Part shown: positions 1 through 64,000 of the stretch, one piece after another
Numbering within the stretch: the first letter of the stretch is position 1
Layout: every line of letters begins with the position of its first letter
Assembly (NCBI GenBank): GCA_963703955.1
Contig: CAVPGK010000015.1
Coordinates: 143,528 to 207,527, forward strand
Origin: Nitrospirota bacterium
GTDB taxonomy: Bacteria > Nitrospirota > Nitrospiria > Nitrospirales > Nitrospiraceae
Length of the DNA stretch: 64,000 bases
Direction of reading: 5' to 3'
The notes under the pieces: generated by a model
Told to the model about the DNA's origin: nothing
The model's database searches: none
Seen by the model: the letters and a program-made list of their open reading frames with translations, nothing else
Translations under genes and position numbers: made by a program

Positions 1-776
1 CCGAGGTGTGACCCCGAAATCGAGAGTATATGAACGGTCCCCGTGGCCATGAACAGATCACGAACCTCAGGTGTGACATAATCCGGCTCTCCGATGACCA
101 TGCCGAGATACACACCCAACGCGGATCCATCCAGAGCTTGGATCGACGCCTCGCGAATACGGTCTCTCCAGGTGTTGACGAGCATCCAGGGTAACCACTG
201 AGAAGGCCCCGTGTCCGTTTCAAGGATGGTCAGCTTTCCCTGCCCGGATACCGACGCCACTGCGTCGATCCCGTGCTGCTCAAGGTAGGCACCGTAATCG
301 AATCCTCCTGGATTGATCATGCCCGACGGCGGCCGTAGTCGAGCGACAACGGCGATCTGATCGCCCTGATGCACGGTGACGTCTGGGTTTCGCCATGTCA
401 GGCGAAGCCGACCTTCAATCGCCGTCTCGTGGCTGCCTTCTCCCACGGAAGAGAGGCCCAGGACGATCACCGCACGATCCGGCGCGTACCTCGCAGGCTC
501 GACAACCCTGCCGACGATTCTGACCGGATCTCTTCCATCGAGACCCGGCAGAGGTCTCCCGGTCACCGCCCAGAGAAACACCGTCCAATAGAGGACGCCC
601 GCCAAGAGACTTCCGTACATGATCAACCCATGACGCGTGGTCAATCGCTGACGGCGTTCGAGAACGGTGAGTCCCGCTGCCGCAAGAGTCAGGAAGATAA
701 CGATTGTCACCGGAAGGAAGGGAAGAATGGATCCACAGAGCAGTCCGACGATGAAGGCTACGGTGAGAGACAGCAT
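1..776 (-). CDS. comEC: ComEC/Rec2 competence protein, N-terminal part (runs off window)
   Basis: Translated by hand from ATG at 776: hydrophobic N-terminus (MLSLTVAFIVGLLCG...); FMATGTVHILSISGSHL at the window edge matches the ComEC GxxHxxxISGxH motif. Confidence 0.85.
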   Translation of the reverse strand, partial: MLSLTVAFIVGLLCGSILPFLPVTIVIFLTLAAAGLTVLERRQRLTTRHGLIMYGSLLAGVLYWTVFLWAVTGRPLPGLDGRDPVRIVGRVVEPARYAPDRAVIVLGLSSVGEGSHETAIEGRLRLTWRNPDVTVHQGDQIAVVARLRPPSGMINPGGFDYGAYLEQHGIDAVASVSGQGKLTILETDTGPSQWLPWMLVNTWRDRIREASIQALDGSALGVYLGMVIGEPDYVTPEVRDLFMATGTVHILSISGSHL

Positions 777-862
777 GTGGATCCGGCGGACCGGCCGAAC
801 GAGAAACGGTAGCGTAACAATCGCCCGCTTACACCGTGTGTGCCCTCGTGAGAGCCACCGGC

Positions 863-2212
863 CTATCCGAGTCTGGCTCGCACCACCATAGCCAGCTCTT
901 CAGCCAACGATCGGATGAGGGCGTCTCGTTCGCCTTCCACCATGATTCGAAGAAGGGGTTCGGTTCCGGAGTAGCGGACGAGCACTCGACCGGTGCCGTT
1001 TAACTTCACTTCCGCCGACTGAATCGCCTGTTGAATATCGGGGAACGTCGCCAGATCCGGCTTCTCTTTCACCCGCACTCCGAGCAGGACTTGTGGCACC
1101 GCGGACATACACGTGGCGAGGTCGGACAATGGTCGACTTGTGCGCTTCATGAGGCAGAGAAGCTGAAGCGCGGAGATCAGGCCATCCCCTGTCGTATTGT
1201 GGTCGAGGAATATCAGGTGCCCGGATTGCTCACCTCCAACGTTCAATCCGTCGGCGACCATTCGCTCCAACAGGTACCGATCGCCGACCGGCGTACGAAT
1301 CAGCTTGACGCCGGCTTTCGCCATAGCCAGCTCAAGCCCGAAGTTGCTCATGACGGTTCCAACGAGGGTCTGTCGTTTCAACAGGCCTCGTTCATGCATA
1401 TCCAGCGCAATGGAAGCCATGGCATGATCGCCATCGACCACCTTGCCTTCTTCACACACGAAGACAGCCCGGTCGGCATCCCCATCGTGCGCGATCCCCA
1501 CATGAGCCTCGTGGTCCAGCACGGCTTGCTGCAGGCGCTCCGGGGAGACTGCGCCGCAGCCGGCATTGATATTCATCCCATCCGGCTGATCGCCGATCAC
1601 CCAGACCGTCGCTCCCAACTCTCGCAAGACCTTTGGCGCCACTTTATAGGCGGCTCCGTTGGCGCAGTCCACGACGATCCGCAGACCCTGAAAGTCCAAA
1701 TCCTTGGGCAACGAGCGCTTCACGAACTCGATATACCGTCCCTCGGCATCGTCGATCCGGAAGGCCTTCCCGACATCATCCGCCGTCGGACGCAAGTGTT
1801 CGATCTCATCCGATGTAATGAGCGCCTCCATCCGCGCTTCCAACTCGTCGGGGAGTTTGAAACCGTCGTTGGAAAAAAACTTGATCCCATTGTCCTGATA
1901 GGGATTGTGCGAGGCGGAGATCATGACCCCGGCATCGGCTCGAAGGCTCCGGGTGAGAAACGCAATCGCCGGCGTGGGAAGCGGCCCCACCAGAAGGACG
2001 TCCACGCCCATGGAGCAAATTCCGGAGGTCAGTGCGGATTCCAACATGTACCCGGACAAGCGCGTATCTTTTCCGATGACGATCTGATGACGACCGGAGC
2101 GTCGTTTGAAGAGGTACGCCGCTGCGCGACCCAGCTTCATCGCCGTCTCGCTGGTCATCGGCTCAAGATTCGCAACCCCGCGCACTCCATCTGTGCCGAA
2201 TAGCTTGCGCAT
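863..2212 (-). CDS. glmM: Phosphoglucosamine mutase
   Basis: [13 protein letters not shown]-terminus, [14 protein letters not shown] phosphoserine loop, DGDADR metal site. Confidence 0.97.
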
Positions 2213-2232
2213 ACCGCTCCTTCGCTGAGCCA

Positions 2233-3135
2233 TCAGCGATCAGCCTTTAGCTCCGGGTGAGTGCCGGCAGCTGATTGCTGACAGCTCATGATGGCTTCTG
2301 TGACACGGACCACGTCCCGTATCTGTTCGACGTCATGCACCCGAACGACCCGAGCTCCGTTGAACACCGCCACAACAACCGCCGCCGCCGTACCCATGAG
2401 ACACTCGTCCACCTGTCGATCCAATACCCGGCCGATAAACGCCTTCCGCGAGACCCCGATGAGGACCGGCCGACCAAGCGTGGTCAACGCATGGAGCCGC
2501 GCCAACAGTGTGAGATTATGCTCCAAATTCTTGCCGAATCCAATGCCGGGGTCAAGGAGAATACGGTCCGGGCTGATCCCGGCGTTGAGAGCCGCTTGCA
2601 TTCGCTCCTGAAAAAAAACGTGCACCTCATCCGTTACGTTGACGTAGTGCGGCGCCTGCTGCATGTCCTTCGGCGTTCCTTGCATATGCATGAGAACAAT
2701 TCCAGCCCCATATCGAGCCACAACCGAAGCCATCTCGGCATCGAACCGGAGAGCGCTAATATCGTTAATTATAGTCGCCCCGGCGTCCAGCGCCTGCTCA
2801 GCGACCCGAGCCTTTCTGGTGTCGACCGAAACAGGCACCGCCACCTTCCGGCAGACTGCACGCACCACGGGAAGCAACCGGCGTAATTCCTCATGTTCCT
2901 CCACGGGGTTAGAGCCCGGCCTGGTGGATTCAGCCCCGATGTCAAGCAGGTCAGCGCCTTGCTCAACCATGGTCAGAGCGCGCGCCAGAGCCGCCTCAGG
3001 GTCCAGGTACAGACCGCCGTCGGAAAAGGAATCGGGGGTGGCATTCAGTACCCCCATGATGTGGACTCGATCAGATAATGGAAGGATACGATCTTTGACC
3101 CTAAGTACCTCTCGGGTGCACGAAGAACTCGGCAT
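2233..3135 (-). CDS. folP: Dihydropteroate synthase
   Basis: [41 protein letters not shown] motifs; start uncertain (ORF open to 3198). Confidence 0.95.
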
Positions 3136-3270
3136 GACCGTTCGCCTTATCAAACCAACCGCGAGCCGGGCAGGATAACAACTGTGGGAGACCCGCACAG
3201 GGACCTGTTTTAAACAATGCGATGCGCACGACAGGGGCCCGCCGTGCGCATCGCGAGACCACTTGGGAAA

Positions 3271-5085
3271 TCAGACAGGAACAGCCTGCGGCATTGAACC
3301 TTTCTGAATAATCTGATCGATTTCCAGAGCGTCGAGCACTTCCTTCTCCAGCAGTGCTTCCGCCAGGGCTTTCAGTATGCCCATGTGTTCGGTGAGCATG
3401 CGCTTCGCCCGTTCGTAATTCTCAATGACCAACCGTTTCACTTCATGATCGATCTCAATGGCCACCTGCTCGCTGAAATCACGGCGAGTTGCGATCTCGC
3501 GACCGAGAAAGATTTCCTCGTCCTTTTTTCCGAAGGTCAGCGGACCCAGCTTCTCGCTCATCCCCCACTCACAGACCATTTTGCGGGCCAAATCGGTGGC
3601 GCGCTCGATGTCGTTCCCGGCGCCGGTCGTGACATGATTAAGGACCAACTCCTCAGCCACTCGCCCGCCGAGAAGAATCGCCAAGTTGTTGTAGAGAAAG
3701 TCCTTGGAGAAGTTGTGCCGGTCGTCGGTCGGAAGCTGCATGGTCACGCCCAAGGCTCGTCCACGGGGAATGATCGTGACTTTGTGGACAGGATCGGCGC
3801 CAGGCAACAACTTGGCCATGAGCGCATGGCCGGCCTCATGATACGCGGTGGTCCGCTTCTCCTCGTCGGTCAAGACCATGCTCTTGCGCTCGGCGCCCAT
3901 GAGCACCTTGTCTTTCGCGGTCTCAAAATCCACCAACTCCACGACCTTCTTATCCTGCCGAGCCGCCCAGAGCGCGGCTTCATTGACCAGATTTTCCAAA
4001 TCGGCGCCCGAAAACCCTGGCGTCCCGCGAGCGATTTTTTCCAACTCAACATCGCCCGCGATTGGTACCTTCTTGGTGTGCACCTTGAGGATTTCGGCGC
4101 GACCCCTCAGGTCAGGACGATTCACCACAATCTGTCGATCAAATCGGCCAGGCCTCAGCAGAGCCGGATCCAGCACATCAGGCCGATTGGTGGCCGCAAT
4201 GAGGATGACCCCTTCCGTCGTGTCGAACCCATCCATTTCCACAAGAAGCTGGTTCAGTGTCTGTTCCCGCTCGTCATGGCCACCCCCGAGTCCGGCTCCG
4301 CGCAGGCGACCGACCGCATCGATCTCGTCGATGAAGATAATGCACGGCGCATGTTTCTTGCCTTGCTCGAACAAATCGCGCACACGGGATGCGCCCACCC
4401 CAACGAACATTTCCACGAAGTCCGAGCCGCTGATACTGAAAAACGGCACACCCGCTTCCCCTGCAATGGCTTTGGCGAGAAGCGTTTTTCCAGTGCCCGG
4501 CGGACCCACGATCAGCACGCCTTTGGGAATCCTCCCGCCCAGCTTTTGGAACTTTCTGGGATCCTTTAGGAATTCGATAATTTCCGAGACTTCTTCCTTC
4601 GCTTCGTCAATCCCCGCCACATCCGAGAAGGTGATTTTTTTCCGTTCCTCGGTCAGCATGCGGGCGCGGCTTTTTCCGAAGGAAAGCGCCTTGTTTCCCC
4701 CGATCTGCATTTGACGCATCAAGAAAAACCAGAGCCCCAGAAACAGAATGAATGGTCCCCACGTGACGAGGAACGTGATATACCACGGACTCTCATCTGG
4801 GGGCTTGGCCTCGATCTGAACGTTGCGTTCACGAAGCACCTTCACCATGTCCGGATATTCGGCCGAGTAGGTTCGGATCCGGGTGCCGTCCTTAAGAATA
4901 GCGCTGATGTGATTGGACTTGATGATAACTTTGGTGACGTCGCCCTTATCCAACTGGGCCATGAAGTCGCTAAAAATCACTTCTTCTTCGGGCGCATGAG
5001 TCGGAACGCTAAATAGATTGAAGAGCAGAATCATGAAGAGCCCGACTACAACCCAGAACAGCAGGTTTTTCACCCGAGAATTCAT
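3271..5085 (-). CDS. ftsH: ATP-dependent zinc metalloprotease FtsH
   Basis: Two TM segments, GPPGTGKT Walker A, IIFIDEID Walker B, HEAGH zinc motif; AGGAGG RBS before ATG 5085. Confidence 0.98.
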
Positions 5086-5410
5086 CCGACTCCTCCTAGT
5101 CACCAAACAAACGCGATCGAAAGAATGTATCGGCAGATTTTAACACAGAGTCTCGAAATGTGACAAGAATGGCGCTAGGTGGCCGGATTTCGTCACGAGG
5201 TGGCCGGGACCGAAGGTCACCGGGGCTTCTCCCAAGGCGCACCGCGCATGAATAAAGATCGCCACCTCTGCGCATGCCGCCGCTCATGGCGAGCCGGCCG
5301 GTTCTGAAAGATTGGACCCTCTGAATCAAACGTCGAGGAGGTCGAACAATAAAAGCCTCACTAGGGCGAAAGGATCGACTGCCACAGTAGGCGTTCATCA
5401 ATAATCCCGG

Positions 5411-5959
5411 TTAGGCCTCCTCGCCGGTGTCATCAACTTTGTCCAGAACCGCTAGATACGGAAGATTACGATACTTCTGCTGGTAGTCGAGCCCATACCC
5501 CACGACGTACTTATTAGGAATTGCAAAGCCCGTGTACTGCACCGCGACATCCACCTTCCGCCGCTCCGGTTTGCTGAGCAGCGCACACACTTTGATCGAT
5601 TTGGGCTTCCGTTTCGATAGCGTGTTGATCAGATTCTGAACCGTCAACCCGGAATCGACGATGTCCTCTACCAGCAACACGTCCCTCCCGGCGATGTCCT
5701 CCGTTAAATCCGTCATGATCTTCACCTTGCCGGTACTCTTCGGTTTGGAGCCATAACTCGTCACGACCAAAAAATCCACCCGCAGGGGAAGCCGGATGGC
5801 ACGCGCAAGGTCCGCGTAGAAGGCAAAGGCGCCTTTGAGAATACCGACAAGGATCAGGTCCTTGTCGACATAATCCGCTGTAATCTGCCGCCCCAGCTCG
5901 CGAATGCGCGTCCGCATTTCTTCCTGGGTCACAATCGGTCTCCCGAATATACGTTCCAT
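5411..5959 (-). CDS. hpt: Hypoxanthine phosphoribosyltransferase
   Basis: VLLVEDIVDSGLT PRPP motif, VVGYGLDY, RNLPY; tilS-hpt-ftsH synteny. Confidence 0.96.
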   Translation of the reverse strand: MERIFGRPIVTQEEMRTRIRELGRQITADYVDKDLILVGILKGAFAFYADLARAIRLPLRVDFLVVTSYGSKPKSTGKVKIMTDLTEDIAGRDVLLVEDIVDSGLTVQNLINTLSKRKPKSIKVCALLSKPERRKVDVAVQYTGFAIPNKYVVGYGLDYQQKYRNLPYLAVLDKVDDTGEEA

Positions 5960-5961
5960 CG

Positions 5962-7452
5962 CTAAAGAGTCTCCTGCGCATCCACCGGATCGGAGAGTGT
6001 GACCATGATGATCCTTTTCGTCGTCGGCGTGACACGAAAGCGATGATCCATTCGATGTCCCCCCACCCAGAGAATGCCTTCCGGCGCCAAAACCAGGGGA
6101 ACCTTGGTCCGCTCCGCTCGCGGCAACTTAATGTCCGAAAAGTAGTCTTGAAGCTTCTTGCGTCGGCCACCCATACCCAGAGGCTGAAACGCGTCACCTG
6201 GCTGCCAACATCGCACGATCAGGCTCATCGCGAAGGAATCGGCATCCAACAGGGCTACGTTTCGTGATCGGGACCCCACGTGCCCCGGGCCAGGCAGCAC
6301 TGAGTGTACCAAACTTGTCCGAATCAGTTGTCCGGTTAGCGGCCAAGCCTGCGTCGAAGGAACAGGCAACAAGAACTCCATAGAACCGCTGTCCGCGGGA
6401 GGAGCCTGATCACACAACCGAACGGCGCACACGTGGATCTGGTTGTAGTCACGACTGATCCGACTCCTCTGAACGATGAGCGATGAGCCGGACCGTCCAC
6501 GCACGACGCGTGTGAGCACGGCCGACACGGCGCCGAACCCTGGCCCTTGAGTTATCCCCGACACTCGCCGGATCGCCGCACGGACGATCCGGCGTTGAAG
6601 CGCCACGGGCAACGCGATGAGGCCCTCCCGATCCACGACAAGCTCGCCGTTGGACGCCTTGCGAACCAGCCCCAAGAGGTGATCCGCTGCGACCTGTTCG
6701 AGCCAGAGGTTCTCCTCACGAAGGATGTCGGCCTGCCGTCCCAGCACTTGGATAATCGACGGATTGAACGCGGTCAAGACAGGCATGAGTTCCTGACGGA
6801 TACGGTTCCGCAAATAGACCGGCTTCGCATTGGTCGAATCGACCCGCCATGGTAACCCCTCGGCCTCCAAGTAGGCGAGCACATCCGCACGCCTCATCGC
6901 CAACAAGGGACGGATAAATAGGGATTCACGCGTCGGGGGGATCCCGGACAGCCCGAGCGGACCTGATCCCCGAAGCATCCACATGAGAAGGGTTTCAGCC
7001 TGATCATCCCCTGTGTGACCAAGCGCGATCCTATCGGCACCAATCGACGCGCCGATTCGCATCATGGCGCTGTAGCGAGCCTCTCGAGCAACTTCCTGAA
7101 GCGAGCGGCCTTTCCATCGACTTGACAGACCGGCCGGTCCACCGAGGTCAATGTTCTCGCTGATCAGTTCGATCCCCATCCGACCACACAGATCGGCAAC
7201 AAAGCGCGCATCTTGATGGGACTCCTCACCTCGAAGACCATAGTTGAAATGGACGGCGGACAAGCTGAGGCGCCACGAGGGGGCCAGGGCCGCCAAGACC
7301 GACAGGAGCGCGACTGAGTCGGGGCCGCCGGACACCGCGATGAGGATTTTTTCGCCGGGTTCGAAGAGGCGGGGCCTGTTCACCATTTCGGCGACCCGTC
7401 GAACGAACGTCGATCGAAGCCTCGCTTCGTGAACGGGCATCTTCATGGGCAT
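5962..7452 (-). CDS. tilS: tRNA(Ile)-lysidine synthetase
   Basis: AVSGGPDS PP-loop, HTGDDQAET, IRPLL, RNRIR, C-terminal KKLQDYF. Confidence 0.96.
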   Translation of the reverse strand: MPMKMPVHEARLRSTFVRRVAEMVNRPRLFEPGEKILIAVSGGPDSVALLSVLAALAPSWRLSLSAVHFNYGLRGEESHQDARFVADLCGRMGIELISENIDLGGPAGLSSRWKGRSLQEVAREARYSAMMRIGASIGADRIALGHTGDDQAETLLMWMLRGSGPLGLSGIPPTRESLFIRPLLAMRRADVLAYLEAEGLPWRVDSTNAKPVYLRNRIRQELMPVLTAFNPSIIQVLGRQADILREENLWLEQVAADHLLGLVRKASNGELVVDREGLIALPVALQRRIVRAAIRRVSGITQGPGFGAVSAVLTRVVRGRSGSSLIVQRSRISRDYNQIHVCAVRLCDQAPPADSGSMEFLLPVPSTQAWPLTGQLIRTSLVHSVLPGPGHVGSRSRNVALLDADSFAMSLIVRCWQPGDAFQPLGMGGRRKKLQDYFSDIKLPRAERTKVPLVLAPEGILWVGGHRMDHRFRVTPTTKRIIMVTLSDPVDAQETL

Positions 7453-7456
7453 CGCC

Positions 7457-8404
7457 TCACAGATCACTCCGTGATGGAGAAATCGCCTTGAGCGTTTCCC
7501 TCGCAAGGGTCACATCCAGGTCAATGCGCGCGGACAGTTCTTCAGGTGTCTGAAAAACCCGATCTTCCCGGAGACGATCAACGAACTGCACGCGAATGTG
7601 CTCATCGTACAGGTTGACCTGTTCATCCAGAAGATAAACTTCCAGCAGACGCTCCCCGGCACCAAAGGTGGGGCGCGTTCCGATATAGGAAACCGCTTCG
7701 AAGGTCCGCCTGTTCCACCACGTCCTGCTCGCATAGACCCCATCGGCGGGAATGACACGATCCTGAGGCAAGCGAAGATTGGCCGTCGGCCAGCCGAGTT
7801 TCTTCCCTCGATCCACCCCAGGGATCACAGTGCCGCTCAAGACATAGGGCCGGCCCAGAAAACGGGCTGCCCGCCGAACGTCTCCGGATTGCACCAGTGT
7901 TCGGATGCGTGTCGAGCTGACCACATCGCCGTCCACGCGGATCGCGGGCACGGCATGGACCCGAAATCCCGCCGTCGTTCCCAGCCGAACGAGGTCGCTC
8001 ATCGTCCCGGTTCGGCCCTTTCCGAAGGCAAAGTGCTCTCCCACAAACAGTTCCCGCACCCCGATCCCGTCTCTCAACACGCCGAAGACGAACTCTGCCG
8101 GGGTCAAGGCCGCAAAGGCCGTGTTGAACTCAACAAAGATCACCTCTTCAATGCCGGCTTCTTGAAAGCGCGCGAGTTTGTCTTCCATAGTCATCAAAAA
8201 GCGGAGGACCGTTCCGGGAGACAAGACGGTGATGGGATGGGGATCGAACGTCAGCGCAACCGGCGTGCCGCCGTGCTGCGCCGCCTCCTGCACAACGGCC
8301 TGTAAGAGCGCCACATGCCCGAGGTGCTGGCCATCAAAATTGCCGATGGTAAGGACGGGGTATGGGGTTCGCTTATGCTCCGCGAGCCCCCGCGTGACTT
8401 TCAT
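7457..8404 (-). CDS. ribF: Bifunctional riboflavin kinase/FAD synthetase
   Basis: IGNFDGQHLGH, SSTRIR, GWPTAN, IGTRPTF motifs. Confidence 0.96.
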   Translation of the reverse strand: MKVTRGLAEHKRTPYPVLTIGNFDGQHLGHVALLQAVVQEAAQHGGTPVALTFDPHPITVLSPGTVLRFLMTMEDKLARFQEAGIEEVIFVEFNTAFAALTPAEFVFGVLRDGIGVRELFVGEHFAFGKGRTGTMSDLVRLGTTAGFRVHAVPAIRVDGDVVSSTRIRTLVQSGDVRRAARFLGRPYVLSGTVIPGVDRGKKLGWPTANLRLPQDRVIPADGVYASRTWWNRRTFEAVSYIGTRPTFGAGERLLEVYLLDEQVNLYDEHIRVQFVDRLREDRVFQTPEELSARIDLDVTLARETLKAISPSRSDL

Positions 8405-8416
8405 GGCATCATCTCT

Positions 8417-9397
8417 TCATGCTCGTTCGTTCAAGAGTCTCGCGGCATCCTTGGCAAAATAGGTTAGGATGAGGTCGGCGCCCGCCCGTTTGATGGATAG
8501 CAACGATTCCATCATCGCCCGTGTTTCATCCAGCCAGCCGGCGCTGGCGGCGGCTTTGATCATGCTGTATTCTCCGCTGACCTGGTACGCAGCTACCGGC
8601 AAGGCAACGCGTGCCCGGGCCGCCGCGATCACATCCAGGAACGGCAGCGCCGGCTTGACCATGACGATATCCGCTCCCTCTTCGACGTCCAGGTCGATCT
8701 CGCGAAGGGCCTCCCGCCCATTGGCCACATCCATCTGATACGACCCGCGATCACCGAATTTGGGGGTGGAGTCTACTGCTTCACGAAACGGCGCGTAGAA
8801 GCAGGAGGCAAATTTGGCCGCGTATGACATGATCGGCAGATCGACAAACCCATGGCGGTCCAGTTCGTCGCGGATGGCCGCCACGCGGCCATCCATCATG
8901 TCGGAAGGGGCCAGCATGTCCGCTCCCGCCTGCGCGTGTGTGCGCGCCATCGCCCGCAAACACTCCAACGTCTCGTCGTTGAGAATACGACCATCCTGCA
9001 CCAAGCCACAGTGGCCGTGGGACGTGTATTCATCGATGCAGACATCCGTGATCACGAGCAACTCTGGCACCTGGTCCTTCAACATGCGCACGGCCTGTTG
9101 GACAATCCCGTCAGGATCATACGCCGACGACCCTCGCTCGTCTTTTCGGTCAGGGACGCCGAAAAGAATCACGGCAGGAATCCCGAGCAGTTTGACCTCC
9201 GCCGCTTCTTTGACGAGGAGATCCGCCGACCATCGGTACTGGCCCGGCATCGAGGTAATCTCTTCCCGCCGATCCCGTCCCGTGGCGACAAACATGGGGT
9301 AAATCAAATCCTCGGTCGATAACTTCGTTTCTCGAACGAGACGGCGCAGCGGCTCATTCTGCCGCAATCGTCTCAATCGCTGTTGAGGAAACGCCAT
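8417..9397 (-). CDS. hemB: Porphobilinogen synthase
   Basis: [45 protein letters not shown]. Confidence 0.98.
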
Positions 9398-9438
9398 ATT
9401 CAAACCCGATTGTAGAGCAACACTCGACGTGTGATCCG

Positions 9439-9566
9439 GTGGCTGCTCAAAATGGCCCTCCCAGGAATCCGCAGTGACTTCGGGACGCCGAGCCGTGCAT
9501 TTCGCCTACGTCGACGCATCCGAACGACTGACAATGAAGTTGGGGCCCTTTTTTCAGCAACCGCTA
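9439..9566. mobile_element. MITE-like element with IS5-type terminal inverted repeats
   Basis: Left GGCTGCTCAAAATGGCCC, right GGGCCCTTTTTTCAGCAACCGCTA; imperfect IR resembling the IS end at 18510-18528; abuts the CBS gene TAG stop. Confidence 0.65.
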
Positions 9567-9956
9567 TTTTCTTGGAAGATTGGTCAGGAACACGACCAGA
9601 TCCCGCACGGAGATCATGCCGACTAATTTTCCGTTCCGCGTGACGCCCAGATGCCGGAGGTGCGAGTTCGCCATAATGTCATTGGCATCAAGCAGCGTTT
9701 TGTTTTCTTCGATCGTGACGATCGGCGCCGACATGATCTGCTCAATGGCCATCTTCGCAGGATCTCCTCCGACGGCCACCGCGCGTCGCACCATATCCGT
9801 ATCGGTCACGATACCGATAATCTCCTTGCCACGGGAGATGAACAGACTGCCGATATTCCGATCGCGCATGATTTCCGCCGCCTTTCGGACGTCGGTATCG
9901 CGGTCGACCGTGACGAATTTTTCCGCAGGGATCATGAATGATTTCACTGGCACCAT
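9564..9956 (-). CDS. CBS domain (tandem pair) protein
   Basis: AAEIMRDRNIGSL...IGIVTDTDMVR and LRHLGV...GMISVRDL; paralog of 52145-52546. Confidence 0.9.
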   Translation of the reverse strand: MVPVKSFMIPAEKFVTVDRDTDVRKAAEIMRDRNIGSLFISRGKEIIGIVTDTDMVRRAVAVGGDPAKMAIEQIMSAPIVTIEENKTLLDANDIMANSHLRHLGVTRNGKLVGMISVRDLVVFLTNLPRK

Positions 9957-10067
9957 GCTGATTCTCTCCTTTCAACAGTTCTGCCAAAAACCGCCCACAC
10001 GATCACCGTCTCACTCCTCCATCCGATCGCTCAGAGCCTCACCGGAAGCATGTTCGTTGCTCGACGG

Positions 10068-11621
10068 TTAATGGCTGGCGCGCTGAAAATGATCGACAAT
10101 GGCCCGCACCAGCGCCGGAATCGTATTTTCCTCAGCCAAGACCGCAACCACCAGTCCTTCCTCCTCGGCAGTCTGCGCGGTGATCGGACCGATACAGGCC
10201 ACAGCGGAACCCGCCATGAGTTTGTTCATCTCTTCCCGACTATCGAACAGCCCGCAAAAGTTGCGTACCGTCGACGAACTGGCGAAGGTCACCACGTCGA
10301 TCTCATGACGAACGAATCGGTCTTTCAATTGCCCGACTTCGAGAGATGCGCGGACCGTCCGGTACACGGTCACGACCCGCACGTCGGCGCCCATCTGGCG
10401 AAGTTGTTCAGGAAGAATCTCCCTCGCCATGGCCGCTCGCGCGATCAGAACTCGCTGTCCTGTCACCTCGGCTTTCAGAGCGTCGATGAGCCCTTCGGCC
10501 TGAAATTGACCAGGAATCACATCGGCGCTCAATCCGTATCGGCTCAACTCCTCCGCCGTTCTGGGGCCGATGCAGCAGAGCCTGAGACCCGAGAATGCCC
10601 GAGCATCCCGGCCTTGCTGCCGAAGGCGTTCCATGAAAGGGCGCACCCCGTTGACGCTCGTGAAGACCAACCACTGAAAACGAGTCAACTCGGCAATAGC
10701 TGTATCCACCTCTGTCCAGTCTTCCGGGGGGGCAATTTGAATCACCGGACATTCGACCGGTTCGGCTCCATGATCCAGCAACAAACGAGACAGCTCTCCG
10801 GCCTGTTCCCGAGCACGGGTCACCAGAATCCGCTTGCCGAACAAAGGCTTGCGCTCGAACCAGTTTAATTGCTCTCGAAGGCGAACGACGTTCCCTACAA
10901 CGATCACGGTTGGCGGTTCGATCGCCGCGTGCGCGGCCTTCTGCACGATATCGCCCAACGTTCCGACCACGGTACGCTGCGTTGAGCGAGTCCCCCAACG
11001 GATCAACGCCACTGGCGTGTCAACCGACTTTCCCTCCGTCGTCAGGTGTTCGACAAGAGCCGGCAGGTTCTTCAGCCCCATGAGGAATACCAGGGTGCCG
11101 TTGCCGGAGGCCAATCTCGGCCACTCCAATCTTGTTCCCCCTTTTGCCGGATCCTCGTGCCCTGTCACGAACGTGACCGTCGATGCCAACGTCCGATGGG
11201 TCACCGGAATGCCTGCATAGGCCGGCACCGCCACAGCCGACGTCACACCGGGAACGACCTCGAAAGGAATTCCTGAGGCGGCAACGGCTTCAGCTTCTTC
11301 CCCCCCACGTCCGAAGACAAAGGGATCTCCTCCCTTGAGCCGTACGACAATTTTGCCTTCACGGGCCTTGTCGATGAGTAACCGGTTCACCTCCTTTTGA
11401 TCCTGGTAGGCCCCTCGACCCCGGCGACCGACATACAATCGCTCGGCGTGAGCCGGAACGAGATCGAGAAGGACAGGATTGGCTAAGTAGTCATAGAGCA
11501 CGACATCTGCCTGTTCGAGGCATTCTTTACCCCGAATCGTTAATAGTCGAGGGTCTCCTGGACCTGATCCAACTAAATAAACTTTTCCATAGTTCACAGA
11601 TGATTTCTCAGGCTTGACCAT
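10068..11621 (-). CDS. cobA/hemD: Uroporphyrinogen-III C-methyltransferase / uroporphyrinogen-III synthase fusion
   Basis: [28 protein letters not shown]-terminal [23 protein letters not shown]. Confidence 0.95.
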
Positions 11622-12567
11622 AGATTTCTTTCAGGATTGACTCACCCCCTCCCGCAAGCAGCCGTTCCGCCAACCGAACACCCAAACTATGCCCGTCAGT
11701 TGCAGATCCCTGAACCGAGTCACGCACAATGCGCCGACCGTCTATACTCGCAATGAGCCCCTCAAGGACCACCTGCTCTTCCTTGATCACCGCGTGCGCA
11801 GCGATGGGAACCTGACACCCCCCTTCCAGCCGCTCGAGCAGTGCTCGCTCGGCCATGACGGCGATGCGTGTCGGAGAGTGATCCAAGCCCGAGACGAGAC
11901 TTCGAACAAATGAATCATCGCGCCGCCCTTCCAGCGCTAAGGCACCCTGTCCGATCGCCGGAAGGCTTACAGCGAAGGGGAGGTATTCCGTCACTTCACC
12001 GTCCCAGCCCATGCGTCTCAGGCCTGCCGCCGCCAAGACAATGGCATCATACTCGCCAGTGCGCAGTTTGCGGAGTCGACTGTCCAAATTTCCGCGCAAC
12101 ATTTCGATCCGAAGGTCCGACCGGTGATGGAGAAGCTGTGACTGCCGACGTAGGCTGCTGGTTCCGACACGCGCTCCCTGGGGAAGCCGTTCCAACGTGA
12201 ACGCCTCCCGGCTGACCAACGCATCTCTCGGATCCTCTCTCGCCGGAACACAGAGGATCTCGAGTGCGTCAGGAAGAACGGTCGGCACATCTTTCATGCT
12301 GTGAACGGCAAGATCGATGTCGCCTTGGATAAGCGCATCTTCGATTTCCTTGACAAACAGCCCCTTGCCGCCAACCTTCGCCAGAGGAACGTCCAATATC
12401 TTATCGCCAGATGTCTTGATACGCCGTAGGGATACTCTGACGTCCGCAGAGATCTCCCGCAACCGGGCTTGTACCCATTCCGCCTGCCACATCGCCAAGC
12501 GGCTGCCCCGCGTTCCGATCACGACCGACCCGCGTGGCGCCTGGGATGTCTTGACCGTGACGCTCAC
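11608..12567 (-). CDS. hemC: Hydroxymethylbilane synthase
   Basis: IGTRGSRLAMWQ, GGKGLFVKE, AVHSMKDVP, GTSSLRR, LEGGCQVP. Confidence 0.98.
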   Translation of the reverse strand: MSVTVKTSQAPRGSVVIGTRGSRLAMWQAEWVQARLREISADVRVSLRRIKTSGDKILDVPLAKVGGKGLFVKEIEDALIQGDIDLAVHSMKDVPTVLPDALEILCVPAREDPRDALVSREAFTLERLPQGARVGTSSLRRQSQLLHHRSDLRIEMLRGNLDSRLRKLRTGEYDAIVLAAAGLRRMGWDGEVTEYLPFAVSLPAIGQGALALEGRRDDSFVRSLVSGLDHSPTRIAVMAERALLERLEGGCQVPIAAHAVIKEEQVVLEGLIASIDGRRIVRDSVQGSATDGHSLGVRLAERLLAGGGESILKEIYGQA

Positions 12568-12881
12568 CGTCCCCGCTCCCGGTATGGACTGTCAAACGGC
12601 ACCCCCCTGGATGTTCCCGAGCCCGGCAGTTTTTCCTGGTCATCGCCCAATGCCGCGGCCGGCCTTTGCCGAGAGATCGCGACGCCGTCCCTGTAATATG
12701 AAGAAACCAAAAAGAAACTCATCAATCCTAGGATCACCAGCAAGTAGACCAGGATATCCCAGCGGAACCCTTCTTTCTCACGGTAGTCATATCCACACCG
12801 GGGACAGTCGGGGAGCGGATCGTGCCCCAGGTAAGTGTGGCGGCACTTGGGACAAGTAAAGAGCTTCGGTCCCTTAGCCAT
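12564..12881 (-). CDS. Small Zn-ribbon membrane protein (hypothetical)
   Basis: CPKC...CPRC followed by one TM helix; stop overlaps the hemC start. Confidence 0.7.
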   Translation of the reverse strand: MAKGPKLFTCPKCRHTYLGHDPLPDCPRCGYDYREKEGFRWDILVYLLVILGLMSFFLVSSYYRDGVAISRQRPAAALGDDQEKLPGSGTSRGVPFDSPYRERGR

Positions 12882-12900
12882 AACCGTGTCTCCACATCCA

Positions 12901-14309
12901 TCAAAAGTTGGGCTGTGAGTCCCCTAACGGCTTGTCATCGGGCCCTGTCTCTCTTTCTTGCGCGACGGCAGACGATTTCACGGAGACCAGCGGGTCCGAC
13001 GCATTGATCTCTTCTCCCTCGATCCCGGAGAGAGAGGCGGCAAGATCGTCCAGACTAAAAAATCTTCGCGCCGCCTCGACGAACATGGATCCGCTCGCCG
13101 AATGGGCTTCCGCTTTCAACGTCATCAACGGACCATGAAGAAGCTTGTTCACGATGCCTGCCGCCAGGCTCTCGACAACCGTGCGGTCTTGGGGGGAAGG
13201 TTCTTCAGACGGCTGAGGGTTTTTTCGAGTTCGGCTTGCCTGATTCCTTCGGCTCGCTTTCTCAACGCCACGATCGTCGGCGTGACTTCAAGGGCTTTCA
13301 ACCATTGCACGATGACCCCGACCTCTTCCTCTACCAAACCCTCCGCTTTCGCGGCCTCGCGCCGTCGTTCCTCCCGATTATGCTCGACGCGCATCTCAAG
13401 ATCATCGACGTCGAAGAGGAACGCATTATCGATCTCCTTCACCGCCGGCTCAATGTTTCTCGGAACGGAGATATCGATCAGAAAAATAGGACGATTCATT
13501 CGCTGGCGGATGGCCCTCTGCACATCCTCCATTCGAATCAGATAATGCGATGCCCCCGTCGAGCACAGGACGATATCCGCCTCGGCCATTTCATGCCGAA
13601 AATTCTCGTGGGGGATCGGAACGCCATTGAAGCGCTTCGCGAGATCAATCGCGCTGTGCATGTCACGCGTGGTGATCATGACCCGCCTGACACCGTTATT
13701 GACGAGATGCCGGGCCGCCAACTTGGCCATCTCCCCCGCGCCGACCAACAGGACGGTTTTCTCACTAAGATTGGAAAAAATCTTCTTGGCCAGCTCGACT
13801 GCGGCATAACTGACGGAGACCGCAGCCTCGGCAATCTTTGTCTCCGTCCTTACCCGTTTCGCGACTGAAATCGCCTTCTTCACCAGCTTATTAAGAATCA
13901 CGCCGCTCGCCTTGTGCGTCAACGCGACTTCAAACGCCTCTTTGAGTTGACCCAGGATTTGGGGCTCTCCAATCACCATCGAGTCCAGGCTAGCGGCGAC
14001 GCGAAACAAGTGGCTGATCGCTCGATCGCCGGTGTTCCAGTACAGGTGCGGAGTCAGTTCCTCGGAGGAAAGCGCGAGATGGGTGTCGGCGAGGAACTCC
14101 TGGACACGGCTGTACCCGGCTTCGACCTCATCGACCACCGCATAGACCTCAACCCGATTGCAGGTGGAGAGCAGAACGCCTTCCCTGATGCCGGGGTACG
14201 CGCACAGGCGGTGAAGCGCCTCGCCCAACCGACTTTCAGGAACCGCCAGTTTCTCCCGCACCTCGATCGGCGCAGTCTTGTGGCTGAGTCCAACGACTAT
14301 GATGTGCAT
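12901..14309 (-). CDS. hemA: Glutamyl-tRNA reductase (single-base frameshift at G6 run 13191-13196)
   Basis: GLSHKTAP, LSTCNRVE, LDSMVIGEPQILGQ, VGAGEMA; one extra base in the homopolymer joins ...LPPQDRTVVESLAAGIVNKLLHGP in frame. Confidence 0.93.
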
Positions 14310-14312
14310 AGA

Positions 14313-15116
14313 TCAAGCTACCGGACCGTGACCCTTGACCACTATCCCGATGAATGTCAGCACAACCCCGGCAAACCCGATGATCGTGAGATATGCCGCT
14401 CGCTTGGCTCGCCATCCTACGGTCAGTCGACCGACAAGCACGACAAAATAAAACACCCAGGTCACCAAGGCCCACGTCTGTTCGGGGTTCCAGTTCAGAT
14501 ACGACCCTCTCGCGAATTCCGCGGAGATCGCCCCCACGATGATGCCCAACGTCAATAATGGAAACCCGAAGACGATGGACCACTGGTTCAGTTGATCAAG
14601 AAAATCGAGGGGGGGCAATTTGGAATAGAGCACGTTGAACCGCTTCGATTTCAGCAAGCGTTCTTGAATGAGGTACATCAGGCCGGCCACGAACGCCACG
14701 GCGAACCCTACTGTCCCGAGGATACTCAACGTCACATGCAACCATACGGTGCTAAGGACTGGTTCCAGGGTCGGAACTTCTTTCGGTAAAGCAGCCGCCG
14801 AGAGGAGAGAAATGAAAGCGAGAGGGAGAATGAACAGGCCCAGAATGTGGATGCGATGTCGGGCTTCAACCCACAGGAAGACCAAGACCAGGGCCCAGGA
14901 AAAGAACGAGATCGCTTCGTGGGAACTCGTTAAGGGGACATGGCCCGCCGCCATCATTCGAGTGATGAGCGCCACCGTGTGTGAAAGAAACCCGAGGCCC
15001 GTAATGACGAGAGACACTTTGGAGAGAGTTTCGGACCGACGGACGAGGTAAGCCGAATAGCATGCGGTGCCTCCAAGATACAACACCATAGTGGTCATAA
15101 TAAATATGACCGACAT
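14313..15116 (-). CDS. ccsA: Cytochrome c assembly protein (CcsA/HemX-like)
   Basis: Multi-TM, conserved His residues, GFPLLTLGIIVG...WNPEQTW tryptophan-rich region; upstream of hemA. Confidence 0.85.
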   Translation of the reverse strand: MSVIFIMTTMVLYLGGTACYSAYLVRRSETLSKVSLVITGLGFLSHTVALITRMMAAGHVPLTSSHEAISFFSWALVLVFLWVEARHRIHILGLFILPLAFISLLSAAALPKEVPTLEPVLSTVWLHVTLSILGTVGFAVAFVAGLMYLIQERLLKSKRFNVLYSKLPPLDFLDQLNQWSIVFGFPLLTLGIIVGAISAEFARGSYLNWNPEQTWALVTWVFYFVVLVGRLTVGWRAKRAAYLTIIGFAGVVLTFIGIVVKGHGPVA

Positions 15117-15166
15117 GTGAATCTATCCTCGCAAAATTTCAGAACAAATCACCAGGAGGCTCGTCG

Positions 15167-15196
15167 ATTATAGCTGCTGAAATTTGGATGAGTCAA
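15167..15196 (-). promoter_or_regulatory. Sigma70-type promoter for the heme operon
   Basis: Minus strand TTGACT-N18-TATAAT about 50 nt upstream of the ccsA ATG. Confidence 0.65.
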
Positions 15197-15465
15197 GGAA
15201 AGTTGCGGGCTCGGACTCGCCTCGCTGGACGAGACCATCCGATCGGATCAGGACCCGGCTAAGTAATCTCGCTGGACTGGGGCGGTAGTCGGAAAGGCGA
15301 GCTCATCCCAAGGAATTTCTTCATGAGCAAAGGTTTGCGCGTCCAGGGTTCGGTCACCGGCGCGCGGTTCCACGCCCATCAGCTCACCGACAATGATGAA
15401 GAACACGCCATTGGACTTCCCGCCATCCGATGGTAGGATGCTCCAATCTTACTGTATGGTGATCG

Positions 15466-16161
15466 ATGGCGGGCATTCTCTACGTGGTCAGTACTCCGAT
15501 CGGGAATCCAGAGGATCTCACCTTTCGCGCCCTTCGCGTCTTGCGCGAGGTACAGTGGATAGCGTCTGAAAATCCTCAGCAGACCCAACAGCTCCTGGAC
15601 CATTATGCCGTGGGCACGCCGCTGACAACCTATCACAATCTCAATAAGGAAGAAAAAACTTCTCTCCTCACGACCAGGCTTTTGGAAGGAGAAAGTGTGG
15701 CCCTCGTGTCGGATGGCGGAACACCTGCGATTTTCGATCCCGGTTATTTTCTTATCTCGCAAGCCATTGCGTCTGACATCCAAGTCGTGCCGATCCCCGG
15801 CGCCTCCGCCGTGATCTCGGCCGCCGCAGCCTCCGGCATACAGACAGAAGCGTTCATCGTTCACGGTTGGTTTCCGGAGCGGCCGGAGCCGAAACGACGG
15901 TTCCTGGAAACCTTGCGAGGAGAGCGCCGGACCCTCATTCTCTTGGTTCAGCCGGGGTGCCTTCGGCGCACCCTTGAGTCGCTGAGCCCCGTGCTTGGCG
16001 CTCGCCGTGTGGCCGTGGCAAGGAACCTGACGCTGCCGGACGAACAGTTTCTCCGTGGAACTGCGGCCGAACTCCTTCAGCACGCTCGCCGACGACCCAT
16101 TCAAGGCGAGGTGACGTTGGTCATCCAAGGGGCAGGACGAAAGACATCGAGGCGAGGATAA
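15466..16161 (+). CDS. rsmI: 16S rRNA (cytidine-2'-O)-methyltransferase
   Basis: LYVVSTPIGNPEDLTFRA, ALVSDGGTPAIFDPG, VPIPGASA. Confidence 0.9.
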   Translation: MAGILYVVSTPIGNPEDLTFRALRVLREVQWIASENPQQTQQLLDHYAVGTPLTTYHNLNKEEKTSLLTTRLLEGESVALVSDGGTPAIFDPGYFLISQAIASDIQVVPIPGASAVISAAAASGIQTEAFIVHGWFPERPEPKRRFLETLRGERRTLILLVQPGCLRRTLESLSPVLGARRVAVARNLTLPDEQFLRGTAAELLQHARRRPIQGEVTLVIQGAGRKTSRRG

Positions 16162-16169
16162 TGGGCAGA

Positions 16170-16430
16170 TCAGCCGGGACGCTTGCGAATCACGACTCGA
16201 TAAGACCGGATGAGCGGTTCTTGCCGAAGCACTTCATGACCATCATCACTCACACTGCGCGGGACGTTTCGGATTGGCTCACCGTCGTCAAGAATCACGG
16301 CGAGCACTTGGCCGGGTTCCATGGTTTCCAGCCTAAGCTTGGTCTTGACGAAATTGTAGGGACAGATCACGCCGCGTAGATCCAATTCTGCATCAACCTT
16401 CAACTCTGCGTTTCCTCCTCTTGATTCCAT
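16170..16430 (-). CDS. TusA/SirA-family sulfurtransferase
   Basis: LDLRGVICPYNFVKTK (CP motif). Confidence 0.88.
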   Translation of the reverse strand: MESRGGNAELKVDAELDLRGVICPYNFVKTKLRLETMEPGQVLAVILDDGEPIRNVPRSVSDDGHEVLRQEPLIRSYRVVIRKRPG

Positions 16431-16531
16431 GCTGGTATTGAACCTCAACTCATCGCCATGTCTCGTAGGCAGATACTATCAGGCATGGCGATGGCGAACA
16501 AGAGATGGACTTCCGATGCTGGGTTCTCTCC

Positions 16532-16559
16532 AAAAAAAGGGCGGCTTCACAGCCGCCCT
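16532..16559 (-). terminator. Rho-independent terminator
   Basis: Minus strand AGGGCGGC-TGTGAA-GCCGCCCT followed by a T run, downstream of 16600-17322. Confidence 0.8.
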
Positions 16560-16599
16560 CAGAGTTCCCCAAGCCGAGTGCCTGAGCAAGCCAACCGGC

Positions 16600-17322
16600 T
16601 TACTGCTTGGTCAGATTTGGCTTGTCCGCGCCACCATAATCGCTCTTGTTTGAGGTCCCATATCCCCAGCCGGGCTGCGGTTCGCACTGCCAGCAGGGCG
16701 CCGCGCCGGTCATTTCACCAACGTTGCTGCTGATACCAGAGTGAATATCGCCGGGCAACACCACACCGACAACACCGCCGTGGGAAGACGCGCTCTCTGT
16801 CACGATCCCACGCTCGGTCTTCGGATCAGGCCGCTGGCCCAAGCCTCCGAACCCCATCATCTTTTCGTTTTCACGAATGACGGTGATCTCACGGACGAGT
16901 TTCCTGCCTGTGCCGTACGGCTGCTTCGCGGTCGTTTCTTCGCGGACCTGCAGGCTGACGTCATCACCGGTGTCGACTATTCGGATCTGATCCATGTTGG
17001 TCTCACCGTCAAAATATGCCGTCAACGACGACATCGCACCTTGCCCCGCGCGCCCCTCATCGTGCGAGCTTCCGCCTGTCTCCAAGAGGATCTTCCCTGC
17101 CGGAATGTCGATCGCGAGGATACGTCCATAGATGGTTTCGGGCTGAGACAGCCTTTCGAGTAAGGCGCTCTTGTCCCAGATTTGGGAACGTGTGCCCGTA
17201 CCGGCACTTTCGCCAACCCCGGTGCCGAATCCGGAGTGCTGCGGCAGTCGCTCCTGGGCCACAGCCACACCGAGAGAGCCTGCAAGCAGAATCACTGCTC
17301 CAACTATAATTGCCTTACGCAT
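16600..17322 (-). CDS. Secreted hypothetical protein
   Basis: Signal peptide (..VAVAQ), AAGGAGG RBS, own terminator, C-terminal CWQC. Confidence 0.75.
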   Translation of the reverse strand: MRKAIIVGAVILLAGSLGVAVAQERLPQHSGFGTGVGESAGTGTRSQIWDKSALLERLSQPETIYGRILAIDIPAGKILLETGGSSHDEGRAGQGAMSSLTAYFDGETNMDQIRIVDTGDDVSLQVREETTAKQPYGTGRKLVREITVIRENEKMMGFGGLGQRPDPKTERGIVTESASSHGGVVGVVLPGDIHSGISSNVGEMTGAAPCWQCEPQPGWGYGTSNKSDYGGADKPNLTKQ

Positions 17323-17542
17323 GTGCTGCCCTCCTTAAAGTGAGTGAGCCGGTATGTAAAGATGACGACTAAGCGGAAACGCCCGAGATCATTCGATAAG
17401 GTTCACGGACAAGCGAAATATAGGCCAATCAAAAAACCCTGTCAAGAGGATTTCCAGTGGCATTCTTGAGAAAAAACTTGCAGTTGTAATATGCCGAAAT
17501 TTGACGATTCAGCCGCTACGCCGCCTGGGTCGCTTCTCGTCA

Positions 17543-17629
17543 TGGTGCCCGGAGGGAGGGTCGAACTCCCACTCTCTTGCGAGAACCAGATTTTGAGTCT
17601 GGCGCGTCTGCCAGTTCCGCCATCCGGGC
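17543..17629 (-). tRNA. tRNA-Leu(CAA)
   Basis: GCCCGGATGGCGGAACTGGCAGACGCG-CCAGA-CTCAAAA-TCTGG, long variable arm, GTTCGA T-loop, CCA end. Confidence 0.97.
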
Positions 17630-17664
17630 AGCCTTTTATATCGCGCAGTTCTCTACCTGGGCCT

Positions 17665-18528
17665 CTACCCCCTCCTGCGAATCCCCCGCCGGGCCTGACG
17701 CCGCAGCAGGGCGAGGGCCATGTCCCGTTCCGCCGTGCCTGTGGCGGGCGCGATCTGCAGGTCCACACAGAGGCCATGCCGATTCTCCATCAAGGCGTGG
17801 CCCGAGAAGCACAGTTTGGCTTCTTTGCCCGTGCTCTTGCGGGCCAGCAAGGCGTCCGGGTCGGTCGTGCTCTGATGGGTGGCATTGGTGCGCCGCTCGC
17901 CGTGGAAATTGACCGTGGGATTGCCCGGGTCATCCGGCGGCGCCGTCGGGGTGGGAGCGGTCTTCGGCTTGACACTCTTGAGCGAAGCCCAGGCCTCGAT
18001 CAGCGTGCCGTCGACGGTGAAGTGCTCATCCGAGAGCAGCCCCGCTCCCCGGGCATACCCCACGACGGCATCGAAGAACTTCCGTGCGGCTTCATGCGCC
18101 AGCAACCGCTCGCTGTTCTGACTGAAGGTGCTGTGATCGAACACCGGTTCATCGAGGTTCATGTCCAGAAACCAGCGGAACAGGATGTGGTACTCCAGCA
18201 TCTCACAGAAGAGCCGATGGCCTCGGATGGAGAACAACGCGATCAGCAGTTCGCCTTTCAGCAGGCGTTCCGGGGGAATCGAGGGCCGCCCACTCCGGCT
18301 GTACATCGCCTCAAACGTCGGCGCCAGCCGCTGCACCACCTGGTCAGCGATCGCTTTGATCGAGCGCAAGGGATGGGTCGCGGGCACTCGGGCTTCAGGC
18401 GAGAGGTAGCTGAACATCATGGCTTGGCCGCTGACGTATCCGCGCATCGTGCCTCCTTGGGAGTGAGTGGGCTGATGCGCCGTTATACTACGTATGTCGA
18501 GAAAGGCAAGGCCTTTTTCAACATCCTG
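17665..18528 (-). mobile_element. IS5-family element, 3'-truncated (transposase 17665-18447)
   Basis: MRG..QAMMFSYLSPEARVPATHPLR, RPSIPPERLL, FRWFLD, HFTVDGTLIEAWAS; left end CAGGATGTTGAAAAAGGC next to CTAG (18529-18532); C-terminal DDE part and right IR absent. Confidence 0.88.
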
Positions 18529-19471
18529 CTAGTGTTATATAGGTGTTAATTCCAGACGCAGCTTGCTTCAGATCGGCCTCGTCAATGGTGTTGTATCGCT
18601 TATACATCTTCTCCGACCGATGACCGATGATCGCCATGGCCGTCATCACGTCCACCCCTGCTCGTCGCATGTTCGTTGCGGCGCAGTGTCGAAGGTCATG
18701 TGGAACCGGAGGTTGGTGATCTTCGCTCGTTCCTTGGCATTCTCGAACGCCGTGCGGACGCTCTGGATAGACTCTCCGTTCCGCAGAAACACGCGATCTT
18801 GACCGAGGTATCGGACCTTATACAGGTCGCGGAAGACCTCTGTCAATTCAGGCGTCAACGGCACTTTCCGGGGCTTTCTGGCCTTGGTATCCTTGGCCGT
18901 CAGCGTGATGATTCCCCGCTTCAAATCTACCCGGTCCCAGGTCAACCTGACGATCTCCCCGTAGCGCAGTCCCAGGTGGTAGGCAACCTTGAGGATTGCC
19001 TTGAGATGGAGAGCCGCTTCCGCATACAGCCGAGTCCACTCTTCCGGCGTCAAAACCCGGTCTCGCTCGTTGTACGGGTCCGGCATGGCCACCCTTGAAG
19101 CCGGATTAGCCATGAGCAAGCCCCTTTTCACAGCCTGATACAGCATTTGTTTCAGGATCGCATGGTCCCCCATTGAGGGTCGCCATCGTTGGAGGCTTGC
19201 CGTTCTTCAGTCGCCGTTGAGCACGGTAGGCTTCAACATCGTCCGGCGTAATCTCGGTCAGGAGCTTGTCTCCAAAGAATGGAACCAGCCAACAATTGAC
19301 CTTCTCGACATGGTTTCGGTATGAAGCTAGATTCTTGACCTCTGGAATCTCTAAGTACTTCTGTCCCCAAGCTCGGAAGGTCATGAGGCCGGGCAGCTTC
19401 TCGCTCTTGATCTCACCTTTGCGACTAGCGGCACGGGCTTCGTTGTAACATCGAAGCCACTGGATTACCAA
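18518..19471 (-). pseudogene. Tyrosine recombinase/integrase, frameshifted
   Basis: HLGLRYGEI box; after removing +1 (~19170) and +2 (~18700) indels reads RFHDLRHCAATNMRRAGVD...IIGHRSEKMYKRYN; N-terminus appears truncated. Confidence 0.9.
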
Positions 19472-19523
19472 CCGTGCCTCTGGCTAATGCAAATGCAGAT
19501 TTTAGAGAAATGAGCCCCAGCAA

Positions 19524-19587
19524 TTTTTTGTCCCTCCAAGCGCGATCCCAAAATGACACCCTAACTCATGCCCAGGCGGGTGTGCCT
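19524..19587 (+). repeat. Island repeat element X, copy 1 (degenerate, class A)
   Basis: TTTTTTGTCCCTCCAAGCGCGA..AAATGACACCC..CTCATGCCC..GGGTGTGCC. Confidence 0.65.
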
Positions 19588-20038
19588 AGACGTGCAACGA
19601 ATGCCTCTGCTTTCTGAAAATCCACCACCTAGCTCACGTTTTTCAGACGATCGTTCCGGGGATGACCCTTGGTGCCGCTAGCCACTAGATCGTGTCAGCT
19701 TCATGGGGCGCGCCGTTGCCTACCATCCGCATGATGAACCCCGTCACGTATCCATTTTGATAGGAGTCCGTAGTACGGATGTTCAGCCCGCACAGACCCA
19801 TTAGAGATCGCCTATCCAAATACCGCAATAGGTCTCTTGTTAAGCACAATGTTGAATCACGTGCATTAAGCAGCTGCACTCTGGCAGGTAGCCAAAATGA
19901 ACAACCGAACGACTCCCCGAGGTGTTGCAACCCAGGCACGGCCGTCTGTCAGTTCATCTCAAATTTAATACTGTTGACTTTACTTATTTTCTGATCCATG
20001 CAAAGATTCGTTAAACTTAGACGCCTGTCTGCCCCGAA

Positions 20039-20054
20039 TGGCATGGCGGTTGCC
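20039..20054 (+). promoter_or_regulatory. Sigma54 (-24/-12) promoter motif
   Basis: TGGCATGGCGGTTGC (GG-N10-GC), 46 nt before ATG 20100; equivalent site conserved at 26690-26705. Confidence 0.6.
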
Positions 20055-20099
20055 CTAACCTAGTGACAACGAACGAAAGAATTCCAGCCCAGGAGATAT

Positions 20100-20255
20100 A
20101 TGCTGCTGAACATTGTCATCGCATGGCTGTTCTTGGACATGGTCGCTCTACTGATCGTGTGGCACGATTACCACCGGTGGTACCGCAATGTTGAACCGAT
20201 CAACGATGAGGAGAATATCCCTGAGACCTCGATAGATCGTCTCCCCGCCGCTTAG
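20100..20255 (+). CDS. 51-aa small membrane protein (copy 1)
   Basis: AGGAG RBS; MLLNIVIAWLFLDMVALLIVWHDYHRWYRNVEPINDEENIPETSIDRLPAA; paralog at 26750. Confidence 0.75.
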   Translation: MLLNIVIAWLFLDMVALLIVWHDYHRWYRNVEPINDEENIPETSIDRLPAA

Positions 20256-20276
20256 CCCTCAGGTCTTGATACAGTT

Positions 20277-20310
20277 CCCCTTTTTCCCCATCCAGCGCGA
20301 GGCGAAAAAG
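20277..20310 (+). repeat. Island repeat element X, copy 2 (5' part only)
   Basis: CCCCTTTTTCCCCATCCAGCGCGAGGCGAAAA, then an abrupt junction. Confidence 0.65.
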
Positions 20311-20609
20311 ATCTCTGTCCCTTAATAGAGCGTCCACTCGCGAAGGGCAAGCATAGTTGCCATGGGCTGATGTCCGCCTTCACTTCCGTCACCGTCGCAC
20401 TGTTAGACCCATGGGCCGCCTATTAACGGGGGATACTGGGAACTATGATCCGAAGCTCATTTCAGGCGTCTTGATAACTCGAAACCTATTGTTCGCAAAA
20501 GGTATAATTCACGGAGCCACCTTCTTTAAAGTGACACATAGCTATTCACTCAGTTCGCCACATTGGCTAGATCGTTTCGGGATCTTGAAGAAAGGATAAA
20601 GGAGGTTGT

Positions 20610-21086
20610 ATGGCTCACAAAAAACTTGTTATGGAACACGATAAGAGAATTGCACTTGTCGCTCACGACAATAAAAAACGGGACTTGGTGGAATGGGCCA
20701 GGTATAACCGCGATCTTTTGGCACACCACAAAGTGTATGCGACAGGCACCACGGGCGAGCTTCTGGAAAGGGAACTGGGGTTCAAAATCACGAGATTGCA
20801 AAGCGGCCCTTTGGGCGGGGATCAGCAAATCGGGGCCAAGATTGTCGATGACGAGATCAATTTTCTCATCTTTTTCTGGGATCCGCTCGAACCTATGCCA
20901 CATGACCCCGATGTCAAGGCACTCTTGCGCATGGCCGTGGTGTGGAATATTCCCATTGCCTGCAATCGGGCTTCAGCTGATTTCATGATCTCCTCTCCTC
21001 TCATGGATGGCGTGTATGATCGTCTGGTACCCGATTATGAGGGCTATCGCTCTCGGAGCATCGACAGGGATGACCGAGCACGCTGA
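20610..21086 (+). CDS. mgsA: Methylglyoxal synthase
   Basis: IALVAHDNKK, ATGTTG, SGPLGGDQQIG, FFWDPLEPMPHDPDVKALLR; GGAGG RBS. Confidence 0.97.
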   Translation: MAHKKLVMEHDKRIALVAHDNKKRDLVEWARYNRDLLAHHKVYATGTTGELLERELGFKITRLQSGPLGGDQQIGAKIVDDEINFLIFFWDPLEPMPHDPDVKALLRMAVVWNIPIACNRASADFMISSPLMDGVYDRLVPDYEGYRSRSIDRDDRAR

Positions 21087-21437
21087 GGCGCTAATCACCA
21101 TTTCCTGGAGTAAGATGGTCCTTGAGAGGGCTAGGCTGTCACTCGAACATATTTACGGTCCGCTCAAGCCGCCAGCACCTCAGCTCAGCGGCACGTGTAC
21201 ATGGCGACCTTGAGCAGAAGGCAGCGGAGGTGAGTCGATGCGAAAGGATGACCGCGCAGGGTCTTCCTTGAGCCGGCCAGACAGTGCACTGGCGTTATTG
21301 CGGGGTTACCGCATATGATCCGCCTGCCTCCGTATAACGATGTCCCGACTTTCTCGTCAAGGCGTGTGGTGTGCTGGGGAAGTGTGAAGGCGACCGCTAT
21401 CGGTGCCGATGTTGGGCAGTGATCGGTTTTGATTTCC

Positions 21438-21662
21438 TTATTGACAAGCGATGACCTCGCCTTCCTTTCCGCACTCAATGCATGTGCCTTGCTCAAAATA
21501 CATTCCCCTCTGATTCATCAAGGTAGAAACTTCCTCAGACAGCAAGGACGGCTTTTCCGCGTCGGTCATCCCGACTTTTAGTTTGATAAAACACTTAAGG
21601 CAAAGACTTGGCTCTTTCGATTCTTCCAGAAAGTCTTCTACTAAGTAGTTCATCTTCCCCAC
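21438..21662 (-). CDS. Small Cys-rich hypothetical protein
   Basis: CLKC...CIEC; start could be 21653. Confidence 0.5.
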   Translation of the reverse strand: MGKMNYLVEDFLEESKEPSLCLKCFIKLKVGMTDAEKPSLLSEEVSTLMNQRGMYFEQGTCIECGKEGEVIACQ

Positions 21663-21696
21663 ATGCGGACTGTTTGCCCGGCTTGCGCCTATCCTC

Positions 21697-21936
21697 TTAG
21701 CCTATTGCGACTAGGAACACCTTGTCGTTGTCCTTCTGTGACGTAAGTTTTCCTGTGTTTGGACAGGTAAGCACGTTAGCTCCGATGTTCGCTAAAATAG
21801 CTGGTAGTGCTTTGCCTGCGTATGTAGCACCGATGCTCGCTCCAGTTAAGGGACCATCCTCCATGGGTAAGACGAGTCGCATCGGATGGACCTCCGAGCA
21901 CTCGTTGCAAAAGAAGTAAAATGAGTACGTGGACAT
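21697..21936 (-). CDS. Small putative metal-binding hypothetical protein
   Basis: CNECSEVH...CPNTG; AAGGA RBS; 3' end duplicated at 21963-22022. Confidence 0.65.
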   Translation of the reverse strand: MSTYSFYFFCNECSEVHPMRLVLPMEDGPLTGASIGATYAGKALPAILANIGANVLTCPNTGKLTSQKDNDKVFLVAIG

Positions 21937-22938
21937 GGTTCCTTCAGCCCTCCCTCCGCTCTCTAGCCTATTGCTACCAAGAACACCTTGTCGTACTCCT
22001 TCTGTGATGTGCGTTTTCCTGTCTCGATTCCCCTCGGCCCACCGCTCGGTTCGGCTCGTTGTCGGTGAACCAACAAAGAGACCAGAAGCGGCCGACTCTC
22101 ACGAGCAGTGTGGGCGTCAGGAGCTATGACGTGGGTAAAGAGAAAGGGAACCGACGAGAATCAGAGGCGAAGCACGGTGGTTTTCAGCAGCACGTCGAGC
22201 GGAGGGCCCTTTTGGAAGACGTAATCAGGCAGATGCTGGTCTGGTACTGGTCCGTCGAACAAAAGAGAGAGTTGGGTTGTGTCCGCTAAGTCGAATGTAT
22301 GATGATACTTCAGGGGCTGTAGTTCGGGGGAAGCTGGGAGGTCGGTCAGATACTAGCTGTTGTTCAAAAGTACGTCACTGATAATCCGAATGAGTGGCAC
22401 AGGCAGATGCCGGATATTATGTTCAGGGCGCTCAGCGACGCATGTAAAAAGGAATAGAAATACTTTTGGAGAAGAATCGTTTGACACAGGTCCTCATCGC
22501 GCGTAGCATCTATCATGACGTGCTAAGCCTCGCTGGCTGTCCTGTCTTTCGCGCTTTCTGATTCATTCCCGCGCGACCGATTCCCCAGTCTCCGCCGCTT
22601 TCTACGCCAAAGTCTCCCTGCGATTCGTTGTCTTCAACGTGCATCGGCCTTTACGCTGATCAGATGTGGCCGAGATTCAGAGAAAGGGAGGGGAGCGGTA
22701 TGTATCCGGAATTAATTCTGCTGGGACTGGTGTGCCTGATGTGGGGCGCGACAGTAGTATGGACTTCCTTTATTGAGAAGAAGCAATAAGTGTGGTCGCC
22801 GTTCCCACAGTGGGATCGAAGGGTTACTAGTTGAAGGAGCAGGCTGCACAATCCTGACCTAGACCCATGATTATCCACAACGCCGCGTTGGGCGCATTGT
22901 CCACCTTCCTGAGAATAGAGGAGGAATAGGAATAGACC

Positions 22939-23133
22939 ATGGCGACTTGTCCAGAATGTAACAGGAATAGTCTGGAGTTTAGCGAGATCAGGAAGGCCGC
23001 GTGGTGTCTGTATACCGACTGCGAGTTCAGTCAGCCGGTGAAAAGCCACGAGGAATACATTCGAGAATTTGAGCCCCCGGCCGAAGTACCTCGGAAACAA
23101 AATGAAAATATCAAGGCGGCAGTTATCCCCTGA
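22939..23133 (+). CDS. Small Zn-ribbon hypothetical protein
   Basis: MATCPECN...WCLYTDC; GAGGAGG upstream. Confidence 0.6.
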   Translation: MATCPECNRNSLEFSEIRKAAWCLYTDCEFSQPVKSHEEYIREFEPPAEVPRKQNENIKAAVIP

Positions 23134-23387
23134 CATGCCCAGGCACTCTGCCCACGTACTAGCTGACCCGACGTAATAAAAAGAGAAGTGAAGGGCAGGC
23201 ATGAAACAACTGAATGAAGCGTATGGTCGTGGAGCATTGGCAATTCTATGGTCAGTGCTGCCACTCTTATGGAAGGCTTTAATGCGCTCACGAGCATATT
23301 TGCATACCTGGCTTCCCCTCGTACTTGATCCAGTTACCTTAGCTCTAGTCGCATGTTATTGTTGGCCAGAGCGAAGGAAGGGTCGCC

Positions 23388-23540
23388 ATGCGGTATAGCG
23401 ATTGGATGTTGAGTCAGGGTGTCAAACCGAACACCACCCATAGCAAAGGAATAAGACCAATTCTAATGTCTGCTCTCTTTCTACTTCTGATCATCCTGGC
23501 AGGTATCTTGATTGCCATCGGCGCGTTCAGCGGATATTGA
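23388..23540 (+). CDS. 50-aa small protein with C-terminal TM helix
   Basis: Hand translation MRYSDWMLSQGVKPNTTHSKGIRPILMSALFLLLIILAGILIAIGAFSGY; AAGGAAGG upstream. Confidence 0.5.
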   Translation: MRYSDWMLSQGVKPNTTHSKGIRPILMSALFLLLIILAGILIAIGAFSGY

Positions 23541-23625
23541 CTGAATTTCGTGGCAGACATTAAGGGAACGACCATAAGATCTGCTATCACTCTGTTAGAA
23601 GGCACATATGTTCTTTCATTGGGTG

Positions 23626-23749
23626 CCCCTTTTGCCCTCCCTGCGCGAGGCGAAAAGGGGACCCAAGCTGATGCCCGGTGGGGGGCGAACCCATCGCCAC
23701 CGATTAGACGGGATAGGTTGCGCCAGGGTTGCGGATGTGCGGACAGGTG
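23626..23749 (+). repeat. Island repeat element X, copy 3 (class A, GGTTGCG doublet)
   Basis: CCCCTTTTGCCCT..GCGCGAGGCGAAAAGGGGACCC..ATGCCCGG..GGGGG..CCCATCGCCA..GGTTGCG-N4-GGTTGCG..GCGGACAGGTG. Confidence 0.8.
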
Positions 23750-23826
23750 GCCCTCTCCTGACCGTCCTGTCTGCTGCCTCGCGTATATTTACGCGGTTGG
23801 CGTAGTGTTAGAAGGAATACCTAACC

Positions 23827-23873
23827 GACTCTTAATCAGCGGGCCGCAGGTTCGATCCCTGCACGGCCCACCA
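23827..23873 (+). other. 3'-half fragment of tRNA-Lys(CTT), att-site remnant
   Basis: GA-CTCTTAA-TCAGCGGGCCGCAGGTTCGATCCCTGCACGGCCCACCA: anticodon loop, T arm and CCA present; no D arm or 5' acceptor strand. Confidence 0.85.
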
Positions 23874-23912
23874 ATTTTTCATAGCAGTCCTTTTCTAGCC
23901 GATGTTCTTCCA

Positions 23913-25460
23913 TTATAGAGAAGAATGCGTTGCACTTATCGGAAAGAAAGGTCTTGCCTGGACACCAGGAAGTTCAACTCCGAGGCAGAAAGCGATGGTA
24001 GGGGCGAAGCTCATAATCGAAACGGGTTCCGTGAGCTGCGCGGGCAAGATCGAAGGTCCAGTAGCGAAAAAAATCCCTTCGGATTTATGATCTCCCGTCC
24101 GGCCGCCCAGATACTTCCCTTCTATTGTGCCGATCTTCGGTGAATAAATTGAGGAAATGGGGGCCTCTCTATTCCACTCTACCATCAGGTCGGGGAGATC
24201 GTCGATGCACCGCCCACTGAAGAGGTCGGTTGTCTTGAGCACTCGCTGCACCACAGGTTTCCCTGTCTCCACATTGACAAGCATCAAGAGGTCTCGAGCG
24301 AGTTCCTCACACAGTTGATCGTAATCGGGACCGCGATGGACGAAGCCATAGGGTTCACGGCCAACTAGGTTGATCCGAATGCCACCGTACACATCGTTAT
24401 TGGGGATCTGAAAAAAACGTTGGTTGGCCAACTCATCACTTGCCGGCAATCCATGGCCTGAGCCAATACGAGCCCGAACGGTAGTGAGAATGGGCTTGAG
24501 GGCTTGCCGGATAATCGAAGGTGTATGTTCCCAACACCGCCGGAGGATGTTTCCTGTCCTCTTCATTATCTTTCTACTCCGGGCGCTTTCAAGGCGACGG
24601 AGCACTTCTTCAAGGAGGAACGTCCCATCGTAATGTGGCCCCATACCGTGACTTGCGACCACGAAGACCGTCGTGTCCTCCCCAATTCGTTTGAGGAGTT
24701 GACCAACAGCCGCATCAATGGCGATGTAGACCTGCTCGATCGGGTCACCTAGAGCAGCAGTCACTTCTGGATCATGTCGTGGGTGGGTTGCATCATGTAG
24801 ATGCCAACACTGATGGCCTACGCAGTGGCTTTCACTGAACACTGCGAGAAAGAAATCCCAATTGCTTTGATCAAGAAAATATTGAACAAGGTCTAGTTTC
24901 ATCCTGACTCTGGTGAGCAAGGCATCACGAAGGCAAGTAAATTCAGGCATCCCGCGCTGTTGTGAAGCATCGCACGTTCCTATTAATGGGTCTCTCCCAA
25001 AGCGTGATGCGATCTGTGAAGCTAAGACAGGAGGCCAGGTACAGAAATCGCCTTCGGGATCATGGCCTGTCCAGTCAACCACGTGAATCCCGTTGATATT
25101 CTCGCTGGGAAAGGTCTTTGGAACGTCTATTACAGCCACTCGATATCCCGCTCGGCTGAGCACATTCCAAAACGGCTCCTTCTTGACATTTCTTGGAATG
25201 AATCTGATATTGCTGTATGAGCCGGTGATGATCTGGTCAAAGCAATAGCGTCCATGCTCAGCAGGGGACACTCCAGTGTAAAAGGAAGGCCAGATCGCCC
25301 CGACAAAAAGGCCAGAAGGGCTGGTAGTGATGCCCCAGGTAGCCCTGGTGAGGAGAGACTGAAACGTAGGGAGCCGCCCTTCGCGAGCCCACTGTAAAAG
25401 GAGGTCCTTGTCAAGGGCATCTAAACCAATACACACAACTTTGGGAGAGTGAAAACTCAT
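23913..25460 (-). CDS. Alkaline phosphatase superfamily (nucleotide pyrophosphatase/phosphodiesterase-like) protein
   Basis: VVCIGLDA, WPSFYTG..PAEHG, HCVGHQCW, VVASHGM, TGDHKSEG. Confidence 0.88.
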   Translation of the reverse strand: MSFHSPKVVCIGLDALDKDLLLQWAREGRLPTFQSLLTRATWGITTSPSGLFVGAIWPSFYTGVSPAEHGRYCFDQIITGSYSNIRFIPRNVKKEPFWNVLSRAGYRVAVIDVPKTFPSENINGIHVVDWTGHDPEGDFCTWPPVLASQIASRFGRDPLIGTCDASQQRGMPEFTCLRDALLTRVRMKLDLVQYFLDQSNWDFFLAVFSESHCVGHQCWHLHDATHPRHDPEVTAALGDPIEQVYIAIDAAVGQLLKRIGEDTTVFVVASHGMGPHYDGTFLLEEVLRRLESARSRKIMKRTGNILRRCWEHTPSIIRQALKPILTTVRARIGSGHGLPASDELANQRFFQIPNNDVYGGIRINLVGREPYGFVHRGPDYDQLCEELARDLLMLVNVETGKPVVQRVLKTTDLFSGRCIDDLPDLMVEWNREAPISSIYSPKIGTIEGKYLGGRTGDHKSEGIFFATGPSILPAQLTEPVSIMSFAPTIAFCLGVELPGVQARPFFPISATHSSL

Positions 25461-25955
25461 AAGTCCCTCTCTATCCCCTACTCGGTTGGTCTTTCGTCTC
25501 AGTGTGGTTCCCTTCCTTCATCATGGGCAGACACAACCTCCGGCAAGACGGCTGATTTTAACCAAAAACTCACATAAAAGAGATATCCCCCTTTCGAAGC
25601 AGGCACCCGAAGAGCACTCCCCTCTGACCGATTGTTAACTAGCAGATGTGCTTTTCGATCTTTATTGACCGCCTATGGAACATGCTGAAGCGCGTCTGGG
25701 CGCATTCCTGGAGAGGGCGGACGACCGTCGGATAACATCGCCTCAGAAGACGGACCCCCCTTTTTCTAATTTCCCAAAAAATTCTCTTCATACCTTTACC
25801 GTGACCCTGTATGCCTAGCTACCTTACCTGTGCCTGACGACCACCTTAGCTGGCGGAACAAGGGTGCCACCGGGGTAGTGTTAATACGGTGTTAGCGAGA
25901 GAGACAAATCAAGGAAATGGTACAGGGAGACAAGCGATTCTTTATTTGATTGACG

Positions 25956-26027
25956 CCCCCCCCTTTTTGTAACCGTGCGCATCGCCGGGTCCCATCTCAA
26001 GTCCAGCCCCGGCGGGGGGTGTGCCCA
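25956..26027 (+). repeat. Island repeat element X, copy 4 (class B)
   Basis: CCCCCCCCTTTTTG..GCGCATCGCCGGGTCCCAT..GCCCCGGCGGGGGGTGTGCCCA. Confidence 0.75.
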
Positions 26028-26749
26028 CACGTGCAACGAATGCCTCTCCTTTCTGAAAATCCACACCCCCTAGCTCACTTTTTTCAGACGATCGTTCTGG
26101 GGATGAGCTTCGGTGCCGGTAGCACCGAGATCGTGTCTGCTTCATTGGGCGCACCCGTTGTCACAGTCGCCATGATGAACCCCGCATGTATCCATCTTGA
26201 CCGACCTGTATCCATCCAGATAACTCACCACAAGCTGGCCTTGGCCCGTGACGGCATAATAACCTGTCCCGTTGCGGGCTTCTGTCTTCATCTCCTGTTC
26301 GAATATGACGGCACGCTCGTTGCTCATCGCTCCCATCTAGAAACCATCAAGCAAGGCAACGTCATCTGTGGAGCGTATGATGCCAATTGTATTTGTCCTG
26401 GCTGCACTCTGTATCTTTGTGGTCTGGGAACTGGTCCACGAGAAATTATAGTGGAGTCGGCAGGGAACCCATCGAGTAGGGCCCAGGCCGGGGGAAGGGC
26501 ATGCCCATCTGGTTCTGTCTCAAAACTGATTCTTTGTATCGCAACGGACACATTGCGGGGATCTCTGTTGAGCAAGCACATCAAGCACCGCTTCCACTCA
26601 GTTCACCCGTCAATCAGGCCTGCGATGGAATCACCGAGTAACAACGCCCATTTCGGAAGGGACATCAACTCGCTCAGCAGGAGACACAAAGGCATGAGCA
26701 TGGCTACGTGTAAACTACAGGTCAAACCTCTCTCTCCTCGAGGAGTAAC

Positions 26750-26902
26750 ATGCTCAACATCGTAATCGCATGGCTGATCTTGGACATTGTGGCTGTACTG
26801 ATGGTGTTGCACGATTACCACCGGTGGCACCGCAATGTTGAACCGATCAACGATGAGGAGAATATCCCTGAGACCCCGATAGATCGTCTCCCCGCTGCTT
26901 AG
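26750..26902 (+). CDS. 50-aa small membrane protein (copy 2)
   Basis: AGGAG RBS; MLNIVIAWLILDIVAVLMVLHDYHRWHRNVEPINDEENIPETPIDRLPAA. Confidence 0.75.
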   Translation: MLNIVIAWLILDIVAVLMVLHDYHRWHRNVEPINDEENIPETPIDRLPAA

Positions 26903-26925
26903 CCCTCAGCTCTCAACCCTGAGTA

Positions 26926-27050
26926 CCCCTTTTTCCCTTCCAGCGCGAGACGGAAATGGGACCCATGCTCATGCCGGTAGGGGGGTGTGCCCATCGCCAT
27001 CGGATAGGGCTAGGTAGGTTGCGCCTGGGTTGCGGAATTGCGGACAGGTG
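26926..27050 (+). repeat. Island repeat element X, copy 5 (class A, GGTTGCG doublet)
   Basis: CCCCTTTTTCCCTTCCAGCGCGAGACGGAAATGGGACCCATGCTCATGCCGGTAGGGGGGTGTGCCCATCGCCA..GGTTGCG-N4-GGTTGCG..GCGGACAGGTG. Confidence 0.85.
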
Positions 27051-27264
27051 AACTTCCGTCTCATACGGACCTTTACTCATGTTCCTTGAGTGAATGCGCT
27101 CAACATGACGAGCGTACGCCACCGTCAGATTAACGTCGTACCCTTACATCTTCGGATTGCTCGATCATCCGAATGGCTAATACACGTCGCCCTTGGATTC
27201 ACGTACTGTTCTCGACAACGTACTTGTGAACCACGGAGAGCGATGTGATGAGAGGGAGAGTCCT

Positions 27265-27462
27265 ATGAAGGTAATGATCACCGTCGATTTCAGCGTCGAG
27301 GAATGCCGTGCCATCGCCGATGCCCACGGTGATCGGGCTCCCGCGCCCTATGGACGCGTCCAAGACTGGATGTCCAGCACGATCCTGAGTGCGCTCGACA
27401 ACCTTGTTGCCGCCTACAATCTGAAGAACAAGGGCACCCTTCCACAGAACCCCGCTGCGTAA
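27265..27462 (+). CDS. Small hypothetical protein
   Basis: GAGGGAG RBS, MKVMITVDFSVEECRAIA... Confidence 0.55.
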   Translation: MKVMITVDFSVEECRAIADAHGDRAPAPYGRVQDWMSSTILSALDNLVAAYNLKNKGTLPQNPAA

Positions 27463-27600
27463 GACACGCCTGGGGCTTTGGGTTGAGCCCGGTCCCATCC
27501 CACCTTTTGACAATCCCCTGCCATCCCTCATAGGCGAAGGCTGACGTTTCGACGTGGATCAATAGGGAAAGCGCCATCACACCGTGCGTTCTACCAAGCT

Positions 27601-27942
27601 CTACTCCCCGCCCACCTGTGTGTCAGGGCAGCGCCAGCGAGTGACGATCTCCGTCCCTTGATAGAGAGCCCACTCGGTGAATGGCAAGCAGAGTTGCCGT
27701 GGGCTAGTGTCCGCCTTCGCTGCCGTCACCCCTCCTCCCACTGTCAGATGATCCACCGCCAGCTCAAACTGCGGGAGGTGTGCAGCGGTGAAAAAGAGAC
27801 TATAGGGGCTGCGGCCTTTGGCTCTGAAGCATTGCCACCGGACCGAAAAGCGCCATTCGCCCCGATCAGAGCGGACCTGGTCAATAGTGGCGACAGTACC
27901 CGCCGGAATGTCATCGAACGCGACGAGGGCACGCACGGTCAC
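27601..27942 (-). CDS. Hypothetical protein; 3' portion duplicated elsewhere in the island
   Basis: C-terminus ALYQGTEIVTRWRCPDTQVGGE recurs at 30097-30167; internal part recurs at 20311-20420. Confidence 0.55.
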   Translation of the reverse strand: MTVRALVAFDDIPAGTVATIDQVRSDRGEWRFSVRWQCFRAKGRSPYSLFFTAAHLPQFELAVDHLTVGGGVTAAKADTSPRQLCLPFTEWALYQGTEIVTRWRCPDTQVGGE

Positions 27943-28205
27943 CCCGTAGGCGATTTGATCTTGAGAGCCGATTGCCTATTTTGGCGGCCTTCATGACCGA
28001 CCACCCAGATCGCCTCGACGAACTGCCGCCTCAGCCGGGAGGGTTACGACCTCAGTCCGATTGTGGGGATTCATGGAGAAGCGGATAGTGGCAGAGAGCC
28101 CGCTGCGCGGAGATTGGGAGGCATGTCCGGCGGATTGATATTATGGTCTTCTGCAGAAGCCCGAATACCAGTGGCGAGCCGGCGTGCCGCCGGGGGTACG
28201 ATCCC

Positions 28206-28583
28206 ATGCCCCTGATTATCTGTAGCGGCGTGATCCTGCTTCTTGTTGCCCGGAGCCATGCCGTCGCACAGAGCTTTACTGACAATGCCCCGCTCACGAC
28301 GTTTCTGTTCGGTCGTTCGAGTGTTCCGACGATCCAACTCACGTCGCCTGTCTCGCCCATTGGTCCAATCACCTATACGGACCCCGTCACCACGACGGTG
28401 CTCCGACTCCCTGGTGAGTTTCGCTGGTGGCAGACGTGGGAGGGGCATCCATTCGCGTTCCGCTTGGGCCTGGGGTTTTCTGGAGGCGAGACGCGTGACG
28501 TCACTCGCCTCATATTGGACCAGCCGGCGGCGCACGGTTTCGCGCCCAATGAAGTCCACGTCGGAGTTTGGATTCCATTTTGA
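28206..28583 (+). CDS. Secreted hypothetical protein
   Basis: Signal peptide (..SHAVAQ); C-terminal VGVWIPF resembles a beta-barrel terminal strand. Confidence 0.5.
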   Translation: MPLIICSGVILLLVARSHAVAQSFTDNAPLTTFLFGRSSVPTIQLTSPVSPIGPITYTDPVTTTVLRLPGEFRWWQTWEGHPFAFRLGLGFSGGETRDVTRLILDQPAAHGFAPNEVHVGVWIPF

Positions 28584-28820
28584 TGGCGGACCACCTGGAA
28601 TGCCCCCGGCTAACCGTGTCGGTACCCTGAAAGAGTTGGCGTTGAACCAGATCCGTTCCCCTGGAGGGCCTGCATGTCTTTGCGAACTCTAAGGCTGAGG
28701 TGATAAAGAACTTCTATCTCGGGGCGGTGCAAGAATTCTTTCGTGTTCGAAGCTGGCTTAGATCCACGATCGTGATGGATCTGTCTAGGAGGTCGACCCA
28801 TTACTGCCCCCACCACGTTC

Positions 28821-29057
28821 GTGTTGGAACCCACGCGAGAAGTAACTTCTACATGGGCTTGCTCGCCCAAACCGCTGGACATCAATACCGCGTCAGCCGA
28901 TCAACTCAAAGCCCTGCCCGGCGTCGGTGAGGCCTACTCAGAGAAGATCATCAAGGGGCGACCGTACAAGCGAAAGGATGAGCTAGTGCAGAAGAAGGTG
29001 ATCCCACAAGCGACCTATGACAAGATCAAAGATCAGATCGTGGCGAAGCAGAAGTAA
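28821..29057 (+). CDS. Helix-hairpin-helix (ComEA-like) DNA-binding protein, possibly 5'-truncated
   Basis: [31 protein letters not shown]. Confidence 0.8.
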
Positions 29058-29075
29058 AGTCGGTCTGACCTTGAG

Positions 29076-29312
29076 TTAACAGCGAGTCGTGTATTGACAA
29101 TTAGAATATGGGGGAAGTCCACTTTGCGCTGGGTTGCCGGCGCGGTCTGGTGGCCCATACTGCTGATGGCGGACATCGGAGCCGCCATACGGAGAGGCTC
29201 CGTAGGAAGGAGTCTCGGGTTCTTGTCGTGGACGCGTGCCGCCATCCGCGCAGCCCACCAGAAAGAGTGCCATCACGCCGATGCAAGGGAGAAAAGCCAA
29301 TTGTGTTCGCAT
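29076..29312 (-). CDS. Small lipoprotein
   Basis: AAGGAG RBS; lipobox LVGC. Confidence 0.6.
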   Translation of the reverse strand: MRTQLAFLPCIGVMALFLVGCADGGTRPRQEPETPSYGASPYGGSDVRHQQYGPPDRAGNPAQSGLPPYSNCQYTTRC

Positions 29313-29621
29313 GCGTAGGCTCCTTTGGTTAGCCGTGGCTCAATGACAGAGCCCAAATCATACGCCTAGAGGCCTCATCATTACCAGCCGAAAGGTGGTA
29401 CCTATTTTCTTGATGTAACAGACATGGATGACTGGACAATACCGCTGCCCCGAATCGGGGGTTTATTGCTTTTGTCTGGTCTCAAGCACCTTTTTGTAGT
29501 TTTAGAAAAATTCCATTATCCAAACACTGTATGCCTCTGCACCCTACCTGTGCCGCGAAGACCACCTTGCTAGTGAGACAAAGGCGCCACCGGATAGTTG
29601 CTTTATAGACTGTAGAGGTGG

Positions 29622-29729
29622 CCATTTTGCCGTCCACGGCGCATCGCCAGGTCCCATCGCAAGCGCAGCCCCGGTGGGGGGTGTGACCATCACCTTCGAT
29701 ACTGCGATGTAGGTTGCGGCTGGGTTGCG
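29622..29729 (+). repeat. Island repeat element X, copy 6 (class B, GGTTGCG doublet)
   Basis: CCATTTTGCC..GCGCATCGCCAGGTCCCAT..GCCCCGGTGGGGGGTGTGACCATC..GGTTGCG-N4-GGTTGCG. Confidence 0.8.
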
Positions 29730-29932
29730 TTGGGGAGTGCCAGAAACCTATCACGTGAGGCAACTAAGGTATCATGTCCATTGCGGAAACCCGCCGACCA
29801 TGATACCTGTCCACATCGTGCTGGTGCGTTAGACGACCTCTACGGAATAGCCCCATCCAGTATTGCCCCCAGCAAAGTGAGTAGGTAACCAAAAGCGGCC
29901 ACATTGTGAGCGGCAGAGGCCGGGCGGACCGA

Positions 29933-29998
29933 CCTTTTGCCCTTGGGGCGCGAGGCGGAAATGGGACCAACGCTTAAGCCGGTGGAGGGTGTGCCCAT
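29933..29998 (+). repeat. Island repeat element X, copy 7 (class A)
   Basis: CCTTTTGCCCTT..GCGCGAGGCGGAAATGGGACCAACGCTTAAGCCGGTGGAGGGTGTGCCCAT. Confidence 0.82.
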
Positions 29999-30552
29999 GC
30001 GAGGCGGCAGAGGCGGCAGATGATTAAGTAGCGCCTGTGCAGACTGGTGCACAGACCAATAGGGAAAGAGCTATCACACCGTGCACTCTCCCAAGCCTAC
30101 TCCCCGCCCACCTGTGCTTCAGGATAGCACCAGCGAGTGATGACCTCTGTGCCTTGATAGAGTGCCTTGCCTAGACTCGTTCTCCGGTCTATCACGCGCC
30201 CACCAAGGGTCTTGCGGCCCGTTTCAGGGTGGCAAGGCCGTGCGTTGTATGATGGAGGACAGTCCTTTCTGTCAGTTCTGACCCGTTCATACCGGTAGCG
30301 GCATGGTAGCAAGGATTATAAGCCATTGACGATTAACAGCATGAGAAGGTGTGCGGTTAGGGAAACCGCCGGTTTTGCTTGAGGATGTTGTGACAGCAGA
30401 AGAAAAACGGTATTGACAGCCTGAAGCCGTTTTGATAAATCTGATGAGCAAAGGCAGCTGGGAAATCAGAACAACGTCGTCCTGACCCCCAGCTCTGCTC
30501 TCGGGACAACGACGTCCTTTCGGTTCATCCACAAGCCAGGAGGACGCTCGTT

Positions 30553-30975
30553 ATGTCTCGAGGATCTGCTCGGTACACCGTCCAGAAAATCAGCGCCATC
30601 TTAATCTCGGTCTATTGTCTTAGCGGATGCGCCGTCTCGGTCCCACCGCAACTCCTCTCCAACGACGACGTGTTGCTCAAGCAGGCTCTTGCTCAGCGGG
30701 AAGCGGCTTACGCCAGGCTCACCAAAGCCATCAGCACTTATTGCAGCATCAGTCATGAGCGTTTCGCGGCGCGTCAGCAATGCATCCTTGAAAAACAGAT
30801 GGAACTCCAGGGCAAGCTACAGGGTAGAGGAGAAAACCGGAATGATCGGATCGCGATGATTCGACCCGAAGCTGTGTATGGTGAGACCGGCCCTACTCTC
30901 CAATGCGAGGGCGCAGGGTTACGCGTCACCTGCCGGAGAATAGCGCCGGCCTTGCTGGAACTGTTAATGAACTGA
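30553..30975 (+). CDS. Lipoprotein (hypothetical)
   Basis: AGGAGG RBS; lipobox LSGC. Confidence 0.7.
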   Translation: MSRGSARYTVQKISAILISVYCLSGCAVSVPPQLLSNDDVLLKQALAQREAAYARLTKAISTYCSISHERFAARQQCILEKQMELQGKLQGRGENRNDRIAMIRPEAVYGETGPTLQCEGAGLRVTCRRIAPALLELLMN

Positions 30976-31720
30976 CCATAAATAATAGGACGTGATTGCG
31001 TGGCGGATATGAACGCTGCGTTTCATGCGACGGAACCCATCCTACCCGTCGACTGTTTCCCCCTCTCTTCTAGCTAGAAACGTGTCTTAATGCAACAACC
31101 GCCACAGGCTCCAGACGGCGACTCACCTCCGTTGCTTTCTCGAAAGCGTACCGCTGAAAATTCCGCCTCCTCAATCAATTTCAGTTTGGGCAATCGTCAA
31201 CAGTGGTTAGGCCGATGCTCAAGACCTTTCCGCCGTCTTTAATGCGCCTTGCGGCGCATAGAGGCCGCTCCGTTGGTAGGGTCGTTTTCCTGTTGATTTC
31301 TGGGGGGCATGAGAGCTACTAATAATCCGTGCGCAGTGAGGACAGCCACAGTGTTTGGCGCCTATGCGGAGCCATGACAAGTGAGCAATTTTGACCAGTC
31401 CTGCAGGCGTGGAAAGGTGTACCATGTTTTTTTTAGCAAAAGGGCTTTCATGAATACAACTTTACAGGGTGCCCAATAGCGCGTCGCCTGACCCCATGAC
31501 GTTCTGAGCCACGCCGACTGCCCTATTAGTCGCGCTTCGCGACTCCTCCTGGCGCGATTGATTCTCCAGTCTCCGCCGCTTCCTACGCCAGACTCTCTTC
31601 ACAGGCGCTGTCATGCTATTCCGGTCATCAAGCTTGCACCAATTGAGCGTCCTCATACGTCTCGGTGTCAGTTAAGATAGGACTGGAAAGTGATCGCCCA
31701 AATTGAGAAAGGAGACGATT

Positions 31721-32089
31721 ATGCTACACGCAAGAGTTTCCCTTTTGGCGCTCAGCGTTGCTGTCATTGCCATGACCATTGGTGCACAGAGTTGCGCCAC
31801 CAAATCGCCAGAGACCATGTCCACAACCGGTGCTCAGGCCACCGCGACAGCTCCGGGACCGGCCATGGGAAAAAGCGACCTCATCTTCCAATACCGCGAA
31901 CAAGCGGCAGAGCTGCGCGGGATGGCGAGCCGGTTAGAGTTCGAAGCGGAAGTGTATGCTCAACGCCAAGAACAGGAGCAGGCGCAGCGGAGCCGTGATT
32001 TGGCGAAGGACATGCGGACCGCTGCCGACACAGCTGATGAACAGGCGCGCGAGTATCGCCGTCAGCTCCCGCACAATCAGGCGTACTAA
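31721..32089 (+). CDS. Lipoprotein with helical/coiled-coil body
   Basis: AAGGAG RBS; signal peptide ending AQSC. Confidence 0.75.
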   Translation: MLHARVSLLALSVAVIAMTIGAQSCATKSPETMSTTGAQATATAPGPAMGKSDLIFQYREQAAELRGMASRLEFEAEVYAQRQEQEQAQRSRDLAKDMRTAADTADEQAREYRRQLPHNQAY

Positions 32090-32310
32090 CATAAGCCGAC
32101 CGGGGCTCTCATGATCAGCTTCAACAGTAAGGGGATGACCGATATTTACTATCACTTCAGCCATCCCCTGTCGTTCACTCTTCAATCAGCGGCCCGGGCC
32201 GGCGAAGCCGGTACCGGAGGTGGAAGGGCAATAGGTCCACGCAACACGTGATCCGCGCAGAAGGTTTCCATACGAACGGTGAGGACTGAGTCAGGGCTGC
32301 GAGATAGGAG

Positions 32311-33789
32311 GTGGTCGTGATGTTTTACCAAGGGAGGTTCTTGGGTCGCCTGCTGTGTGCTATGGTCGGACTCGCCGTGTTGTCCTCCTGCATCTCGATG
32401 ACCTCGCAGCGGAAGGAGGAATCCAGGTCTCATATCAAGAAGATCCACAAGGCGGACAAAGAAGGTCCGCAGACCATCACTCTGGGACAGCTTCGTGATG
32501 AAGTCCAGCGATTCGCGTATCGGTTTGGCTCCCACGTGAATGAGCCACTGAGCATCATGGGGGGGAGTGCCCTCTCATCCAACGTACGGCAACTGCTTTA
32601 CCGAATGAAGTTCAACAATACGTGGACGGTCGTCGACATTGCCGTCGGGCCAAATCCTGAGGTTAACTTGATCGACATGCTCGTGTTCGTCACCTTGTCG
32701 CGGACGGTCCTGGAGGACTACTGGGTTCCAAAGGTCTTCGCCGAGGAGGGGATGGTTCTCGCGAAAGCGCATCGAGACATGGAGGAGGATATCTGGAGCG
32801 TCGGAGCTCGAGTCCTCGATCGGGAGCAACAGGACGAGTTACGGGGTCTGATACGGAAATGGCGGGAACAACATCCCGAGATGCGATTTGTTGGGGCCAT
32901 CCGATTCGGGAACCTTGCCTCACAATTGGGTGATTCGAGCTTAGCCGATGTGCAGAAACCCGGCGGCTTGCTGGGACAGATGCAGCAAGCGACGGAGGCC
33001 GTCGACGAGGTCCGCCTCGCATCGGAGCGGTTTATGTTTCTTATGAGGGCCATGCTGCCACTCTCGCGACTTCAGGCAGAGGCAACCCTGAGCGGAATGT
33101 TGATGGAACCCGCAATCGAGCAGACGCTCTCTAATCTGAACCGACTCACGAGGTCCACCGAACGCTACGCGGCTCTGTTAGAGCGGCTTCCCGCTGAGCG
33201 GGATGAAACCCTGACGCAGGTAAGCCGCCTCATTGCCATGGAGCGGAAAAACTTCCTTGACGAGATCGTCCCTCACGAAGATCGCCTTCAGGGCGTGCTG
33301 ACGAGCCTCCGGGAGACGCTTGTGGAAGCAAACAAATTGATTGCGTCCGTCGAGTCCCTGGCTGCCAAATATGGTCCGGCTCAGGATCAGCCACCAAACC
33401 ACGCGCTCGCGGTGGCCGAACACAAACCCTTCGATATCAAGGACTATCAGCAAACCGTCAGTGGGGTGACCGACACCGTTCGGGAAACTCAGAAGCTTGC
33501 CATAACCCTGGAGCAGATCCTGAATTCCCCGGGATGGAAAGAGCGCATGCCGGAACTGCTCGGCACCATTGCTACCGTAGGCAAAGAAGGGGAGGGTTTA
33601 GTTGATTTCTCATTTCGCCGGGCGGTCTTTCTAGCTGGGACCTCGATATTAATGCTCTTTCTCCTCGCGTTCGTCCTGGTAAGATATGCGGTCAAAAAAG
33701 TTGCCGCGATCCGCGAATCCCCGAGCGGGGTGGTCAGACAGGAAGCACCTCAAGATCGCCGATCCCATCCCAGCAAAGTTATTGGATAA
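32311..33789 (+). CDS. Large hypothetical lipoprotein with C-terminal TM helix
   Basis: 492-aa ORF, lipobox LSSC, helical repeats, hydrophobic segment near the C-terminus. Confidence 0.8.
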   Translation: MVVMFYQGRFLGRLLCAMVGLAVLSSCISMTSQRKEESRSHIKKIHKADKEGPQTITLGQLRDEVQRFAYRFGSHVNEPLSIMGGSALSSNVRQLLYRMKFNNTWTVVDIAVGPNPEVNLIDMLVFVTLSRTVLEDYWVPKVFAEEGMVLAKAHRDMEEDIWSVGARVLDREQQDELRGLIRKWREQHPEMRFVGAIRFGNLASQLGDSSLADVQKPGGLLGQMQQATEAVDEVRLASERFMFLMRAMLPLSRLQAEATLSGMLMEPAIEQTLSNLNRLTRSTERYAALLERLPAERDETLTQVSRLIAMERKNFLDEIVPHEDRLQGVLTSLRETLVEANKLIASVESLAAKYGPAQDQPPNHALAVAEHKPFDIKDYQQTVSGVTDTVRETQKLAITLEQILNSPGWKERMPELLGTIATVGKEGEGLVDFSFRRAVFLAGTSILMLFLLAFVLVRYAVKKVAAIRESPSGVVRQEAPQDRRSHPSKVIG

Positions 33790-33814
33790 CACCGAAGGAG
33801 GCGGGGGCGGACCG

Positions 33815-33882
33815 CCTTTTTGTCCTCCCAACGCGAGCCTGAAATGGGACCCACGCTCATGCCGGGGGAGGGGTGTGCCCAT
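33815..33882 (+). repeat. Island repeat element X, copy 8 (class A)
   Basis: CCTTTTTGTCCTCCCAACGCGAGCCTGAAATGGGACCCACGCTCATGCCGGGGAGGGGTGTGCCCATC. Confidence 0.85.
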
Positions 33883-34055
33883 CACAGGTGTAGTCTGTTT
33901 TGGCAAGTGTTAAATAGGTGTTAGCGAGAGCGACAAAACGGGCAGGATACCGACAAAGAGAAGCAAAGTGAGAGGAGACTTTAACTAGTCCTAGTCTTTG
34001 AATAATAAGGGGATTACCCAGGCCATCAAGGACTTGAGTAATCCCCTCTGTATCC

Positions 34056-34095
34056 ATTTTGAGTCTGGCGCGTCTGCCAGTTCCGCCATCCGGGC
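34056..34095 (-). repeat. att direct repeat: 5' half of tRNA-Leu(CAA)
   Basis: 40/40 identical to 17590-17629; identity stops just after the anticodon loop. Confidence 0.95.
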
Positions 34096-34127
34096 TTCAG
34101 CGCTTGTTGAGAACATCCCGCCGCCCT

Positions 34128-34156
34128 CTTCTAACACGATCACCCCGCATCGTCAA
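34128..34156 (-). promoter_or_regulatory. Likely native tRNA-Leu promoter
   Basis: Minus strand TTGACG-N17-TAGAAG with extended TGn, about 30 nt upstream of the tRNA 5' fragment. Confidence 0.5.
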
Positions 34157-34265
34157 TTCAGCTGCCGCCCTTTTCATTCGTCGAAGTGGCGTGATAAGAT
34201 CCCCTGCGTTGCCGTGATCCGGTTGGGCGCGCTTCGCGTAAGGTTTGCAGAGGGAGGGAGATCCA

Positions 34266-34550
34266 ATGACACAGCTTCAACAGGTCCACTGTGTAAAATG
34301 CGGAAAAGACGGTGACCCCATCACCGATCCTCTCTACTTAGGGCGGATGGAAGCCGAAATAAAGTCGAACGTCTGCAAGAGTTGCTGGAAAGAATGGGAA
34401 GGAATGAGAGTGATGGTGATCAACGAATATCAGGTGAATCTGGGTGAAGAAAGCGGCCGAGAGCTGGTCAGAAAGCAAATGCGCGCGTTTCTCAAGCTCG
34501 GGGAAACCGTGGACACCTCAAGGTTACAGCAAAACTATCGACCCCAGTGA
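34266..34550 (+). CDS. yggX: Fe(II)-trafficking / oxidative damage protection protein (YggX-like)
   Basis: VHCVKC...CKSCWKEW..MVINEYQVNL..QMRAFL. Confidence 0.8.
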   Translation: MTQLQQVHCVKCGKDGDPITDPLYLGRMEAEIKSNVCKSCWKEWEGMRVMVINEYQVNLGEESGRELVRKQMRAFLKLGETVDTSRLQQNYRPQ

Positions 34551-34586
34551 CGGCGGCGGTGCAATCCGACGCGATGAACTAAGCTC

Positions 34587-35468
34587 TTGCCTCAACCGTC
34601 TCACCAGCGGCGTCTTGTATCTGGAAATCGAAACAATCAGGAGCGCCGTTCCACTCTTCGGTTCTCCCAAGAACACAGTTCTCCCCGGCTGGCGAATCAG
34701 GTGGCCCTCATCACAGGAGCCGGCCGTGGGATCGGTCGCGCTACGGCGGAATTGTTCGCTCGGGAGGGGGCACAGGTCGTCATTTGCTCCCGGACGCGAG
34801 GCGAACTTGCGCGCGTGCTCGCTGTCATCAATACCGCGGGAGGAGAGGCCACGGGTCGGGTCGCGGACATCGGATCCGCACGGCAGGCTCAGGCACTGGT
34901 CGATCTGACCGTTCGTCGGTATGGGCGGCTTGATCTTCTGATCAACAACGCCGGCATCCTAGGACCGCGGGTGCCGATTACGGAGTATCCGCCGCGTGAC
35001 TGGGACAGCGTGCTGCGAATCAACCTCAGCGGCACCTTTTACATTTCCCGGCAGGCCGCCGCCAGAATGGTCGACCAACAGGGCGGATGTATTATCACAC
35101 TGTCCTCCTCTGTGGGCAGGATCGGCCGCGGTGCCTGGGGCGCTTATGCCGTCTCCAAATTCGGCATCGAAGGTCTGAGCCAGGTGATGGCCGATGAACT
35201 GCGGTCAGACGGCATTTGCGTCCTTACATTCAACCCCGGGGGGACACGGACCGAGATGCGCAAAGAAGCCTATCCCTCTGAAGACCCTTCCAAGCTTCGC
35301 GATCCTGCTGAAGTAGCGAAAGCACTCTTACGTCTGGTCCTTGTGTCCTCCCCCGACATTTCGGGCCGGGCCTATGACCTTGACCATCTACCGTATACCT
35401 TCTCTTCGAGTAGATGCGCAAAAGGCGTCGGATTCGTTGACAACATGCAAAGCTCAGTGATAGATTGA
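34587..35468 (+). CDS. SDR family oxidoreductase
   Basis: TGAGRGIG, NNAG, YAVSK, NPGGTRT; start uncertain. Confidence 0.92.
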   Translation: MPQPSHQRRLVSGNRNNQERRSTLRFSQEHSSPRLANQVALITGAGRGIGRATAELFAREGAQVVICSRTRGELARVLAVINTAGGEATGRVADIGSARQAQALVDLTVRRYGRLDLLINNAGILGPRVPITEYPPRDWDSVLRINLSGTFYISRQAAARMVDQQGGCIITLSSSVGRIGRGAWGAYAVSKFGIEGLSQVMADELRSDGICVLTFNPGGTRTEMRKEAYPSEDPSKLRDPAEVAKALLRLVLVSSPDISGRAYDLDHLPYTFSSSRCAKGVGFVDNMQSSVID

Positions 35469-35516
35469 CGTGATTTCGCCTGGCGGGCTGTCGACCCACT
35501 GAGAGCCTGAATCACC

Positions 35517-35972
35517 ATGATTACACAGATGAAAGTTCGCGGACTGATGTTCGATCCTTATAATAACGCGTACATTGTGATCCTTCGCGACGAGGAACAC
35601 TCGGATATGCTGCCGATCTGGGTAGGAAAATCGGAAGCCAGTTCGATCAGCTTTGCGCTCGAGGGGATTGCGACCCCGCGGCCGATGACTCACGATCTGA
35701 TGAAATCGGTCCTCGACACGGTCGACGCCAAGGTTATCAGCGTGGTCGTGACGGACATGAAGGACAATACCTACTACTCAAGAATACACCTGACGTATGA
35801 AGATTCAGAATACTCGATCGACTCCCGGCCGAGCGATGCCATCGCCTTGGCGTTGAGGACCAATGCTCCGATCTTTGCCAGCGAGGAGGTCATCCGGAAG
35901 CAGGCATCCGAAGAATTGGACCAATGGTTGGAAAATCTGAAGCCCGAAGACTTTGGTAAGTACGAGTCCTGA
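35517..35972 (+). CDS. Bifunctional nuclease family (DUF151) protein
   Basis: LPIWVG..EA, RPMTHDL, DSRPSDAIALALR. Confidence 0.93.
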   Translation: MITQMKVRGLMFDPYNNAYIVILRDEEHSDMLPIWVGKSEASSISFALEGIATPRPMTHDLMKSVLDTVDAKVISVVVTDMKDNTYYSRIHLTYEDSEYSIDSRPSDAIALALRTNAPIFASEEVIRKQASEELDQWLENLKPEDFGKYES

Positions 35973-36091
35973 TCTGTGGCGTGCCCATCGAACCTGATCC
36001 CATGCCGACCTTCGCTCTCCGATGAGGCCTGAGAAAAAGTCGTCAGGCGCCTCCAAGCCTTCGGCTCTATTGAAGTGAATGTCGAACTTTC

Positions 36092-36571
36092 ATGGAACAT
36101 AAAGAGGAATCTTCCGAACTAGTTCGGCTGAAAGTGCACGGGGTCTTGGCCGATCCCAATACCGAGACTCAGATTGTCATTCTTCGTGACGAACACAACG
36201 CCGACATACTTCCAATCTGGGTTGGGACTGCGGAGGGGAATGCGATTCGACTTGCGCTGGAAGGCATTGTGACGCCGCGACCGATGAGTCACGATCTGAT
36301 CCGAAGCGTCGCGGAGCATCTCAATATCAAGGTATCTCGCGTCGTTGTGACGGACGTCAGGAACAATACGTACTATGCGTCGATCCATTTGGTCTCGGAG
36401 GAATCGGAGCGCGTTGTCGATTCCCGCCCGAGCGATGCCATCGCCCTGGCCCTTCGTACAAATTGCCCCATCTACGTCACACCGGGCGTCCTCAAACAAC
36501 GGGGCGGCGGAAACCTCGACGCCTGGTTAGAAAAACTGGACACCAAAAACTTCGGGAAGTACGAAGTCTAA
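36092..36571 (+). CDS. Bifunctional nuclease family (DUF151) protein, tandem paralog
   Basis: LPIWVG, RPMSHDL, DSRPSDAIALALR. Confidence 0.93.
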   Translation: MEHKEESSELVRLKVHGVLADPNTETQIVILRDEHNADILPIWVGTAEGNAIRLALEGIVTPRPMSHDLIRSVAEHLNIKVSRVVVTDVRNNTYYASIHLVSEESERVVDSRPSDAIALALRTNCPIYVTPGVLKQRGGGNLDAWLEKLDTKNFGKYEV

Positions 36572-36613
36572 ACAGCAGCCGATCCCTGGCAACAGGGAGG
36601 AAAGAAACGGAAG

Positions 36614-37042
36614 ATGGGCACGTATCTCGCCAAACCTTCTGAGGTCACACGAAAATGGCACTTGGTCGATGCCAACGGCAAGACACTAGGGCGACTAGCC
36701 GCACGGGTCGCCATTCTCTTGAGAGGAAAGCATAAGCCCACGTTTACCCCGCACGTCGATACCGGCGACCATGTGGTGATCATCAACGCCGAAAAGGTTC
36801 GCCTCAGCGGCGACAAAATGCGGACCAAGACGTACATCCATCATAGCGGGTATCCGGGCGGACTCAAGTCCGAAACCGCTGAGCATCTTCACGCCAGACG
36901 GCCGACGGAACTGCTCGCGCGAGCCATCAAGGGCATGCTTCCGAAGACCACGTTGGGAAAGCAGATGGCCAGAAAATTGAAAGTGTACGCAGGCGCGGAG
37001 CATCCCCATCGCGCTCAACGCCCGGAATCAATCACACTGTAA
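36614..37042 (+). CDS. rplM: 50S ribosomal protein L13
   Basis: [33 protein letters not shown]. Confidence 0.98.
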
Positions 37043-37069
37043 CAGATCCGATCAGAGGAGGCCCGCAGT

Positions 37070-37462
37070 ATGGCAGTGGCTGCACAATACGCGACCGGAA
37101 AACGGAAGTCCGCCATCGTCAGAGCGTGGCTGTCTTCGGGGTCCGGCGAGATGACGATCAACACCAAACCCTTGGAGCAGTACTTTCCACGACCTTCCTT
37201 GAGAAGCATGATCCAGCACCCTCTCGAGGTGGCGGGCATGCTCGGGAAATTCAATGTGCGCGCCACCGTCTGTGGCGGAGGAACGACCGGACAGGCCGGC
37301 GCGCTGAGGCATGCCATCGCCCGAGCCTTGGTCGCGATGAGTCCTTCCACCCGGGAGCCACTGAAAAAAGAGGGATTCCTCACCAGGGACTCCCGCGTGA
37401 AAGAACGGAAGAAATACGGCCAGAAAGGGGCCAGGAAGCGCTTTCAGTATTCCAAACGGTAA
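37070..37462 (+). CDS. rpsI: 30S ribosomal protein S9
   Basis: TGKRKSAIVR, GGGTTGQAGA, LTRDSRVKERKKYG..QYSKR. Confidence 0.98.
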   Translation: MAVAAQYATGKRKSAIVRAWLSSGSGEMTINTKPLEQYFPRPSLRSMIQHPLEVAGMLGKFNVRATVCGGGTTGQAGALRHAIARALVAMSPSTREPLKKEGFLTRDSRVKERKKYGQKGARKRFQYSKR

Positions 37463-37482
37463 CGAGGATCTTTGAGCGAGCT

Positions 37483-37512
37483 AAGGGAAGGCGCAAGGGC
37501 CTTCCCTTTTTT
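37483..37512 (+). terminator. Rho-independent terminator after rpsI
   Basis: AAGGGAAGGC-GCAAGG-GCCTTCCCTT-TTTT. Confidence 0.85.
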
Positions 37513-37545
37513 ACGATGTGAGAGAGTAACAACGGGAACTACACC

Positions 37546-38646
37546 GTGACTGTGACCGGAACAGCCAAGGTTGCAGTGATGGGAGCCAGCGGGTACACCG
37601 GGGGGGAACTGCTGCGGCTACTCGACGCACATCCTCGCATGGAAGTCATCGCGGTGACTGCCGACAAACATGTCGGGAGTGCCGTGTCGACTGTCTTTCC
37701 CTCTCTCGCGTCCACACTGCCCTCGCTTTCCTTCGAGCCTCTGGCTCCGGAGACTATCGCGCAACGAATCGACGCCGTTTTCATCGCGCTTCCCCATACG
37801 AAATCACTGGACCCGGTGGCCGCGTGTCTGGCTGCCGGAAAGCCCGTCGTCGATCTGAGCGCGGATTACCGCCTGAAAAGTGCGACACTGTATGAGACGT
37901 GGTATCAGATCCCTCACCCGCATCCCGGCCTGTTGAAGGAGGCCGTCTATGGGCTCCCGGAACTTCGACGTTCGGAAATCCGCAACGCCCGCTTGGTGGC
38001 GTCACCTGGCTGTTACGCGACTGCCGCTGTTCTTCAGCTGGCCCCCTTGGTGGCCCACGGCCTGATCCATCCGGACTCGATCCTCGTGGACGCGAAATCC
38101 GGAGTGTCCGGCGCAGGGCGCAGCCCCGCACTGCCCTATCATTTTCCGGAGGCGCATGAGTCGCTTGAAGCTTACAAGATCGGCCGGCATCGCCACCTCC
38201 CTGAAATTGAACAGGAACTCAGCGCCCTGTGGTCAGGGCGGCTACGCCCCGAGGCGGCACCGCTGGGGGCGGACGACACTGCCTTGAACGTTGTCTTCAC
38301 GCCCCATCTGGTACCCATGAATCGTGGCATTCTTAGCACTGCCTATTGCCGTCTTCGTCAGCCCGTGGACGTATCCGACCTTCGTGCGCTGTACGGCACG
38401 TTCTACAAAGGCGAGCGATTCATTCGATTGAAAGACCCGGACACTTCTCCCAATCCCAGCCACGTTCGGGGATCGAATTTTTGCGACCTGGCCGTCTTTA
38501 CCGATAGGAGGGCCGGATGGGTCATCAGCGTGGCCGCCTTAGACAATCTCGTCAAGGGCGCGGCCGGACAAGCCATTCAAGCCATGAATATCATGATGGG
38601 ATTTCCCGAGGAACTCGGCCTGACCGCGCCCGGAGTGTTTCCATGA
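37546..38646 (+). CDS. argC: N-acetyl-gamma-glutamyl-phosphate reductase
   Basis: GASGYTGGEL, DLSADYR, PGCYATA, SGVSGAG, DNLVKGAAGQA. Confidence 0.97.
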   Translation: MTVTGTAKVAVMGASGYTGGELLRLLDAHPRMEVIAVTADKHVGSAVSTVFPSLASTLPSLSFEPLAPETIAQRIDAVFIALPHTKSLDPVAACLAAGKPVVDLSADYRLKSATLYETWYQIPHPHPGLLKEAVYGLPELRRSEIRNARLVASPGCYATAAVLQLAPLVAHGLIHPDSILVDAKSGVSGAGRSPALPYHFPEAHESLEAYKIGRHRHLPEIEQELSALWSGRLRPEAAPLGADDTALNVVFTPHLVPMNRGILSTAYCRLRQPVDVSDLRALYGTFYKGERFIRLKDPDTSPNPSHVRGSNFCDLAVFTDRRAGWVISVAALDNLVKGAAGQAIQAMNIMMGFPEELGLTAPGVFP

Positions 38647-38692
38647 CTCTGCCTTCCGTCGTGTGTCATTTCTCTTCCCCCGAGCCACGTTT

Positions 38693-39898
38693 ATGAGAAC
38701 GGTCCGCGGTGGCGTGACGGCCCCGCTCGGTTTTCTTGCCGCAGGCATTCACGCCGGAATCAAGAAACCATCGATCCCCGACCTGGCCCTGGTGGTGTCC
38801 GCCCGATCAGGACCGATTGCAGGGGTCTTTACGAAAAATCGAATCCCGGCGGCTCCCGTCCAGCTTGATCGACTTCATCTCAAGCGCGGCGTCGGACGGG
38901 CTATCATCGTAAACAGCGGCAATGCCAATGCCTTCACGGGGTCTCATGGGTTGGCCGATGCAGCGGCCATGGCGAGCCTTGTGGCGCAGCAACTCAACAC
39001 CGACCCACACACCGTGTTCGTCGGCTCCACCGGCGTCATCAGTCAACCGCTTCCCATGTCCCGTATCAGGGCGGGCATTCCATCCCTGATGGCGCGACTC
39101 AGACGATCAGGAGGACGGCAAGCGGCCCGGGCGATCCTGACCACGGACCTCACCTGCAAGGAGGTCGCGATCCAGACATCGATCGGCGGCCGGACTGTCA
39201 CTGTGGGAGGCATGGCGAAAGGCTCCGGGATGATTCACCCGGATATGGCGACCATGCTGGCCTATCTAACGACGGATGCCGCAATCGAGCAACCTGCCCT
39301 TCAGCGTGCTCTGGTCACGGCCGTCGATTCGTCATTCAACTGCATATCGGTCGACGGCGATACCAGCACCAATGACACGGTGCTCTGCCTTGCCAATGGA
39401 ATGGCGGGGAACCCTGCGCTGCGAGCAGGATCGCCCGAGACGGCACTCTTTCAAGCCATGGTGGACCGGGTCTGCTTCATACTCGCGATGAAGGTCTGCC
39501 GAGATGGCGAAGGCGTGACCAAAGTGGTTGAGTTGGTCGTCACCGGCGCCAAGACCGTGACCGATGCGAAGCAGGTCGCCAGAACCATCGGCACATCGAG
39601 CCTCGTTAAGACCGCCTTTTTCGGAGAAGATGCCAATTGGGGACGGATTATCGCGGCTATCGGTCGGGCAGGTATCCCCCTGAATCCCGAGCGAATCGGT
39701 CTGTGCTTCAATGGCGTCCCAATCGTCAACGCGGGAAAAGGAGCCGGCCCGGCCGCCGAGCAGCGGATCAGCCGGATCATGCGCCGCAAGGAGTACACCA
39801 TTAGCGTCGACCTCGGACTTGGATCGTCCACCGCGAGGCTCTGGACTACCGACCTGTCGTACGATTACGTGAAGATCAACGCGTCGTATCGGTCGTAG
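38693..39898 (+). CDS. argJ: Bifunctional ornithine acetyltransferase
   Basis: NSGNANA, KGSGMIHPDMATML, DGDTSTND, DGEG, DANWGR. Confidence 0.97.
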   Translation: MRTVRGGVTAPLGFLAAGIHAGIKKPSIPDLALVVSARSGPIAGVFTKNRIPAAPVQLDRLHLKRGVGRAIIVNSGNANAFTGSHGLADAAAMASLVAQQLNTDPHTVFVGSTGVISQPLPMSRIRAGIPSLMARLRRSGGRQAARAILTTDLTCKEVAIQTSIGGRTVTVGGMAKGSGMIHPDMATMLAYLTTDAAIEQPALQRALVTAVDSSFNCISVDGDTSTNDTVLCLANGMAGNPALRAGSPETALFQAMVDRVCFILAMKVCRDGEGVTKVVELVVTGAKTVTDAKQVARTIGTSSLVKTAFFGEDANWGRIIAAIGRAGIPLNPERIGLCFNGVPIVNAGKGAGPAAEQRISRIMRRKEYTISVDLGLGSSTARLWTTDLSYDYVKINASYRS

Positions 39899-40160
39899 CG
39901 GGTCGCCTCGTTCCTTTTCCTGCCAGGAGTTGATTCGATCATTTCCTGCCTTGCAAAGTATGAGAAACTGTGTTAGTTTTCAAATGCTTTACGGGCCTTC
40001 GATTCATTCGGATCTCTCGGATACACTGCCTGTTTTCTACAGGTCCATTATCAAAATTCACATTGGCGTGATGAGCACGCCACTTGGCTTGGGATTAAGG
40101 GGAGAGAGACCTCTCGTCGGCTTCGTTCCGGCGCTCCGCAAGCGAGGAAGGGGGTGAAAG

Positions 40161-40955
40161 ATGATCACGATTAAGGAACTACTTGAGGCCGGCGTTCATT
40201 TCGGACACCAGACTAATCGGTGGAACCCAAAGATGAAACGTTACATTTTCGGGGAACGCAACGGCATTTACATCATCGACCTTCAACAGACCGTTCAACG
40301 CTTTCAGGCCGCTTATGATTTTGTCCGCGATACGGTCGCCGCAGGGGAGCCGGTCTTGTTCGTCGGAACCAAACGCCAGGCCGTCGACATTCTTGAGGAA
40401 GAGGCCAAACGCTGCCGCATGTTTTATGTCAACCAACGGTGGCTGGGCGGGATGCTCACCAATTTCCAGACAATTCGACGGAGCATCGATAAGCTCAAGA
40501 AGTTCGAAGCTGCCCTGACGGACGGCACCCATGAGCGACTGACGAAGAAAGAAGTTGGCCAGATGGAGAAAGAACGCCTCAAATTGGAGAAAAGTCTTAG
40601 CGGGATCAAGAACATGAATCGTCTGCCCGGCTGCGTCTTCGTCCTGGATACGCGGACCGAGCGAATCGCGGTTCAAGAAGCGAATCGACTCAGCGTTCCT
40701 GTCGTGGCCATCGTCGACACCAACTGCGATCCGGATGGGATCGACTATCCAATCCCGGGAAACGACGACGCGATTCGATCCATCAAGCTGATTGCATCGC
40801 GGATTGCCGATGCGTGCATCGAAGGCGCCCATCTTCGCGCGCAACAGGAAGAGATCGAAAAAGTGGAGGCCCTCCCGGTGGCCGATATGCGCGTGGGAAT
40901 ACGGTCATCCCAACCAGCCGCCGTGGGTGCAGAGAGCGTTTCGACTCCATCCTGA
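40161..40955 (+). CDS. rpsB: 30S ribosomal protein S2
   Basis: [42 protein letters not shown]. Confidence 0.98.
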
Positions 40956-41016
40956 AGGTTGATGACACGGATTATCTGCAACCGCAAGATGACGAGAAGA
41001 GAGGAGCGCGACGCGA

Positions 41017-41613
41017 ATGGCGGGTAACAGCATGTTGGTCAAAGAGCTGCGCGAAAAGACGGGGGCTGGCATTCTCGATTGCCAGCATGCCTTGTCCGAA
41101 ACGGGGAACGACATCGAGAAGGCCATCGAGCACCTCCGGCAGAAGGGGTTGGCGGCGGCCCAAAAGAAGGCCGGCCGGGAGACGAACGAAGGCACGGTTG
41201 CGGCCTATATTCACCCCGGAAATCGGATCGGCGTGCTCGTGGAAGTTAATTGCGAAACCGACTTTGTCGCCCGCAACGAGGAGTTTCAGACCTTTGTCAG
41301 GGATCTCGCGCTGCAGATCGCCGCGTCCAGTCCGTCGTTTGTCAGACGAGAAGACGTGCCGGCCGACCTCTTGGCCAAGGAAAAGGCGATTTATCTGGCA
41401 CAGGCCAAAGAGTTGGGAAAACCGGAGCCGGCCTGGCCCAAAATCGTAGAGGGCAAGCTGGAGAAGTTCTATCAGGAGACCTGCCTCCTCGAGCAGGCCT
41501 TCATCAAAGACCCGACCGTGACGGTCAAAGACCTCATCGCGCAGAAAATAGCCAAGATCGGCGAGAACATGGGTGTGCGGCGGTTCACCCGTTACCAGTT
41601 AGGACAAGAATGA
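41017..41613 (+). CDS. tsf: Elongation factor Ts (short form)
   Basis: VKELREKTGAG..DC, EVNCETDFVAR. Confidence 0.97.
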   Translation: MAGNSMLVKELREKTGAGILDCQHALSETGNDIEKAIEHLRQKGLAAAQKKAGRETNEGTVAAYIHPGNRIGVLVEVNCETDFVARNEEFQTFVRDLALQIAASSPSFVRREDVPADLLAKEKAIYLAQAKELGKPEPAWPKIVEGKLEKFYQETCLLEQAFIKDPTVTVKDLIAQKIAKIGENMGVRRFTRYQLGQE

Positions 41614-41703
41614 CCTCTCGGGAAAAGGCGCGTCCCTCGGGTAAAAGAGCTGGTCTTGGCCAGCTCGGGGCCGGGTGGGTGACATAATCGCCGGGGTGGG
41701 TGG

Positions 41704-42429
41704 GTGGAAAAAGACGCCAAATACCGGCGCATCCTCCTGAAGATCAGCGGAGAACTACTGGCGGGTGACCAGGGCTACGGCATTCACCCCAAAGTATTGG
41801 AGAGCGTCGCGAACGAGATCCGCTCGGTCGTCGCGCTCGATGTGGAAGTTGCGGTGGTGATCGGCGGTGGGAATATCTTTCGAGGAATCGCCGCCAGCGC
41901 CGACGGGATGGAACGAGCCTCGGCGGACTACATGGGCATGCTGGCCACCATGCTCAATGCTTTGGCGCTCCAGAATGCTCTCGAACGTAAAGGGGTCTCC
42001 ACCCGCGTGCAATCGGCCATCGAGATGCGGCAACTGGCCGAAGGTTACATCCGGCGTCGTGCCATTCGCCATCTGGAAAAGAAGCGAGTTGTGATCTTCG
42101 CAGCCGGCACCGGGAATCCCTACTTTTCCACCGATACGGCTGCGGCGTTGCGGGCAATGGAAATCGGCGCACAGGTCATTCTGAAAGGAACCAAGGTGGA
42201 CGGGATCTACGAAGCCGATCCGGTCACCCACCCGTCGGCCAAGATGTTTGCGGAGGTGCCGTTCCTCTCCATTCTGAACCAAAATCTCAAAGTCATGGAT
42301 TCGACGGCCATCACGCTCTGCATGGACAACCAATTACCCCTGATCGTCTTTAACTTGAAGGAAACAGGCAACCTTCAACGGATCGTGCAGGGGGAGAAAA
42401 TCGGCACGCTGGTGACCGCCGCTCACTGA
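41704..42429 (+). CDS. pyrH: UMP kinase
   Basis: [31 protein letters not shown]. Confidence 0.97.
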
Positions 42430-42446
42430 TTGAAGGCCACACTCCG

Positions 42447-43001
42447 ATGAGCCCCACCAAGCAGAAAGTCACGGAGCGCATGGAAGCCTCGCTGGAACAT
42501 CTCAAGCGCGAGCTCGGGGGGTTGAGGACCGGACGCGCATCAGCCGCGCTCCTTGACAACGTCAAAGTGGACTACTACGGAACTCCCACGCCTCTCAAAC
42601 AGGTTGCGAACATCGGTATCCCCGAAAGCCGTTTGCTCACCGTTCAGCCGTGGGAACCTCCGTTGATCAAAGAAATCGAAAGGGTCTTGCTGGCCTCCGG
42701 TTTGGGATTGACCCCGTCGAACGACGGCAAAGTGATTCGCATCCCCATTCCTCCCTTGAGCGAAGAACGCCGGAAAGAATTGATCAAGATTTGTAAGAAA
42801 CACGGAGAGGAAGCGAAGGTCCACATCCGCAACATTCGTCGCGAAGGGAACGAGGAACTTAAACATCTCCAGAAAGAGTCCAAACTCACTGAGGATGAGT
42901 TACGAAAGTCCGAAGTCGAAATCCAAAAGCTGACCGACCAATACGTGCAGAAGGTGGATCAGATTCTCAAGAAAAAGGAGGAGGAGATCCTGGAAATCTA
43001 A
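42447..43001 (+). CDS. frr: Ribosome recycling factor
   Basis: LRTGRAS, YYGTPTPL.QVA, PPLSEERR. Confidence 0.97.
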   Translation: MSPTKQKVTERMEASLEHLKRELGGLRTGRASAALLDNVKVDYYGTPTPLKQVANIGIPESRLLTVQPWEPPLIKEIERVLLASGLGLTPSNDGKVIRIPIPPLSEERRKELIKICKKHGEEAKVHIRNIRREGNEELKHLQKESKLTEDELRKSEVEIQKLTDQYVQKVDQILKKKEEEILEI

Positions 43002-43042
43002 CCGCTCCTCCAACCAACCCGATTCTGACTCATCGCCATTCC

Positions 43043-44164
43043 CTGTCAGCCTCCCTCGCACCCACACTCGCTACGATCGACCTGTCCGCCCTCGCTCACA
43101 ATTTCGCTCAGGTTCGTCGGCGCATTGCGCCGACGTGCGACATCCTCGCCGTGGTCAAAGCGGACGCCTATGGACATGGTGCAGTCGCGGTTACGCAAGC
43201 GCTCGAGAAGATGGGCGTCGCCCGGTTCGGTGTGGCGACCGTGCAGGAAGGCATTACTCTCCGCGAGGCCGGCTTTCGCGTCCCGATCTTGATCATGGGC
43301 GCCTGGCTCCCGGAGCACGGCTCCGAGGTCCTGAACTACCGGCTGACGCCGATCATCTACGAGGCCGACACCGCAGAACACCTGGCTCGGTTGGTGCCCT
43401 CAGACGCGCGCCCTTACCCTGTGCACATCAAAACCGACACCGGCATGGGGCGTCTCGGACTGTCACCTGAAGAGACATTATCCTTACTTCAGTCGCCTCC
43501 CTTTCGCGGCCGCCTCCGCGCGGAAGGGCTTATGACGCATCTGGCCGATGCGGACAATGCAGACCCTGCTTACACGAAGACTCAGATTCAGCGATTTCAG
43601 GGATTGGTTGACCAGATCGAGTGCGGGGGCTTTCGGATTCCGTTGATCCATGCGGCCAACAGCGCGGCGATCCTCTTTCATCCTTCGGCTCACTTCACCT
43701 CGGTCAGACCCGGCATCATGCTCTACGGTTATCATACCGCATCCCCGGATCGACACGTTCCCGATCTTGTACCGGTGCTGCGTCTCACTACAAAGGTGGT
43801 TCAGGTCCGAACCCTCCCTTCCGGACAACGCATCAGCTATAACGGTGTGTTCACGACTACACGCCCTTCCCGCATTGCGGTTCTCCCGGTCGGCTATGCC
43901 GACGGTTACAGCCGGTTGCTCTCCAATCGCGGGGCCGTGTTGATCAAGGAACAGCGGGCACCTGTCGTAGGGCGGGTGTGCATGGACATGACGATGGTGG
44001 ATGTGACGGACGTTGCAGAGGTGCGACCCGGCGATGAGGCCGTGCTCATTGGGCAACAGGGCACACAAAGCATATCGGCTGTCGACTTGGCCGCATGGCT
44101 CGACACGATTCCCTATGAAATCCTCTGCGGGATCGGCCCACGCGTGCCTCGAATCTACCGTTAG
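43043..44164 (+). CDS. alr: Alanine racemase (start codon not canonical/uncertain)
   Basis: In-frame PTLATIDLSALAHN from 43061, VVKADAYGHG PLP lysine, DTGMGRLG, VGYADGY, GRVCMD. Confidence 0.93.
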   Translation: MSASLAPTLATIDLSALAHNFAQVRRRIAPTCDILAVVKADAYGHGAVAVTQALEKMGVARFGVATVQEGITLREAGFRVPILIMGAWLPEHGSEVLNYRLTPIIYEADTAEHLARLVPSDARPYPVHIKTDTGMGRLGLSPEETLSLLQSPPFRGRLRAEGLMTHLADADNADPAYTKTQIQRFQGLVDQIECGGFRIPLIHAANSAAILFHPSAHFTSVRPGIMLYGYHTASPDRHVPDLVPVLRLTTKVVQVRTLPSGQRISYNGVFTTTRPSRIAVLPVGYADGYSRLLSNRGAVLIKEQRAPVVGRVCMDMTMVDVTDVAEVRPGDEAVLIGQQGTQSISAVDLAAWLDTIPYEILCGIGPRVPRIYR

Positions 44165-44245
44165 CGTGGACCGATGCTCACATTCGTTGTCCATGCTCGC
44201 GGACTCCCTTATAATGATCGTAGAGAAACAGAGCCGAGATAGACC

Positions 44246-45025
44246 GTGATGGCGTCGTCGGTCCAAGTCAAACAAAAACTTATCGGCTATGTCCTCGTCG
44301 TCGAGGAATTTACCCTCCTTTGCGCGCAGGCAATCGCGGGGCTCGGACGGTGCCGACGACACCTCCATGACATGATCGTGCAGATCGACCGCGTCGGCGC
44401 CGGCTCGCTGTTCATCGTCGTCCTGACGGGCATGTTCACCGGGATGGTGCTGGCGCTTCAGGGCGCCGTGCAACTGGAGCCTTACGGAGCCACGATTTAC
44501 GTCTCGCGTCTGATCAGCACATCCCTCGTGCGTGAGCTGGGGCCTGTACTGGCCGCGCTGATGATCGCCGGTCGGGTCGGGACTGGGATCGCCTCTGAAA
44601 TTTCCTCCATGAAGGTAACCGAGCAGATCGATGCCCTCCTGGCCGAGGGAACCGATCCCGTTCAGAAGCTGGTCACCACGCGTCTGGTCGCGTGTGTGCT
44701 CATGATTCCGGTCCTCACCATCATTACCGATGGTATTGCCGTCTTCGGAGGGTGGCTGGTCGCTCGTTTTTATCTCGCCATCGACTCCTATTTCTACTGG
44801 ACGTGGGCGTTCGAAGCGCTCCGTTTTCGGGATCTGGTCGTAGGCCTGGTCAAACCCGCCGTGTTTGGCTTCATCATCGCGATGGTAGGCTGCTATGTGG
44901 GATTTCGCACCAAGGGGGGAACTGTCGGGGTCGGCGTGTCGACCACTCAGTCCATGGTGTCCTCGTCGATTTTGATCCTCGGCAGCGACTTTTTGCTGAC
45001 CAAGCTATTTATGGCGTTTCCATGA
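44246..45025 (+). CDS. mlaE: Mla/Mce ABC transporter permease
   Basis: RELGPVLAALMIAGRVG, EQIDAL. Confidence 0.93.
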   Translation: MMASSVQVKQKLIGYVLVVEEFTLLCAQAIAGLGRCRRHLHDMIVQIDRVGAGSLFIVVLTGMFTGMVLALQGAVQLEPYGATIYVSRLISTSLVRELGPVLAALMIAGRVGTGIASEISSMKVTEQIDALLAEGTDPVQKLVTTRLVACVLMIPVLTIITDGIAVFGGWLVARFYLAIDSYFYWTWAFEALRFRDLVVGLVKPAVFGFIIAMVGCYVGFRTKGGTVGVGVSTTQSMVSSSILILGSDFLLTKLFMAFP

Positions 45026-45041
45026 GGGATATACGACACCG

Positions 45042-45854
45042 ATGATCGTGCTCAACGGAGTTGATCTCGTATTGGGCGACCGGCAGGTCCTCAAAAATGT
45101 CTCGTTCGACGTCAAGCGCGGCGAGACAATGGTGATCCTTGGCGGCAGCGGCTCCGGCAAGACGACCATTCTCCGGGTGATCCTCGGACTCCACCGGCCG
45201 GACGATGGATTGGTCCGGATCGATGGTCGCGAGATCACACACCTCCGTCAAAAGGACCTCACACAGGTCCGGCAGCAAATGGCCATGGTGTTTCAGAGCG
45301 CCGCCCTCTTCGATTCCCTGACTGTGCGGGAAAATGTCGGCTACCGATTGTGGGAACAGGGTCTTCTGCCCGATGAGGCCATCAACCAGATCGTGCAGGA
45401 AAGCCTGCGCTTTGTCGGTCTGCACGACATTATCGACAAAATGCCGGCTGAGCTGAGCGGCGGCATGAGAAAGCGAGTCGGGATTGCCCGCGCCCTGGCC
45501 AGCGGGGCCAAAGTCCTGCTATACGATGAACCCACGGCCGGGCTGGATCCCATCAACACGAGCCTGATCAGTCGTCTCATTGTGCGACTCAAACAGAAAG
45601 GCGTCACGCAGGTCGTCGTGACGCATGATCTCGATACCGCCGCTCGCGTGGCAGACCGGATCATCATGATCGACCACGGCCAGATCGTCTTCGAAGGCAC
45701 CCCCGACGCCTTGCCGCAGAGCGACCATCCTGCCGTCCGCGGATTCCTTGATCCCGAAAACCACAATCGTGACGAAACACTGTTTTCCACACCAACCCAG
45801 GTGAAAGACTCAGCATCGCAACGAACAATCGAGAATGCAGGAGAGCTACCATGA
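45042..45854 (+). CDS. mlaF: Mla/Mce ABC transporter ATPase
   Basis: GGSGSGKT, ELSGGMRKRV, LYDEPTAGLDP. Confidence 0.93.
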   Translation: MIVLNGVDLVLGDRQVLKNVSFDVKRGETMVILGGSGSGKTTILRVILGLHRPDDGLVRIDGREITHLRQKDLTQVRQQMAMVFQSAALFDSLTVRENVGYRLWEQGLLPDEAINQIVQESLRFVGLHDIIDKMPAELSGGMRKRVGIARALASGAKVLLYDEPTAGLDPINTSLISRLIVRLKQKGVTQVVVTHDLDTAARVADRIIMIDHGQIVFEGTPDALPQSDHPAVRGFLDPENHNRDETLFSTPTQVKDSASQRTIENAGELP

Positions 45855-46828
45855 CCCAACCCTCACAGTTGACATGGTCCAAGGTCAAAGTGGGCCTGGT
45901 GGTGGTGATCGCCCTGGCCATGCTGATCGTCATGATTATGAATCTCGAAGAGGGCATGGGGCTCATTTCGAGCCAGACGCGCTTCCGCGCGGTCATCGAT
46001 CATACGCAGGGCCTGAAGATCGGTGGACCGGTCCGCCTCAACGGGGTGGATGTCGGCAACGTCCGCGAGATCGGCATCGCGAAAGACTCGGCAAAGGTGG
46101 AGATCATTTTTTCGGTGAAGACCCGAGTCGCCTCACACATCCGCCAGGATGCCTCGGTCACCGTTCGTGCCTTGGGTTTGTTGGGCGACAAATTCCTGGA
46201 CATTCTGCCGGGAACGCCCGAAAAGCCCGCCATGGCTCCCGGCGGCATTCTCATGGGAAAGTCTGAACCAGACGTGACCAATCTCGCATCGGATGCCAGT
46301 GCCACACTCGGAAACCTGAATGCCGCCATTCAGGATATTCAGCGTCTTCTGGTGGGCCTCACCCAGGGACAGGGAACCGCCGGCAAACTGATCACCGATC
46401 CTGGCCTCTATGATCGCTCGCAGCGGGTCCTGGAAAAATTGGATCTCGCATCGGAAAAGAGCGTCGAGATCCTGACGAAAGTGGAGCGTGGGGAAGGCAC
46501 GATCGGACAACTGGTCACGGATAAGGAGATCTATGCCCGCGCCAACCGGGCGCTGAAAGACCTCACCGAGCTGACCAGCCGCCTCAACAATCAGAACGGA
46601 ACGCTGGTGAAACTGACGGACCCCGTCCTCTATCGTCGGCTGGAGAATCTCACGACCCGCAGCGAACATCTCTTGGATAAGGTCGAAAGCGGCGAGGGTA
46701 CGATCGGCAAGCTGGTGAATCGGGACGAACTGTACACCCGCGCGGACAAGCTACTGACTGAGGTGGAAGAATTGGTGGCCGACGTCAAGAAGCATCCAAC
46801 GAAGTATTTCAAGTTTTCCGTATTCTAA
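45851..46828 (+). CDS. mlaD: MCE/MlaD family substrate-binding protein
   Basis: GLKIGGPVRLNGVDVGNV, GLLGDKFLDI, repeated GxGTxGxL helical units. Confidence 0.92.
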   Translation: MTQPSQLTWSKVKVGLVVVIALAMLIVMIMNLEEGMGLISSQTRFRAVIDHTQGLKIGGPVRLNGVDVGNVREIGIAKDSAKVEIIFSVKTRVASHIRQDASVTVRALGLLGDKFLDILPGTPEKPAMAPGGILMGKSEPDVTNLASDASATLGNLNAAIQDIQRLLVGLTQGQGTAGKLITDPGLYDRSQRVLEKLDLASEKSVEILTKVERGEGTIGQLVTDKEIYARANRALKDLTELTSRLNNQNGTLVKLTDPVLYRRLENLTTRSEHLLDKVESGEGTIGKLVNRDELYTRADKLLTEVEELVADVKKHPTKYFKFSVF

Positions 46829-46852
46829 GCGCGCCTTGATGAAGTCGGCGGG

Positions 46853-47161
46853 TTAGGTCTTCAGTTTGCGCTTCAGCCGCTTTTCCACGCTGGCCGTTTT
46901 TCCGGATATCCGTCCGTGATGGCCTTTGCGGTAGTCGACCTTCATCGTGCAGGAGATGCGATTGCAGTCCCGGCGCATTCGCAGAAAACACCGCCTGACC
47001 ACATCAAGCACTGCGTCCCATTCCCCTTCCAGAACGGTCCCCATCGGGTTCAGCCGGTAATCCACCCCGCTCTTGTCGATAATATCCAATGATCGGGACA
47101 CATATTTCCCCACACTCTCGCCTTTTCCCAACGGAGACATACTGAACTCTAAGAGCACCAT
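46853..47161 (-). CDS. MTH1187/YkoF-like thiamine-binding family protein
   Basis: EFSMSPLG..SVGKYV..PMGTVLEG. Confidence 0.85.
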   Translation of the reverse strand: MVLLEFSMSPLGKGESVGKYVSRSLDIIDKSGVDYRLNPMGTVLEGEWDAVLDVVRRCFLRMRRDCNRISCTMKVDYRKGHHGRISGKTASVEKRLKRKLKT

Positions 47162-47163
47162 TA

Positions 47164-47802
47164 TTACTCCTTAGGTCTCCTGGCTTGTTCGTCGATCCAG
47201 GCTTTGGGATATTGAATCGAGCCGGTGAGTTGGAAGCCGTTCACCGCTTCGCGCAACTGAGTGCGTCGCTGCTCCGCATCCGGTTCGGCTTTCCGGATCG
47301 CTTCGCGGAGCCGCTCCAGCCACTCGAGGAACGGCGGAAATTCCTTTCCAAAGATTTCCTCCAGATTCTGCCGGAGACGGCTGGCGAGGGCCGGCGCGAT
47401 GCCGCTGGTGCTGATCGCGACTCGCAAGTGGCCACGGCTGACAAGAGCCGGCATCATCACGGTGGAGTGTTCCGGTTGATCCGTTGAGCAGAGGAGGAAC
47501 CGCTCTTTCAGCGCCAGCTCGTACAAAGATTCGGCATAGCCATCATCTCCCCGCATCGTATTGATCACCAGCATCACCCCATCGGCGTCCGACGATCTGA
47601 ACAAACGACCGCGATGAATGACTTTTCCAGAGGCTGTCAATTTTCGGAGCGCGTCGTTCAGCGAAGGGCTGATCACTGTGACCTTCGCACCAGCATCGAG
47701 CAAGCGCTGCACCTTGTCGGCCGCCTCATCATCCCCCCCAAGAACTACACATGGTCGACCCTTGACATCGAGTGAAATCTGAAATCCAGGATTGGCAGGC
47801 AT
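47164..47802 (-). CDS. Precorrin-2 dehydrogenase / sirohydrochlorin ferrochelatase (SirC/Met8-like)
   Basis: CVVLGG..AADKV..LLDAGAKVTVISP, VAISTSGIAPALA. Confidence 0.88.
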   Translation of the reverse strand: MPANPGFQISLDVKGRPCVVLGGDDEAADKVQRLLDAGAKVTVISPSLNDALRKLTASGKVIHRGRLFRSSDADGVMLVINTMRGDDGYAESLYELALKERFLLCSTDQPEHSTVMMPALVSRGHLRVAISTSGIAPALASRLRQNLEEIFGKEFPPFLEWLERLREAIRKAEPDAEQRRTQLREAVNGFQLTGSIQYPKAWIDEQARRPKE

Positions 47803-47949
47803 TTCGATCTCCTCAGGACTGAGACGTCAGCGAAGCATCATACTGTAGCAAGCCGGCCTGCGTAAACCGCCGGCTCTCCCATTTTGACCATGACCTGGTT
47901 ATAATGCCCGCCGACGCAGCGTTCTATTCTGTGATCAGAAAGGAACGAC

Positions 47950-48399
47950 ATGTCGACAGAGACGTTCCGGACGATCGGCCTCGCGATCGGAATCATTGTG
48001 CTGGCGGGCATTGCCGCTTGGATGGGCCTCGCTCACGGTTGCGAGCAATCTGGCAGTGGAGTGATCGCTGGACATGTCACGATCGATCCGCAATTGGCGG
48101 CACAGGTCAGCCCGACGGATGTCCTCTTCATTATCGTCCGGCGCCCTCAGGGGGCGCCTCGGCCGGTCGCAGTCAAACGCATCGATGGGCCTACATTCCC
48201 AGTGGCTTTTGAGATCACGAACAAGGATGTGATGGTAGAAGGGGCAGAACTCAGAGGTATGGTCGATGTGATCGCCCGGCTCGATAAGGATGGGCGCGCC
48301 GGTCAGCCTCAGGCCGGCGATCTTGAGGGACAGTTTGGAAAGAACCCTACCCTCCCTGGAGCGCGTGATGTTGAGATCGTCATCAACAAAGCCTATTAG
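47950..48399 (+). CDS. Membrane-anchored protein resembling the CcmI/CycH C-terminal domain
   Basis: N-terminal TM; VLFIIVR..PRPVAVKR..FP..F..D.M..VDVIARLDKDG..GDLEG. Confidence 0.7.
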   Translation: MSTETFRTIGLAIGIIVLAGIAAWMGLAHGCEQSGSGVIAGHVTIDPQLAAQVSPTDVLFIIVRRPQGAPRPVAVKRIDGPTFPVAFEITNKDVMVEGAELRGMVDVIARLDKDGRAGQPQAGDLEGQFGKNPTLPGARDVEIVINKAY

Positions 48400-48676
48400 G
48401 CTGCTGAAAAAGGCCTATTTCACCCACCCACCCCAGGCGTGCCGAGACACGCCATTCCGAGCTTTGTTCTCGGATCCAAAAAATCCTCAACGGGGACCCT
48501 GCCGCCTCACCTCTCGGCGGCGCGCACAAACATGGTGCTCCTTATTCGTCGCACCGTGCGCCCCAGAGGGTACGCCTCCGGTTTTTTCTGTCCTGCGGCC
48601 TCGCTCCGGGGAAGAGAGTTCGTCTTGGCGAACTCGGGGCGGGCTGGGTGCGATTGAGCCTTCTTGAGCAGCCTAG
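48397..48676. mobile_element. MITE-like element with IS5-type terminal inverted repeats
   Basis: TAGGCTGCTGAAAAAGGCC ... GAGCCTTCTTGAGCAGCCTAG; begins at the upstream gene's TAG stop; no transposase-like ORF inside. Confidence 0.8.
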
Positions 48677-48694
48677 CCGTCATGACATCGACTT

Positions 48695-49240
48695 CTACCG
48701 GTCCGGGAAGTCGGCGTCCAGCTCCATATTCCAGTAGAGATAGTCCCGCCAGCTTTCCGGAGCATTGCGAATTCCGATCGTAATGGTGATCACGGGATTC
48801 CACCGCGGCTTGGCCGGTTTCCGAATCAATCGCATACCGGCTTCATCCGGCGTCCGTCCACTCTTGCGATTATTGCAGCGCCAGCACGCCGTGACGATAT
48901 TTTCCCACGTCTTCCTCCCGCCTTTGGCGATCGGAACGACATGGTCGAAAGTCAGGTCTTCAGTCTTAAACTTGTGGCTGCAATACTGGCAGGTATACGC
49001 ATCCCTGGTGAAGATATTGATACGTGAAAACTTGACTGCCCGATGGCTGTCTTTCAGTCGCACCAGCTTAAGCAACCGCATCACCGCCGGCAGCTTGATG
49101 GAGATGGAAACCCCCTTGATATCGCGGTCATAAACCTCGAGGACCTCTACCTTTCCTTGCCATAAGAGCGTGATGGCCTTCTGCCAATGGACGACGCGCA
49201 GCGGCTCGTAGGTCGAGTTCAACAGTAATGTCAGTTCCAT
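48695..49240 (-). CDS. HNH endonuclease
   Basis: RDAYTCQYC, TFDHVVPIAKGG, WENIVTACWRCNNRK; GAGGGG RBS. Confidence 0.93.
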   Translation of the reverse strand: MELTLLLNSTYEPLRVVHWQKAITLLWQGKVEVLEVYDRDIKGVSISIKLPAVMRLLKLVRLKDSHRAVKFSRINIFTRDAYTCQYCSHKFKTEDLTFDHVVPIAKGGRKTWENIVTACWRCNNRKSGRTPDEAGMRLIRKPAKPRWNPVITITIGIRNAPESWRDYLYWNMELDADFPDR

Positions 49241-49426
49241 ATCCCCCTCTATGTAAACGCCTCGGTCGGCTGTCTCGAACCGGAGGTGATTCTCGGTAGA
49301 TATGCCACATTCGCCTAGTGAAATCAAGCTCTTCGCTCATTTCATCTTAAAAACCACGACTTGAAGCTAGGCCGCCGATCCACGTACAGTAGGACCGCTC
49401 ATTGACCAATTTGGAGATTCCTTTCC

Positions 49427-49738
49427 GTGAAGTTCGTCCCTATCGCGAACCTATGCGAACTAGAGCCTGGAACGTGCCGGTCTATCGAGGTGGACGGAGT
49501 CTGGGTCGCGCTCTTTAACGTGGAAGGAACAATTTATGCTTTAGATAACACGTGCCCGCATGCAGGTGGACCCTTAGGCGAGGGCAAGCTGAACGGAGAA
49601 CTGGTGGAATGCCCCTGGCACGGTTGGCGGTACAACGTTCGAACCGGGGAAAGACCGGAAAATCCTGATTTCAAGGTCGCCTGCTATCCGGTACAAGTGG
49701 ACGGAAACCGCATCCTGGTTTCGATTCCAGAGGGATAG
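49427..49738 (+). CDS. Rieske [2Fe-2S] ferredoxin
   Basis: CPHAGGPL ... CPWHG. Confidence 0.93.
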   Translation: MKFVPIANLCELEPGTCRSIEVDGVWVALFNVEGTIYALDNTCPHAGGPLGEGKLNGELVECPWHGWRYNVRTGERPENPDFKVACYPVQVDGNRILVSIPEG

Positions 49739-50218
49739 TTTTCTATCGAACGGATGCTGTGGCATTGACGATTCCCCTCCGCCCGTCTCAGCGGGCATCA
49801 AGTCCGACGCCGCGACCGTGAGGGGGATCACCGTCTTCTTGACTACATTCACCTGCCAGAGATATTCCCTCTCGAACCAGCCTTTCGTCACTTTTTCTCG
49901 AATCCAGATTCGAATGAGATAGATATCGCCCTGTTCTCGCTCAACCGTCCATTCCCCAAGCCGGACACCTTGACCGCGAGCTGCCAGAGCCTGGACCCGA
50001 TCGGTGATCGCTTGTCTGATCGTCGGAGCGTGTTGAGCGCGATGCGTTTGGACCAGCGCCATCGCCTCCGCAGCCAGCGGATCGGACATGGGATTCAGAG
50101 TCGGCGGCTTCATCGCCCAATACAGGATCCCGCCGACGACGAGAATCCCCACCACGACATAGTGAACCACTTTGCCCCGTGACATTGAACGGACTGCTAC
50201 AGGCTCGGAAGTGGACAT
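49574..50218 (-). CDS. Membrane-anchored hypothetical protein
   Basis: N-terminal TM (YVVVGILVVGGILYW); 3' end overlaps the Rieske gene antisense. Confidence 0.6.
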   Translation of the reverse strand: MSTSEPVAVRSMSRGKVVHYVVVGILVVGGILYWAMKPPTLNPMSDPLAAEAMALVQTHRAQHAPTIRQAITDRVQALAARGQGVRLGEWTVEREQGDIYLIRIWIREKVTKGWFEREYLWQVNVVKKTVIPLTVAASDLMPAETGGGESSMPQHPFDRKLSLWNRNQDAVSVHLYRIAGDLEIRIFRSFPGSNVVPPTVPGAFHQFSVQLALA

Positions 50219-50723
50219 GGAGGACGTCTTTCGCGGAACGCTCCGATCGCTCAGGACCACGCGTCCTCGATCACAGAGAAACGCGGTTGTTTCTGCCTTT
50301 GAATCCGATCCAACGCTCTCCGGCCTTGTCTAATAGCCCGGTCGCAACAGGCGTGACATGCTGAGAGCCCGATGACGGAGGAGCGGGATCGCGAAAAGCG
50401 ATGAACTGACACCGAACTCCGCTCAGTGGCCGGTGGAGTCTAGCTGGGATCATCTGTGAATTCAGCGGCAGATCCTACGTGCGTTGCTGACACCCGACTG
50501 GCGAAGAGGCAAAGTCCCGCGTAGCCAGGCATTCGAGGGGTCGATCGGCCCTTCCCACCACGATCACCCATGGAAGAATCATAATGTTCACGGAAAAGGG
50601 AAATCAACGACTTCGGTTTCTGAATTGAACACTCTCCTGCAGACTTGACAATGCGGCGAGCCGATGTGGTACAAATACCCGGCTTTGGCTGGATATTGTT
50701 ACATTACCAGGGCTTAGAAAAAC

Positions 50724-51167
50724 GTGACTTTTTTCTTTTATGCCGACAACTTGAATCCGACTCAACTGAAAAGACGCGCTCCTGAACACAAGTTTGTGGG
50801 GAAAGCCTACCTACCAGACCACACTATTCAGTTCTGCCGATGGTCTACTCAATGGCGATGCGGTCTTGCTAGTGTGATCCCGTCACCGGGCGAACGCGTC
50901 TGGGGCATCGTGGCTGAGGTGACAGAGGAGGACATTAAGTCGCTGGATACCTTTGAAGAGGAGATCCCCCAAGGGGCGTTTCGCCATGTGCAAGTTACCG
51001 TTGTGGCTGAGAACGGCGACAAGCAGCTGGTCACAACCCACATCGCCACGCCGATCGGAAAATTCAAGCCCAAAGAACATTACCTCGACTGGATCATCAA
51101 AGGCATCGCGTACTGGAAACTCCCGGATGAATGCCTGGACCTGTGGCGCTCGTTCACGCCGCGTTAA
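50724..51167 (+). CDS. Gamma-glutamylcyclotransferase family protein
   Basis: FFYADNLN, ERVWG, LDTFE, P..HY...I..G. Confidence 0.8.
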   Translation: MTFFFYADNLNPTQLKRRAPEHKFVGKAYLPDHTIQFCRWSTQWRCGLASVIPSPGERVWGIVAEVTEEDIKSLDTFEEEIPQGAFRHVQVTVVAENGDKQLVTTHIATPIGKFKPKEHYLDWIIKGIAYWKLPDECLDLWRSFTPR

Positions 51168-51213
51168 CCGTCGGCTCTCAGTTCAGCTGGTGATATTCAA
51201 ACAAGGAGCGACC

Positions 51214-51540
51214 ATGCCAAAACCGAAGTATCACATCATCGTCTGTACGAACACACGCCCCCCCGGCCACCCGAAACCATCATGTGGAGCGGCCGGCTCT
51301 CCAGGTATTCTCATGGCATTTAATATAGGACTCATGGAGCGAGGGGTCCAGCCCGGGCAAGTCCTCGTGACCGGTTCCGCGTGCATCGGGCCATGCGAGC
51401 AAGGACCAACCGTCGTCGTCTATCCGGACGCCACCTGGTATTCACAGGTCAAAGAGTCGGATGTTGCCGCCATCTTAGACGAACACATCGGCAAGGGCCA
51501 GCCGGTTGAGCGGCTCAAACCCAACTCAGTGTGGGATTAG
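51214..51540 (+). CDS. Thioredoxin-like [2Fe-2S] ferredoxin
   Basis: HIIVCTN.R..SC, CIGPCEQGPTVVVYPD.TWY; AAGGAG RBS. Confidence 0.92.
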   Translation: MPKPKYHIIVCTNTRPPGHPKPSCGAAGSPGILMAFNIGLMERGVQPGQVLVTGSACIGPCEQGPTVVVYPDATWYSQVKESDVAAILDEHIGKGQPVERLKPNSVWD

Positions 51541-51543
51541 TCG

Positions 51544-52077
51544 GTGCAGGACCACGAGTTCCACGGGTCTCCGGCGTCTCACCGCGAACACAAGAAGCAG
51601 GCTCCAAAACGAATCGGCTGCGTCGTCATTACGTGCAGCGACACCCGAACTATCGAGACCGACACCAGCGGACTGCTCATGCAACGCCTGTTGAAGGAGC
51701 ACGGCCACCAGGTGTCGGCCTATCATCTCGTGAAAGACGAGCCGACGGAGATCAGAAATCTGATCAGGACGGCCGCCGAGGACGAGAGTGTTCACGCCAT
51801 TCTCATCAACGGCGGCACCGGCATCTCCCGACGCGACTCCACCTTCGAAGCCATAGATGGATTACTGGAGAAACGGTTGGATGGCTTCGGCGAGATCTTC
51901 CGCTACCTGACGTATCAAGATATCGGCTCATCCGCCATCATGAGCCGGGCCACGGCGGGCACGTTTCGAGGACGTGTGATCATCTCCACACCGGGTTCTG
52001 AAGGGGCCGTCCGTCTCGCGATGGAAAAGCTGGTCCTACCCGAACTCGCTCATATGATCCAGCAACTTACCCAGTAA
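51544..52077 (+). CDS. moaB: Molybdopterin biosynthesis protein MoaB/MogA family
   Basis: ITCSDTR..DTSG, NGGTGISRRDSTFEA, GFGEIFR, SRA. Confidence 0.9.
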   Translation: MQDHEFHGSPASHREHKKQAPKRIGCVVITCSDTRTIETDTSGLLMQRLLKEHGHQVSAYHLVKDEPTEIRNLIRTAAEDESVHAILINGGTGISRRDSTFEAIDGLLEKRLDGFGEIFRYLTYQDIGSSAIMSRATAGTFRGRVIISTPGSEGAVRLAMEKLVLPELAHMIQQLTQ

Positions 52078-52144
52078 GCAGGCGATCCGCTTTGGCCGTC
52101 AGTCCTCAGCTCCCCGCTGACTACCCAGAGTTGATGGCTGACTG

Positions 52145-52546
52145 CTAGTCTTGCGCGATTTTCGGTTCCGATACCCGCTTAAAATAGGACAGCAAATCGC
52201 GCACGGAGACGATGCCGGTGAGCTTCCCATGCTCTGTCACACCCAGGTGTCGTACGCTCAAATCCCCCATCATATCGTGGGCGTCCTGAATCGTCCGAAC
52301 AGAATCGATCGTGGCGATCGGACTCGTCATAATCGTCTCGATCGAAGTCTTGCCGATATCCACACCTTCCGCTACGGCTCGTCGGACGACATCAGTGTCC
52401 GTGACGATGCCGATAAAGCTTCCGGCTTTTTCTATAAAGAGTGCGCTGACGTGCTCGTCACGCATACGGGAAGCCGCTTCCTTGATCGAGGCGTTGTGGG
52501 CAATGAGCTTGAGCTTCTTTCGCATCACCTGAGTCAACGTTGACAT
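52145..52546 (-). CDS. CBS domain protein
   Basis: GIVTDTDVVRR, VRHLGV..GIVSVRDL. Confidence 0.9.
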   Translation of the reverse strand: MSTLTQVMRKKLKLIAHNASIKEAASRMRDEHVSALFIEKAGSFIGIVTDTDVVRRAVAEGVDIGKTSIETIMTSPIATIDSVRTIQDAHDMMGDLSVRHLGVTEHGKLTGIVSVRDLLSYFKRVSEPKIAQD

Positions 52547-52623
52547 GAGCGATCTCCTTCCTGAACTTGGGCGCGGTGATTTTGTTCACCGCTGCCTGTA
52601 TTGTCAAATCATGAATCTTCCAT

Positions 52624-53556
52624 CTAGAACATCAATGTCCCTTCGATAATCATCACCACCTGCCCGCCGACCTTCACTTCTTGAATCACATCGTCGTCCG
52701 ATTCGACCTGGATCAAAATGCGCGACGGCCGGTCAACCTCATAGCCCTGCTCGGCGACGATCTCGGTTGTTGGAGCCACATCAACCACCCCATACTGGAC
52801 GAGGTAGGCACCCAAGGCGCCGCTGGCGCTTCCAGTGGCGGGATCCTCTATCACGCCGATGGGTGACGCGAACATTCGCGTGTGTACGGCCGATAGCTCT
52901 TCAACCGTCACCGTCGTAAACACCATGATGCCGTTGGTGCCATGTCGAGCGCACAGCTCATTGATCACCGTGCCGTTGGGGACAATCGATTTCACCGCCG
53001 TCAAGGTTCGGACGGGAACGATCAGCACGGGTAATCCGGTCGACACCACCTCAATGGGGAATTTCGTCCCTGTGATGAGCCGCTTGGAGAGCCCCAGCGC
53101 ATTGGCCACCTCGAAAATGTCCTCCACCGCATCGACTGAGCCGAGAAATTCGGGTTTCGGCTGGGACATCACCACCCTGAGAATTTCGCTCTCCTTCACG
53201 TGTAACTCGACCCGAAACACGCCAATGTTGCACTCGTACGCCACTCGTGTGACCGGTTCCTCAAGCGGCAGACGCTTGAGCTTACCGAGGACAAAACAGG
53301 CCCCCAGGACAGGGTGCCCGGCGAAGGGAATTTCCTGCGTCGGCGTAAAAATCCTGATTTTCATCGTGGCGGAGGGGTCGGTGGGAGGCAGGACGAACAC
53401 CGTCTCGGACAAGTTCATCTCCCTGGCGATCTTCTGAAGTTCTTGATCGACGAGATCCACGGCATCAGGTACGACGGCCACGGGATTGCCGCCGAACGGC
53501 AAATCAGTGAACACATCGGCTTGGTAGAACTTGACGGACCGGCGTTCCAGGTTCAT
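52624..53556 (-). CDS. PhzF family isomerase/epimerase
   Basis: DVFT..PFGGNPVAV, EMNLSETVF, FTPTQEIPFAGHP, EDPATGSA. Confidence 0.93.
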   Translation of the reverse strand: MNLERRSVKFYQADVFTDLPFGGNPVAVVPDAVDLVDQELQKIAREMNLSETVFVLPPTDPSATMKIRIFTPTQEIPFAGHPVLGACFVLGKLKRLPLEEPVTRVAYECNIGVFRVELHVKESEILRVVMSQPKPEFLGSVDAVEDIFEVANALGLSKRLITGTKFPIEVVSTGLPVLIVPVRTLTAVKSIVPNGTVINELCARHGTNGIMVFTTVTVEELSAVHTRMFASPIGVIEDPATGSASGALGAYLVQYGVVDVAPTTEIVAEQGYEVDRPSRILIQVESDDDVIQEVKVGGQVVMIIEGTLMF

Positions 53557-53680
53557 AGCGCTTGGAAGGTTACTCTAGGTGAGCGTCGAACCGTTGTCAA
53601 CGTTGGCTGGTTAACGTGTTCTCCCGTCCGTCCGGCACGGTCTGAAGAAGCGGACTCCGGAGAGACTCTGGACCCATCTC

Positions 53681-54919
53681 TCAGGCGGAAAGAGGAAGCG
53701 CCTCATAGGCTTGGGTCAGAGGATTTCTGACGTAATCCTCCACGTAATTTTTCAGAAGCCCGTTCCGATAGAGCCGTTGATTGGCGAACTTGGTGTCGAT
53801 CTTGTGGAGAACCCTGACCTTCACTCCCGTCTTTCGCATGAAGTCCTCAAGCGTGACGCCCGCAATGTCCATATACAGTCCGCGTCCGGACTGCATCACG
53901 CATTTCGGAATGTGAATCATCTTCTGTGTCACAAGACATCTGGCGATATCATCAAAGGTCAGTAGGACGGTGCAGTCTGAGTCCCCGCCCAGTGTCGCAT
54001 TCGGCACCGGTAGGAACCGCGCGCGATTCTTACGATACATCATGAGAATCTTGTGCACGCTCCTCGCCATGACGACCGTGTCTTTCTTCTCCAATTCGAG
54101 CGAGTCGAAGAGACTGACGATGCGCTTCCGATTCAAAAAGGCGGTGATCGGCGCTTCCGTGTGAATCGTGGTCATATTGGGAAGCCCCGAGTCGTAGATC
54201 CGTTGCGCTTCCATGGGGAGGAATTTTCGTCCTTGCCGCATGAGCGCGACCGTCTCTTCCTTAAGTCCACGAACCGCTGTGAGGCACCCCATCCAAAGGA
54301 CGCATTTCTGGTTGATCCGAGAAATCGTGACGGCATCTTCGGACATGGTCCGCTCGTCGAACGCGTAAAAATTGGCCGACGAGACCACCGGGCCGTCCAG
54401 CACCTTCAACAAGTGCTTGACCGCCGGCGCATGGGGCATCAGCCGTTGCCGGTACTCGCCGAGGGTGATCACCGACAATTCGAAGTTGATCCGGCCGGGA
54501 TATTGCGCAGCTAGCTGATGGATCTTGGGAACCTGCACAAACCCGACGGTAAAGAACGAAATATTCTTGTTCGTGTACTTGAGGAAATCTTCTACCCACT
54601 CCATGGCCTTGGGATGAAGAAAGAGATCGGTCCATTCCATGTACTCGTTTCCTCCCAGGCACCAGAATTGACGGGGATCGGTCGGCGTTTTGTTGAGGTA
54701 GTCGAGAATGAACTCCCAATCCTCCTGGGTCGTCTTCGGCGGATCGAGTGTCTCTCGATAGGAATGGTCCAATTCATAGCAGAACTCGCACTTGACCGGA
54801 CACGCTTTCCCTAAGCTAATGGGAATTTTTCCCGCATCCAGCTCTCGCCGCAGCACCTCACGGTAATCCTTCCCTTTCAGAATCGGCTTGGGCTGGAGGA
54901 TCGGAAGCGCCCGACTCAT
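53681..54919 (-). CDS. Radical SAM protein with DUF512-like C-terminus
   Basis: CPVKCEFC; VPNATLGGDSDCTVLLTFDDI. Confidence 0.8.
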   Translation of the reverse strand: MSRALPILQPKPILKGKDYREVLRRELDAGKIPISLGKACPVKCEFCYELDHSYRETLDPPKTTQEDWEFILDYLNKTPTDPRQFWCLGGNEYMEWTDLFLHPKAMEWVEDFLKYTNKNISFFTVGFVQVPKIHQLAAQYPGRINFELSVITLGEYRQRLMPHAPAVKHLLKVLDGPVVSSANFYAFDERTMSEDAVTISRINQKCVLWMGCLTAVRGLKEETVALMRQGRKFLPMEAQRIYDSGLPNMTTIHTEAPITAFLNRKRIVSLFDSLELEKKDTVVMARSVHKILMMYRKNRARFLPVPNATLGGDSDCTVLLTFDDIARCLVTQKMIHIPKCVMQSGRGLYMDIAGVTLEDFMRKTGVKVRVLHKIDTKFANQRLYRNGLLKNYVEDYVRNPLTQAYEALPLSA

Positions 54920-54993
54920 CGGCTTCTCCAGGCTGATTGACACACACCAAACCCGTTTGCGACACTCACGTTCATTGGAATCCGAGGGCATTC

Positions 54994-55245
54994 ATGAGAC
55001 AGGAAGACCTTGACCGAGCCATGGAAACCTTTGGCCTGACACCACCCTTCACCCGCGACCACCTGGAAGAAAAACGACGCGAACTCCTGGCCACTTGGCA
55101 TCCGCACCGCTATGCCAACCTGACGAACAATCCTCGCAAGTACATGCAAATGTACAAGAAGGGAGAAGCCATGACCAAGGAAATTCACGCGGCCTATGAA
55201 TTTCTTCTTGAATGGATTGGCGCGACGGAGAACCAGAAGGGGTAA
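54994..55245 (+). CDS. Small J-domain-like protein
   Basis: FGL..LEEKRRELLATWHPHR..KEIHAAYEFL; HPH in place of HPD. Confidence 0.7.
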   Translation: MRQEDLDRAMETFGLTPPFTRDHLEEKRRELLATWHPHRYANLTNNPRKYMQMYKKGEAMTKEIHAAYEFLLEWIGATENQKG

Positions 55246-55256
55246 GTGTGGACACA

Positions 55257-55302
55257 CTGCTCAAAAAGGCCAATCACACCCGCCCGTCCTTTTTCAGCAG
55301 CC
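55257..55302. repeat. Collapsed MITE (TIR pair only), possible bidirectional terminator
   Basis: CTGCTCAAAAAGG-CCAATCACACCCGCCCGT-CCTTTTTCAGCAG between convergent genes. Confidence 0.65.
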
Positions 55303-55305
55303 TGG

Positions 55306-57283
55306 TTAAGAGACCGCGTGGCTGACCACCCTGGCCATCGACGGCTCTCCTTCTTTCCCTGATTCCGCATCTCCCCTTGCCACAGGCCACGTCACTAAAC
55401 CGGACACGCTGTCTGCAGAGCGAGCGGCCCTTCCATCCTTCCGCGTGGCGTAGATCTGCGGCAAGCGGTTCGTTCCATATCTGGATATGTACAGGAAGAC
55501 ATGCTCCCGTGCATTCACCCGCACCGCCCACGGCTCAAAATCATTCTGGTAGAACTCTTCGCAAAGCTGCATCGCCTCCAAACAGGTCACGCCTCCTGGT
55601 TCATTCAGCGTGTAATAATAGTCCAGGGGCAGATCGTATTCTTCCTGCTTGTGAATCGTGATCCCGAATTTCTCCGGATTTCTCACCATCGGGGTGTGAC
55701 GATAGGCTACGAAGTAAAACAATTCGACCGAGTGAATGTTGGTCCTATTGTCCAACGAAATTGACGGGTTTCTTCAGCCTCCTCGCGAGTCTCGCCCGGG
55801 AATCCGTAAAGTGCCATGACATGGTTCCAAATCCCGGCTTCCGTCGCCAACTGAAGATTCTTCTCGATCACACCCTTCTTCACATGCTTATCCATCAATA
55901 TTAAGCACGCGTTCGTTCGCCGACTCCATCCCGTAATATAAGGTGCAGCAACCCGATTCTTTTCGTGATCCGCCAGATGTCCGGATCTTGGAGGGTTTCT
56001 TCAAATCGGATGAGCGTGGTCCACTTAATACCCACCTTTTGCTCGACCAACAGTTGTGTGACTTTCTTAAGCAGCGCCGGCGGATAGGATTCGTCCGCGA
56101 ACAGGAAATGCTCCGCGTGATACTTGTCCTTGAGCGCTGTTACCTGTCGGACCACTTCATGTGCCGGCATGCCGCGGTATTGGTCGAAGTACCCCTGCCC
56201 GTGGTCACAGAAGGTGCAGCGTCCCCAATAGCATCCTCGTGTAGCCAGATAGGGAAGGATCCGAACCGGGACGAAATAGCTGTCCAGGGGAAACCCGTCG
56301 AAATCAGGCAGGGGCAGGGCCGTGGTCTTCTCGGTATGGATGTCTTTACTGACGTGAATCCCTCCCTCGTCGCGATATATGAGATTGGGAACCGAGGAGA
56401 GATCGCGTCCACCGGCGAGCGCCTCGAGGAGCCAGAGCAACGCATGCTCCCCTTCGTACATGATGGCGCTGTCAAAGACCTCGGCAAAGAAACGCGCATG
56501 CGTCGGAAGCTCTTCCTGAAGCCGCGTGACGATATTGCCGCCCACGGTAATATGGATCTGCGGGAAAGCTTCCTTGATCATCCGGCAGAACGTGAAACCG
56601 GCCATCAACTGCATTTGGGTCCCGATGGATATCCCCACCACATCGGGCGTTTCTTTATTGATCGAAGGGAGCACCAATTGCCGGCAGACGTCCCGGTACA
56701 CATTGACCTGCTCGTCTTCCAGACATGCGAAGACTTCGCGCGACACGCCTGGGCGATAGCCTAAGTTACTCTCCATCGGATAAAACACGAGCGAGGCGGG
56801 ATAATAGGCGGCCGAGATGTACTGCATCACGTCTCGGAACATATTGAGCGCCCAATCCAATTTATCGGCGTCGTAGAAATCTTCTCCCCGGGTGATCCGT
56901 TTGGCCGACTCCGCTCGTTCCGCCAGGTCGAAGACATCGACAGCGGCCTTGTTCTCAAGGCAGGCCTTTTGGTCGAGCTCCTGTTCGCTCAGCAGTCCCG
57001 CTGCATCCTTGGCTTCGAGCGCGCGCAATCGCATCGCCATGCGCGCCTTGACCCAGATCAGGAAAGGGGCGCTGAAGAACAGATCATACATTTCGATATT
57101 GACATCCCGCTGGATGACCTCGTGGCCATGCTGACGCAACACGGCTGTCAGGCTGGGAAGGGCCAAGTAGGGAGCCGTGGGAACCCACTCCGGCGGGAAC
57201 AGGAGCATCGTTTTCAACTTCCGCCCGGCCTTCGGCCCCGCCTCAGTCCCCAGACCGTCGATATCAATCAGTCCTCCGGACAT
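55306..57283 (-). CDS. B12-binding radical SAM protein, three indels near the 3' end (error or pseudogene)
   Basis: TRGCYWGRCTFCDH; paralog of 57329-59194; frames join at ~55961, ~55900 and ~55756. Confidence 0.85.
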
Positions 57284-57328
57284 GCTCAGCAGACCTTCGA
57301 AGTCACCGTGGCGATGTGGGTCGTGTCG

Positions 57329-59194
57329 TCAAACCGTGGCGTGAATCTGAAGAGCGGGTAATCGATTCGTGCCAAAGCGAGAGACGTAGAGGAAGATGTA
57401 CTCGCGAATAAAGATCTTCAGGTCCCACCCTGGATAATGGTTTCGCTCGAACTCCTCGAAGACCCGTTCCGCCTCCTCGACGCTCAATCCGTCTCTGACC
57501 GTATAGTAATAATCGAGCGCGAGGTCCCACTCCGGATTCTTGTACGCGGTCACACCGAATTGTTCGGGATGTTTCGCCACCGGCGTGTGCTTGCTCAGAT
57601 CAAAGGTTCCGAATCCGATCGAATGGATCAGCTCCTTGTTTTCATCGAGAAAGCGAATGGAGTCCAGCGCGTCTTCCCGCCTTTCACCCGGAAACCCGAA
57701 GAAGCCCATCACATGATTCCAGATGCCGACGTTGGCGGACAATTCCAAACTCTTATGGATCACATCCGTCGTGGTTGCCTTGTCCATAAGCTTGAGGACG
57801 CGCTCGTTTCCGGATTCGTATCCCATGTGGAGGTATTTGCATCCGGATGCGGCCGCGTCCTTCCACACATTCTCCTCCAGCAGACTCCGCTCGAAGCGCA
57901 TGTGCGTGGTCCACACGATGCCTATGTTGGTTTCCACCAGCTTGCGCGTCAGTTTTCTGAACAGCGCGGGCGGATAGGATTCATCGGTAAAATGAAAGTG
58001 CCTGGTCCGGTACTTGTCCCGTAGCCCTTTGATTTCTTCCGCGATCTGATCGATTTTCTTGGTGCGATAGCCCGCCGTATATCCCTCTCCATGGTCGCAA
58101 AACTCGCAACGCCCCCAATAGCAGCCGCGGGTCGCAAGATACGGTAGGATTCGGTCCGGTACAAAGTACTTCTCCAATGGAAGACCATCAAAATCGGGTG
58201 GGGGTAACGTCCCCATGTCTTCGGCGAAGGTGAGAGACGTTGTATGGATGCCCGACGCGTCCCGATAGATGAGATTTGGGACTTGGGCCAGTTCACGGCC
58301 CGCTCCAACTGCGTCGATCAACTGCAGAAATGCGGTCTCCCCTTCATAAATCACAGCGGTGTCAAACAGGGCGAACAGCGCCGAGTTATCGGGAAGCACA
58401 TCCCGCAGCCGCGTGACGGTGTTTCCCCCGATGGTGACATGAATATTGGGGAAGTGCTCCTTGATGAGCGCGCAGAAAGTCATCGACGAAAACAGTTGCT
58501 GCTGGAGCACGATGGAGATGCCGATGATGTCCGGGCGTTCCGCCTCAATCGCCGGCCGAAGAATGCGGTCGAAGACGTCGCGATAGACATTGACCTGCGT
58601 GTCTTGCACGGCATCCAGCACCTCGGAGGACACGAATGCCTTATAGGAGAGGTCAGTCTCCATCGGCGGCATGCAGATCCGAGCCGGGGCGTAAACCAGC
58701 GAAATAGCGGCTGTGACCTCGCGAAATACATTGATCGCCCACTCCAGCTTTTCGGCATCGTAGAATTCCGGCCCCCGCACGATCCGTTTCGCGGTTTCCG
58801 CCTTTTCGGTCAGTTCCGAAATACGATCGCGGCTCAAATCGCACAGGGAGAGTTGCAGCTCCCTTTCCCACTCCTCGAGTTCACGCTTTCTTGACAGCTT
58901 ACGGAGGCGGTCCAGCTGCTGAGGCACCCGCCTGAGCACACGTTTGAGGAAGTCCTCACTGAAATACCAGTCATACATTTCCAAATTGACATCCTTCTGA
59001 GTGACGTGGTGACCGGCCTGTCTGAGGACAGCGGCAATCGTGGGAAGGCTCAAATAAGGCTCGGACGGGTACCAATCAGGCGGAAAGACCAGCATGACGT
59101 TCATCGGGCGTCCGTTCTTTCCGCCCGAAGCCCGTTGGTGCAGTTGGATCAGTTCAGTGCTCGCCCGGGCTCCCTTGGAATACTCGATTTTCAT
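57329..59194 (-). CDS. B12-binding radical SAM protein
   Basis: FPP..PYLSLP, HVTIGGN, YEGE, TRGCYWGRCEFCDH, GYESGNERVL, GFPGE. Confidence 0.92.
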   Translation of the reverse strand: MKIEYSKGARASTELIQLHQRASGGKNGRPMNVMLVFPPDWYPSEPYLSLPTIAAVLRQAGHHVTQKDVNLEMYDWYFSEDFLKRVLRRVPQQLDRLRKLSRKRELEEWERELQLSLCDLSRDRISELTEKAETAKRIVRGPEFYDAEKLEWAINVFREVTAAISLVYAPARICMPPMETDLSYKAFVSSEVLDAVQDTQVNVYRDVFDRILRPAIEAERPDIIGISIVLQQQLFSSMTFCALIKEHFPNIHVTIGGNTVTRLRDVLPDNSALFALFDTAVIYEGETAFLQLIDAVGAGRELAQVPNLIYRDASGIHTTSLTFAEDMGTLPPPDFDGLPLEKYFVPDRILPYLATRGCYWGRCEFCDHGEGYTAGYRTKKIDQIAEEIKGLRDKYRTRHFHFTDESYPPALFRKLTRKLVETNIGIVWTTHMRFERSLLEENVWKDAAASGCKYLHMGYESGNERVLKLMDKATTTDVIHKSLELSANVGIWNHVMGFFGFPGERREDALDSIRFLDENKELIHSIGFGTFDLSKHTPVAKHPEQFGVTAYKNPEWDLALDYYYTVRDGLSVEEAERVFEEFERNHYPGWDLKIFIREYIFLYVSRFGTNRLPALQIHATV

Positions 59195-59250
59195 GGAGCA
59201 ATCTCCCCGCAACAGCAGCAGGTTATTCTAGATTGTCCATCGGACACAGG

Positions 59251-60747
59251 TCAAGCGAGGTTCCCGGGGGTAAGCGATGAGCGGTTGGCCTGGAAAGATC
59301 CCGTCGAACCGGCCTCACGGGTATCGAGAAACTCCTGATAGTATTGTTCCAAAATCGGCGCGCGTGACTCCTCGACAATGACTAATTGCCGCTGATCAAA
59401 GGTATTGGCCCAGTACAGATACCTCAGGTGCGGGACCCTCCCCAGTTCGACGTGCATCTGGCGACCGCCCGGTCCGTCCAGCGTGGTGGTCTGAAGAATC
59501 TCTCGGTTCGATAATCGTGACCACACGAACTGGGCCGTGACCGTATGATTTTCGTACAGCGGAAGGCCGGCGAGATCGGGTGGACTGGCGGAAGATCCCT
59601 TCGTGCACTGAAGGAAGGCGGAGATTCCCTCGGTGTTCTGAGTCATCGCGTCTACGGCGGCTTGGCCTCCGACTAAAAGACCGATGACGCGATTGCCCGC
59701 TGACAGATAGAGGTAGGACAATGCCCCAGCGGCCTTCCCTCTCTCCGCTCGGACAGATCCGCGGGTCGGTACTTCCCAGGATTCCACACGCGCGTCGAAT
59801 CGATCCGGCAGCCGTTCCCACACCGACCGCGCCGACTCGTTGTCACAACGATAGAGTTCATCCTCATCTCGATATTCAGGGGCTTCCTCCCACGGCACGC
59901 CATACCCGCTTCGCGCCACCGCGGAACGACTGGCGACCACATAGAATGGCCCATCGTCGGCCACTTCTTCGACGAGTAGATAATGAAGGAGAAGGGGCGG
60001 CTCGAGGAGTTCGAATCCTCTCGCCGAAAGCGCGCGCTGAAACGGCACGCGGCGGGCCAATTGACGGGTCTTTTCAAACATGATCAGCCGGCCATGAGGC
60101 GTCAACGCTCGACACAGTGCGTCCAGCCTGGCACATAATCCTGTCCGCTCCTCAAAGCCGTCTTGTGAGTGCTGGTCACTCGGACGATTGAACGTCTCCC
60201 ACGTCGCGCTCGGAATACCTGGATCAGCTTCCGACTGCAAGAGCGCATGGGTGGACACGATCAGATCGTACGTGCCAGGCACCGTTGTGTGTTCCACATC
60301 GACCTTTTCAAATCGAAGATTCGTGAGACCCAAGGCCGAAGCCCGCTGTTGCGCCGCGCGCACTGACGCGTCCGAACGATCAATGCCGACAAACCTAATA
60401 TCGGGGAACTGCCGAGCGTAAAACGTGCTGAGGATGCCGGGCCCGCATCCGAAATCCAGGACCGAGCGCGCGCCTTCGATCCGATCGGCTACGAGCGGGC
60501 CAAGAGCCATATAGTAGTCATAACGCTGGCTGTACAGGACGGGGAGAATGTGCGGTCGAGCGGTGAAATTGTAGAATGCCACTTCGTGAGCCACATCGGC
60601 TGCCGCTATTCGCTTCTCTTCGACCAGCTGATTGAGATGGGTAATCTCGCTCGCGCTCAGAGCTTCGCGTTGCCATTGAAAATACGCGGAATCGGAATCG
60701 AACCGCCGAAGTCCCCACCACTGAAGATGATCAACCAGGTCGGTCAT
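59251..60747 (-). CDS. Class I SAM-dependent methyltransferase with long C-terminal extension
   Basis: VLDFGCGPG, GIDRS, YDLIVS. Confidence 0.85.
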   Translation of the reverse strand: MTDLVDHLQWWGLRRFDSDSAYFQWQREALSASEITHLNQLVEEKRIAAADVAHEVAFYNFTARPHILPVLYSQRYDYYMALGPLVADRIEGARSVLDFGCGPGILSTFYARQFPDIRFVGIDRSDASVRAAQQRASALGLTNLRFEKVDVEHTTVPGTYDLIVSTHALLQSEADPGIPSATWETFNRPSDQHSQDGFEERTGLCARLDALCRALTPHGRLIMFEKTRQLARRVPFQRALSARGFELLEPPLLLHYLLVEEVADDGPFYVVASRSAVARSGYGVPWEEAPEYRDEDELYRCDNESARSVWERLPDRFDARVESWEVPTRGSVRAERGKAAGALSYLYLSAGNRVIGLLVGGQAAVDAMTQNTEGISAFLQCTKGSSASPPDLAGLPLYENHTVTAQFVWSRLSNREILQTTTLDGPGGRQMHVELGRVPHLRYLYWANTFDQRQLVIVEESRAPILEQYYQEFLDTREAGSTGSFQANRSSLTPGNLA

Positions 60748-60843
60748 GGCTCATAGCGAATAGCGAGCAGCACATAGCTCAGAAATCCTCCCACAATCTC
60801 TACTGCTTGTCTCCCGCGATTCGCTACGGCTATTGGCTGGTCG

Positions 60844-62199
60844 CTATGATGGCCTTTTCAGCATGATGGCATCCTCATAGGCGACCGGCACCGGATGGGG
60901 GTGACGGAGCTGTCCGGTTCCTAAGACGACGTATTTGTGACAGGTCAACTCTTCCAGGCCAACGGGCCCTCGTGCATGCATGCGCATGGTGCTGATGCCG
61001 ATCTGCCCACCGAGACCGAACTCCTCGCCATCGTGAAGGCGCGTCGACGCGTTGACCATCACCGCCGCTCCATCGACCTCCTGCGTAAACCGCATCGCCG
61101 TCGCGTAATCTCGCGTGACGATCGTCGCCGTATGGACGGAGCCATAGCGAGCGATATGGCCGAGCGCCTCATCAAGATCTGTGACCGTCTTGACCGCCAT
61201 AATAGGCGACGAGAATTGCTTGGTCCAATCCTCCTCGGTCGCAGCCTTCACTTCTTTATAGGCCCCGAATGATTGCGCCCCGGCTAACGCAAGGGTCTTG
61301 GGACAGCCCCGCACCTCCACCTTGAACTCATCCAGCAGCCGGCGAATCAGAGCAGACAACAGGGAACGCGCGATTGACTGCTGTACCAACAGCGTATCGA
61401 CGGAGCCGGGTGCCGACGCCCGCTGCACCTTCGAGTTCACCACGATATTCTGCGCCAGGGGAAGATCAGCATCCGCGTCGATGTACACATACGAGAGGCC
61501 GCCGTCATGGCAGAGGATCGGAAGACGAGTCTGCTCAATCACGGTCTTTCTCAGTCCCGTGCCGCCACGAGGAATCACGGCATCCAAGTATGGGGTTTGG
61601 CGGAGCAACTCGATCGCGGCTTCTTTCTCGGTCCGCTCTACAAACGAGATGGCGCCCGTAGGAACGCCTGCTCCCTCAGCCGCCTCACGGAGGATCGACG
61701 CCAGCTTGGTGTTCGTGCGAATCCATTCAGGTCCGCCCCGAAACACACACACGTTCCCCGACTTCAGGCAGAGCGCGATCGATTCGGTCATCACCTGAGG
61801 ATCGAATTCGGAGATAATTCCGATCACGCCGATCGGCGTTCGCACCCGGCTGACTTGCATGCCATTGGGACGCAGATGCATCGCGGTCACTTCCCCGACG
61901 GGATCGGGCAGATCGGCGATCCGTCTGACCACCTCGGCCATCGCCTTGACCGACTCCGAGGTCAGGCGGACTCGCTCCACCGCTTCCCGCGCCGCTTCAC
62001 GATCCAGATTCTTGCCGACGGCTTCCGCATCCTGTAGATTCGCCCGAAGCAGCGCCTCTTCTTCGGCCTCCACGCAATCGGCCATCGCCGCTAATGCCCT
62101 GTTCTTGGTCACCCCCGAGAGTAACGCCATTGGGCGAGCGGCCTCACGAGCCCTCTTCGACAGGTTCGTGACATAGATTTTCACCGGAACTTCAACCAT
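60844..62199 (-). CDS. proA: Gamma-glutamyl phosphate reductase-like protein (atypical ProA paralog)
   Basis: LPDPVGE, PIGVIGII, IPRGG, NASTR..DGEEFGLG.QIGIST.RMHARGPVGL; catalytic Cys absent. Confidence 0.85.
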   Translation of the reverse strand: MVEVPVKIYVTNLSKRAREAARPMALLSGVTKNRALAAMADCVEAEEEALLRANLQDAEAVGKNLDREAAREAVERVRLTSESVKAMAEVVRRIADLPDPVGEVTAMHLRPNGMQVSRVRTPIGVIGIISEFDPQVMTESIALCLKSGNVCVFRGGPEWIRTNTKLASILREAAEGAGVPTGAISFVERTEKEAAIELLRQTPYLDAVIPRGGTGLRKTVIEQTRLPILCHDGGLSYVYIDADADLPLAQNIVVNSKVQRASAPGSVDTLLVQQSIARSLLSALIRRLLDEFKVEVRGCPKTLALAGAQSFGAYKEVKAATEEDWTKQFSSPIMAVKTVTDLDEALGHIARYGSVHTATIVTRDYATAMRFTQEVDGAAVMVNASTRLHDGEEFGLGGQIGISTMRMHARGPVGLEELTCHKYVVLGTGQLRHPHPVPVAYEDAIMLKRPS

Positions 62200-62224
62200 A
62201 GTTCACCGCTCCAGGACGTTGCTC

Positions 62225-62452
62225 TTATTCTGGTAGAACCCACCCTTTTTTGGCGAGACAGCGCTCGATGGCTTGCTGAAGGAGGAGCTTGCTACCTCCC
62301 TGCTGTTTGGGGTCCTGCATGGCCTGGTTTTCGCACGCATTGTAATCCTGCGCGAAGGCTTCTTTGGGTTTATTCGGATGCACCCACGAGGTTGTGCCGC
62401 AGGCTGCGAGCATAAGAACGAAGAACGATAGACTGATACGAATCACCCCCAT
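62225..62452 (-). CDS. Small lipoprotein
   Basis: AGGAGG RBS; lipobox LAAC; DYNAC...CLAKKGW. Confidence 0.8.
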   Translation of the reverse strand: MGVIRISLSFFVLMLAACGTTSWVHPNKPKEAFAQDYNACENQAMQDPKQQGGSKLLLQQAIERCLAKKGWVLPE

Positions 62453-62551
62453 CAGACCCTCCTCCTAGCTAGGTATTACCATTTCCGAGCACACGAGCGA
62501 GCCGGAGGATAGCCGAGGCGCTCGATTGGGTCAAGGTACGTTCGAAAGGCC

Positions 62552-63208
62552 TCAGCCGTGCCATCCTTGAGCAAGGCATCGGACCACCTCTTCATCGTTC
62601 ACTTGCTGAAAATTCAGATAATGTTCTCCAACCGAGTAGAATGGAGACGGTGATCCCAGCACGACGCATTCGTCCACCTCCGAAGCAATTCGCCGCACGG
62701 TTTCGGGAGGGGCAACTGGAAGCGCAGCGACAAGACGCGCCACCCCGACCGACTTGAGCGCCTGGACCGAGGCAAGGTAGGTTGCGCCGGTGGCCACTCC
62801 ATCATCGACCAGAATGACCAATTTTCCGTTGAGAGGCGGGAGAACCCTTCCTTGACGGTAGATGTCCCGCCGTCTGGCAATTTCTTTCTCTTGCCTTTGA
62901 CATTCTGCTTCATATGCGGCGGCCGAGGGGAAGAACGACAACAATTCGTCATTCAAATGGACGGAACCGGTTTCACTGACTGCGCTGACGGCCAGTTCAG
63001 GATTCTCCGGGGCCCCGATCTTGCGCGTAATGAGGACATCCAGCGGAAGCCGGAGATAAAGACTGAGCTGCAAGCCGACCACCACGCCACCGCGCGGGAT
63101 GGCCAGAATCAGTCCCGTTGGATCATCCCGGTACCGGCTGAGCGCAAGAGCGAGTTCTTGCCCTGCCTCGACACGATCTCGGAACACGCTATTCCCCGGA
63201 GGTTGCAC
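62552..63208 (-). CDS. Phosphoribosyltransferase family protein
   Basis: FRDRVEAG, IPRGG, RKIGAP.NPE, ILVDDGVATGAT. Confidence 0.9.
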   Translation of the reverse strand: MQPPGNSVFRDRVEAGQELALALSRYRDDPTGLILAIPRGGVVVGLQLSLYLRLPLDVLITRKIGAPENPELAVSAVSETGSVHLNDELLSFFPSAAAYEAECQRQEKEIARRRDIYRQGRVLPPLNGKLVILVDDGVATGATYLASVQALKSVGVARLVAALPVAPPETVRRIASEVDECVVLGSPSPFYSVGEHYLNFQQVNDEEVVRCLAQGWHG

Positions 63209-63471
63209 CAGAAATACTCCTGGTGTACTCTGCGCAGGAACTCACACTCTCGCAGACACAATCCCTTGAAAAGACGAGAACCACCGTATGAGCACAGGAT
63301 AGGTCCGGCGGGGCTCCGTCTCCAGTTTACTCCAATTTCCCTGGTTTTCGCCGACAATTTGCCGATGGCTTTCTCTTCAGGGGCGCAGCAGCGGAGGACC
63401 ATGGCAGCGATCTATGCGAAAAAATCTACCGAGCCGCCCGGCGTGAACGAAAGAAACGGAAGGATGTAACC

Positions 63472-63879
63472 ATGAAGCGATTGCTCTCCGGATTCGCAGT
63501 GGCGGTTCTCTGCGTAGCGGGATGCAGTACCACCGGGAATCTCGGTATTGTGACGAAGAACATGGCCGATTCGGCTTCCCTTCTCAGATCGGGGCGTGCT
63601 TTTGAAGAACTCGGACCAAGTGAGGGACGAGCCTGTCGCTATTTTCTTCTGGGAGTCATTCCCTGGGGCGCATCGGATACGGAAACTGCACTGAATGAGG
63701 CGCTGACTGGGAAAGGGGGCGATGCCTTGGTCAACGTCAGTGTGACGACAAGCCTCTATGGCTTGTTCCCCATTTATAACGTCTTTTCCTGGTCATGCAC
63801 GACGATCAAAGGAGTGGCTGTCAAATTCCAAACAGCTAGCTCAACTGGCGGACCGCCGGGGGAGAACGCGCCGCAATGA
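63472..63879 (+). CDS. Lipoprotein (TRL-like)
   Basis: Lipobox VAGC; EGRAC..LLGVIPWG..DALVNV..CTTIKG. Confidence 0.7.
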   Translation: MKRLLSGFAVAVLCVAGCSTTGNLGIVTKNMADSASLLRSGRAFEELGPSEGRACRYFLLGVIPWGASDTETALNEALTGKGGDALVNVSVTTSLYGLFPIYNVFSWSCTTIKGVAVKFQTASSTGGPPGENAPQ

Positions 63880-64000
63880 TCCCGATCTAAGCAATGATAC
63901 CTGAGCACATCTGCTGGCCTATCGTGAGCAAACTTCGAATCAAGCTCCACCCCTATTCACAACTTGAAGCGAGTCCTCTTGCTGGCTACCGCGAACTGTG

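Follow-up and report, generated by a model that had tools for sequence, protein, structure and literature searches.

What is the short non-coding sequence that recurs along a tRNA-Leu island of a Nitrospirota bacterium, always in the same orientation? The island lies in a 64,000-nucleotide stretch of a single contig (hereafter, the window), and a preliminary description had listed eight co-oriented copies of the element, here termed X, as ends of accreting integrative mini-elements that might serve as recombination sites or packaging signals. All eight were recovered on one strand, as seven full copies and one partial copy of a non-coding element of ca. 70 bp (Table 1). An nhmmer model built from seven window copies retrieved these with E-values between 5e-19 and 4e-12; partial copy X2 came up at 0.007, and the top match in a reversed-genome control reached 0.38. 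The core measures ca. 70 bp; the upper figure of 125 bp given earlier takes in a separate arm-type repeat, GGTTGCG-N4-GGTTGCG. Within the window, X occurs in the island only; nine further full copies, most of them close to tRNA att sites, are present on six other contigs. Read as its reverse complement, X is a three-box motif, GGCACACCC / GGG(T/A)CCCA / CAAAA, and the box spacing separates copies 4 and 6 from copies 1, 5, 7 and 8, with which copy 3 aligns. Because copies 1/4 and 2/5 sit within longer duplicated blocks of 85-88% identity, the eight copies do not equal eight independent events. As a side observation, 9-23% of the words of positions 25000-34500 were present in twenty sequencing runs, a figure that carries no evidential weight.

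Table 1. Map of the X-bearing tRNA-Leu island in window coordinates. Strands of X are given in phage terminase sense; the preliminary description reported the motif on the + strand.
Feature	Position	Strand	Remarks
tRNA-Leu(CAA)	17543..17629	-	att core formed by the 5' 40 bp (17590-17629)
Insertion sequence, DUF772 transposase	17678..18533	-	PF05598; separates att core from arm repeat; contig C6 has a 99.8% copy
Arm-type direct repeat GTGTTA-N5-GTGTTA	18532..18548	+	integrase-side end; presumed role; recurs at 25878 and 33907
Tyrosine integrase, frameshift-broken	18560..19471	-	PF00589, PF14659; matches an intact relative in three pieces (tblastn)
X1	19520..19593	-	
X2, partial	20278..20308	-	CAAAA-box end alone
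Cargo: methylglyoxal synthase	20610..21086	+	MGS domain
Cargo: 79-aa Cys-rich protein	21697..21936	-	56% identity with an ORF of L193, a phage locus whose terminase belongs to the X-associated family
X3	23621..23696	-	
Arm-type direct repeat GGTTGCG-N4-GGTTGCG	23716..23733	+	also 27017-27034, 29712-29729
tRNA-Lys(CTT) positions 30-76	23827..23873	+	100% identical
Cargo: type I phosphodiesterase/nucleotide pyrophosphatase	23913..25460	-	
Y1, second non-coding end element (~110 bp) with GTGTTA arm repeat	25760..25909	+	arm repeat 25878-25894; same slot as X
X4	25961..26032	-	long-spacing subtype
X5	26921..26997	-	
Cargo: helix-hairpin-helix protein	28821..29057	+	
Y2	29490..29615	+	
X6	29616..29693	-	long-spacing subtype
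X7	29929..30002	-	
Cargo: 492-aa lipoprotein-like ORF	32311..33789	+	no Pfam family above cut-off
X8	33811..33886	-	keeps full end context (X - arm - att)
Arm-type direct repeat GTGTTA-N5-GTGTTA	33907..33923	+	distal end
Distal att core, tRNA-Leu(CAA) positions 1-40	34056..34095	-	40 bp identical to 17590-17629

The position of X ties it to integration. As described earlier, copies 3 and 8 precede att sequences: copy 3 ends 131 bp before a 3'-half fragment of tRNA-Lys(CTT), which is the att remnant of an element from another tRNA site, and 170 bp separate the end of copy 8 from a 40-bp duplicate of the tRNA-Leu(CAA) 5' end. As a rule, X is found next to integrase arm-type repeats and 120-250 bp inward of an att fragment. 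In the genome of this bacterium (G000), an att fragment lies no more than 300 bp from the end of 5 of 16 copies, compared with 0.6% of random sites, and arm repeats follow eight of the 16. Two relatives (G125 and G108) hold fuller elements comprising an integrase, a primase-helicase, a second recombinase, variable cargo and, at the far end, X; integrase, att sites and a replication module in the absence of a full virion gene set are found in these two and in G090. The window itself retains only the broken integrase and att sites, and the primases and relaxases of the relatives' elements have no match in G000 (82% complete), so the elements there look inactive. Cargo is not invariant but differs between the elements of relatives, whose islands encode chlorite dismutase, cytochromes, TIR-domain proteins and error-prone polymerases. 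A complete genome from another genus (G317) contains 15 X copies in 10 stretches fetched around known matches; all five copies in its tRNA-integrase islands point to the tRNA and integrase, and opposed copies occur too (L381, L386). Together, the att and arm context and the relatives' elements support the earlier proposal: most likely, satellite-like integrative elements accumulated and decayed at this locus, and X marks their ends. In one metagenome locus (L066), a phrog_51 terS-like gene lies across the att from X. Several candidate loci were set aside: two of 12 family matches (L036, L038) fall in coding DNA, presumably SecA-like, and 32 of 56 metagenome pattern loci lacking a profile score, as well as 8 of 11 genome-collection loci with titles of other phyla and weak scores, were treated as chance.

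X also occurs in phage DNA. We fetched phage loci by large-terminase peptide patterns alone; 187 of the 188 examined encode the terL family, and 76 locus clusters, each with at least 600 bp upstream of terL, formed the test set. A two-box pattern matched seven times upstream of terL in its sense, with no match upstream in antisense or downstream. At a threshold of at least 10 bits, a model of 36 island copies gave 14 matches, all upstream of terL in terL sense (14/0/0/0 across position and strand), and a model from the window's seven copies alone gave 6/0/0/0; a reversed control model yielded 0 and 15 block-shuffled models 0-1. Of the 62 phages without a match at 10 bits, many offer little sequence upstream of terL or carry diverged variants. 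Islands and phages agree in the spacing of the boxes, with box 2 at about +27 or +32, both being present in each, and box 3 at +56 to +58. An unguided blastn search with 16 kb of one phage (L148) against 371 family genomes returned six weak matches, two of which fall exactly on X (77% over 62 nt, in G090 and G267). Within one terL subclade (SH-aLRT 100), eight of nine phages carry X at 11.5 bits or more, and in phages X lies 0.5-8 kb upstream of terL. The exact island pattern had no matches in viral contigs, a looser pattern identified one phage contig (L129), and the starts of phage contigs share no common end at X. A phage-trained model ranked X copies first in G000, a result that we do not count as independent because its training set was chosen with the island model. 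The second end element, Y, had no match in the collected phage loci or, by pattern search, in viral contigs.

The large ORF of this phage family has the fold of a terminase (Foldseek E 2.6e-16 to D6E TerL). It resembles the D6E and Sf6 TerL proteins most, and its nearest cultured relatives are the Arthrobacter podophages Jasmine and Adat, which suggests that the loose likeness of X to lambda cosQ/cosN noted earlier is superficial. Jasmine, the nearest of these (24% identity), has 1330-bp direct terminal repeats between its leftward and rightward genes and lacks X, suggesting that packaging may not be simple headful. The examined stretches of Jasmine, Shocker and MW202795 lack X, as does a phage-like contig with a distant terL (G049:C1). 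Synteny and an all-helical model mark the gene upstream of terL as a putative terS; PHROG, Foldseek and VIA searches gave it no clear fold or assignment, and an Atlas structure search returned unnamed viral clusters only, with HTH and T5 small-terminase clusters below 0.9. The 79-aa Cys-rich gene shared with L193 and the short DNA of X itself indirectly link these phages to a Nitrospira-type bacterium as putative host; no prophage turned up in the family genomes, and no CRISPR spacer matched the one phage checked.

Since X is shared with DNA upstream of phage terminase genes in a strand- and position-specific manner, we consider it most likely a mimic of a helper's packaging signal, with a probability of about 0.7. 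This match lends support to the packaging function raised in the preliminary description, and it amounts to sequence likeness between an element end and the presumed packaging region of the putative helper; that X would be a packaging signal in the phages themselves is suggested by its place before the terminase genes. Against it weigh the 0.5-8 kb that separate X from terL, its place after the putative terS in two phages, the 62 phages without a match, the opposed copies in G317 and the relaxase encoded by one X-bearing island. The same place would suit a phage late promoter or regulator-binding site by which elements sense helper infection while packaging uses something else: phage X precedes a putative terS-terL operon in its sense, often close to where gene direction changes from leftward to rightward. 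In islands, however, no conserved gene follows X in the phage sense, only unrelated cargo ORFs in either orientation, and what stays constant is its position beside the att arm; moreover, in two phages (L088 and L303) the putative terS already begins before X, and we hold a promoter to be improbable. The terminal repeats of Jasmine, which sit where several phages have X, could instead point to a replication origin or terminal-repeat processing site used in helper-driven replication or concatemer resolution. We give this a slim chance, as fuller elements carry their own primase-helicase far from X and the presence of X follows the terminase clade. Phages with terminal repeats couple their processing to packaging, so this terminal-repeat alternative would merge with the packaging-signal explanation.

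Diverged X copies and broken integrases might also be expected of functionless relics, left by decayed temperate phages of this terminase family once integrated at tRNAs. Such an origin is very unlikely: among the 371 family genomes there is no close terL and no match to a profile of the putative helper-type terS (a search with no positive control genome), G000 has almost no matches to phage proteins, and the ca. 20-bp distance from X to the att arm in islands is a junction not seen in phages. Repeated, co-oriented copies that separate unrelated cargo recall a cassette or recombination site, a MITE, an oriT or a small RNA, and one X-bearing island (G092) encodes a MobA/VirD2-like relaxase. Integron attC sites are hairpin-forming sites with a GTTRRRY end after each gene, whereas RNAalifold found 0 consensus pairs in 16 X copies on the + strand and the alignment has no such ends, in agreement with the preliminary description; the array is thus not a cassette array, contrary to the likeness first drawn. 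An Rfam search of positions 17000-34600 (E up to 5) matched the tRNA alone, terminal inverted repeats are not evident in the alignment, and X keeps to islands rather than scattering genome-wide like REP or MITE sequences. The recombination features belong to the neighbouring arm repeats and tRNA cores, which speaks against the capture site considered earlier, and none of these readings, all barely credible, accounts for a match to phage DNA that is specific in strand and in its position before terminase genes.

With X as a packaging-signal mimic, small elements consisting of an integrase, an HTH excisionase-like gene, a primase-helicase, a second recombinase, cargo and X would integrate at tRNA genes and, upon infection, excise, replicate and be packaged from X by the helper's TerS/TerL. 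Serial integrations and deletions would leave stacked element ends, each with X (or Y) and an arm repeat, as in the present array. The broken integrase and tRNA-Leu lie in the direction in which all eight copies point; packaging that starts on the chromosome is therefore predicted to take along the entire 16-kb island together with flanking DNA, despite the dead integrase. We also advance, as a speculation that we think doubtful, that some Nitrospira lineages keep 15 or more inward packaging signals in tRNA islands after integrase and primase loss as a host-resident transduction system. If so, each lytic infection would package island cargo and flanking chromosome without a prophage or active satellite, and the lineage-specific X variant would name the helper clade.

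The motif, the phage family and the host lineage appear new, while pac mimicry itself is known from PLE and P4. A search of literature outside subscription journals found no description of Nitrospira phage satellites or terminase-linked islands. Two articles name packaging motifs as a missing link for satellite-helper pairing (PMC11389934) and indicate that few references exist for Nitrospira phages (PMC11849493). Here a single 70-bp motif connects a large, uncultured family of phages with the variable islands in one lineage of nitrifiers and is a candidate packaging signal for those phages; it offers a means to predict Nitrospira phages and suggests a testable route of gene flow into Nitrospira islands.

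Among known systems, SaPIs encode their own TerS and use temperate helpers, a contrast to the elements proposed here. In lateral cotransduction of SaPIs and PICIs, in-situ packaging from a pac site moves the element and flanking chromosome, as predicted for X (PMC12829572, in part). PICMIs of Vibrionaceae are minimal integrase, excision and primase elements that lack terS or capsid genes and depend on a virulent helper, as would the X elements; according to the available text, they insert at fis, once per genome, with no cos or pac site identified (PMC10803314), whereas X elements insert at many tRNAs rather than next to fis, accumulate and show a candidate signal. Tycheposons of Prochlorococcus likewise combine a tRNA-targeting integrase, a primase and cargo, and their serial integration leaves partial tRNAs and element remnants, as found in the islands here; cargo tycheposons are linked to vesicles, PICI-like ones carry terS or capsid genes, and the part of the report at hand describes no cis packaging motif such as X is proposed to be (10.1101/2020.12.28.424599). 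PLE of Vibrio cholerae has a single site near its origin and the packaging proteins Gpi, GpsA and GpsB (PMC11417361, in part), whereas X has many copies, placed against the att arm, and no packaging gene was found. The PLE site is a non-coding stretch, required for transduction, that resembles the pac region of the virulent phage ICP1 over 89 bp at 71%, with 14 bp identical (PMC11417361, in part), and X, as judged by sequence alone, similarly resembles phage DNA over about 62-70 bp at up to 77%.

All eight copies of the non-coding repeat X that the preliminary description placed in the window proved genuine by alignment and profile search. A 16-copy profile recovered 16 full copies in the source genome (E ≤ 1.4e-9), seven of them in the window, along with two partial ones; X has no match in Rfam, and no consensus fold was found. 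The suggestion that matches might concentrate near tRNAs was borne out: for 14 of the 16 copies the nearest tRNA or att fragment is no more than 10 kb away, compared with 20.6% of random sites, and in 5/16 the end of X is less than 300 bp from one (0.6% of random sites), with same-island copies not independent in either count. Paired direct repeats (GGTTGCG or GTGTTA), which we read as candidate integrase arm sites, follow within 80 bp in eight of the 16 copies, again with same-island copies not independent. The window also contains a ninth, degenerate X-like fragment, at E about 2-5.

The island itself, from tRNA-Leu(CAA) to the 40-bp duplicate, is lower in GC than its surroundings and contains small, mutually unrelated cargo genes besides an IS and a tyrosine integrase with frameshifts, and it has a GTGTTA pair on both flanks. 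A tRNA-Lys core within this tRNA-Leu island, together with duplicated blocks, shows that islands have mixed. A second end element, Y (about 110 bp), occupies the same slot as X, before the arm repeats and att cores, and with 20 copies in the source genome, two of them in the window, it is commoner and better conserved than X. Y had no match among the phage loci compared, nor, in a pattern search, in viral contigs; it may serve as an oriT or as the signal of a different helper phage. Several islands, this one and others on contigs C11, C17, C21 and C6, carry a second copy of the 5' half of their tRNA (Leu, Ser, Cys, Gly or Pro), not of the 3' half. The island also holds a 64-aa Cys-rich ORF, with copies on C4, C6 and C17 at 89-92% identity, and a third non-coding repeat of about 110 bp, unrelated to X and found in eight further places on C17 and C13, mostly C17.

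Features of the island and of individual comparison loci
Sequence	Feature	Position
Window	tRNA-Leu(CAA), left border of tRNA-Leu island	17543-17629
Window	40-bp duplicate of tRNA-Leu(CAA) 5' end, right border	34056-34095
Window	Duplicated 5' tRNA half	17590-17629; 34056-34095
Window	GTGTTA pairs	18532; 33907
Window	Y copies	25760-25909; 29490-29615
Window	Degenerate ninth X-like fragment	26470-26509
Window	Cys-rich ORF	22928-23088
Window	Third non-coding repeat	22478-22616; 31444-31629
L066	terS-like gene	763-1323
L110	Putative-terS family gene, AAA_25 primase-helicase and X	153-3349
L148	Repeated ACATTGGACA	8687-8727
L282	Inverted X-like copy	1-70

Beyond the source genome, the three good matches in the genome collection are labelled Nitrospiraceae, and the host is accordingly taken to be Nitrospira-type. 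Among 150 family genomes, 10 were matched by a model built on sequence only (eight once two coding matches were removed), and in a class-wide sample it matched 4/53 family genomes vs 1/97 others, the latter weakly. Pattern searching of metagenomes yielded 56 X loci, 24 of which are scored by the profile and 10 of which carry a tRNA fragment 120-250 bp beyond X. Genomes G125 and G108 display a fuller element in the order tRNA, integrase, HTH, primase/helicase, second tyrosine recombinase, cargo and X; G090 has part of this layout, and a relaxase is present in the X-bearing island of G092. The complete genome G317 holds 15 nearly uniform copies in the 10 stretches fetched around known matches; five lie in tRNA-integrase islands, all directed to the tRNA, and two stretches contain opposed copies. 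In two genomes of different genera (G092, L114-L115; G061, L117), the tRNA-Ser islands that end in X are nearly identical and contain imuB/dnaE2-type polymerase genes, the G092 island additionally carrying chlorite dismutase and the relaxase. In locus L066 a terS-like gene (phrog_51, E 2e-5) follows a tyrosine recombinase, the two being separated from an X copy by a tRNA-Lys att, and by this example some neighbouring elements may have their own terS. Locus L110 is a phage or a terS-bearing satellite.

Two metagenome X loci, L088 and L090, are phages. In L088, a 593-aa ORF that is followed by a portal-like ORF has the reverse complement of X 600 bp ahead of it; in L090 this reverse complement precedes a small ORF and then the beginning of the same large ORF. 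The large ORF is a terminase (terL), as judged from conserved Walker-type and DPH motifs in its alignment, weak matches of family members to PHROG terL, and a structural model that matches the TerL proteins of D6E (E 2.6e-16) and Sf6 (E 1.8e-10). Directly ahead of terL, 52 loci share a conserved helical gene of about 170 aa, a putative terS by synteny; X usually lies 0.1-2 kb upstream of it, at most 7 kb, and in two cases behind its start. Among cultured phages, Arthrobacter podophages have the closest terminases (24% identity). One of these, Jasmine, lacks X; its terminal repeats measure 1330 bp (PMC5513430).

An independent set of viral loci was fetched by two back-translated terL motifs, with at least 120 matches per motif. 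Of the matches listed, L144-L329 were examined, leaving aside L330-L358; with L088 and L127 added this makes 188 loci, 187 of which encode the terL family. These fall into 131 clusters, and when L088 and L127 are excluded, 76 clusters have 600 bp or more of upstream sequence. In the 393 kb of DNA ahead of terL and the 578 kb behind it, a two-box pattern occurred seven times, always upstream and in sense, and nowhere else. All 14 matches of the island-trained profile (at least 10 bits) were upstream of terL and in sense. A window-only profile gave six matches, a reversed profile none and 15 block-shuffled profiles 0-1. In phage sense the motif reads GGCACACCC and a C-run, GGG(T/A)CCCA at about +27 or +32, and CAAAA at +56 to +58, both box spacings being seen in islands as well as phages. 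Among 18 phage copies compared, L158 is closest to X8 and L178 to X4/X6. In a quick 70-row terL tree, X occurs in 8/9 members of one clade, and the whole tree needs 11 label changes. When 16 kb of L148 was compared blind with 371 family genomes by BLAST, six weak matches resulted, two exactly on X. At the very start of phage contig L282, 900 bp ahead of terL, is an X-like copy in inverted orientation, either real or an assembly artefact.

We consider it likely (probability about 0.7) that X is a packaging signal for the terminase of a helper phage. This reading rests on the common motif, the position at element ends, the orientation and the failure to find terminase genes in the hosts; the rest we infer. 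The 371 family genomes yielded no close terL and no copy of the putative terS, so the helper is not seen as a prophage; their single terL match, a distant phage-like contig, lacks X. The cis signal seems to be all that the elements carry. They would be excised, replicated and then packaged upon recognition of X by the helper's terminase, and their ends would have become stacked through repeated integration and deletion. If packaging proceeds in the sense of terL, following the rule from P22, packaging from all eight copies would run leftward through the island and tRNA into haem-synthesis genes. Family viral contigs reach about 50 kb, three times the island, among the matches listed. The evidence tying the phages to this host is indirect. 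One cargo protein of the window matches an ORF of family phage L193 at 56% identity, and L148 has a short repeated motif and a 64-bp gene start in common with three Nitrospiraceae-family genomes. About 300 bp ahead of the X-like motif, L148 carries repeated ACATTGGACA, which matches AT-rich intergenic repeats in G358 and G139 (L365, L367) and is possibly a shared host regulator site.

No description of such elements was found in the literature searched on Nitrospira. Mimicry of phage pac sites is established for PLE, P4, SaPIbov5 and EfCIV583 (PMC11417361), which X would resemble in its proposed mode of action. Tycheposons share accretion at tRNAs with the X islands. PICMI are minimal terS-less satellites for which no packaging site was found; the X elements seem to share that economy but fall outside PICMI by integration site.
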